Made by a program: the position numbers and the translations under genes. A model generated the notes under the pieces. The model searched no databases and was not told the origin of the DNA. It saw only the letters and a list, made by a program, of their open reading frames with translations. Below, piece after piece: positions 1 through 24,000 of a stretch of 24,000 nt of DNA. The DNA comes from Anaerobacillus sp. MEB173 (lineage in GTDB: Bacteria > Bacillota > Bacilli > Bacillales > JBJMAU01). Numbering within the stretch: the stretch's first letter is position 1; every line of letters begins with the position of its first letter. The stretch lies in NCBI RefSeq assembly GCF_052119505.1, contig NZ_JBJMAU010000002.1, positions 123,759 through 147,758 on the forward strand. The letters are read 5' to 3'.

Positions 1-1473
1 TCCAATCGGAATTTCCTTAAACTCATCATCCATTTTGATTCCATACCCATTTCCACGAGGATAACGAACAGCAATTGGTCCACTATGTTGTACCGCTGTA
101 TAGATCATATGCTGTAATTCATTTTCATCCTTTGGCATCATAATCGTCATGTTTGGCACGTGACGCAGAAATGCAATATCAAATACTCCTTGATGCGTCT
201 CTCCGTCTGCTCCAACTAAGCCAGCACGATCAATCGCAAAAATAACATTTAGGTTTTGACGGCAAATATCATGAACGATCTGATCATAGCCCCGCTGCAA
301 AAAGGTTGAATACACCGCAAAAACAGGCTTCAATCCCTGTGTTGCAAGGCCAGCTGACATGGTCGATGCATGTTGCTCAGCAATCCCAACATCGAACATT
401 CGGTCAGGAAATTCTTTGGCAAACTTATCTAATCCAGTTCCACCAGGCATAGCTGCCGTTACAGCAACGACGCGTTTATCATTTTTAGCGATTTTTTTCA
501 ATGTTTCTGCAAAAACACCACTATAACTAGGAGGACCTGGCTTCTTAACAACTTCACCGGATTCAATTTTATACGGTCCTAAGCCATGCCATGTTCCATA
601 TGCATCATTTTCAGCAGGAGCATAGCCTTTTCCTTTCTTTGTTAACACATGAACAAGTACAGGCCCCTTTGTCTTTTTCGCATATTTCATATTTTCCATT
701 AAGTCATCTAGATCATGACCATTAACCGGACCTAAGTACGTTATTCCCATCTCTTCAAAGAAAATACCGGAGACAAGAAGGTATTTAAGACTGTCCTTCA
801 CTCGTTCAGCAGTAGAAGCAAGTTTACCGCCAAAGGCCGGAATTTTCTTGATCAAAAACTCTAGTTCATCTTTAGCTTTTTGATATTTCCCGGCAGTACG
901 CAACCGTCCTAACACATTATGAAGCGCACCCACGTTTGGTGCAATCGACATTTCATTATCATTTAAAATAATAATGAGATCCTTTTGTTCATGACCGATA
1001 TGATTTAACGCTTCAAGAGCCATTCCACCAGTTAAGGCTCCATCACCTATAACCGCAACAATCTTTTCATCCGTTTCCTTCATGTCACGGGCTACAGCCA
1101 TTCCCATTGCTGCTGATAATGAAGTTGAACTATGACCCGTTTCCCAAACGTCGTGTACACTTTCAGATTTTTTCGGAAAGCCACATAACCCTTTGTACTG
1201 GCGCAATTCATCAAAACGATCGGCTCTGCCTGTAAGAATTTTATGAACATAAGCTTGATGCCCGACATCCCATATTAACTTATCTTTTGGGCTATCGAAT
1301 AATTTGTGAAGAACAAGCGTTAACTCAACTACTCCTAAGTTAGGGCCTAAGTGTCCACCAGTTACTGATAATTTCTCCACTAAGAATCGGCGAATATCTT
1401 TCGCTAATAGCTCAAGTTGTTGTTTATTATAGTTTTTTAAAAATGTTGGGTCTTTTATTGAGTGTAAATCCAA
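1..1473 (-). CDS. dxs: 1-deoxy-D-xylulose-5-phosphate synthase, N-terminal 491 codons (C-terminus lies beyond the window start)
   Basis: Hand translation of the minus strand from TTG at 1473..1471 gives [57 protein letters not shown]... This is nearly colinear with the B. subtilis Dxs N-terminus (MDLLSIQDPSFLKN...). It includes the thiamine-diphosphate GDGALTGG motif. The frame stays open to position 1. SD GAGGG lies 6 nt upstream of the TTG. The gene is absent from the ORF track because it is edge-truncated. Confidence 0.9.
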
Positions 1474-1482
1474 GTAAAACCC

Positions 1483-2094
1483 TCACTTCCGTTTATTTTT
1501 CCTTTTACGTTTTCCTCTATCATTACCATTTATTAGCTTTATTTTCATTTTTACCTCAATTAGGTAAAACAAACGACCTACTTGGTAAATGATCGGTGTT
1601 GAATAGCTAATTGCTAATGTTTTCCCAAAAGACTTTCCTCCAACAGTTAATGCGGCAATGATACTCGTAAAGATAATTGAAATGATAAATTGCCATAAGC
1701 CGCCGTCGTGAGCTCCCAGCTGTAAGGAAAGCTGTAAAACTACGTAGGCAGAAGCAGTTCCACTAATAATTCCTGCAATATCACCAATTACATCATTACA
1801 AAAATTTGCGAACCGGTCTGCATTCCGGGTAATAAGGACGGCATGTCTAGCCCCTGGTAACCGCTCAGCTGCCATAGCGTGAAATGGAACCTCATTAGCC
1901 GCTGTCGCCGCAACACCAATTGTATCAAAAATAATCCCAATTAGCACGATAATAAAAACAATTAGCATCCCCATTGCCCAGGTAACTCCACTCAACAAAA
2001 GTGTTGAGATGATTGAAAAAATAGCCGCTAACACAAGAGTGATAACGGCAATTCCCAGGCTCCAATTTATCGACTTTATAAGAGGTTCTTTCAT
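1483..2094 (-). CDS. oapA: Small polytopic membrane protein (about 4 TM segments) with a polybasic C-terminal tail; OLE-associated protein A candidate
   Basis: 203-aa ORF with several long hydrophobic segments. Central conserved-looking block AAERLPGARHAVLITRNADRFANFCNDVIGDIAG. C-terminus NDRGKRKRKNKRK. It lies directly downstream of the structured RNA and 10 nt upstream of dxs, which is the published OLE-oapA-dxs arrangement. The call rests on context plus topology. I cannot run a homology search. Confidence 0.65.
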   Translation of the reverse strand: MKEPLIKSINWSLGIAVITLVLAAIFSIISTLLLSGVTWAMGMLIVFIIVLIGIIFDTIGVAATAANEVPFHAMAAERLPGARHAVLITRNADRFANFCNDVIGDIAGIISGTASAYVVLQLSLQLGAHDGGLWQFIISIIFTSIIAALTVGGKSFGKTLAISYSTPIIYQVGRLFYLIEVKMKIKLINGNDRGKRKRKNKRK

Positions 2095-2159
2095 TACAGT
2101 TGTATCGACACCTATCTCTCTATAAAAGGTTCATAACCTTACTTTTTCATGTCAAAATT

Positions 2160-2712
2160 ATGTACTGAGTGGTCATTTAAAAAGTAAACGCTGCGGCTTA
2201 GGTCCAGTAGGTTTTCCCAAGCGGATACCAAAGTGTCGCCACCTTGGAGGTTTCCCTTTAATTCCACCTTAGCGCTGTCACCAAACGCTAGACTAGATTA
2301 CCACTTAGACCGCACTATAATCCTTTTTAAATGTACAAAGAACAGTCTAGGAGTTTTCCTCAACAGTTCCTACCATTCTCTATCCTCTTTTGCAGAGCAG
2401 ATTTCATATGACTTTAAGCATAATCCCCTCTACTCCACTCAAGGCAGGCTACGCTACCCGTAAGTTCCCTAACTTACAAAGGTAGGTTCATACCCCCTGA
2501 AAGCAACAAAGGCTGCAACAGTAAGGCCTCCGCGGAGCAGGGTCATCGCCCACATGCCATTGTGGATCGCCCTAACTCCTTTACCCCCAGCATCGACCCA
2601 AGCCTGGGCGACTCAAGCCGACACAAGAGACTTCATCGATGTGCCCTTTAGCGGATTTTTAGGCCCGCCTTCAAGAATGGAGAACCGACTAGAATACTGC
2701 ACCACTCATTTT
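2160..2712 (-). ncRNA. ole: OLE (ornate, large, extremophilic) RNA candidate, about 550 nt; ends approximate
   Basis: The 712-nt gap between ispA (stop 2807) and the membrane ORF (start 2094) has no same-strand ORF. It is locally G+C-rich (37/60 G+C in 2521-2580 by hand count) within an AT-rich genome. Many local helices are visible on the minus-strand RNA, for example CCACA-AUGGCA-UGUGG (about 2546-2561) flanked by repeated GGCGAU, CCCUG...CAGGG (about 2496-2542), and a CCCA-GGCU-UGGG hairpin (about 2597-2608). RNA 5' UGAGUGGU (2708..2701) pairs perfectly with 3' ACCACUCA (2173..2166). Genomic context ispA-RNA-oapA-dxs is the hallmark of OLE. Confidence 0.75.
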
Positions 2713-2718
2713 ATCTAG

Positions 2719-2747
2719 ATTATATCACGGTTTTTCAGCCTGCTCAA
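2719..2747 (-). promoter_or_regulatory. Sigma-A type promoter with extended -10, positioned to start the structured RNA
   Basis: Minus strand reads TTGAGC (2747..2742), a 17-nt spacer ending in TG-A, then TATAAT (2724..2719), which gives TGATATAAT. The predicted start near 2712 is 4 nt before the 5' half of the 8-bp closing helix. Confidence 0.45.
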
Positions 2748-2806
2748 TTATATAGAAGTTAAAACACCTTGATTCATTTATCAACACGTAATACAATACT
2801 GCTAAA

Positions 2807-3700
2807 TTAATGGTCACGTCCTGCAATATAGTCTGTAATGGCTTCTAATGTAGAGTGTTTGATATTGACACTATATAAATATTCTTTTGCTAGCTTAATA
2901 TGCTCATTAAGTTTATTTTTTGCACCTTCCATCGTTAATAATTGTGGATAAGTGCTTTTTTGATTCGAATCATCACTACCTACAGGTTTCCCGATGATCT
3001 CTTGGTCACCTTCAACATCGAGAATATCATCACGGATTTGAAAAGCCAGCCCTACATGCTGAGCAAACTGTTTTAATCGAAAGATTTCCTCGTCACTGGC
3101 CTCTGCAAGAATGGCACCTGCTTCTACTGCATATGTAAGCATATCTCCTGTTTTATGATTGTGAATAAATTCTAGTTCTTCTACCGTTAAATCTCTGTTC
3201 TCACCAAGCATATCTGCCATTTGGCCACCTACCATACCTTCTGGACCAGCGGCACATGCGAGTTTCGCAATTAACTGTAATTTCATATCACTCGTTATAG
3301 AAGGATGCGTTATTGCCGAAATGACTGAAAAGCTAAATGTTAATAAACCATCCCCTGCAAGAATTGCTGTTGCCTCTCCAAATACTTTATGGTTGGTTGG
3401 CTTACCTCTTCTTAAATCATCATCATCCATTGCTGGCAAATCATCATGAATTAAAGAATACGTATGAACCATTTCAAGAGCGCATGCTGTACCTAGTCCT
3501 AATTCATCATCCTTGCCAAACGCTTCAATCGTGGCCAGAAGCAAAACTGGACGAATTCGTTTTCCTCCGGCTTTCAAAGAATAGAGCATAGCTTCTTTCA
3601 AAGGTTCAGGTGTTGCAAGTTCTTCAATATAACTTGGAAGAAGCTTATCAATCTTCATTCTCTTTTCATTTATAAAATCTTCTAATGTTATATTATTCAC
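2807..3700 (-). CDS. ispA: Farnesyl diphosphate synthase ((2E,6E)-farnesyl-PP synthase, polyprenyl synthetase family)
   Basis: 297 aa. First Asp-rich motif [19 protein letters not shown] and second motif FQIRDDILD. Sits downstream of xseB as in B. subtilis (yqiD). The start overlaps the xseB stop by 8 nt. Confidence 0.9.
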
Positions 3701-3941
3701 CTGCTACCTCCTCCTGAAAAGCAGTAACCTCAATTTCCCCATCTTCCTTCACAATTTGATCCATTTGCTTTTCTACTGTTAGCAGTTTATCATGACAATA
3801 TTTTGATAGCGACATTCCTTCTTGAAACATTGTGATTGCCTCTTCTAATGGAACATCGCCTCGCTCTAACTTTTCAACAACTTGTTCTAACTGCTCCATT
3901 GCTTTTTCAAACGATAATTTCTCTCCCTGCTGCTCACTCAT
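3693..3941 (-). CDS. xseB: Exodeoxyribonuclease VII small subunit
   Basis: 82 aa, acidic and helical. The [26 protein letters not shown] signature is typical of XseB. It lies directly downstream of xseA. Confidence 0.9.
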
Positions 3942-3972
3942 TTCTTTACACCTCTCTTTATGGAAAATTTCA

Positions 3973-5316
3973 CTACTTACTGTTTATTCGGTCTATTCTG
4001 CAATCCAATTTCCCGTCTTGTACTTGAACTTGTATATAATCACCTGTGCTTACTTGCTTTACAGACTTTACTAACGCTTGATCATCTGTATAAACAAGAC
4101 TGTAGCCACGGTCCATGACCTTAAGTGGACTTAACGCTTCTAATTTTGAGATTTGATTATGAAACGAATGCTTTTTATTCATTATAATTGTTTCAAATGC
4201 TTTCTTTAAACCATTCTCCAAACGGGTCGTTTTATCTTTTGCCTCTATCATTCGTTCAATTGGATGATTTCTATTTAAACCTTTTTGCAATTGTTCTAGC
4301 CGGTCTTTTTTCCGGTCGATCATTCTTTCTGACTCACGGTGAAGACGATCCAATAGGCGATCTAGTTCTTGTTCTTTCTGCTTGACCAGCTGACCTGGAT
4401 AACGAAATGCATATGATTTTTGCATATGATGAAGACGATCCTTATTCATCGATAGTTTCTCATTCATTGCACGAATTAACCTTGTTTTCCTTTGCTCTAT
4501 CCGTTCCATAATTTCAGTCATTGAAGGAACAGCTAATTCCGCAGCAGCCGTCGGTGTAGCTGCTCGAATATCCGCAACAAAGTCAGCAATCGTGTAATCA
4601 GTTTCGTGGCCCACTGCAGAAATAACAGGGATTTTTGATTCAAAAATTTTCATTGCTACAATCTCCTCATTAAAAGCCCACAGTTCCTCTATTGAACCTC
4701 CACCGCGACCAACGATTAAAACATCAAAAAGATGGAGTTCATTTGCTTGTTCAATCGCTCTAGCAATTGATGCAGGAGCATCATCCCCTTGAACTAGAAC
4801 GGGAAAGAGCGTAATTCTGGCAATAGGAAATCGTCGTTTTAATGTTGAAATAATATCACGAATTGCTGCACCGGTCGGTGATGTTACTACAGCAATTTCT
4901 GTAGCGAAGGTCGGTAATGGTTTTTTCAGTTCATTGGCAAAAAGGCCTGCAGATTCAAGCTTGGCCTTCAATTCTTCATATGCTAAATATAAATTCCCGA
5001 TTCCGTCTGGCTGCATTTCTTTAGCATAGAACTGATACTGCCCATGGGGTTCATACACGGAAACATCTCCCCGAACAAGAACGTTCATCCCGTTTTCTGG
5101 GATGAACTTTAAATATCGATTATTTCCTGCAAACATCACCGATTGAATTCGAGACTGATTATCCTTGATCGTGAAGTACATATGTCCACGACTATGCAAT
5201 TTAAAATTTGATATTTCTCCTCGCACCCATACATTTTGCAGCTGCTCATCTTGATCAAATGTCTTCTTTATATAGCGGGTTAATTGGCTAATTGTTAAAA
5301 ACTGATCACTGGCCAT
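3973..5316 (-). CDS. xseA: Exodeoxyribonuclease VII large subunit
   Basis: 447 aa. N-terminal OB-fold region ([24 protein letters not shown]), catalytic core ([19 protein letters not shown]), and a C-terminal coiled-coil. Conserved folD-xseA-xseB order. Confidence 0.9.
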
Positions 5317-5339
5317 ATTTAGCTCCTCTTAATAACAAG

Positions 5340-6203
5340 TTAAACTGTTGCTTTCAATTTTCTTTTCACAGATTCAATCGTATTATGAAGGAGCATTGTG
5401 ATTGTCATTGGTCCAACGCCACCTGGTACAGGAGTAAGATAAGACGCTACTTCTTTTACCTCATCAAATTCTACATCGCCACATAGCTTACCAGTAGATT
5501 CTAACCGGTTTACTCCTACATCAATGACAACTGCTCCCTCTTTCACATAGTCCGCATCAATAAACTTCGCTTTACCAACAGCAACAACCAAAATATCTGC
5601 TTGTTTTGTAATTTCTTTCATATTCTTAGTTCTTGAGTGACAATATGTAACTGTAGCATTTTCATTTAATAAGAGTTGTCCAACTGGCTTTCCGACAATG
5701 TTACTGCGACCAATAACAACAACATGTTTTCCAGAGATCTCGATGTCTTTGGATTTAATCATTTCTACAATTCCAAATGGTGTACAAGGCAAGAACGTCT
5801 CTTCACCAATCATCATTTTCCCGATGTTAATTGGATGGAATCCGTCCACATCTTTTTCAGGGCTTATCGTTTCAATCACAGCTTGTTCGGAAATGTGCTT
5901 TGGCAACGGTAATTGAACGAGTATACCGTGTATTTTTTCATCTTGATTCAAACGCTCAATTTCTGCAAGAAGCTCCTGCTCAGATACCGATTCAGGCAAT
6001 TCTTGTAATACAGAATAAATACCAACTTCATGACATGCCTTTTCTTTCGCTTTCACATAAGAACGTGATGCAGGGTCATTCCCTACCAAAATAACCGCTA
6101 GGCCAGGTTGAGTTCCATCCTTTGTTAATTTCTCTACTTCCTGCTTCATTTCTAAACGCTTATCACTAGCTAGATCCTTACCACTAATTAATATCGCTGA
6201 CAA
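5340..6203 (-). CDS. folD: Bifunctional methylenetetrahydrofolate dehydrogenase / methenyl-THF cyclohydrolase
   Basis: Strongly similar to B. subtilis FolD throughout ([64 protein letters not shown]). I moved the start from the track's GTG (6212) to TTG at 6203. The reasons are SD AAGGGAG at 8-nt spacing and N-terminus M-SAILISGK aligning with B. subtilis MTATIIDGK. Confidence 0.9.
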
Positions 6204-6222
6204 AACAACCACTCCCTTAAAA

Positions 6223-6347
6223 AATTTAGAATTAAGAATTAAGAATTTAGAATTATTAGTATGGGGTTCTTCAATGTAGTTTCTTAATTACGACTTCAGA
6301 GCTATACCGGCAGCCAATTCTACATTATAAATTATAAATTCTAAATT
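6223..6347. repeat. Palindromic heptamer-array element, copy 1 (nusB-folD spacer)
   Basis: Left arm 6223-6254 AATTTAGAATTAAGAATTAAGAATTTAGAATT equals four tandem heptamers TTTAGAA/TTAAGAA/TTAAGAA/TTTAGAA. Right arm 6316-6347 AATTCTACATTATAAATTATAAATTCTAAATT is its imperfect reverse complement (27/32 by hand alignment). A 61-bp core lies between the arms. The architecture matches 11923-12037. Confidence 0.6.
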
Positions 6348-6352
6348 ATTTT

Positions 6353-6748
6353 TTACTGTTTTTCTGAATCAACAATTTTTGACAAAACTCCGTTTACAAA
6401 GCGGCCTGATTCGTCACCGCCAAATGCTTTTGCAAGCTCAATCGCTTCATTAAAACTGACATTAGTAGGAATTTCTTCTACATATTTTATTTCATATATC
6501 GACATTCGTATTATAGCACGGTCTACGTTACCAATACGATTTAATGACCAATTTTCTAGATTATTTTCTATTACTTTATCGATTTCAGGAAGATGTTCGA
6601 GTGTACCGTAAACGAGATTTACTAAAAACTCATCTTTCTCATCAGAATCTTCTAAAACATTATTAATTGCCTCATCACGGTCCGTTCCACTAACATCAAC
6701 TTGAAAAAGGGATTGAATCGCTTTTTGTCTAGCTAATCTTCTTTTCAT
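6353..6748 (-). CDS. nusB: Transcription antitermination factor NusB
   Basis: 131 aa. [16 protein letters not shown]... N-terminus and the [19 protein letters not shown] motif are typical of NusB. Conserved position upstream of folD. Confidence 0.9.
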
Positions 6749-6940
6749 ATATAAATTACTCCTTTAATTGAAAATCGTTCTTAGAAAAAAACCAACATTT
6801 TCTATTCATGATCATAGCATAACAAAGGTAAGGAATACAGAATGTCTATTCTTCTAAACAAAATTCTTACTTTTCCGTAAACTGCAATCGCTTTACCCAT
6901 TATTATTAGCAAAATATATGGAATTGAAAACCAAATGCAC

Positions 6941-6979
6941 AAAAAAAACATCAAAGGAGCGCAATGATCCTTTGATGTT
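6941..6979 (-). terminator. Rho-independent terminator after the accB-accC-yqhY unit
   Basis: Minus strand has a perfect 12-bp stem AACAUCAAAGGA / UCCUUUGAUGUU (6979..6968 and 6958..6947) with a 9-nt loop, followed by a U8 run (A-run 6941-6948 on plus). It starts 7 nt after the yqhY stop. Confidence 0.7.
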
Positions 6980-6985
6980 CCTTAC

Positions 6986-7396
6986 TTATTCTTCGTGTGT
7001 TTCTACTGCTAATTGTTGTTCTGTTGTTTCAAACTGAATTCCAACAACATGGACATTTACTTCAGAAAGTTCAATTGCCGTCATTGTTTTTAATGTTTGA
7101 TAGATATTATTTTGGATCTTCTGTGCAACTTCAGGGATGGCAACACCATAAACCATTACGACGAATACATCGACAGCAATCCCATCGTCCTTAAGATCCA
7201 CCTTGACACCTTTACCGTGATTCTTTCGGCCAAGTCGTTCGACAACACCTGAAGCAAAGTTGCCTCTCATCGTCGCAACTCCCTCAATCTCAGATGCAGC
7301 AATGCCAGCGATGACTTCGATAACTTCTGGTGAAATCTCAACCTTCCCTAGTTCATTTTTGGACTCTTCTAAATCTAAAATGTGATTTTCATTCAT
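6986..7396 (-). CDS. yqhY: Asp23/Gls24-family alkaline-shock / envelope stress protein
   Basis: 136 aa. The motif ISPEVIEVIAGIAASEIEGVA is typical of the Asp23 family. Conserved position between accC and nusB as B. subtilis yqhY. Confidence 0.85.
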   Translation of the reverse strand: MNENHILDLEESKNELGKVEISPEVIEVIAGIAASEIEGVATMRGNFASGVVERLGRKNHGKGVKVDLKDDGIAVDVFVVMVYGVAIPEVAQKIQNNIYQTLKTMTAIELSEVNVHVVGIQFETTEQQLAVETHEE

Positions 7397-7422
7397 TCTT
7401 ACTCGCCTCCAAACCTTTTCAT

Positions 7423-8778
7423 TTATTTTCTATTTGTTAAATCATAAATCTCTAAAAATTTAGTATTAAAATGACCCTCTACAAACTTCTCATGATTCAA
7501 TAGTCGTAAATGAAATGGTATTGTTGTATCAATACCCTCAATGACAAATTCACTTAAAGCTCTTTTCATTCTGGAAATAGCTTCATTTCGACTAGCACCA
7601 TGTGTAATCACTTTTGCGATCATCGAATCATAAAATGGGGGAATTGTATAGCCTGGATAAACAGCAGAATCAACCCGCACACCGAGACCACCTGGTGGTA
7701 AATACGTTGTAATTTTCCCAGGTGACGGAAGAAAGTTTTTGTCTGGATTTTCCGCATTTATACGACATTCAATTGCCCATCCTGTGAATGTTACATCACT
7801 TTGAGTATATGCAAGTTTTTTACCGGAAGCCACTAGTATTTGTTCCTTTATTAAATCAATGCCAGTAACCATTTCTGTAACAGGATGCTCAACTTGTATT
7901 CGAGTATTCATCTCCATAAAATAGAATTTGCCATTTTGATAGTCATAAATAAATTCTACTGTCCCTGCTCCAGAGTAATTGACCGCCTTTGCCGCTGCTA
8001 CCGCAGCTTCTCCCATTTCATCCCGTTTCGCTTTATCTATAACAGGAGATGGTGTTTCTTCTAATAACTTCTGTAAACGACGTTGGATACTGCAATCACG
8101 TTCACCTAAGTGAATGACATTGCCAAAGTTATCAGCCAATACTTGGATTTCAACGTGCCGGAAATCTTCAATATACTTTTCAATATAAACTCCGGGATTC
8201 CCAAACGCCGTTTGTGCTTCCTGCTGAGTAATATTAATTCCTTTTACTAATTCGGCTTCGGTTCTTGCTACACGAATTCCTTTTCCACCCCCACCTGCAG
8301 TCGCTTTTATAATGACGGGGTATCCAATCTCTTTTGCCAATTGAACTGCCTCATCAGTGCTTTCAATGATCCCTTTAGAGCCTGGAACAATTGGTACACC
8401 AGCCTCGGCCATTGTTTCTCTCGCGATGTCCTTCGTTCCCATACGAGTTATTGCCTCCGGACTTGGACCAACAAATGTTACATTACATGCGGCACAAATC
8501 TCTGCAAAATCGGCATTCTCTGCCAAAAATCCATACCCAGGATGAATTGCATCTACTTCTGTTAAAGTAGCGACACTCATAATATTAGTGAAATTTAAAT
8601 AGCTTTTTGAGGAAAGCGTCGGGCCAATACAATAAGCCTCATCTGCAATTCTGACATGAAATGCATCTTTGTCGGCTTCAGAGTAAACCGCAACTGTTTC
8701 GATTCCCAACTCTTTACACGCCCGGATGATTCGAACAGCGATTTCCCCTCGGTTTGCTACTAATAATTTTTTGATCAT
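7423..8778 (-). CDS. accC: Acetyl-CoA carboxylase, biotin carboxylase subunit
   Basis: 451 aa. [22 protein letters not shown]-terminus, ATP-grasp glycine loop [13 protein letters not shown], and [14 protein letters not shown] motif. Confidence 0.95.
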
Positions 8779-8790
8779 TCTGTTCTCTCC

Positions 8791-9300
8791 CTATAAAGGT
8801 CTCACAACGAATAGCTCTTGTCCATATTCAACAAGCTGTCCATTCTCTGCAAGAATTTCTACAATTTCACCTTTAACCTCTGCTTCAAGCTCATTCATAA
8901 GCTTCATTGCCTCAATGATACAGACTACAGAATCCTCTGTAATCTTATCGCCAACTTTGACATACGCCTCAGCATCCGGAGCTGGTGCAGCATAAAATGT
9001 TCCTACCATCGGTGCAGTAATCTTTTGTAAATTATCCTCAAAGCTTATTTGTGTCTCTTTTGGCCGTTCATTTTCTTTAACAACCTTTTCTTTGACTTCA
9101 GTTTTCACAGCACTTTGTTCTACCGTCTTTCTATCTGGCACTACTTGAGTTACCAGTTGAGGAACAGCTGATTGATTGGTTGTAAGAATATCTTGTTTTT
9201 TCATACTAATCTTTGAACCATTGACCTCGTATTTAAATTCATTAATACTTGACTGGTCTAACGCTCGAATGATTTCTTTTATTTCTTGTACTTTTAACAT
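8791..9300 (-). CDS. accB: Acetyl-CoA carboxylase, biotin carboxyl carrier protein
   Basis: 169 aa. Biotinylation motif [15 protein letters not shown] (AMKM-type, here AMKL), a Pro/Ala/Val-rich linker, and position upstream of accC. Confidence 0.95.
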
Positions 9301-9350
9301 TTTTTTCTACTCCTCAACTATATTTTTCAACATTATAACATAATCTTCCT

Positions 9351-9391
9351 GCAAAAATATAATGAGCCCCTCAACTTAAACAAGGGGCTCA
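9351..9391 (-). terminator. Rho-independent terminator after the 119-aa ORF
   Basis: Minus strand has a 9-bp stem UGAGCCCCU / AGGGGCUCA (9391..9383 and 9371..9363) with an 11-nt loop, followed by UUAUAUUUUUGC. Confidence 0.5.
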
Positions 9392-9405
9392 AGAAACCGT
9401 AATTA

Positions 9406-9765
9406 TTAATAATTTTCCTCTTCTTGCGTCGTTGGCTCGGTGATGATTGCATCTTTTTTGTATTGTCTGAACACAGGAAACTCTGATAAATTATCTGGAA
9501 TTTTACCATTCTCTAGTAAAATAATTTTTACAATATTTTTGTTTCGAGCCATATGGTATTTATCACCGTACTCATTTTCTTGTGTAAAATGTTTTAAACT
9601 TTGATAGTCTTCTTCCTGAATCGAAACAGTATACGACCCATCATTTGTCTCAAATTCTTGTTCAAATCCAACTTCAAATTCAACAATTTGAATATGATCA
9701 TTTTTCATATTTCTTGTCTGCTCTAAGACTGCTTTGGCGCCTTCTGTTAGGTCATTCCATTCCAT
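9406..9765 (-). CDS. Hypothetical acidic protein, 119 aa, own transcription unit
   Basis: Clean ORF with SD AAAGGGAGAG upstream of the ATG, bracketed by hairpin terminators at 9946-9995 and 9351-9391. I recognise no family. B. subtilis has no gene between spoIIIAH and accB. Confidence 0.55.
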   Translation of the reverse strand: MEWNDLTEGAKAVLEQTRNMKNDHIQIVEFEVGFEQEFETNDGSYTVSIQEEDYQSLKHFTQENEYGDKYHMARNKNIVKIILLENGKIPDNLSEFPVFRQYKKDAIITEPTTQEEENY

Positions 9766-9945
9766 AACGATCTCTCCCTTTATGTAAAATTTCCAAATTC
9801 CTACACGTAAAGAAACTTTTTATGCATTTCTTAGTATTGATTTGAAATGAACGATCTAATCATTTTCAGTGTTACTTTCTTATTAAAAATTTTCCAATCC
9901 TTCACCGTGTTGTATTATACCATTACAAAGTGCCATTTGCACTAT

Positions 9946-9995
9946 GTAAAATAGCTCAATAAGAACAGCACCACAGGGGTTGTTCTTATTGAGCT
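9946..9995 (-). terminator. Terminator hairpin ending the spoIIIA operon
   Basis: Perfect 15-bp stem (9981-9995 with 9953-9967) and 13-nt loop, 6 nt after the spoIIIAH stop. It is followed on the minus strand by AUUUUAC, which is a short U tract. Confidence 0.55.
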
Positions 9996-10000
9996 AATTC

Positions 10001-10594
10001 TTATTGTTTTGTTGGTTGAAAACTTACAGCTACGTTTTTCTCGCCTAGTTGCTCACGAGCCATTAAGATAATTTTATTTCCTTCTTCACGTGATAATTCT
10101 TCTGCTTTTACAATAATTTTCACTTGATCATCCTCAGTAATAACAAGAACATCCTCATAACCTTCTGCTTGAATCAGCGTTTCTAACATCGCTTCCTTTT
10201 GTGCTAATGATTGTAATTTTTGCATTGCTTCTAATGCTTGAGTTCGTAATTCTTCAGCTGTTTCAGTGTCTGCAACAATAGAAGTATATTGCTCACTTAA
10301 ACGATCACGGCTTACCTCTCTGTCCAATCTGATAGATGCAAAAACCTCATCACTCGTAACATTGGAAATCACACTGTCTTCATCAGTCCATTCAGAGCCG
10401 CCAACTTCTGTCGCTTCTTCAATGTCTACCATTGATTGTTCTTGTTCCATTGGTTCAGCATCATTTTCCTCAACCTCCAATAATGCCAAATGTTCATTCG
10501 GCACCTGTCCTGGAGACGTAATATAATACACGGATAATACAATAATTAAACTTAACATTGTTAAAAGCCATACTGTTTGTTTTTTTAATACCAT
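10001..10594 (-). CDS. spoIIIAH: Stage III sporulation protein AH
   Basis: 197 aa. N-terminal TM (VWLLTMLSLIIVLSVYYI), acidic linker, and C-terminal YscJ/FliF-like region. It is the eighth and last gene of the colinear spoIIIA cluster (B. subtilis AH is 218 aa). Confidence 0.8.
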   Translation of the reverse strand: MVLKKQTVWLLTMLSLIIVLSVYYITSPGQVPNEHLALLEVEENDAEPMEQEQSMVDIEEATEVGGSEWTDEDSVISNVTSDEVFASIRLDREVSRDRLSEQYTSIVADTETAEELRTQALEAMQKLQSLAQKEAMLETLIQAEGYEDVLVITEDDQVKIIVKAEELSREEGNKIILMAREQLGEKNVAVSFQPTKQ

Positions 10595-10595
10595 T

Positions 10596-11267
10596 TTATT
10601 CTTCCCCCTTTAATTTTTTTGGTAATACTGATACGCGGTGAGTTGGGACGTCTAGTACTCTACTGACTGCCTCTACCACCATTGTTTTTACCTGAATGTT
10701 ATCAACTCCTCTAGCAACAACTACAACTCCACGTACTGCTGGTTTTTCTGTTTTTACAATCAGTGGCTTCTCACTGTCACCATTACGAATAATAACTACC
10801 TTTTCATCTCGGGTTACATCTTCTACCTTTCTTTTCCCACCTTCACGATCTGTTTCATCTGTGTTTTGTTTCTTTGTATTTTGATCCTTTTCATACACCT
10901 GCTTTTCTGTCTCTGCTAGATTAATCATCACAGATACGTCAGAAACACCAATGATTTCCTCTAAAACCTCTCTCAGCTGATTTTCATATCGGTGTTCATA
11001 ATCCTCCATTGAATAAGGTTCTGCTTGTGCTTTATTTCCAAAAACTGGTTCACTATCAGGTGATGTGTCGTCTTTGAACACTGGCATAGCAACCTGATTA
11101 GATCCAGATTCATTCGTAAAGAAATTACCTAAAATCATTAGTGCAACACCTATACATAAAACTAATGCCAAATAATGAATTGACTTTATCTTACCTTTAC
11201 CTTCCTCCTTTTTTTGAAATAATTTTGTTAACCATTGTTTATGGTTTTTTTCCTCTTTGTCCATCAC
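10596..11267 (-). CDS. spoIIIAG: Stage III sporulation protein AG
   Basis: 223 aa, single TM. The C-terminal block VRGVVVVARGVDNIQVKTMVVEAVSRVLDVPTHRVSVLPKK is characteristic of SpoIIIAG. Overlaps spoIIIAF by 4 nt. Confidence 0.8.
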   Translation of the reverse strand: MMDKEEKNHKQWLTKLFQKKEEGKGKIKSIHYLALVLCIGVALMILGNFFTNESGSNQVAMPVFKDDTSPDSEPVFGNKAQAEPYSMEDYEHRYENQLREVLEEIIGVSDVSVMINLAETEKQVYEKDQNTKKQNTDETDREGGKRKVEDVTRDEKVVIIRNGDSEKPLIVKTEKPAVRGVVVVARGVDNIQVKTMVVEAVSRVLDVPTHRVSVLPKKLKGEE

Positions 11268-11902
11268 TCATCCCCTCCTTCCAAGGCTAAAGAGATAACC
11301 TCTTTAGGAATTTGCCATTCATTCGCTAAATAAAGTTGGACTTCAGATAGATTTGCTGGCTGTTCAGTTAACTTCTTTGTTTGCAGTTCCTTCTTGGTAT
11401 CAATCATTACAACAGGTATTGCTTCTACTTTAGCTTCTTCCTCGGTCTGCTCAACTTGCTGTTTAACAACAACTTCAATACCTGTGATACTCTTGAGGAA
11501 GTCTTCTTCGTTAGCAAATTCATCAATGGAAATCAGGACTTCTTTTACTTCCAAACCATAATCGTTAACCAGCTCCTCTTCCACTTGTTGTTTCATTTGG
11601 ACAGCCACCTGTTCTGAAATATATGCACGTTGTCCCATTTCTATATCTGTTTTCTTATTTTCAATTAAATTTTCTAGCTGCTCATCAGAAAGATCCTCAT
11701 TCATATTTATTGGTTGAAAGATTGTTTCAGGGCTATGCGAAAATACCGATAATAAAGGTGTTAAAATAACAACAATTAGCATTAAACCAACAACCATTTT
11801 GACATAACGCTGAAAATTAGAGTTCGGAAGGAGTAACTCTAAAACGGTTGCCAGCAGGATAATCAAAATAATATTCGTAACCCAATCCGTAATAAACTGC
11901 AA
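11264..11902 (-). CDS. spoIIIAF: Stage III sporulation protein AF
   Basis: 212 aa, two N-terminal TM segments. N-terminus MQFITDWVTNIILIILLATVLELLLPN is typical of SpoIIIAF. TTG start with SD AAAGGGGGGAG. Position is conserved. Confidence 0.8.
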   Translation of the reverse strand: MQFITDWVTNIILIILLATVLELLLPNSNFQRYVKMVVGLMLIVVILTPLLSVFSHSPETIFQPINMNEDLSDEQLENLIENKKTDIEMGQRAYISEQVAVQMKQQVEEELVNDYGLEVKEVLISIDEFANEEDFLKSITGIEVVVKQQVEQTEEEAKVEAIPVVMIDTKKELQTKKLTEQPANLSEVQLYLANEWQIPKEVISLALEGGDE

Positions 11903-11922
11903 GAAACTCCCCCCTTTCGTTA

Positions 11923-12037
11923 GTTTAGAGTTGAAAGTTTAGAGTTTAGAGTGTTTGATTGTACCTCTTGGGAGACCCAAAACCCCTCATTGAATTTGCT
12001 CGAGATAACTCTAAACTCTACACTCTAAATTCTAAAC
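11923..12037. repeat. Palindromic heptamer-array element, copy 2 (inside the spoIIIA operon, spoIIIAE-spoIIIAF spacer)
   Basis: Left arm 11923-11954 GTTTAGAGTTGAAAGTTTAGAGTTTAGAGTGT equals heptamers TTTAGAG/TTGAAAG/TTTAGAG/TTTAGAG. Right arm 12007-12037 AACTCTAAACTCTACACTCTAAATTCTAAAC is its imperfect reverse complement (about 26/31 by hand). The 52-bp core contains a small TTGGG-AGA-CCCAA hairpin. Confidence 0.6.
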
Positions 12038-12044
12038 TAGCTTT

Positions 12045-13214
12045 TCACCTCACCATCAGCGACAGGTTCCCGGCGGCGATGATGATTGTAATAGCGAGGA
12101 AAAACATTAAGCATACTGTTGCCAGTGCTGCGAAGATGAAAATGACGGCCTTTCCGATTGTTGATAGGCATTCGATAACCGGTCCTCCACCTAGTGGTTG
12201 CAAGACTGCCGCTGCAATATTAAAGATGAGAGCTAACGATAAGACCTTTATTGCCGGAAACGCACAAAGGAGTAAAAGGATAGCAAGACCGGCAATACCA
12301 ACTGTATTTTTCAGTAGTACAGATGCACTCATCACGGTATCAGCCGCATCGGTAAACATTCTCCCGACAACTGGAACAAAATTACCGGTTACAAACTTTG
12401 CCGTTCGTATGGTAATTCCGTCAGCAACAGCGGTTGTTGCTCCTTGAACGGAAATAATGCCCAAAAAGATGGTTAAAAAAATACCTAACGCACCAACTGC
12501 GACATTCCGTAGTAGATTGGCAAGCTTGGTCACTTTATAATGGTCACTTAATATACTTACAATGCTAAGTATTGCTGATAGAAACAATAATGGCATAACA
12601 AAATGCTGGATTAATAACCCACTTGTATTGACCAAAAGGACAATTAACGGATGGAAAAAAGCTACTGATGTCAAACTCCCTATCGAAGCCATTAACGCTA
12701 ACAACAATGGTAATAATGCAATCATAAAATTGATCATATTACTAATCGCCTCTTGCGCGTAGCTAATGGCTACATGGAAGCTGTTTAAGGCAATAATGAT
12801 TAACACCATGTATGTGATCGCATAAGCCACCTTACTAATCGCATGTTGTTCAAAGGCGTTTTGCATTTGCTGCAGTATCATACTGAAAACCGTCAGCAAG
12901 ATTAACGTTCCTAGTAGCTTGCCATTGACGACTAATTCATGAAATAAGTATTTAACGAGTCCGGTCAACCATTCCTTAATTGAAAATTGTTTCTCTCCTT
13001 TAACGAACTCCATAAACGAGCCTTTTTGACTTTCTGGAAGAAAACCTCCATACTCAGTGACAACTTCCTCCCAATACGCTCGGATATCATCTATTCCTAA
13101 TTGTTCTAATTGTCGTTCGATGAGGTTTTCTTGGGGTGATGGTTCCTGTTCAGCATGAACTGAAGCGATTGGTAGAAAGAAAAGAACTAATAAAATGAAA
13201 AACCAATGTTTCAT
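12045..13214 (-). CDS. spoIIIAE: Stage III sporulation protein AE (polytopic membrane protein with signal peptide)
   Basis: 389 aa, with an N-terminal signal-like segment and then many TM helices. Fifth gene of the colinear cluster (B. subtilis AE is 399 aa). Confidence 0.85.
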   Translation of the reverse strand: MKHWFFILLVLFFLPIASVHAEQEPSPQENLIERQLEQLGIDDIRAYWEEVVTEYGGFLPESQKGSFMEFVKGEKQFSIKEWLTGLVKYLFHELVVNGKLLGTLILLTVFSMILQQMQNAFEQHAISKVAYAITYMVLIIIALNSFHVAISYAQEAISNMINFMIALLPLLLALMASIGSLTSVAFFHPLIVLLVNTSGLLIQHFVMPLLFLSAILSIVSILSDHYKVTKLANLLRNVAVGALGIFLTIFLGIISVQGATTAVADGITIRTAKFVTGNFVPVVGRMFTDAADTVMSASVLLKNTVGIAGLAILLLLCAFPAIKVLSLALIFNIAAAVLQPLGGGPVIECLSTIGKAVIFIFAALATVCLMFFLAITIIIAAGNLSLMVR

Positions 13215-13255
13215 CTGTTCACCCCTCTATGAAATGGCAAATCTCCTAATAGGTC

Positions 13256-13654
13256 TTAATTTGGTAACAATGAAATTACCATTTCAATGATCGATGTTAT
13301 GATTGGTATGGCCATGACCATAATTAATACCTTGCCGGCCAGTTCGATTTTTGATGCTATTGCCGCTTGTCCGGCATCTTTGGCTATTTGAGCTCCAAAC
13401 TCTGCAATATAAGCGATTCCAATAATTTTTAAGATGGTTTGCACATAAATCATGTTAATGTTGGCATTAACAGCAATTCTCTCTAACATAGTGATGACTT
13501 TGTAAATTTGATCGATTAAGAATAAAAAAATAAGAACGCCCACAAATACAGTTAACAAAAATGCAAAAATGGGCTTTTGTTCTTTTACGACGAGTGCAAG
13601 AAAAGTTGCAATAAGTCCTAATCCTACAATTTGTATTATTTCAATGGTGAACAC
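13256..13654 (-). CDS. spoIIIAD: Stage III sporulation protein AD
   Basis: 132 aa, highly hydrophobic. Size and position match B. subtilis SpoIIIAD (133 aa). Contains the motif IAYIAEFGAQIAKDAG. Confidence 0.85.
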   Translation of the reverse strand: MFTIEIIQIVGLGLIATFLALVVKEQKPIFAFLLTVFVGVLIFLFLIDQIYKVITMLERIAVNANINMIYVQTILKIIGIAYIAEFGAQIAKDAGQAAIASKIELAGKVLIMVMAIPIITSIIEMVISLLPN

Positions 13655-13659
13655 CTCCC

Positions 13660-13866
13660 TCAGCCTTGAAAGAGAAAGACACCTTTAATTTTTTGAAAAA
13701 GGTCATCAACAATCGTTGCAACCATATACAAAACAACAACAAAGCCAATTAAGGTAACCCAATGAGCCCAATCTTCCTTTCCCATTTGCTTCAATACCGT
13801 ATGAATCATTGCAACAACAATACCTATCCCGGCAATTTGAAAGATTGTATTCACATCATATGCCAT
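13660..13866 (-). CDS. spoIIIAC: Stage III sporulation protein AC
   Basis: 68 aa with two TM segments. Size is identical to B. subtilis SpoIIIAC (68 aa) and the position is conserved. Confidence 0.85.
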   Translation of the reverse strand: MAYDVNTIFQIAGIGIVVAMIHTVLKQMGKEDWAHWVTLIGFVVVLYMVATIVDDLFQKIKGVFLFQG

Positions 13867-13926
13867 GACCTTTTCTCCTCCTGACCACTTGTCTCTTTGC
13901 GAGTATTCAATTCATAGCTACCATCA

Positions 13927-14439
13927 TTACATCATGAGAATAATAATTAAGAGACCTGTTAAAAAACCTAAGCTTTTTAACATCTTTTCATAACGATTTT
14001 GTGCATCTTTTGCTTCACCTTCTTCTCTTTCTAGGTGGGTGAGCGTTAAACGAATTTGCTTTTGTTGTTGAACCTTATCATGTTGTCCAAGTGTCATTCC
14101 GAATTGTTTCATAATCTCAAGTTCCCCATTACATAAAGCAGTAAAATGCCATGTTTCATTTAAACTTTGCTCCCATGCCTTTTGAGCACTTTCTTCCCCT
14201 TTCGACAGCCAGTAGGAAAAACGTTCGAAAAAATAGGAGATTGGTTTCGGTAATTGCTTTGCAATATGACTACTTGCCTCAGCTAATGGTGTTAACCCAT
14301 ACATAATCTCTGCTTCAAGTGATTGTAGAGCTACTTTTAATTGCCGAAGCTGCCTTGGTCTCTCACTTAATCGTCTAGCAAACTCAAACCCTACCCATGT
14401 CGTAGCAATGATGATTAAAATCGCTCCAATTATTTTCAA
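13927..14439 (-). CDS. spoIIIAB: Stage III sporulation protein AB
   Basis: 170 aa with N- and C-terminal TM segments and a helical cytoplasmic domain (B. subtilis AB is 171 aa). 4-nt ATGA overlap with spoIIIAA. Confidence 0.8.
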   Translation of the reverse strand: MKIIGAILIIIATTWVGFEFARRLSERPRQLRQLKVALQSLEAEIMYGLTPLAEASSHIAKQLPKPISYFFERFSYWLSKGEESAQKAWEQSLNETWHFTALCNGELEIMKQFGMTLGQHDKVQQQKQIRLTLTHLEREEGEAKDAQNRYEKMLKSLGFLTGLLIIILMM

Positions 14440-15368
14440 TGTAATCTCACCACATCTTTTCCGTTTTCATCACGAATTCGGTTTACTTTTCCCGGATGTA
14501 AACGACGTGTCAATTCGATACATCTACTAAAAACTTTTTGGTCCATTAATTCCTTGATTGTCGGCCTTAAATACAAATCCTCCATTTGAAAACCATGAAC
14601 CGTCGTAATAATACTAACACCTGCATGAATCGCCTCATGTATCGCTTGAACATCCTCTTGTCGACCAATTTCATCGACAATAAGGACATCTGGACTCATC
14701 GATCGAATGAGCATCATCATTCCTTCTGCCTTTGGACAAGCATCTAGAACATCGACTCGAGATCCTAAATCATGTTGCGGTATACCTTTAATACATCCAG
14801 CAATTTCGGAGCGCTCATCTACCACACCGATTTTTTTCGGAAGGATTTTAAAATCTTTATCACCACTGCTAATAATTCTCGCAATATCTCTCAATAACGT
14901 TGTTTTCCCGGTTTGCGGAGGGCCTATTATCAGTGTGTTTTCCCATCTGTTTTTTTGAAATAAATAATGAATATATGGATTCGCGACACCTATTTTTTGT
15001 TTTGCAACACGAATATTAAATGAACTAATATGCCGAATGGCTTTGACATGACCTTTTTCTGTAATGACTTTTCCTGCTAATCCGACCCGATGGCCACCCC
15101 GAATCGTAATAAATCCTTGCTTTAACTCTTCTTCTAAAGCATATAAGGAATAATTACTTAATTGGTTCATAAGTTGGACACCATCTTCTTTGCTAACGAT
15201 GTATGGCATTTGTTCCAGCTGTGGGAAGAATGGAGATCCTTCTACACCGATTTCCAAAGGACGGTTAATCCGAATCCGAATTTCTTCCATCTTCTCTTTC
15301 GTTCTTGAAGGCAATTGGTCGATCATTCGTTTAATTGAATCCGGTAAAACGGCGTAAATTTCTTCCAT
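14436..15368 (-). CDS. spoIIIAA: Stage III sporulation protein AA (secretion-type AAA ATPase)
   Basis: 310 aa, Walker A GPPQTGKTT, Walker B-like VLIVDEIG (B. subtilis AA is 307 aa). First gene of the cluster. Confidence 0.9.
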   Translation of the reverse strand: MEEIYAVLPDSIKRMIDQLPSRTKEKMEEIRIRINRPLEIGVEGSPFFPQLEQMPYIVSKEDGVQLMNQLSNYSLYALEEELKQGFITIRGGHRVGLAGKVITEKGHVKAIRHISSFNIRVAKQKIGVANPYIHYLFQKNRWENTLIIGPPQTGKTTLLRDIARIISSGDKDFKILPKKIGVVDERSEIAGCIKGIPQHDLGSRVDVLDACPKAEGMMMLIRSMSPDVLIVDEIGRQEDVQAIHEAIHAGVSIITTVHGFQMEDLYLRPTIKELMDQKVFSRCIELTRRLHPGKVNRIRDENGKDVVRLH

Positions 15369-15413
15369 TACACTCCCCCTAATACCATGAATTTGACTTG
15401 TCCCCTATTGAAA

Positions 15414-15442
15414 ATGTATGCCAACTTCATCGTAATATGACA
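15414..15442 (-). promoter_or_regulatory. Sigma-E type (mother-cell) promoter for the spoIIIA operon
   Basis: Minus strand reads GTCATATT (15442..15435), a 13-nt spacer, then CATACATT (15421..15414). This closely matches the textbook sigma-E consensus (ZHATAXX about 14 nt from CATACAHT). It lies about 45 nt upstream of the spoIIIAA ATG. B. subtilis spoIIIA is known to be sigma-E dependent. Confidence 0.55.
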
Positions 15443-15456
15443 ATGTTATTTCATGT

Positions 15457-15738
15457 TTAACGTCTTAATCCAAGTAAGATAAGGATTACACCTAAAGCAA
15501 TAAGCAACAGCTTTCCAACCGAAACTTTATCAGCCATACCAACCAGGCCAATCGTCATCGTTGTAATTAGAACGATTGGTCCCACAATAGCTAACAAAGC
15601 ATTAATTGCTACGGCTTTCTCCACTGTGTTGAAACGCAGCATGAGCGATGCGGCTGATAGCTCAAGCAATCCTGAAACCATTCGCAAAATAACCATACTA
15701 AGTACAGTTGTTTCTATAGCAGATAACCAACCTTTCAT
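15457..15738 (-). CDS. yqhV: YqhV-family small membrane protein (DUF2619-like)
   Basis: Hydrophobic protein in the conserved slot between efp and spoIIIAA. I trimmed the track's 116-aa ORF to the ATG at 15738 (MKGWLSAIETT...). That start has SD GGAGAGG at 9-nt spacing and gives 93 aa, the size I recall for B. subtilis YqhV. Confidence 0.7.
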   Translation of the reverse strand: MKGWLSAIETTVLSMVILRMVSGLLELSAASLMLRFNTVEKAVAINALLAIVGPIVLITTMTIGLVGMADKVSVGKLLLIALGVILILLGLRR

Positions 15739-15835
15739 AAACGCCATCCTCTCCGATGTTTTGGAACGTCTCATAATTAGTAAGCAGACAAAAAATACTT
15801 TGTACAACCTATGAGAAAAACCATATATTCAGAAC

Positions 15836-15876
15836 AAAAAAAGAGCAATTTACCGAAGTGGCAATTCGCTCTTTTA
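15836..15876 (-). terminator. Probable terminator after the 143-aa ORF
   Basis: Minus strand has an imperfect stem AAGAGCGAAUU...AAUUGCUCUU followed by a U7 run (A-run 15836-15842 on plus). It starts about 15 nt after the ORF stop. Confidence 0.45.
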
Positions 15877-15890
15877 CAACTTTTCATTCG

Positions 15891-16322
15891 TTAAATTCCT
15901 TGTGGCAGCTGCTTTTCGACTACACGTTTCAGTAATTCATCATCCTCCATCCACTCTTCAAATGATGAGACATCCGAACAAAATGAACCGACACTATGAC
16001 CATCCTTAAACATCTCAATACACAAAATATCATCTGAATGTGAATAATACTCAACTTCAATGCCATTATCTAATGCTTTACGTTGAACGGATGATGTGGC
16101 GGTTGACAGTATTCGGGCATTATTCTTAACATGACTCTCGGCTAATTGAAGAAGATCTGTTTCATCCCACTCTTTGAAGTGAGAGATATCGGAACAAAAC
16201 GCCCCCATTTCCTTTTGTTTATAAAAAACTTCAACACAAATGATATCATCTGAAAATGAATAGTAACTAACTTCAAGATCCTCTTTTAATTGAACCTTCT
16301 TTTTCTCCAATCTGTCCACCAC
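15891..16322 (-). CDS. Hypothetical protein made of two tandem copies of a roughly 45-aa Cys-containing module
   Basis: Repeat 1 is LEVSYYSFSDDIICVEVFYKQKEMGAFCSDISHFKEWDETDLL. Repeat 2 is IEVEYYSHSDDILCIEMFKDGHSVGSFCSDVSSFEEWMEDDELL. The real start may be TTG at 16310, which has SD AAAGGTGGTG at 6-nt spacing, rather than the GTG at 16322. Bracketed by terminators. Confidence 0.6.
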   Translation of the reverse strand: MVDRLEKKKVQLKEDLEVSYYSFSDDIICVEVFYKQKEMGAFCSDISHFKEWDETDLLQLAESHVKNNARILSTATSSVQRKALDNGIEVEYYSHSDDILCIEMFKDGHSVGSFCSDVSSFEEWMEDDELLKRVVEKQLPQGI

Positions 16323-16414
16323 CTTTCTTTTTAATCATAATAGCAGAAACTCGTTTAAATGAGTAGTTAGAATTTTACAAATATTTTGAGGTATAACGAC
16401 AAATAGTGAATCGT

Positions 16415-16458
16415 ACAAAAAAAACTTATTGTTCAAAGAGAACAATAAGTTTTTTTAT
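16415..16458 (-). terminator. Rho-independent terminator after efp
   Basis: Perfect 12-bp stem (16440-16451 with 16423-16434) and 5-nt loop. Flanked by T6 on the plus side and a U8 run on the minus strand (A-run 16417-16424). Potentially bidirectional. Confidence 0.75.
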
Positions 16459-16466
16459 ATAAATAA

Positions 16467-17024
16467 CTATGCTCTGGAAATGTAATGTCCTGTTCTTGTA
16501 TCAATCACTAATACATCGCCTTGATTAATAAAGAAAGGAACTTGTACAGTTAGGCCTGTTTCAAGTGTAGCTGGTTTTGTTCCACCTGATGCAGTATCCC
16601 CTTTGATACCTGGTTCAGTTTCCGTTACTTCTAGCTCAACAGTATTTGGTAATTCAACACCAAGTGTTTCCCCTTGATATGTCATAATCTGAACAATCAT
16701 ATTATCTTTCAAAAATTTCAATTCATATTCAATTTGATTTGCTTGTAGCTCTAGTTGCTCATACGATTCATTATCCATAAATGTATATACGCCACCAGTT
16801 TCATATAAATATTGCATACGACGATTTTCAATATGTGCTTTTGAAACTTTTTCTCCAGCACGGAATGTTTTCTCTTGAATTGCCCCAGTTCTTAAATTAC
16901 GTAATTTTGAGCGAACAAATGCCGCTCCTTTGCCTGGCTTTACATGTTGGAATTCAATAACCTGCCAAATCCCGCCATCTACCTCAATTGTTAAACCTGT
17001 CTTAAAATCGTTAACTGAAACCAT
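16467..17024 (-). CDS. efp: Translation elongation factor P
   Basis: 185 aa. [48 protein letters not shown] is near-identical to canonical Bacillus EF-P, including the KPGKG loop. Confidence 0.95.
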
Positions 17025-17112
17025 GTTCTGTTCCTCCTATGTAATTATCAATTCAAACCTCTATTTAACTAAAGATTTAATTTATATTTAAATTTTACAT
17101 TTTTAAATTGTT

Positions 17113-18183
17113 CTAGTCTCCTACAATTAATAATTCCTTTGATGAATGAGTAAGAGATTCATTTCCTGATTCGGTGATAAGAGTATCATCTTCAATTCGT
17201 GTACCGCCAATTCCAGAAATATAAATTCCCGGTTCTACCGTTACAACCATTCCTGGCTCCAAGACCGTATCCGATTTCATTGATAACGCCGGGCCTTCAT
17301 GTACTTCTAAACCAATCCCATGACCAGTAGAGTGACCAAAATATTGTCCATATCCTTTTTCCGTTATAAAATCACGAGTAAGCGCATCTGCTTGTCTACC
17401 TGTTAACCCTGGTTTAATTGAATTCATTCCAATGGCTTGCGCTTCTTGAACAGTTTCGTATATTTTTCTTAATTCCTCATTAGGTTCGCCAACTGCGATT
17501 GTTCGTGTAATATCGGAACAATACCCTTTGTAATAAGCACCAAAATCAAGGGTAACAAGTTCGCCTTTATTAATCACCTTATTACTAGCGACACCATGTG
17601 GGAGCGCAGAACGAATTCCTGACGCAACAATAATATCAAAAGACGATGAGATTGCCCCTTTTTTTCTCATAAAAAATTCAAGTTCATTCGCCACATCAAT
17701 CTCTTTTAAACCGGCTCTTATGTATGACGTTATATGAGTAAATGCAGCATCAGCAATCTGTGCAGCTTCTTTTAGTATCTTAATCTCTGATGCATCTTTT
17801 ATCAAGCGTAATTTTTCAATTAACCCACTAATCGGAATCAATTCAACATCAAATTTTTTAGTAAACGTAGCATACTGGCTATATGTAAGATGATCTTGCT
17901 CAAATCCTAACTTTTTTATTCCCATATTCTTTATTTGCTTGGCTATTTCCTCATCAATTGGGCCGGTATGCTGTACAATTTCATAGGCTTTCGCTTGTTC
18001 ATTCGCTTGCTCAATATACCGAAAGTCAGTGATGAATTTTGCTTCTGTTCCTGATAATAAAGCTACCCCAGCTGTTCCTGTAAATTGAGTCATATATTTA
18101 CGGTTACTCGGACTTGTAATCAGCATCCCGTCAATCTCGTAATGCTTCATTTGCTCTCTCATTTTTTCAAGGCGTTCCATCAT
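17113..18183 (-). CDS. papA: Xaa-Pro aminopeptidase/dipeptidase, M24B family
   Basis: Metal-ligand motifs of the M24 pita-bread fold are present (DFGAYYKGYCSDITRT, HSTGHGIGLEVHE, VEPGIY, RIEDD). Upstream of efp as B. subtilis yqhT/papA. The track starts at TTG 18195. The tandem ATGs at 18183/18180 follow SD GAGGAGG and are more likely, so the start is uncertain by a few codons. Confidence 0.85.
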   Translation of the reverse strand: MMERLEKMREQMKHYEIDGMLITSPSNRKYMTQFTGTAGVALLSGTEAKFITDFRYIEQANEQAKAYEIVQHTGPIDEEIAKQIKNMGIKKLGFEQDHLTYSQYATFTKKFDVELIPISGLIEKLRLIKDASEIKILKEAAQIADAAFTHITSYIRAGLKEIDVANELEFFMRKKGAISSSFDIIVASGIRSALPHGVASNKVINKGELVTLDFGAYYKGYCSDITRTIAVGEPNEELRKIYETVQEAQAIGMNSIKPGLTGRQADALTRDFITEKGYGQYFGHSTGHGIGLEVHEGPALSMKSDTVLEPGMVVTVEPGIYISGIGGTRIEDDTLITESGNESLTHSSKELLIVGD

Positions 18184-18294
18184 CGTCCTCCTCAAATCAA
18201 ATTACAGGCACTATACTAAAAAAATTAAGCACACTCCTATATTCTTTTGCATAAAATAATTGCACAATAACGAAATAATTGTTAGTAACATATA

Positions 18295-18337
18295 CTGGGA
18301 AAAAGAAATGATAGAAGGTCACTTGACATTCTATCAT
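18295..18337 (-). terminator. Probable terminator after yqhR
   Basis: Minus strand has a 9-bp stem AUGAUAGAA / UUCUAUCAU (18337..18329 and 18316..18308) with a 12-nt loop, followed by UUCUUUUUCCC. Confidence 0.5.
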
Positions 18338-18362
18338 AGCTAAAACACTTTGAATAGTTTGT

Positions 18363-18851
18363 TTACGTATTTTCGTTCATTTCTTTGTAATCGTAAGAAA
18401 TTGAATAACCAATAAATACACCGTAAAGTACAAATAAACAAACCCCGGTTATAATTGTATTTGTACCTAATTGTGGAACAGATTTTAATCCTGGGAAAAT
18501 TGGGTTAAGTAAATAAAAAACAACGAGCCATAATACAAATCCATAAAATGCTCCTGACCATATACTAAATACCTTTGCTAATAACATCCGATAAATAAAA
18601 GCAACGAGAATGGACAATAAACCAATGACCAGAATACCGACTAGATGGCCAATATATGTGTGCTTCCATTCCCCCAAAGCCCAAGGCATGAGTACTAATG
18701 CAGGCCCGATAGTCATAAAATTAAAAAAGAAGGCGACATAACCCATTAAACTCCAAAATAAACCGCCAAAAAAGCCAATACTTGCAATTCTCGCATTAAA
18801 TGACATTGGTTCATCCGTCTTATTTTGTTCCAATTTTTTTTCATTCTCCAT
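18363..18851 (-). CDS. yqhR: YqhR-family integral membrane protein
   Basis: Four to five TM segments in the conserved slot next to papA. Start reassigned to the ATG at 18851 (MENEKKLEQ...), which has an ideal SD GGAGGTG at 6-nt spacing. The track's upstream extension has none. Confidence 0.7.
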   Translation of the reverse strand: MENEKKLEQNKTDEPMSFNARIASIGFFGGLFWSLMGYVAFFFNFMTIGPALVLMPWALGEWKHTYIGHLVGILVIGLLSILVAFIYRMLLAKVFSIWSGAFYGFVLWLVVFYLLNPIFPGLKSVPQLGTNTIITGVCLFVLYGVFIGYSISYDYKEMNENT

Positions 18852-19216
18852 GATGTTCACCTCCACTTTAAGTATGTCCACTTCATATTTTTTCTATAGC
18901 AATAATATAGAAACTTTGAAATACATGTGTAAATTATAAAAAATTAGTGAATAATTATAGTGCAAAGGACATTAATGTAGAGGAAAACGAACTTATCATG
19001 TAGAATATAACTATAAAGACAATTAGATTATTTCTAATTTGTTTCATTTAACTATCTTAACTAAACAACAACTTTTGGTGGGCAAGCCATTATGAAATCA
19101 CATAGTACATCTCAGCAGCAATGCTGTGATGTAGGGTATGACTACCATTATAACCACTGATAAATTTGAGTTTTCTGAAGATTCATGTAATTTAAATTCT
19201 ATAGGAGGTGAGTATT

Positions 19217-19594
19217 ATGTCGCGTCAATCTTACCATCCGCTTGTGCTAATACTTATTGGGTTAGCTGGATTGGGCTTGTTCTACCGTCTCTTTAGTGAT
19301 CCGGTTGGTTTTTTAAGTCAAATACTCATTGTAGCTGCTATTGTCGGGGCGATCATTTTTATCTACAAACGGTTTCTAGCCAAAAAATTTGCGGCGCCAC
19401 ATGCGCACCGCCGTCCTAAACCAAAAACAGCAAGCCGCTCTGAACGTTTTAAAAGCAATGTTATCCCGCACAAAAGAAAAAGTACAAACAACTTCAAAAC
19501 CTCTACTATTAAAAAACGGAAAGCAGCTCATAATTTTACAGTAATTGAGGGCAAAAAAAATAAAACAAAGAAAAAGAATCGAGCACTCTTTTAA
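19217..19594 (+). CDS. Small membrane-anchored protein with a Lys/Arg-rich tail (YqhP-like)
   Basis: This is the only credible plus-strand gene. SD GGAGGTG lies 6 nt before the ATG at 19217, and the track's GTG at 19208 sits inside that SD. It has two N-terminal TM segments followed by a basic low-complexity tail. Position and orientation resemble B. subtilis yqhP beside yqhO. Confidence 0.6.
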   Translation: MSRQSYHPLVLILIGLAGLGLFYRLFSDPVGFLSQILIVAAIVGAIIFIYKRFLAKKFAAPHAHRRPKPKTASRSERFKSNVIPHKRKSTNNFKTSTIKKRKAAHNFTVIEGKKNKTKKKNRALF

Positions 19595-19610
19595 GTGCTC
19601 TATTTCTTTG
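19581..19610 (+). terminator. Short terminator hairpin between convergent genes
   Basis: GAGCACT (19581-19587) pairs with AGTGCTC (19594-19600) over a 6-nt loop, then UAUUUCUUUG. It overlaps the stop codon of the plus-strand gene. Confidence 0.4.
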
Positions 19611-19617
19611 CGTTCAT

Positions 19618-20547
19618 TTATTTAATCCTTCTCAAAGGCGTATTATGATTAAAAAAGTAATTCTCGGTCCTTTGTCGTCCTAATTCAATTAATTCCTCCA
19701 CTTTCTTTTTTGCCAGCGTAAACTCTGTTAATTTAATTTTCTCAACAGGTATAAAAACAATATTCTCAGCAATATCTTTTGAAATGTAGCGATTATCCCT
19801 CGCTTTAAGCATCGTCTCCAGCAACGAACCAACCATCTCGAAAGCATTATCAATTTTATTAGGAATCGCTTCCTCAAGTGAATCACTTAACTTGAATCCT
19901 AATACTGGCCTTTTACTTTTTCCTTTTTTATTTGTAAATAACCACATCGGAAAATTACTTATTACTCCGCCATCAACAATAATACACTGTTGACCTTTTC
20001 CATCATATAATTTCACAGGTTCAAAAAAATATGGAAGACTGCAACTCATTCGTACCGCTTTCGCTACTGAAAATTTATCAGGAATAATACCGTATTTCTC
20101 TAAGTCATCCGGCAAAACAATAAGTTGACCTTTCGTTAAATCTGAAGCAATAATTTTTAAGGAACCTTTTGGCAAATCAGCAAATGTCGTTACACCTTTT
20201 GCTTTGAGCTTTTCTCTTAACCAGCTTTCAAGCTCATCTCCTTTATACAATCCCAGTCTCTTATACACTCGCAGCCATTTAATAAAAGGAAAAGGAAGGA
20301 TTGAATGTTTTGGATCTAGAAACTGCTGTAAATTTGTTTCCGATAAAACTGACGTTAGCTCTTTACTCGTATAACCCGCCTTAATAAGTGAAGCGATTAT
20401 TGCTCCTGCACTCGTCCCTGCTACCCTTTGAAAGGTATATCCCTTATCTTCTAATACTTTTAATGCACCTACAAAAGCAATTGCTTTGACTCCACCACCA
20501 GCAAACACGCCATCAATTTCCATATCTAACCCGCACCCCCTCAACAT
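19618..20547 (-). CDS. yqhO: Patatin-like phospholipase
   Basis: Oxyanion-hole FAGGGVKA, nucleophile elbow GTSAG (GxSxG), and catalytic Asp in IVDGGVISNFP. Adjacent to mntR as in B. subtilis. The ATG at 20523 (MEIDGVFAGGG...) is an alternative start. Confidence 0.85.
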   Translation of the reverse strand: MLRGCGLDMEIDGVFAGGGVKAIAFVGALKVLEDKGYTFQRVAGTSAGAIIASLIKAGYTSKELTSVLSETNLQQFLDPKHSILPFPFIKWLRVYKRLGLYKGDELESWLREKLKAKGVTTFADLPKGSLKIIASDLTKGQLIVLPDDLEKYGIIPDKFSVAKAVRMSCSLPYFFEPVKLYDGKGQQCIIVDGGVISNFPMWLFTNKKGKSKRPVLGFKLSDSLEEAIPNKIDNAFEMVGSLLETMLKARDNRYISKDIAENIVFIPVEKIKLTEFTLAKKKVEELIELGRQRTENYFFNHNTPLRRIK

Positions 20548-20629
20548 ACAGATTATGCTTACCTGGTAAAGGACGATACAATGACGCCAAAACTTCGGTT
20601 AATAAAAAAAGCAACCATAACTTTATTTG

Positions 20630-21058
20630 TTATGATTGCTCTAGCTCATTCTTCTTTTGTGTTTGTCTAAGTAATTCGACTCGTTTTTCATCTTCTTGGA
20701 AGAACTGTACTAAATCACCAATGCGATCAATAGCATCCCAGCTTAAATGATGCTCAATTCCTTCTACATCTTGATATATATTTTCATGGTTTACACCGAT
20801 AATCTTCATGAAATCCTCAAGAAGTTCATGTCGATAAACAAGCCTTTTTCCGATCTTCTTTCCTTTCGGTGTTAACACTAATCCGCGATACTTTTCGTAA
20901 ATTAAATACTGACTTTTATCAAGCTTTTGTACCATCTTTGTTACAGAGGATGGATGAACTTCCAAAGCTTCTGCAATATCCGAGACCCTTGCATAACCCT
21001 TCTCATCAATTAATAAATAAATCCGTTCTAGGTAATCTTCCATACTTGGTGTTGGCAT
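20630..21058 (-). CDS. mntR: Manganese transport transcriptional regulator (DtxR family)
   Basis: [81 protein letters not shown] is almost colinear with B. subtilis MntR (MTTPSMEDYIEQIY...). I trimmed the start from the track's TTG (21073) to the ATG at 21058. Confidence 0.9.
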
Positions 21059-21096
21059 GGTGTTCCCCCCCAATTTCCCTCTGCCTTTTTACAGTC

Positions 21097-21125
21097 ATCG
21101 CTAAAATGATACTATAATCGTCCAG
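21097..21125 (-). promoter_or_regulatory. Candidate sigma-A promoter for mntR
   Basis: Minus strand reads TTGTCA (21125..21120), a 17-nt spacer, then TATCAT (21102..21097). It lies about 40 nt upstream of the mntR ATG. Confidence 0.4.
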
Positions 21126-21145
21126 TTCTGACAAGGACTCATTGT

Positions 21146-22180
21146 CTATGTGAAGTACTCAATTTTCGATTGCGGGAAGTAATGTTTAATATAACCCTCC
21201 ACTTTCTCTCTTAACTCATCCGCCTCTTCATTTTGATATACATATTTTCCTCGCCCATACTTTCCCCATTTATATTTCCGTTTACTTTCATCCATTTCTA
21301 GTTTCGTCTTCGGATAGCGTTTCTCTATAATCTTTTTTGCTGTTTTTGTAAACCGGTGTTGAATGAGTTCAAACGTTAAATCTTTTATCGCATAACTTGG
21401 TAATGTAGCTTCCAACCGTTCAAAAAGTTCCAAATACCCTTGTTCCCATTCGGAATGGCGGTATAATGGAGCAAGAATGAAGCCTAAAGGATAATTCGCT
21501 TTTGCTACTTTACCAGCGGCCTCTATTCGTTTTTCAAAAGGAGATGTACCAGGTTCAAAATTTTTGATAACATAATTGGAATTCAAACTAAAACGAAATC
21601 TCGTATTACCATTATGCTTTGCATCCAATAAATGATCCACATAATGATATTTTGTTACAAATCGGAGCCTGCCCAGTGTTGTTTCCCCTATAAATTCGAT
21701 TGCTTTTTTAAGGGAATGAGTTAAATGATCTAGTCCTACGATATCTGAGGTACAGGCTGCTTCAAAACGAGTGATTTCAGGCTCCCTTTCCCTGATATAT
21801 TTTTCGGCTTGCTCAAAGATCTCCTCTATATTTACATATGTTCGAATATAAGGTTTATCCCCCATCGTTGTTTGTAAATAACAATAATGACAATGACCCA
21901 TACACCCTGTAGCAAGCGGTATTGCATATTCTGCAGATGGCTTTGATGTATCAAATTTTAATGTTTTGCGAACACCAACAACAAGAGTTGATTTTGCATT
22001 GCGGTACTTTTGATTTTCTGTATCTCCTGGTATATTACGCACCTGGTTATGAGATGTTGTTTCCCTTATCTCGATTCCCATCTTTTCAAACTTATCTTTA
22101 AGTTCTTTACCTAACGGGTACTCTATCGCTCTCGGCTCAATATAAACAAGCTGTGGAATAAATGGCTCCATTCTTTTCAC
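21146..22180 (-). CDS. splB: Spore photoproduct lyase (radical SAM)
   Basis: 344 aa. Radical-SAM cluster motif CMGHCHYCY (CxxxCxxC). Length and N-terminus (FIPQLVYIEPRAIEYPLG) are typical of SplB. SD GAGGTG precedes the ATG. Confidence 0.9.
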   Translation of the reverse strand: MKRMEPFIPQLVYIEPRAIEYPLGKELKDKFEKMGIEIRETTSHNQVRNIPGDTENQKYRNAKSTLVVGVRKTLKFDTSKPSAEYAIPLATGCMGHCHYCYLQTTMGDKPYIRTYVNIEEIFEQAEKYIREREPEITRFEAACTSDIVGLDHLTHSLKKAIEFIGETTLGRLRFVTKYHYVDHLLDAKHNGNTRFRFSLNSNYVIKNFEPGTSPFEKRIEAAGKVAKANYPLGFILAPLYRHSEWEQGYLELFERLEATLPSYAIKDLTFELIQHRFTKTAKKIIEKRYPKTKLEMDESKRKYKWGKYGRGKYVYQNEEADELREKVEGYIKHYFPQSKIEYFT

Positions 22181-22267
22181 CTCAAAATGTAAACTTACTC
22201 TCCTTTAGATTGTGTAAATTTTATGACTTACGATGATGTAGTTGTTGGAAGCCGTGCCATTGTAGTT

Positions 22268-22309
22268 AATATAAAAATGGATAGAGTCTTTTGCCGACTC
22301 TATCCATTT
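22268..22309 (-). terminator. Rho-independent terminator after nrdJ
   Basis: Perfect 14-bp stem (22296-22309 with 22275-22288) and 7-nt loop, followed on the minus strand by UUAUAUU. It starts 14 nt after the nrdJ stop. Confidence 0.7.
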
Positions 22310-22322
22310 ACTGATTATATAA

Positions 22323-24000
22323 TTATAAACCACACTTTAATTGTGCATTACAGTTTGTACATGTGTTACAGCCACCGATGTCTTCAACAGTTCCTTTACG
22401 ACAAACCGGGCATGTATTTCCTACTTCTGAACCGATTGTTACGGACGTAGAGCGAAGATCAGCAATTGTATCAACGAGAACAACATGACTTTTCTTCTTT
22501 CCATCTTTTTCTTCAGATGTTAAATCAACAGCATAATCCTCAAAGGTATTTTCTTCAGCAGTCAATGTTAATACTTGAGCATCACGACTTCCATCAACAT
22601 ATACTGTACCACCTTTTGCTCCACCTCGGTACAGACGTTCATAAACCTTTTCAACCTGCTCAACCGTATACCCTTTCGGAGCATTAACTGTTTTTGATAA
22701 TGAGCTGTCTACCCAACGTTGAATAATACATTGAACATCCGCATGCTCTTCAGGTGATAATTCCATCGTTGAAACAAACCATTCTGGTAAGTTTTCTGGA
22801 TCGGCATCTGGATTAACATCAAGATATTCTTTAACGATTTCGGCTTTCACCTCGATAAACTTCCCTAATCGACCACTACGGTAATAAGAGAAAGAGAAGT
22901 AAGGTTCAAGTCCTGTACTCACACCAACCATTGTTCCAGTCGAACCTGTAGGAGCAACGGTTAATAAGTGCGAATTACGAATACCATAGTCTAACACTGC
23001 TTCACGAATATCTTCTGGCATCTTTTTCATATAGCCAGTATTAATAAACGCTTCTCGTAAGTTTCTCGTTTTTTCTTCCTGTTCCCCAACTAAATAAGGG
23101 AAGCTGCCTTTTTCTTTTGCTAATTCAACACTTGTACGATATGCAGTTGTTGCAATCGTTTCAAAGATCTTATCTACAAGTTCGTTTCCTTCTTCTGAGC
23201 CGTATCTTGTCTCACAATAGATAAGCAAATCATGAAGCCCCATTACACCTAGACCAACACGGCGTTCACTTTTTGCTTGCTTTGTGTTCTCTTCCAAGAA
23301 ATATGGTGTAGCATCAATAACGTTATCCTGCATCCGTACACCAGTTGCTACAGTCTGCTTTAACTTTTCAAAATCAACGGTTTTCGTTTCCTTATCCGCC
23401 ATATTTGCTAAGTTTACTGCGGCAAGGTTACAAACCGAAAATGGCGCCAGAGGTTGTTCTCCACACGGGTTTGTTGCAACTACCTTTTGTCCATAGCTTG
23501 TAGCATTTGTCATTTCGTTAGCATTATCAATGAAGAAAATACCTGGTTCTGCAGAATATGTTGCACAAATATTAATTAAATTCCAAAGCTCTTTTGCTTT
23601 AATTTTACGGTACATTCGAACACGATGGCCCATTTTTTCCCATTCACGTACATCTCCACATTCATGCCATTCACGGTTATAAATTTCCATCTCTTCAGGT
23701 GAATAGTTTTCAACATCTGGGAAGCGCAGTTCATAATCTGTGTCTTCTTCAACTGCTTTCATAAATTCATTCGTTATACAAACAGAGATATTTGCACCTG
23801 TTAAAAATTCTGAGTTATTGACACTGTAAGTTCCACCTGTGTTCAACTTCTCCTCAGCTTCTCTAATTACTTTATCATCAAAGCCGCCTTGTCCTTGGAT
23901 ATGCTTAAAATTAACAATCCCTTGATACAACGCAACCTCTAATTCAGATAGCGGTTTAAACTTCAATTTGTCTTTTACTAATTGTTTGATTTGATCATCT
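22323..24000 (-). CDS. nrdJ: Adenosylcobalamin-dependent (class II) ribonucleotide reductase, C-terminal about 559 codons (N-terminus beyond the window end)
   Basis: Active-site NPCGEQPL and TVAPTGSTG motifs. C-terminal four-Cys tail CPVCRKGTVEDIGGCNTCTNC. The track's TTG start at 23966 is internal. My hand translation of 23967-23999 (DDQIKQLVKDK) shows the frame stays open to the window edge. Confidence 0.85.
   Translation of the reverse strand, partial: DDQIKQLVKDKLKFKPLSELEVALYQGIVNFKHIQGQGGFDDKVIREAEEKLNTGGTYSVNNSEFLTGANISVCITNEFMKAVEEDTDYELRFPDVENYSPEEMEIYNREWHECGDVREWEKMGHRVRMYRKIKAKELWNLINICATYSAEPGIFFIDNANEMTNATSYGQKVVATNPCGEQPLAPFSVCNLAAVNLANMADKETKTVDFEKLKQTVATGVRMQDNVIDATPYFLEENTKQAKSERRVGLGVMGLHDLLIYCETRYGSEEGNELVDKIFETIATTAYRTSVELAKEKGSFPYLVGEQEEKTRNLREAFINTGYMKKMPEDIREAVLDYGIRNSHLLTVAPTGSTGTMVGVSTGLEPYFSFSYYRSGRLGKFIEVKAEIVKEYLDVNPDADPENLPEWFVSTMELSPEEHADVQCIIQRWVDSSLSKTVNAPKGYTVEQVEKVYERLYRGGAKGGTVYVDGSRDAQVLTLTAEENTFEDYAVDLTSEEKDGKKKSHVVLVDTIADLRSTSVTIGSEVGNTCPVCRKGTVEDIGGCNTCTNCNAQLKCGL

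Follow-up and report, generated by a model that had tools for sequence, protein, structure and literature searches.

Genomic setting and identity of the RNA gene

The window (the whole 24-kb stretch of DNA analyzed here) carries on its minus strand the gene order xseA-xseB-ispA, a sigma-A promoter, OLE, oapA, and dxs. The farnesyl diphosphate synthase gene ispA (2807..3700, minus strand; PF00348 at 2e-59, NF045485 at 435.8 bits) is the 5' neighbor of the RNA gene. The first ORF on the 3' side is oapA (1483..2094, minus strand), which encodes the 203-aa OLE-associated membrane protein A and is followed by a partial dxs (1..1473, minus strand; DXP_synthase_N at 1.2e-119) with a TTG start at 1473. 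Between the polyprenyl synthase gene (3700..2807) and the 203-aa ORF (2094..1483) lies a minus-strand gap at 2095-2806, whose 712 nt agree exactly with the length given in an earlier note on this DNA. That note described an “ispA-dxs spacer,” but strictly the spacer separates ispA from oapA, and dxs begins only after oapA. The same note gave a place directly upstream of oapA as typical of OLE; the 203-aa ORF next to the RNA gene is indeed oapA, although the ORF itself had not been named.

Within the gap, the Rfam covariance model for OLE (RF01071) scored 487.6 bits at positions 2721..2153 of the minus strand (gathering score, 50; E value of 1.9e-140). The match is untruncated, spanning model positions 1 to 616 of 616, and RF01071 was the only family returned by the Rfam scan of the 24-kb window. 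We thus hold with high confidence that the interval 2721..2153 is the OLE RNA gene of Anaerobacillus sp. MEB173, so that the ortholog claim of the earlier note is borne out by a full-length covariance-model match; nothing argues against the family membership. The gene is about 555 to 570 nt long (569 nt in the Rfam span, 2153..2721), and the mature RNA likely extends from about 2712 to about 2160. The base composition shifts as described before, with 37 of 60 nucleotides (61.7%) being G or C in 2521-2580, and the G+C content is 46.9% across the RNA versus 37.4% across the window.

For comparison, OLE sequences were selected by a conserved 19-mer, identical to the P4a segment described below, which retrieved 118 OLEs from 120 genome contigs. 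The two remaining contigs (L034 from Streptomyces and L118 from TA06) contained no OLE and were dropped. Spacers homologous to the gap proved to hold an OLE in six relatives and in 106 other genomes of this 19-mer-selected set. The order ispA-OLE-oapA-dxs is common to the six relatives, including H. halodurans, each with an OLE match of 507 to 539 bits. The distance of 9 nt from the oapA stop to the dxs start recurs in the four of these six in which it was compared. In an alignment of 113 OLEs, 117 columns are invariant, and the OLE of the window conforms in 234 of the 239 columns with at least 90% conservation; 131 of the 139 Rfam consensus pairs are canonical in it.

Directly 5' of the RNA gene we found a sigma-A-type promoter (2719..2747, minus strand) consisting of TTGAGC, a 17-nt spacer, and a TG-extended TATAAT. 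No other site in 1300-4000 resembles a promoter as closely (10 of 12 matches plus the TG), and the predicted transcription start from this sequence is near 2712. Reading by eye, we saw a TTGNNN/spacer/TATAAT-like pattern just 5' of GAGUGGUG in the window, where it was also scanned by a tool, and in most of 11 relatives, the exceptions being one relative without a clear −35 element and one ambiguous case; the −10 element of H. halodurans, likewise read by eye, lies ∼19 nt upstream. The promoter and terminator scan returned no intrinsic terminator between OLE and oapA-dxs, suggesting that OLE is probably cotranscribed with oapA and dxs, and probably also with the upstream xseA-xseB-ispA.

The host had been expected to be a stress-adapted, e.g., alkaliphilic, member of the Bacillaceae, and this fits Anaerobacillus sp. 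MEB173, a member of that family in a genus that is alkaliphilic and anaerobic (PMC5255918). In its class, its place in the genome, its partner gene, and its type of host, this OLE agrees exactly with the descriptions given since 2006.

Fold, covariation, and protein-binding sites

The 553-nt RNA folds with −202.6 kcal/mol (z = −4.42), which is better than 100 of 100 shuffled sequences. Across the 113 OLEs, 89.4% of the cells are paired versus 40 to 46% in slid controls, a percentage that somewhat favors the structure, as the sequence of the window served as the basis for its projection. Compensatory changes were found in 136 of 170 pairs (83 to 93 in the controls), a level that none of 500 shuffles reached. 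Covariation across homologous spacers, which had been suggested as a check, therefore strongly supports the structure. In P7 and the apical part of P8, where helices 11 and 13 are only 48 to 55% paired, the MAFFT alignment cannot be relied on, and we draw nothing from these parts.

The 8-bp helix joining the two ends, noted before, is confirmed as an exact complement between UGAGUGGU (2708-2701) and ACCACUCA (2173-2166) and corresponds to P1; seven of its eight pairs show compensatory changes and 94.6% of the cells are paired in the 113 OLEs. The P1 helix is absent from the Rfam consensus annotation. Next to it, the strand GCAGU-AUU-CUAG (2689..2700, minus strand) pairs with CUAGACUGU at 2342-2350 in a long-range helix that is 99 to 100% paired and nearly invariant among the 113 OLEs, and that we infer to be P2 from the order of the stems. 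Together, P1 and P2 close the molecule. The P3/P3.1 5' strand (2673..2686, minus strand) pairs with 2365-2380 over 14 bp with a 2-nt bulge; P3 and P3.1 usually total 12 bp with a small bulge (PMC12265935), and both the length and the bulge seen here fit this description. Compensatory changes occur in 13 of its 14 pairs, with 80.5% and 94.5% of cells paired in the 113 OLEs. This 14-bp helix, proposed in the literature as membrane spanning and as the link between both RNA domains, here connects the 5' domain (P4-P9) to the 3' domain (P10-P15).

The 5' domain begins with the P4 hairpin (2650..2669, minus strand), a consensus hairpin that is 99% paired and carries the conserved A-rich loop CUAAAAAU, whose positions U61 and A62-A64 are invariant in the 113 OLEs and which forms the dimer bridge B1 in cryo-EM structures (PMC12286853). 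The “P4a” segment AAAGGGCACAUCGAUGAAG (2631..2649, minus strand) follows and is identical in sequence to the Rfam consensus. The long P5/P5.1 hairpin (2584..2630, minus strand) has 20 consensus pairs and the loop GCCCA; 96.7% of it is paired, with compensatory changes in 13 pairs in the 113 OLEs. A “tetraloop hairpin” CCCA-GGCU-UGGG (2608-2597) reported from the sequence does not hold up, as it competes with this consensus P5, whose loop GCCCA occupies 2609-2605. P6/P6.1 (2534..2579, minus strand; consensus helices 9-10) comprises CCACA/UGUGG, the loop AUGGCA, and GGCGAU repeats in an internal loop, and its loop positions are invariant in the 113 OLEs. The earlier observation of CCACA/UGUGG (2565-2561/2554-2550) between two GGCGAU copies (2571-2566 and 2550-2545) is thus correct and equals the consensus P6.1 hairpin. 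Likewise, CCCUG (2542-2538) and CAGGG (2499-2495) are present and complementary as stated, but the Rfam consensus places them in different helices, as the 3' strands of P6 and P7, respectively.

P7 (2493..2526, minus strand) is short, with 38 nt between its flanking anchors versus a median of 52 in 106 OLEs, of which 13 are equally short; it has low posterior probability in the Rfam alignment, but the MFE structure nonetheless shows a clean hairpin there. The P8 hairpin (2454..2485, minus strand) is of normal length, with 13 consensus pairs and an anchor-to-anchor distance of 28 nt versus a median of 30, and is followed by a truncated P9 (2383..2445, minus strand) whose base and middle are conserved. 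The P3 and P2 3' strands flank the small hairpin GAG-GAAAA-CUC (2351..2361, minus strand), P10 by order, which is 99.1% paired with compensatory changes in all three of its pairs. The remaining 3' domain, P11-P15 (2174..2341, minus strand), contains helices 20-25, which are 87 to 100% paired with many compensatory changes, and includes P14.1 (2248-2227) with its GCGA tetraloop.

The OapA-binding palindromes have been mapped “in or near P2 and P4a” (PMC12265935), and the P4a region combines an OapA site with the k-turn region bound by OapC (PMC12265935, PMC12286853). In the window, one of the two mapped palindromes, CUAG, lies inside the P2 strand at 2689..2700, and the second, CAUCGAUG, lies within P4a at 2641-2634. 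P13 (2290-2270) reads UAGCG-U-UUG[GUGA]CAGCGCUA, i.e., a GUGA tetraloop plus a bulged U as a putative OapB site; in H. halodurans, OapB binding requires such tetraloops and bulge, namely the P13 GNRA tetraloop and a single-nucleotide bulge in the stem (PMC7936274). At the level of sequence, the protein sites mapped in H. halodurans are therefore intact, with CUAG and CAUCGAUG for OapA, the J4a/5 k-turn region for OapC, and P13 for OapB.

OapA and the proposed role of the RNA

The 203-aa protein matches ACJ2A9_05000 of Anaerobacillus sp. MEB173 with 100% identity, and it shares 69% identity with the H. halodurans protein whose gene lies 50 nt downstream of the OLE in that species. Its DxxxD motif reads D101-V-I-G-D105, with both aspartates invariant in 24 homologues, among them the protein of H. 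halodurans; this motif is conserved in OapA and absent from CNNM/MpfA domains (PMC11332333). The hydropathy profile shows a long block at residues 4-67, with room for two helices, followed by blocks at 102-120 and 131-156, and the C-terminal tail GKRKRKNKRK contributes to 11 K/R in 20 residues. An AlphaFold2 model from 24 close homologues (pLDDT of 64.9, pTM of 0.44) placed, at low confidence, long helices at 3-36, 39-65, 92-125, and 133-183. The top four Foldseek hits for this model in the PDB were weak matches to the CNNM protein MtCorB (7M1T/7M1U; E values of 0.03 to 0.2, TM scores of 0.29 to 0.39), the same protein that PMC11332333 names. Because the model is poor, the predicted CNNM-like fold of OapA is weakly supported. 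OapA matched no family in Pfam (to an E value of ≤10) or NCBIfam, and a precomputed PF01595 match exists on some of its homologues. A profile search of PDB sequences with OapA gave only chance matches to coronavirus spike proteins (E value of >0.1). As to the partner proteins, the scanned ORFs of the 24-kb window contained no KOW-containing or L7Ae-like families except efp; three window ORFs (119, 143, and 128 aa) had no Pfam match.

For the composition and function of the OLE ribonucleoprotein (RNP) we draw on work in H. halodurans and two Clostridium species (PMC12265935, PMC11332333, PMC12286853). By analogy, the OLE of the window would be abundant and homodimeric, a dimer of a CNNM-like four-helix OapA would tether it to the membrane, and OLE, OapA, OapB, OapC, and bS21 would form a membrane RNP needed to tolerate short-chain alcohols, cold, excess Mg2+, and poor carbon sources. 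The RNA would act as the scaffold and regulatory subunit of an OapA-based device for the transport or sensing of divalent cations of the Mg2+ type. Through its conformation and its bound partners, it would adjust the activity of OapA and link that activity to stress responses. We consider such a cation transport or sensing device, with OLE as a subunit, the most likely reading, which is a preference drawn from the literature.

A different mechanism for the same RNA is that OLE is mainly a ribozyme, whose conserved fold would serve catalysis, with the proteins as cofactors, and not the scaffolding or regulation of OapA. The Breaker laboratory builds this argument on size, complexity, and ∼25% near-invariant nucleotides (PMC11332333, PMC12265935), and the high conservation is reproduced here by the 117 invariant columns. 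However, ∼20 years have brought no report of catalytic activity, the cryo-EM studies depict a dimeric scaffold with exposed protein pockets, and no feature of this locus bears on catalysis, so that we regard a mainly catalytic role as unlikely. Much less probable still is that OLE is only a cis-acting, riboswitch-like 5' untranslated leader for oapA-dxs and not a trans-acting RNA. Lying between the promoter and oapA without an intrinsic terminator, OLE would physically be in the oapA-dxs transcript, but with ∼560 nt and ∼25 helices it is far above any known leader, and in H. halodurans the RNA accumulates to high levels, is membrane localized, and binds OapA, OapB, and OapC (PMC12265935). Moreover, oapA starts 58 nt past the end of the Rfam match, and since this match ends at 2153, the 58-nt spacer lies outside the conserved fold.

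The truncated P9 stem and comparison with known OLE RNAs

Taken alone, the OLE of the window adds little; any Rfam scan detects such an OLE. Each well-characterized copy is nevertheless useful because OLE is among the largest and best conserved bacterial RNAs without a known biochemical function. The sole atypical feature of this otherwise textbook OLE is that the tip of its P9 stem is missing. Its 569 nt compare with a median of 625, and among 107 sampled OLEs only one is shorter. The P9 apex is reduced to UAUG-CUUAAAGU-CAUA (2422-2407), the distal ∼37 nt being gone together with the GGCC kissing loop L9.3, and the Rfam alignment has 2 nt where P9 carries a 38-nt insert. The distance from GGGGAUUAUG to CAUAUGAAAUC in P9 is 8 nt versus a median of 45 (quartiles 43 to 47), and only 1 of 106 OLEs is equally short. 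About 98 of the 113 OLEs have GGCC in the P9 loop, and the OLE of the window does not.

Such loss of the distal P9 is common to about 4% of the sampled OLEs, with similar truncations in four further genomes of the sample and in one metagenome contig (481 to 515 bits where tested). The latter came from a metagenome scan for short-P9 OLEs that returned three loci, of which one was an independent truncated OLE; the other two were chance matches in unrelated DNA, where neither nhmmer nor Rfam found an OLE. Natural variants without P9 or with a shortened one have also been published (PMC11332333), so a long P9 with a kissing loop is typical of OLE but not defining. The CUUAAAGU loop was considered as a restored kissing contact and rejected, as it offers only a 4-nt A/U palindrome (UUAA), which we estimate to occur by chance in roughly a quarter of 8-nt loops. 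Given this weak, chance-like palindrome and the lack of a consistent one among the other truncated OLEs, we treat the P9 kissing contact as lost.

In principle, an artifact of assembly or strain could account for the deletion. On balance, we lean toward the reading that this lineage runs its OLE RNP without the P9 arch and the kissing-loop dimer contact, which would make the RNA a naturally minimal OLE of an alkaliphile that is free-living and in culture. Dimerization, if any, would then rely on the L4 A-A bridge and the L5/L6/L7 bridge alone. If this is true, arch-less and arch-bearing congeners would show whether the arch acts in dimerization, in higher-order particle sheets, or in binding an unidentified partner. 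The deletion is a natural one in a cultivable member of the Bacillaceae and affects a stem-loop that recent cryo-EM work makes one of three dimer bridges.

The short length, the missing conserved dimer contact, and the short P7 could also mean that the P9 deletion is erosion in a decaying, nonfunctional OLE remnant. This is slightly less probable even than the leader reading. The RNA still scores 487.6 bits, agrees with 234 of 239 conserved columns, and has 131 of 139 pairs canonical, and the deletion leaves a clean closed hairpin, with the segments elsewhere, apart from P7, modal in length. In addition, oapA is intact with its invariant residues, the promoter is retained, and the five analogous truncations described above are known. 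Finally, a small protein encoded on either strand with the structure being incidental has a negligible chance, since the plus-strand ORFs of 76 aa (2233-2463) and 54 aa (2554-2718) had no Pfam match even at an E value of ≤10, the minus-strand ORFs inside 2095-2806 reach at most 42 aa, substitutions across 113 species preserve pairs and are not codon-like, and the Rfam E value is 1.9e-140. The earlier note had been right that no sizeable same-strand ORF exists, but the 76-aa ORF that it took for the only one is accompanied by the 54-aa ORF; no conserved translated ORF was found in the interval.

Several known OLEs invite comparison with the OLE of the window. The experimental model of RF01071, the H. 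halodurans OLE, shares with the window the order xseA-xseB-ispA-OLE-oapA-dxs-rrmJ/tlyA-like-argR and a TTGAGC/TATAAT-type promoter read upstream of each OLE. The two RNAs are 78.5% identical, with the same P1-P8 and P10-P15, the GUGA (P13) and GCGA (P14.1) tetraloops, and the OapA palindromes. They differ in that the H. halodurans OLE has 628 nt and a 110-nt P9 with a GGCC loop, whereas the OLE of the window has 569 nt, a 69-nt P9 without GGCC, and a shorter P7.

The nearest OLEs in the sample (80.6 to 82.3% identity) are those of A. isosaccharinicus, A. alkalilacustris, A. alkalidiazotrophicus, and Anaerobacillus sp. CMMVII, which share synteny and promoter with the window locus. In these four Anaerobacillus relatives, the OLE is 613 to 619 nt long and P9 100 to 106 nt, with the apex palindrome GUAUAC in place of GGCC, in contrast to the window, where the distal stem is wholly lost.

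The “variant 1” OLEs of Fernando and Breaker (2024) have shorter P7, P8, and P9 and come mostly from the TANB77 gut clade (PMC11332333). P7 and P9 are shortened in both “variant 1” and the OLE of the window. However, “variant 1” often lacks the P13 OapB site and lives in reduced-genome gut symbionts. We considered and rejected an assignment to this class because P8 is normal here (28 nt versus a median of 30), the P13 site is intact, and the host is a free-living alkaliphile.

Comparison structures are the cryo-EM dimers of the C. acetobutylicum and C. botulinum OLEs (Kretsch 2025; Wang 2025, PDB 9LCR). The loops forming their bridges B1 (A-rich L4) and B2 (L5 and L6) are conserved nucleotide for nucleotide in the OLE of the window, which lacks a counterpart of B3, a symmetric L9.3 kissing loop of GGCC covarying with GAUC and AGCU. 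The palindrome switches among GGCC, GAUC, AGCU, GUAC, and GUAUAC provide independent support for an intermolecular kissing contact, and MEB173, set beside its sister species that keep P9 with GUAUAC, offers a ready comparison for the role of the P9 arch in dimerization or stress tolerance.

OLE RNA in the ispA-dxs spacer

The minus strand carries a 712-nt gap (2095-2806) between the farnesyl-diphosphate-synthase gene ispA (3700..2807) and a 203-aa ORF (2094..1483), in which the earlier note had placed an OLE-class RNA (2160-2712) from sequence alone. A scan with Rfam 15 bears this call out: the sole match of the entire window is RF01071, OLE (2721..2153, minus strand), which scores 487.6 bits (gathering score, 50; E value, 1.9e-140) and covers the model without truncation (1-616/616). 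When the Rfam consensus is projected on the window, 131 of its 139 base pairs are canonical. The gap was said to lack a same-strand ORF, and none longer than 42 amino acids was found there; on the plus strand, neither the 76-aa ORF (2233-2463) nor the 54-aa ORF (2554-2718) matches Pfam even at an E value of ≤10. The G+C content of the OLE RNA is 46.9% and that of the window is 37.4%, and the sharp compositional shift described before was recovered (37 of 60 nt in 2521-2580). None of 100 dinucleotide shuffles folds as well as the 553-nt stretch originally delimited (-202.6 kcal/mol, lower by 4.4 standard deviations), in agreement with the dense helices claimed for it. Every sequence feature listed in the earlier note is present where it was placed.

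The interval is an OLE-family gene and a bona fide member of the class described in 2006. Anaerobacillus, a genus of the Bacillaceae, has been characterized as alkaliphilic and anaerobic (PMC5255918), as had been anticipated for a stress-adapted host. Both the position and the type of host are canonical, and a routine Rfam scan would find OLE here; the high interest first assigned to the locus fits OLE RNAs generally, not this copy.

Comparative support for the fold

The conserved 19-mer AAAGGGCACATCGATGAAG retrieved at least 120 contigs from one-genome-per-species GTDB data, and nhmmer found OLE in 118 of the 120 among the matches listed. An alignment of 113 sequences, comprising 106 full-length copies from these listed matches, six relatives and the window itself, served to tally pairs in the Rfam structure and in three long-range helices outside its annotation. 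Standard pairs occupied 89.4% of the cells; sliding the 3' partners by 1-3 columns gave 40-46%, and shuffling gave 75.1 ± 0.2%, with none of 500 shuffles reaching the observed value. Compensatory double changes occurred at 136 of 170 pairs versus 83-93 in the slid controls, in support of the structured RNA proposed earlier.

With P-numbers inferred from stem order and text descriptions, the 8-bp helix that had been seen to join the two ends (2708-2701 with 2173-2166) is P1, which is compensatory at seven of eight pairs and 94.6% paired; at one of its column pairs, 52 sequences have GC and 48 have AU. The helix GCAGU-AUU-CUAG/CUAGACUGU (2700-2689/2350-2342), assigned to P2, is nearly invariant (99-100% paired), and a 14-bp helix with a 2-nt bulge (2686-2673/2380-2365), compensatory at 13 of 14 pairs, fits P3/P3.1, proposed in recent reviews to span the membrane (PMC12265935). 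The window fold thus has covariation support and comprises two domains; P1 and P2 close it, and P3 links the domains. Two pairings suggested earlier have to be revised: CCCUG (2542-2538) and CAGGG (2499-2495) are complementary but are not consensus partners, the former being the 3' strand of P6 and the latter that of P7, and the tetraloop hairpin CCCA-GGCU-UGGG (2608-2597) is present but competes with the 20-bp P5, whose loop is GCCCA.

Full-length OLEs were also found on two contigs assigned to Proteobacteria, labeled Succinivibrio sp. (L079) and Pseudomonas sp. ISL-84 (L100), the latter with Bacillaceae-like sequence. Both probably reflect contamination, mis-binning or mislabeling, the explanation given by Fernando and Breaker for their 24 non-Bacillota matches (PMC11332333).

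Gene neighborhood, transcription and proposed function

The 203-aa ORF matches "hypothetical protein ACJ2A9_05000" of Anaerobacillus sp. MEB173 at 100% identity. Its homologues number more than 2,000, and neither Pfam nor NCBIfam assigns it to a family. Given its position 3' of OLE and its homology to a Halalkalibacterium halodurans protein (69% identity) whose gene lies 50 nt downstream of the H. halodurans OLE, the ORF is oapA. The protein contains long hydrophobic helices, its tail is rich in Lys and Arg, and residues 101-105 are DVIGD, both aspartates being invariant in 24 homologues; this is the DxxxD motif by which OapA is told apart from CNNM/MpfA domains (PMC11332333). Its AlphaFold model is poor (pLDDT 64.9), and the best four PDB matches are to the archaeal CNNM protein MtCorB, with nonsignificant E values.

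The dxs gene starts 9 nt past oapA, while upstream of OLE and ispA lie xseB, xseA, folD, nusB, an Asp23/YqhY-family gene, accC, accB and the spoIIIA operon, followed by efp, mntR and splB. Four other Anaerobacillus genomes, Bacillus sp. FJAT-45350 and H. halodurans all share the exact order xseA-xseB-ispA-OLE-oapA-dxs; Rfam matches to OLE reach 510-539 bits in the four relatives scanned (L121-L124), and OLE in A. alkalilacustris (L125) and A. alkalidiazotrophicus (L126) was placed by nhmmer only. The neighbors include the Asp23/YqhY-family gene (6986-7396), the MntR-type metal repressor (20630-21073) and the entire spoIIIA operon (9406-16322), and the same genes are presumably neighbors in B. 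subtilis too, which is not known to carry OLE. In the literature, the Asp23/YqhY family is listed among high-ranking OLE-associated genes, and sporulation and metal homeostasis are tied to OLE. Three ORFs, of 119 aa (9406-9765, minus; also without an NCBIfam match), 143 aa (15891-16322, minus) and 128 aa (19208-19594, plus), have no Pfam match.

Directly 5' of OLE and its P1 lies a predicted sigma-70-type promoter (2747..2719, minus; TTGAGC, 17-nt spacer, TG-TATAAT), the best site in 1300-4000, and the OLE 5' end is therefore predicted near 2712, the upper coordinate of the earlier note. The promoter tool was run on the window only; reading by eye just 5' of the conserved GAGUGGUG, we saw a comparable element in the window and most of 11 relatives (L121-L126, L052, L002, L050, L059 and L117), in the form of TTGAGC or TTGTTG, a spacer and a TATAAT-like -10, usually TG-extended. 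A clear -35 is missing in L117, the reading of L059 is ambiguous, and the H. halodurans -10 lies ∼19 nt upstream, versus 11-13 nt elsewhere. According to a terminator scan, OLE is not separated from oapA or dxs by an intrinsic terminator, consistent with the published polycistronic transcription and subsequent processing (PMC12265935). This is the mode that the literature emphasizes; a dedicated promoter would explain why OLE abundance exceeds that of the upstream genes. The stretch from the 3' end of OLE to the start of oapA holds a small hairpin, AAGGUU-AUG-AACCUU followed by UUUAUAG (2116-2134, minus), which was too weak for the scan to report as an intrinsic terminator and could be a processing or attenuation site.

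In H. halodurans and Clostridium, OLE is abundant, homodimerizes, is cooperatively bound by the membrane protein OapA and recruits OapB, OapC and bS21 (PMC12265935, PMC12286853); cells require it to withstand alcohol, cold, Mg2+ and carbon-source stress (PMC12265935). By analogy, the window OLE, adjoined by an intact oapA, would share this abundance, these partners, dimerization and the stress role. OLE might be a ribozyme, which we consider less likely. We favor the notion that it may act as scaffold and regulator of the CNNM-like OapA, within a divalent-cation transport or sensing device, because OapA is related to MpfA, OLE anticorrelates with mpfA (PMC11332333) and there is an Mg2+ phenotype.

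The truncated P9 and comparison with known OLE RNAs

Of 107 full-length copies, made up of the matches listed and the window OLE, one is shorter than the window OLE, which has 569 nt (median, 625). The shortening is localized to the GGGGAUUAUG-CAUAUGAAAUC segment, in a long stem that is P9 by order, which measures 8 nt versus a median of 45 (quartiles, 43-47) and is as short in one other sampled OLE among the matches listed, that of Clostridium brassicae. The P7 span is 38 nt versus a median of 52, and all remaining segments have the modal length. The P9 terminal loop carries GGCC in ∼98 of 113 OLEs and, in a few, GGAUCC, GAGCUC, CGUACG or UGUAUACA instead. The window P9 ends in UAUG-CUUAAAGU-CAUA (2422-2407), and of the five highly conserved columns that the window mismatches, two are a G and a C aligned to the missing loop region. 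Since P9 measures 100-106 nt in four other Anaerobacillus species, with GUAUAC replacing GGCC at the apex, and carries GGCC in H. halodurans and FJAT-45350, the deletion appears to be specific to the window lineage.

A long P9 or its palindrome is absent from 5 of 113 OLEs (the window, C. brassicae, Salisediminibacterium halotolerans, Marininema mesophilum and Laceyella sacchari). One more short-P9 OLE, located by a metagenome scan, lies on contig SL_3KL_010_SEDDRAFT (505 bits; 81% identity to the window RNA), with the same ispA-OLE-oapA order, a P9 of 71 nt and the loop AGCCA. As these examples show, a truncated P9 is a rare, recurrent natural state of OLE. A pattern match in another metagenome contig (L130:13646-14065) is an unrelated chance match, adjoining a bacterial class A RNase P RNA (218 bits) that is truncated where the contig ends.

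According to Kretsch et al. (PMC12286853), the P9 terminal loop, L9.3, kisses its counterpart in the partner RNA of the dimer in a symmetric contact termed bridge B3, and its GGCC covaries with GAUC and AGCU. The GUAUAC palindrome (UUGUAUACA) lies at the P9 apex of the four Anaerobacillus species (L121, L122, L125 and L126; for example, L121 ∼2632-2733) and two related Bacillaceae MAGs (L052 and L117), and other replacements are CGUACG (L102), GGAUCC (L008) and GAGCUC (L074). Such self-complementary replacements extend the reported covariation; in minimum-free-energy folds of the four Anaerobacillus OLEs, GUAUAC is not always in the terminal loop. The other dimer-contact loops of the window OLE are intact (L4 CUAAAAAU, L5 GCCCA and L6 AAUGGCAU), and any dimer it forms must do without bridge B3. 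In Bacillus coahuilensis (L103:6496-7129), the otherwise nearly invariant L5 loop has a 5-nt insertion (GAGGAGCCCAGCCCAGCC; alignment columns 117-121) that looks like a duplication of GCCCA, in the loop of dimer bridge B2.

At the level of sequence motifs, both OapA palindromes are intact, as is the OapB site (P13 GUGA tetraloop with bulged U; P14.1 GCGA), and none of the mapped protein-site motifs is missing. The P9 truncation, which may be of some experimental use, is a minor, rare architectural difference, and the window OLE is neither a new kind nor, in a strong sense, a new variant. It also differs from variant 1, the OLE subtype in which P8 is also shortened and the OapB site is often absent (PMC11332333), in both of these features.

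Follow-up and report, generated by a model that had tools for sequence, protein, structure and literature searches.

Convergent heptamer arrays in operon spacers of Anaerobacillus sp. MEB173: a candidate family of dispersed palindromic repeats in alkaliphilic Bacillaceae

Within an operon of Anaerobacillus sp. MEB173, nusB is separated from folD by an oversized spacer that is almost entirely taken up by one element, with tandem heptamers and their mirror image on either side of a core. This raises the question of what kind of element occupies the junction, whether it acts on the expression of its neighbours, and whether it belongs to this locus or to a family of repeats. Here, we address these points for a window of 24,000 nt (the whole stretch of DNA that was analysed; contig NZ_JBJMAU010000002.1, positions 123,759 to 147,758) and for syntenic loci of related bacteria. 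An earlier, sequence-only reading had considered a leaky terminator, an RNase III target, a translational occluder, arrayed protein-binding sites, or a MITE/REP-like mobile repeat.

Two heptamer palindromes within operons

On the plus strand, the nusB-folD spacer reads TTTAGAA TTAAGAA TTAAGAA TTTAGAA at 6225-6252 and, mirrored, AATTCTA CATTATA AATTATA AATTCTA at 6316-6343, just as described before (element 1). A second copy of the same architecture, previously placed at 11923-12037, was recovered with limits of 11921-12039 between spoIIIAE and spoIIIAF (element 2). Each comprises four TTTAGAR-type heptamers, a core of 55-61 nt and four mirrored heptamers and, at a size of 120-135 bp, fills its intra-operon spacer from the upstream stop codon to the downstream SD (Table 1). 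Element 1 starts 2 nt behind the nusB stop codon (TAA, 6355-6353) and its end meets the folD SD; its arms (36 nt, with a 61 nt gap) were 83% complementary in an inverted-repeat search. For element 2, the distance from the spoIIIAE stop codon (TGA, 12047-12045) is 5 nt, that from its end to the SD ∼5 nt, and the arms (32 nt, 55 nt gap) are 88% complementary. Element 1 is co-oriented with the operon and presumably co-transcribed. The excess length that had been noted for its spacer stands, yet the reported 139 nt needs correction: counted to the GTG of the ORF finder, the spacer has 140 nt; counted to the TTG at 6203, the start that fits the N-termini of relatives (MSA..ISGK), it has 149 nt.

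Table 1. Features of the two elements in the window, their flanking genes, and further elements in relatives (coordinates of the latter refer to the respective locus).
Feature	Coordinates	Strand	Remarks
Element 1, whole palindrome	6219..6351	-	inverted arms; pattern matches in both; nhmmer E=0.014
Element 1, 5' arm (transcript)	6316..6351	-	TAGAATT TATAATT TATAATG TAGAATT; no C
Element 1, core, 61 nt	6255..6315	-	alignments; contains CGGTATAGCTCTGAAGTCGTAA
Element 1, 3' arm (transcript)	6219..6254	-	(TTCTAAA/TTCTTAA)x4, then UUUUUU; abuts folD SD
folD ribosome-binding region	6203..6218	-	SD AAGGGAG 6218-6212; probable TTG start 6203-6201
nusB, upstream of element 1	6353..6748	-	TIGR01951, E=3.3e-41
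folD, downstream of element 1	5340..6212	-	NCBIfam FolD models, E about 1e-126
Element 2, whole	11921..12039	-	inverted arms; RNA fold; nhmmer E=3.5e-8
Element 2, 5' arm (transcript)	12008..12039	-	TAGAATT TAGAGTG TAGAGTT TAGAGTT = UAG-N4 repeated
Element 2, core, 55 nt	11953..12007	-	internal GGGAGACCC hairpin and CTCGAGCAAAT motif
Element 2, 3' arm (transcript)	11921..11952	-	(CTCTAAA)-type units, then CGAAAGGGGGGAG (SD); spoIIIAF TTG start at 11902
spoIIIAE, upstream of element 2	12045..13214	-	TIGR02829, E=4e-152; protein 100% identical to that of Anaerobacillus sp. MEB173
spoIIIAF, downstream of element 2	11264..11902	-	TIGR02896, E=7e-32
Further element, L121	7261-7347
Further element, L123	7309-7422
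Further element, L124	7252-7345
Further element, L124	11165-11250
Further element, L124	20490-20590
Further element, L125	7022-7090		one arm lost
Further element, L125	20325-20425
Further element, L125	21078-21161
Further element, L194	1667-1760

The arrays are real and non-random. The period-7 arrays called by TRF are these four arms (88%, 81%, 83% and 84% matches; 4.4-4.9 copies), next to one further call in a weak AT-rich run at 17087-17109. A degenerate four-unit pattern matched exactly the four arms, while shuffled sequence gave a mean of 0.03 matches and none of 100 shuffles reached four. Across the whole 24 kb, an unbiased autocorrelation scan revealed nothing at period 7 beyond the two elements, and nothing at periods 5, 6, 8 and 9. 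Neither element matched an Rfam family at the gathering threshold, and at E<=10 the element regions yielded merely chance snoRNA/CRISPR matches far below it. The only Rfam match in the window is an OLE RNA elsewhere.

Could element 1 be a leaky or bidirectional intrinsic terminator, with an A tract, a hairpin and a U tract? Indeed, its palindrome is bordered by A6 and T6 runs, the transcript continues beyond the 3' arm with UUUUUU, and some copies from other phyla (e.g. L059, among the matches listed) have T-run ends. Yet a terminator scan made no call at either element, and a G+C-rich stem of 5-14 bp with a loop of 3-8 nt and a U tract was found at neither. Instead, the stem of element 1 is AU-rich and bulged and encloses a core of 61 nt, its fold is no more stable than that of shuffles (z = +0.84), and the U tract is absent from the transcript of element 2 as well as from most relatives' copies. 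Besides, folD and spoIIIAF-AH downstream lack a convincing promoter of their own: the TTTAGA-17-TAGAAT match inside the arm is at chance level, as are promoter-like matches in the region altogether (31 found, 26 expected), and four such heptamers in a row will always contain it. We thus regard termination, plain or leaky, as very improbable. Translational occlusion finds no support either, as the SD lies just outside the stem in both copies and, for folD, so does the probable TTG start.

Copies, gains and losses among relatives

To place the two elements, unbiased period-7 scans and an nhmmer profile search were applied to syntenic loci from ten related genomes. We chose a sequence profile over a covariance model because tandem units make the pairing register ambiguous; the consensus RNA structure of four foreign copies gave only 10 pairs. 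The searches brought to light at least eight more elements, distributed over five other spacers, all the sampled Bacillaceae copies coming from one syntenic, co-oriented gene block. L124 and L125 carry 3-4 copies per 21 kb, compared with two in the 24-kb window, the copies established in MEB173. A profile built exclusively from the elements of other genomes recovered element 2 and element 1 (E-values in Table 1), and five of the relatives' elements have a common core, GG..GCT[TA]CGnAGC..CTAA[AC]A.AA. CGGTATAGCTCTGAAGTCGTAA in the core of element 1 weakly resembles the GCTTCGnAGC core of the Anaerobacillus copies. For both window copies, the likeness to that core is weak, and their own cores could not be credibly aligned to each other; they are assigned to the family mainly by arm type and architecture.

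Might the two elements still be independent local accidents, that is, unrelated heptamer microsatellites? Heptanucleotide repeats are the commonest class of long simple sequence repeats (SSRs) in many bacteria (Mrazek 2007, cited after PMC4679880), and the unalignable cores in the window would fit such an origin. On the other hand, all period-7 arrays in 171 kb of Bacillaceae sequence are TAGARTK-like and nearly all stand in convergent pairs, several copies have a core in common, the profile E-values favour a relationship, and heptamer types other than the TAGARTK-like ones formed no pairs in other phyla among the matches listed. This reading is therefore already disfavoured, and we give it very little credence.

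Occupancy differs even between close relatives. The nusB-folD array is found in MEB173 only and has no counterpart in seven relatives, whose spacers range from 18 to ∼218 nt. At the spoIIIAE-AF junction, L194 has a spacer of 106 nt with an element, as opposed to 13 nt in L125 and L196, whose SpoIIIAE proteins are 96% and 99.7% identical. Next to the element-rich genomes (L124, L125 and MEB173) there are element-free relatives, e.g. L122 and L126; Desertibacillus and A. alkalilacustris belong to the element-free relatives. The earlier comparison with a minimal spacer in Bacillus subtilis holds as an analogy only, MEB173 not being a close relative and spacer length varying as stated. Together with the relatives' copies and the profile E-values, these differences support the suggestion of a MITE/REP-like family as opposed to a locus-specific structure. 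Between occupied and empty sites (L124 vs L127; L194 vs L125 and L196), no consistent target-site duplication was seen, merely ambiguous TAA/TGA/TAG triplets in AT-rich flanks, and the nusB-folD spacers of five species gave no credible alignment. No transposase accompanied any copy in the loci examined (an IS110 in L121 is unrelated). A candidate at L125 13066-13146, a spoIIIA terminator preceded by an AATTTAA array, is now considered doubtful. Separately, the relatives contain a classical-looking MITE with terminal inverted repeats GAGTGAATTTCATAAT and a TTAAA duplication, unlike the heptamer elements.

The arms themselves vary in a patterned way. Arrays in relatives mostly have 3-5 units, and in many of these relatives the stop codon is part of the first unit. 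Unit type tracks the genome more than the locus, with TGTAGAA at three L124 loci, and TTWTGAG at three L125 loci and in L194. Where an arm differs from one genome to the next, its partner shows the mirrored difference (GAATGTA/TACATTC in L124 vs GAGTTTT/AAAACTC in L125), and within element 1 a variant unit was doubled separately in each arm, AAGAATT twice in one and TATAATT twice in the other. This doubling and the genome-bound unit type speak for slippage-type change of the arms.

The mirrored changes are among the evidence for a selected cis-acting RNA, namely an intercistronic stem of ∼30 bp that, as a target of RNase III or an obstacle to 3' exonucleases, would govern processing or stability and thereby set the nusB:folD and spoIIIAE:spoIIIAF expression ratios. 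REP sequences between malE and malF are a precedent for a barrier of this kind, and bacterial RNase III needs roughly 20 bp, which the stems of elements 1 and 2 (32-36 bp) exceed. Besides, both elements lie inside operons, on the transcribed strand and exactly between stop codon and SD, and element 2 folds with significant stability (-40 kcal/mol, z = -2.85 vs shuffles). Comparable repeats of Xanthomonas are transcribed, too (PMC4692102). However, mirrored arm changes could equally arise by templated copying without selection, the fold of element 1 is no better than that of shuffles, and arm pairing decays in several copies: in the L124 spoIIIAE-AF element, ∼4 of the 7 positions of a unit are paired, and one arm has been lost from L125 7022-7090. 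Close relatives do without an element at the same junction, and among the matches listed from other phyla, copies occur between divergent genes as well. Selection for such an RNA therefore seems doubtful to us, albeit a possibility to be taken seriously.

Orientation, unit conservation and comparison with described repeats

In every paired Bacillaceae element, the G-containing arm comes 5' on both strands, i.e. the arrays converge. The consensus unit is T-A-G-A-R-T-K, with G3, A4 and T6 conserved, although the register of the logo was picked by similarity to TAGAATT, which inflates the apparent conservation. A one-arm-pattern scan of genome contigs extended the comparison to at least 120 loci in Cyanobacteria, Bacteroidota and other phyla. 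Among the matches listed, convergent outnumber other arrangements by 24 to 2 and by 17 to 3; all 18 of 18 hairpin examples are intergenic, between ORFs in any orientation, with divergent genes flanking some of them; and TTTAGAG arrays, AT-rich as they are, persist in genomes of 59-67% G+C. Viral contigs contributed 66 loci with only ∼4-5 real hairpin pairs, and so give no sign of a phage link. A stop triplet is present in 74 of 82 G-arm units. Three-frame stop codons were nevertheless ruled out as the cause of the convergent rule, since YTCTAAA also has TAA and GGGAATC has no stop.

The constant orientation and the conserved G3, A4 and T6 keep alive the idea of arrayed protein-binding sites. 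The arrays may accordingly be read as putative binding sites of a trans-acting factor that recognises 7-nt repeats and maintains or spreads the elements, be it an RNA binder like HutP or a DNA/ssDNA binder comparable to RAYT with REP/REPIN or to omega-type repressors on contiguous heptads. In its favour, the usual number of units is four, a genome-specific unit type across loci would be expected if unit and factor co-evolve, AT-rich TTTAGAG arrays are kept in the G+C-rich genomes mentioned above, the Xanthomonas pairs are always convergent, and the conserved positions recur in GGGANTN.

HutP offers the most concrete comparison. Its site in the hut leader of B. subtilis (UAG-N4-UAG-N4-UAG) consists of UAG triplets 4 nt apart and is the 5' part of a hairpin that HutP prevents from forming; structural work reportedly used (UUUAGUU)3 RNA, which the 5' arm of element 2 matches. 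In that arm, UAG-N4 recurs in all four units, in element 1 in two of four. Many units, however, lack UAG (TATAATT, ATGAATT, TTGAGTT), and unit sequence varies from genome to genome, the two window copies themselves being unlike (A or G at position 5). A HutP-type antiterminator site has two sets of three NAG triplets, 4 nt apart, upstream of or within the terminator of a hut operon, and nusB-folD and spoIIIA offer neither a hut operon nor a terminator. To our knowledge, HutP is restricted to Bacillales and hut operons, whereas the heptamer architecture occurs in many phyla, including ones without HutP. In view of this and of the inflated logo, we hold binding by a 7-nt-repeat factor to be improbable.

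A bolder version takes convergent four-unit NNGANTN arrays as one cross-phylum class with fixed-polarity recognition by a putative conserved trans-acting factor. Its members would include TAGARTK here, GGGAATC in Xanthomonas, and TTTAGAG/TTGGAAT in Acidobacteria, Planctomycetota, Armatimonadota and Bacteroidota. Four 7-nt units in each arm would be the target of this factor, which would preserve the elements, make them uniform or mobilise them, much like RAYT in the case of REPINs, with the unit sequence co-evolving with it in each genome. We regard this as a long shot. Were it true, G-quadruplexes would have no part in the four-unit and convergent rules, as demonstrated by the AT-rich variant of the Bacillota.

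What described system do the elements resemble most? The closest described analogue comes from Xanthomonas and Nostoc, where four-unit (GGGAATC)n or GGGGA(C/T)T arrays stand in convergent pairs (Rehm 2015, PMC4692102). The Xanthomonas repeats, mostly of four units, amount to 70-75 convergent pairs per genome, with 89-93% of them intergenic; they are located beside stop codons and are transcribed. In these pairs, the G-strand array lies ∼0-50 nt from the upstream stop codon or overlaps it, mostly between co-oriented genes, and the same spacers are occupied in related species with repeats of differing length and sequence (PMC4692102). The MEB173 elements are alike in their four-unit tandem heptamers in close convergent pairs, in their intergenic position no more than ∼50 nt past the upstream stop codon and in the conserved unit positions G3, A4 and T6. 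They differ in their host, a member of the Bacillota, in the conserved core between the arms of several copies, and in lacking GGG or GGGG tracts, with one or two isolated G per unit. Rehm et al. ascribed the four-unit preference to G-quadruplex or i-motif formation (PMC4692102), of which the AT-rich MEB173 units, without any G run, are incapable.

Other known repeats match in part. Cyanobacterial STRR/TAACTGA repeats (MacGregor 2015, PMC4679880) and heptanucleotide SSRs in general (Mrazek 2007) have a 7-nt unit, an intergenic position and indels in steps of seven in common with the elements; their forward units, too, give stops in three frames, may overlap gene ends and are patchy across phyla (PMC4679880). 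These repeats are overwhelmingly single direct arrays, with one of 170 TAACTGA sets inverted and most located just upstream of start codons (MacGregor 2015, PMC4679880), whereas the heptamer elements are defined by a convergent pair around a core. Like MITEs (bcr1 of the Bacillus cereus group, RUP, Correia), the elements measure 100-150 bp, are non-coding and dispersed between genes, have terminal inverted repeats around a short core, vary in presence between close relatives and would form RNA hairpins when co-transcribed. Unlike in MITEs, the inverted repeats are internally repetitive and vary by copy, cores are poorly conserved, and neither a consistent target-site duplication nor a parent IS was found in the loci examined. 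With REPs and REPINs, finally, they have in common that they are extragenic imperfect palindromes, often just past stop codons in operons, of genome-specific type and fixed polarity, the GTAG head 5' of the REP palindrome recalling the TGTAGAG or TTTAGAG units here; still, GTAG or TTAG stands in every 5'-arm unit instead of one single head. A REPIN consists of two inverted REPs in a hairpin of ∼100 nt, and REPs act as mRNA 3' stabilisers. A REP arm, in contrast, is one G+C-rich unit of 20-40 nt where the elements here have tandem heptamers, and we know of no REP/RAYT system described in Bacillaceae. For the element sequences or heptamer palindromes in Bacillus, our literature search found no description; the Bhal-1 stem-loop family of B. 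halodurans (PMC2267715) was published without its sequence in the text.

Proposed origin and implications

On balance, we lean towards a REP/MITE-like, dispersed non-coding palindromic heptamer repeat of Anaerobacillus and neighbouring alkaliphilic Bacillaceae, which is co-transcribed and tolerated by its host operons. Its arms are short tandem arrays, typically of four TAGARTK units, that converge on a variable core of 15-60 nt. New copies might arise by insertion or copying into spacers directly after a stop codon, and the arms may then change fast, both by replication slippage in the 7-nt repeat and by templated correction from arm to arm and from copy to copy. This could explain why the units of one element, and for the most part those of one genome, are uniform. 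The operon transcript is expected to fold into a long, imperfect, AU-rich hairpin, whose base would return the upstream stop codon and the downstream SD to a distance of ∼10-15 nt. By reuniting the two, folding could render an insertion nearly neutral for a tight operon junction. If expression is affected at all, the effect is probably modest and secondary: by blocking 3' exonucleases or attracting a double-strand-specific RNase, the hairpin may uncouple the stability of the flanking cistrons.

Some observations sit uneasily with this dispersed-repeat explanation. The repeated occupation of the same spacers across lineages needs either a strong target preference or an ancient presence followed by precise loss. 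Moreover, neither simple slippage nor neutrality accounts for the strict convergence of the arrays or for the conserved G3, A4 and T6.

For genome annotation, the elements account for oversized spacers in tight operons such as nusB-folD and spoIIIA as insertions, and should not be taken for terminators, sRNAs or promoters. Beyond that, paired heptamer arrays were known in detail only from Xanthomonas and Nostoc, and an AT-rich lineage of the Bacillota now turns out to have the same anatomy: arms of four units that converge, a location directly next to the stop codon, and fast change of unit sequence and array length. As the units of this lineage cannot form quadruplexes, the anatomy would seem to reflect something else, for example the way the arrays are manufactured or a factor that reads a 7-nt register. 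Spore-forming bacilli thereby provide a second, genetically tractable group in which paired heptamer arrays can be studied, and if confirmed genome-wide, their apparent genome-specific unit type would be a clear case of concerted evolution of dispersed non-coding repeats.

Heptamer arrays at two operon junctions

The sequence-only reading had described tandem heptamers with mirrored arms between nusB and folD (element 1) and a second copy of the same architecture (element 2), which NCBIfam matches place between spoIIIAE and spoIIIAF. Both proved real. On the plus strand, element 1 reads TTTAGAA/TTAAGAA/TTAAGAA/TTTAGAA (6225-6252), mirrored by AATTCTA/CATTATA/AATTATA/AATTCTA (6316-6343). A repeat finder recovered the inverted arms of both elements, Tandem Repeats Finder (TRF) placed period-7 arrays of 4.4-4.9 units at precisely these four arms, and a degenerate four-unit pattern matched them alone in the 24 kb; none of 100 shuffles reached four matches (mean 0.03). 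Sliding autocorrelation over the 24 kb gave no comparable run at periods 5, 6, 8 or 9. The two cores, i.e. the stretches between the arms, do not align with each other. Besides, an AT-rich period-7 run (AATTTAA/AAATGTA/AAATTTA/AATATAA; TRF score 30) directly follows the stop codon in the pepQ-efp spacer; it has neither a recognisable partner arm nor a match to the family profile, and could represent a third copy in decay or merely low-complexity sequence.

Coordinates of heptamer-array elements and of other features of the compared loci
Feature	Locus	Position	Strand	Details
Element 1, inverted arms	window	6219-6254 / 6316-6351	-	36 nt, 83% complementary, 61 nt apart
Element 2, inverted arms	window	11921-11952 / 12008-12039	-	32 nt, 88% complementary, 55 nt apart
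nusB	window	6353-6748	-	NCBIfam
folD	window	5340-6212	-	NCBIfam
Sigma-A-like match	window	6225-6253	+
Sigma-A-like match	window	6345-6317	-
pepQ-efp run	window	17040-17112	-
OLE RNA	window	2153-2721	-
Element, orf133-DUF2619	L121	7261-7347		units TGTAGAG
Element, efp-DUF2619	L123	7309-7422		units TTATGAA
Element, orf132-DUF2619	L124	7252-7345
Element, spoIIIAE-AF	L124	11165-11250		junction identical to that of element 2
Element, ispA-OLE	L124	20490-20590
Element, ispA-OLE	L125	20325-20425
Element, orf133-DUF2619	L125	7022-7090		single arm
Element, downstream of OLE	L125	21078-21161
Element, spoIIIAE-AF	L194	1667-1760
Distinct insertion, spoIIIAD-AE	L125	9824-10000
Distinct insertion, spoIIIAD-AE	L196	452-627
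Distinct insertion, nusB-folD	L121	19100-19190
IS110-family transposase gene	L121	13379-14611
25-nt ispA-OLE spacer	L127	~20600-20625
Cross-phylum examples	L055	3727-3825
	L065	1474-1567; 7071-7247
	L017	1969-2051
	L080	6636-6731

Both elements lie inside operons, on the transcribed (minus) strand. Element 1 begins 2 nt past the nusB stop codon and ends at the base before the folD Shine-Dalgarno (SD) sequence (AAGGGAG, 6218-6212), while element 2 begins 5 nt past the spoIIIAE stop codon and ends ∼5 nt ahead of GGGGGGAG, the SD of spoIIIAF, which starts with TTG at 11902. Judged by the MSA..ISGK of relatives, folD probably starts at TTG 6203, 8 nt downstream of its SD (product MSAILISGK); the GTG at 6212 chosen by the ORF finder (6201-6212, minus strand) is probably too far upstream. 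Element-free relatives have spacers of 13-18 nt at the junctions compared, and paired arms would bring the stop codon about as close to the following SD. Since the SD lies outside the stem in both copies, the suggested role as a translational occluder is unsupported. Nor did a leaky terminator hold up: the terminator scan returned no terminator-like site at either element, the RNA fold of element 1 (-19.5 kcal/mol, z = +0.84) is no better than shuffles, and element 2, whose fold is stable (-40 kcal/mol, z = -2.85), has no U tract. An Rfam search of the elements returned nothing, even at E<=10.

As a side observation, TTTAGA-17 nt-TAGAAT, which agrees with a sigma-A promoter at 9/12 positions, is inherent in any TTTAGAA array of four units; such matches point into the core from both sides, and the minus-strand arm of element 1 also holds the perfect hexamer TATAAT twice. 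In total, the region has about as many promoter-like sites as expected by chance. HutP binds UAG-N4 repeats, a pattern found in the 5' arm of element 2, yet context and unit variation speak against a HutP site.

A repeat family with recent turnover

We sampled the syntenic 21-kb region of seven relatives (L121-L127) and shorter contigs (L194-L197) of organisms closely related to A. arseniciselenatis, and searched them with a profile and with unbiased period-7 scans. SpoIIIAE of the window shares 100% identity with the Anaerobacillus sp. MEB173 protein and only ∼77-82% with those of the next relatives. Elements of the same build occupy several spacers of these relatives, and a profile made solely of four non-window elements detected both window copies (E=3.5e-8 for element 2, E=0.014 for element 1); the arms supply most of this signal, the cores of the window copies showing little resemblance. 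This supports a repeat family rather than a locus-specific structure. Five of the relatives' elements share a core of roughly GG..GCT[T/A]CGnAGC..CTAA[A/C]A.AA. Three or four copies each were found in the 21 kb of A. isosaccharinicus (L124) and A. arseniciselenatis (L125), and no clear copy in those of L122, L126 and L127.

Presence varies by locus. In the nusB-folD spacer, the array is present in MEB173 and absent from the relatives examined, whose spacers (18-218 nt) cannot be aligned among themselves. At the spoIIIAE-AF junction, MEB173, L124 and L194 carry an element, L126 and L127 apparently a degenerate one, and L122, L123, L125 and L196 have just 13-17 nt. As L194 is occupied while L125 and L196 are empty, with SpoIIIAE 96% (L194) and 99.7% (L196) identical to that of L125, occupation of this junction changed recently.

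The ispA-OLE spacer carries an element in A. isosaccharinicus and A. arseniciselenatis and none in the window, where OLE (ornate large extremophilic) RNA downstream of ispA is full-length (487.6 bits, model positions 1-616 of 616) and fits an alkaliphilic or anaerobic member of the Bacillota. In the metagenome-assembled L127, this spacer has only 25 nt, TCTTTTGTTGGATTCCTACAGAAAA, which is able to fold into a small hairpin and is similar to about one unit of the L124 arm; either a deletion left it behind or it represents a proto-element.

The arms share the unit consensus T-A-G-A-R-T-K in a common register, with A4 (0.83), T6 (0.90) and G3 (0.62) best kept among 82 units, values inflated by picking the register for likeness to TAGAATT. 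On either strand, the 5' arm (the G arm) is free of C and its partner free of G. Units sharing an element or a genome resemble each other more than units at one locus in different genomes: TGTAGAA-type units recur at three loci of A. isosaccharinicus, and TTWTGAG-type units at four loci of A. arseniciselenatis and L194, two of them shared with A. isosaccharinicus. Unit changes are mirrored as complementary changes in the partner arm; in some copies the arms complement each other poorly or one of them is gone. In element 1, the inner units differ between arms, each variant being doubled in its own arm (AAGAATT x2 vs TATAATT x2), a signature of slippage, not of selection for pairing. We infer that arms would evolve by slippage of the 7-nt unit together with copying templated by the other arm or by another copy.

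A second, distinct palindromic insertion of ∼125 nt was seen in the spoIIIAD-AE spacer of L125 and L196 and in the nusB-folD spacer of L121. Its ends read GAGTGAATTTCATAAT...ATTATGAAATTCA; with TTAAA on either side and absence from the corresponding spacer of the close relative L194, it looks like a classical MITE with target-site duplication. Besides, the first 50 nt of the four independent metagenome/MAG contigs L194-L197 show that all begin at one base just upstream of spoIIIAD, pointing to a repeat at which assemblies break. In Anaerobacillus sp. CMMVII (L121), an IS110-family transposase gene inserted downstream of spoIIIAH adjoins a long perfect hairpin (GTAGCTTTTAGGTCGTAACCAAGC...) and has no heptamer arrays around it.

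Convergent array pairs beyond Anaerobacillus

A cross-phylum sample of at least 120 loci (L001-L120), selected only for one TTTAGAR array, contained the same architecture. Among the matches listed, an inverted partner lay downstream (G arm first, arrays converging) in 24 of 133 arrays and upstream in only two; an independent pairing scan gave 17 convergent against 3. All 18 distinct elements among these matches are intergenic, with ORFs tight on both sides in tandem, convergent or divergent arrangement. Units are TTTAGAG, TTTAGAA or TTGGAAT, and the first often overlaps the upstream stop codon. Hosts among the matches listed comprise Acidobacteria, Planctomycetota, Armatimonadota, Bacteroidota, Cyanobacteria, Deltaproteobacteria and a Ruminococcus, two loci having 59% and 67% G+C. 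No pairs of other heptamer types were found in the listed loci, and viral contigs held few convergent pairs.

Among long simple-sequence repeats of bacteria, heptanucleotides are the most common, which has been ascribed to polymerase slippage (Mrazek 2007, as relayed in PMC4679880); TAACTGA repeats almost invariably occur as one direct array (PMC4679880). The closest description found in our literature search concerns (GGGAATC)n repeats in Xanthomonas and related Nostoc repeats (Rehm et al. 2015, PMC4692102). These have the consensus GGGANTN with a clear mode of four units, form 70-75 always convergent pairs per genome, are 89-93% intergenic, near or overlapping the upstream stop codon, and are transcribed; shared spacers of two species hold repeats of differing length and sequence (PMC4692102). 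No function was found, and the authors tied the four-unit preference to G-quadruplex formation (PMC4692102). The Anaerobacillus elements match all anatomical points bar the G tracts, and lacking these, they cannot be explained by G-quadruplexes.

Their likeness to classical MITEs is only partial: neither a consistent target-site duplication, for which the sequence-only reading had proposed a check, nor a parent IS was found at the loci examined. REP/REPIN elements are extragenic hairpins whose sequence is genome-specific, whose polarity is fixed and which have a cognate transposase; they would offer the best functional analogy, although their arms, unlike those described here, are not tandem heptamers.

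Taken together, the element is a real, repeated, fast-evolving, non-coding palindrome, and an AT-rich Bacillota variant of little-studied convergent heptamer-array pairs. Most likely it rides in operon junctions as a REP/MITE-like passenger, tolerated because folding would restore the stop-to-SD distance, and a near-neutral repeat is the most probable explanation. However, this passenger account explains neither why the convergent polarity is fixed nor why the unit skeleton is conserved, which keeps alive the alternative that a putative factor may recognise the arrays. The anatomy and evolutionary pattern of these elements are unusual and essentially undescribed for Firmicutes.

Follow-up and report, generated by a model that had tools for sequence, protein, structure and literature searches.

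A heptamer-array palindrome between spoIIIAE and spoIIIAF of Anaerobacillus sp. MEB173, a probable tolerated copy of a dispersed bacterial repeat

The spoIIIA operon of Anaerobacillus sp. MEB173 carries, in the spacer between spoIIIAE and spoIIIAF, a palindrome built of tandem heptamers, which raises the question of what this element is, how it came to lie between two cistrons of a co-expressed eight-gene operon, and whether it matters there. The analysis was based on a stretch of 24,000 nucleotides (hereafter, the window), in which NCBIfam profiles matched spoIIIAA, AD, AE, AF, AG, nusB, and folD, all located on the minus strand, while the ORFs of spoIIIAB, AC, and AH were named by synteny with the loci of relatives. 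The SpoIIIAE sequence agrees at 100% identity with the Anaerobacillus sp. MEB173 protein. The spoIIIAE gene (NCBIfam; 12045-13214, minus strand) ends with a TGA stop codon (12045-12047), and spoIIIAF (NCBIfam; 11264-11902, minus strand) begins with a TTG start codon (11900-11902), the profile match starting from residue 2. These gene coordinates bear out the spacer of 142 nt (11903-12044) reported in the initial annotation. The element, referred to here as copy 2, sits exactly between the spoIIIAE stop codon and the spoIIIAF Shine-Dalgarno sequence: it starts 5 nt after the former, and the latter (GGGGGGAG; 11907-11914, minus strand) begins 6 nt after the element in the direction of the mRNA.

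Copy 2 spans 119 bp (11921-12039). The repeat search revealed two arms of 32 nt each (11921-11952 and 12008-12039), which are 88% complementary and 55 nt apart, and TRF analysis detected period-7 arrays of 4.4 copies at 11922-11952 and of 4.6 copies at 12007-12038. The left arm, which is the 3' arm on the mRNA (minus strand), consists of TAG, the heptamers TTTAGAG/TTGAAAG/TTTAGAG/TTTAGAG, and a final T, and the right arm of A, CTCTAAA/CTCTACA/CTCTAAA/TTCTAAA, and CTA. On the mRNA, the right arm reads UAG UUUAGAA UUUAGAG UGUAGAG UUUAGAG and closes all three reading frames. The 55-nt core (11953-12007) contains a TTGGG-AGA-CCCAA mini-hairpin (11968-11980), which is paired in both the predicted mRNA and the predicted DNA folds. 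The left (11924-11951) and right (12009-12036) heptamers and the mini-hairpin can be read in the sequence as originally described; the core, previously given as 52 bp, measures 55-57 nt, and the arms pair at 28/32 positions instead of the 26/31 claimed. A double heptamer with up to two mismatches was found six times in the window against 0.39 matches expected, and the four-heptamer arm pattern matched only the four arms of copy 2 and of one further element, copy 1 (0.00 expected in the window). Even with a looser three-heptamer pattern, no convincing third copy was found in the window. The arm pattern of the element, usable with mismatches, is TTTAGARTTNANARTNNANARTKTAGART. The heptamer-array architecture of copy 2 is thereby confirmed as real and non-random.

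Copy 1 (6225-6345) is located between nusB and folD, and has arms at 6225-6252 and 6318-6345 around a 65-nt core. Its arm units (TTTAGAA/TTAAGAA/TTTATAA/TGTAGAA) share the consensus TTTAGAR with those of copy 2, and the arm pattern upholds the view that the latter is a second instance of the nusB-folD architecture. The cores of the two elements, which are all of the copies within the 24-kb window, lack clear homology, a point against their belonging to one dispersed family. Copy 1 (6213-6352) folds weakly (-19.4 kcal/mol, z=-0.24) and is followed by UUUUUU after the stem on the mRNA. A repeat of a different kind, a direct repeat with 75-76% identity and a spacing of 216 nt (15951-16060 and 16167-16276), lies inside a 143-aa ORF (15891-16322) and suggests an internal gene duplication.

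The mRNA strand of copy 2 is predicted to fold with -40.1 kcal/mol (z=-3.45), the antisense strand with -43.5 kcal/mol (z=-5.45), and the element as DNA with -18.7 kcal/mol. A long hairpin between two cistrons, in a family whose copy 1 has a U run after the stem, could divide the spoIIIA operon as an intrinsic terminator or attenuator. However, the stem of copy 2 is AT-rich, and the scan detected no terminator-like site in 11700-12250, in line with the earlier observation that no U tract follows the stem. Moreover, spoIIIAF-AH lie downstream, and the spacer has no sigma-70-like promoter on the coding (minus) strand, the sole sigma-70-like match in the scanned region being on the plus (non-coding) strand and at chance level. 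Termination at this site is thus considered extremely improbable.

The same hairpin may also be regarded as an RNA element selected within spoIIIA, i.e., an mRNA stabiliser, an RNase III/RNase Y site, or a translation insulator that sets the ratio of AA-AE to AF-AH in the mother cell. The stability of the predicted mRNA fold, the exact placement between stop codon and Shine-Dalgarno sequence, and the closure of three frames by the entering arm are all in favor of such a role, as is the fixed orientation of the family cores relative to transcription described below. REP elements, too, are known to stabilise upstream mRNA, as in malE-malF of E. coli. Against it, the antisense strand folds at least as well, and the arms contain one wobble pair and three true mismatches whichever strand is read; as DNA, the palindrome is thus symmetric, and nothing indicates that the transcribed strand is favored. 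Furthermore, no element-specific compensation between the arms was observed: the complementarity of arms from the same element is 0.866 versus 0.910 for arms from different elements of the same genome (p=0.99), so that the pairing appears to follow simply from having one unit arrayed in both orientations. The idea that compensatory changes maintain the stem was rejected on the basis of this comparison and of the similar sense and antisense folds. The arm complementarity fits the descent of the copies from a common source, and argues against copy-by-copy upkeep of the stem. The Rfam search, run at gathering as well as E-value thresholds, gave no family for copy 2 (the best match was a plant miRNA model with 26 bits versus a gathering threshold of 135), nor any match for elements from four other loci (L105, L135, L138, and L021) considered below; over the whole window, only OLE RNA was found.

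The history of the junction weighs further on this reading. The spoIIIA regions of eight relatives were collected via SpoIIIAE homologues, and not by the repeat pattern. In these, the AE-AF spacer is 13 nt in A. arseniciselenatis (L135) and 17 nt in Desertibacillus (L137), both without any content, 56 nt in A. alkalilacustris (L136), where it holds no arrays, and 80 nt in L134, where two heptamer-like remnants are found. Heptamer-array elements occupy the spacers of A. isosaccharinicus (L132; 106 nt) and of a Logan assembly (L138; 115 nt), with units that differ from those of the window (left arm, TTATGAA type; right arm, TGTAGAA type). The two longest spacers, those of Anaerobacillus sp. CMMVII (L131; 183 nt) and of a MAG (L139; 291 nt), each contain a 30-codon ORF for a membrane peptide. 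These hydrophobic peptides, MDKQETMKEVGSTIALSLFVIGLMYFFIFL and MNKVESIKEAGTTIFLSIFVIGLLYFFIHL (L131 11185-11280 and L139 about 11265-11360, respectively), may represent an unannotated small membrane protein of the operon.

Since the junction comprises only 13-17 nt in two relatives, the 142-nt spacer of the window is probably an insertion, and, judged from these sequences, the short junction would most simply be ancestral and have been filled repeatedly. The passive insertion offered as one option in the initial annotation agrees with the 13-nt junction of A. arseniciselenatis and the 17-nt junction of Desertibacillus. The other option, that the element serves to process or stabilise RNA in spoIIIA in particular, finds no backing in conservation: each relative has a different junction, which in two of them is 13-17 nt long and devoid of structure. 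A selected spoIIIA RNA element is, in our judgment, quite unlikely. The window organism is an outlier, the DNA of its spoIIIAE being 70-72% identical to that of the relatives, with 71-72% for the closest of them, versus 76-83% among the relatives themselves; at this distance, the insertion is undatable and exact filled and empty boundaries are not alignable. The nusB-folD junction of the relatives measures 39-145 nt and is free of arrays, which indicates that copy 1 is lineage-specific as well. Farther downstream in the operon region of CMMVII, an IS110-family transposase gene (L131 13379-14611) lies just after spoIIIAH; this intergenic site, which bears an IS110 insertion in CMMVII, holds a partial heptamer array in A. 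arseniciselenatis.

TRF analysis of the relatives' loci uncovered further inverted period-7 arrays at other gene ends. Such arrays follow a 133-aa ORF upstream of a DUF2619 gene (L131, L132, L135, and L138), ispA (L132, L135, and L138), OLE RNA (L135), and, as the partial array just mentioned, spoIIIAH (L135). In A. arseniciselenatis, the elements lie at 7024, 20323-20419, and 21078-21159, with the partial one at 13070; the fetched loci of A. isosaccharinicus and the Logan assembly contain three elements each, and that of CMMVII one. The heptamer varies with the species: TTTTGAG in A. arseniciselenatis, TGTAGAA in A. isosaccharinicus and the Logan assembly, TGTAGAG in CMMVII, and TTTAGAG/TTTAGAA in the window. 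Nine cores could be aligned on the motif GCTTCG(W)AGCA, which is often followed by TTACTAA and is found on the gene-sense strand in all nine. The many elements in relatives and their common core motif speak against the possibility, raised at the outset, that the two copies are the only ones and have no shared origin. Several species have elements at the same intergenic positions, which fits recurrent insertion into permissive sites and, equally, old elements evolving in place.

When the window was searched with a profile of these nine cores (nhmmer), the core of copy 1 (6285-6316, sense strand) was the second-best hit, a weak match (E=0.71), and the core of copy 2 gave no hit. With no detectable kinship to the Anaerobacillus core motif, copy 2 shares the arms and architecture of the family, and its core is either unrelated or decayed.

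The OLE (ornate large extremophilic) RNA found in the window is full-length (2153-2721, minus strand; 487.6 bits) and lies downstream of an ispA-like ORF (2807-3700) and upstream of a 203-aa ORF (1483-2094) that may encode an OLE-associated protein. In A. arseniciselenatis, the OLE RNA gene (L135 20465-21078) is bracketed by the elements at 20323-20419 and 21078-21159, which have the core GCTTCGTAGCA.

The architecture is not confined to this genus. A scan of one genome per species for a complete arm together with the inner heptamer of its partner arm yielded at least 94 loci with the pattern from at least six phyla, and most of these are genuine arm-core-arm elements. The matches listed include Planctomycetota, Bacteroidota (many of them Prevotella), Cyanobacteria (Moorena, Okeania, and Nostocaceae), and Acidobacteria, as well as Gemmatimonadales, Chloroflexia, Elusimicrobia, and Clostridia. 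Among the matches listed, period 7 accounts for 510 TRF rows, and no other period exceeds 121. The inverted period-7 pairs in these loci number 135 and have a median gap of 43 nt, and some of them are made of other heptamers; individual copies range from 3 to more than 8 units. BLAST of copy 2 against plasmids and a search of metagenomes with a 22-mer of its core gave no match.

In Planctomycetota MAG Hs463_bin132, six elements occupy 8 kb (L105 1-8000), each wedged between genes, so that few gene boundaries are without one; the core of one element itself encloses another repeat (L105 433-743). The cores of this genome are conserved and contain GCGCTTCGCGC, followed by a U-rich run on one strand. 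In this and a related genome, the core strand coincides with the sense strand of the flanking genes in 17/19 informative cases, and inside one Planctomycetota locus the orientation of the core flips with gene direction. The same Planctomycetota genomes contain a second inverted heptamer family with the unit AACAATT/AATTGTT (L049 2153-2281, L109 1934-2044, and L116 3167-3284 and 6225-6335). In two phage contigs from IMG/VR, three to four hairpins with TTATGAA/TTAAGAA arms and a core of about 10 nt are found between co-directional genes (L021 623-3908 and L030 138-7901). Arm-only matches in viral contigs were dismissed as background, being mostly single arms in AT-rich DNA.

According to approximate ORF predictions, co-directional genes flank 23 of the 38 elements, convergent genes 11, and divergent genes 4; in background gene pairs of the same loci, the respective shares are 74%, 13%, and 13%. 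As many as 34/38 elements adjoin the 3' end of a gene, and the neighboring genes are a median of 15-18 nt away. By analogy, the placement of the class resembles that of REP elements. Like REP/BIME/REPIN repeats, which are short extragenic palindromes found in many copies at gene 3' ends and inside operons, near stop codons, and co-transcribed as hairpins, copy 2 lies 5 nt after a stop codon, and the REPIN is likewise composed of two inverted units around a spacer. The REP arm, however, is a single imperfect palindrome of 20-40 nt with a GTAG or CGTC head and depends on a RAYT (Y1 transposase) gene, whereas the arms here are 7-nt arrays in which GTAG occurs only within the TGTAGAG variant.

The element may also be compared with bacterial MITEs (Correia, RUP, Nezha, and bcr1), which are 100-150 bp long, non-coding, dispersed, often co-transcribed, and bounded by terminal inverted repeats. 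MITEs also have fixed termini, duplicate their target site, and share their ends with a parent IS. Copy 2, with its small size, 32-nt terminal inverted repeats, and lack of an ORF, agrees with them in size, inverted ends, and absence of coding capacity, and differs in that its arms are internally repetitive and variable in length. The TA that flanks copy 2 on both sides, previously offered as weak evidence of a target duplication, was rejected as such, because it belongs to the inverted repeat itself (TAG...CTA). No target duplication was found in the flanks of 15 copies from two Planctomycetota genomes, and no transposase or autonomous partner was found between distant arm pairs of the fetched loci, which enclose ordinary genes.

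Among the closest described counterparts are the GGGAATC heptamer arrays of Xanthomonas, of which each genome has 70-75 inverted pairs in convergent orientation (Rehm et al. 2015, PMC4692102). Both are inverted tandem heptamer arrays placed close together in intergenic DNA: copy 2 has at least three tandem 7-nt units with a convergent complementary array nearby, and such elements recur, with two in the 24-kb window and up to four per 21 kb in relatives. The Xanthomonas pairs are mostly transcribed and variable in length, 83% of their positions are common to two species, and they are not associated with IS elements (PMC4692102), a point that counts against a mobile-repeat reading. Their unit is G-rich and has been discussed as quadruplex-forming, and no conserved core has been described, whereas the unit here, TTNAGAR, is AT-rich, is unable to adopt G4 structures, and contains a stop codon, and the core of the genus family has its own motif. 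TTTAGAG has no G runs, the G tract being a feature of the Xanthomonas/Nostoc subtype only.

Direct arrays of TAACTGA, which place stops in every frame and were described as being of unknown function, have been reported from Beggiatoaceae, Cyanobacteria, and Bacteroidetes (MacGregor 2015, PMC4679880). These TAACTGA/STRR repeats likewise have a 7-nt unit, are intergenic and often near start or stop codons, and close all frames in one orientation; their phylogenetic distribution is patchy, which is suggestive of horizontal spread. They differ in being nearly all direct (169 direct sets versus one inverted in BOGUAY), without a palindromic partner or core. Arrays of TTTTGAA near start codons have been described in a Nostoc preprint. 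An exact-sequence literature search for TTTAGAGTTTAGAG returned nothing relevant, and the keyword search gave no account of TTNAGAR palindromic elements, nor of such elements in Bacillaceae. Inverted heptamer-array repeats as such have thus been noted before, in Xanthomonas, and the literature searched mentions such arrays only in passing.

The absence of a target duplication and of a transposase among these results suggests another possible origin, in which a short hairpin or spacer was expanded in place by 7-nt slippage on both sides, without any transposition, the lookalikes elsewhere having arisen independently, as slippage by 7 nt is favored in bacteria. Adjacent heptamers within an arm are often identical (mean identity, 0.88), and the middle two units of copy 1 are identical within each arm (TTAAGAA twice, TTTATAA twice) and non-complementary across the arms, which points to local duplication or slippage after arrival. 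Growth in place would also suit the variable number of units between copies, the dominance of period 7 among the matches listed, the occupation of the same sites in several species, and the bacterial excess of heptamer repeats documented in PMC4679880 and PMC4692102, each with reference to Mrazek 2007. It fails to account, however, for cores conserved at unrelated sites within a genome and across Anaerobacillus, which independent slippage does not explain; slippage alone also leaves the inverted presence of the same unit on both sides unexplained, and the 13-17-nt junctions of the two relatives offer no starting hairpin. We therefore regard growth in place as unlikely, though as the strongest competitor of the dispersed-repeat reading.

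The unit itself has a directional property. In Anaerobacillus, 82/87 heptamers contain a stop codon (TAG, TGA, or TAA) when read entering the element versus 28/87 when read leaving it, and all three frames are closed by 14/23 entering arms versus 2/23 leaving arms (random 28-mers, 3%; base-shuffled arms, 23%). The first heptamer supplies the stop codon of the upstream gene in several relatives. Over the TTNAGAR family, the stop is found in the entering arm only for 44 arms and in the leaving arm only for 5; in other heptamer types, the corresponding numbers are 6 and 9. The asymmetry is thus a property of the TTNAGAR family and not of the architecture, and a general rule that the entering arm always carries stops was rejected.

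A regular 7-nt period could also mark repeated binding sites, either for a reader of single-stranded nucleic acid such as a HutP-like protein (UAG at 7-nt intervals) or cold-shock proteins (one per heptamer), or for a DNA-binding protein specific to the inverted arrays. HutP recognises a UAG-N4 period, and in the first-read arm UAG, UGA, or UAA recurs every 7 nt on either strand, as in the 82/87 heptamers of the genus. In addition, TTNAGAR is common to several phyla while the cores differ, and binding of CspB to heptamer repeats is cited in PMC4679880. On the other hand, no candidate protein was identified, the elements stand beside unrelated genes, and other heptamers form the same architecture, so that no single specificity explains the class. 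Accordingly, such a binding-site array is judged very unlikely.

In a bolder interpretation, TTNAGAR palindromes would be a cross-phylum, directional punctuation of gene ends, in which the first-met arm stops three frames, the transcription-oriented core gives a small hairpin (followed by a U-rich run in Planctomycetota), and a trans-acting factor that reads the 7-nt unit builds, spreads, or homogenises the arrays; in that case, the system would be functional and the spoIIIAE-AF copy one of its decayed members. We hold this for improbable, about on a par with a selected spoIIIA RNA element. The orientation of the cores with transcription (17/19 in Planctomycetota and all of the aligned Anaerobacillus cores) nevertheless hints at selection at the RNA level, and in that light "near neutral" may be too weak a description of the class.

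On balance, it is probable, with room for real doubt, that copy 2 is a tolerated copy of a dispersed, non-coding, MITE/REP-like heptamer-array palindrome located in an ancestrally short spacer. Inverted tandem TTNAGAR arrays flanking a short core would have come to occupy the short AE-AF spacer, the element presumably being mobile and having spread. After arrival, its arms would change by gain, loss, and local duplication of heptamers. As copy 2 lacks terminator features, the spoIIIA operon would still be read through, and the polycistronic mRNA would be expected to form an imperfect hairpin of ~31 bp, as the folding model predicts. The tight spacing of the AE and AF cistrons seen in two relatives would be lost, and the hairpin may provide a stable 3' end or a site for a double-strand RNase between the AA-AE and AF-AH parts, with a possible influence on their expression. 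The effects of copy 2 on expression are probably small, the copy being tolerated rather than recruited.

For the spoIIIA operon, this would mean that eight co-expressed genes tolerate a 119-bp hairpin between two cistrons with little consequence, and that the AE-AF junction is an insertion hot spot in this genus. Of broader interest is the class, as the same architecture and the 7-nt unit are met in at least six phyla and in phage contigs, and a census could make heptamer-array palindromes a defined family of bacterial repeats.
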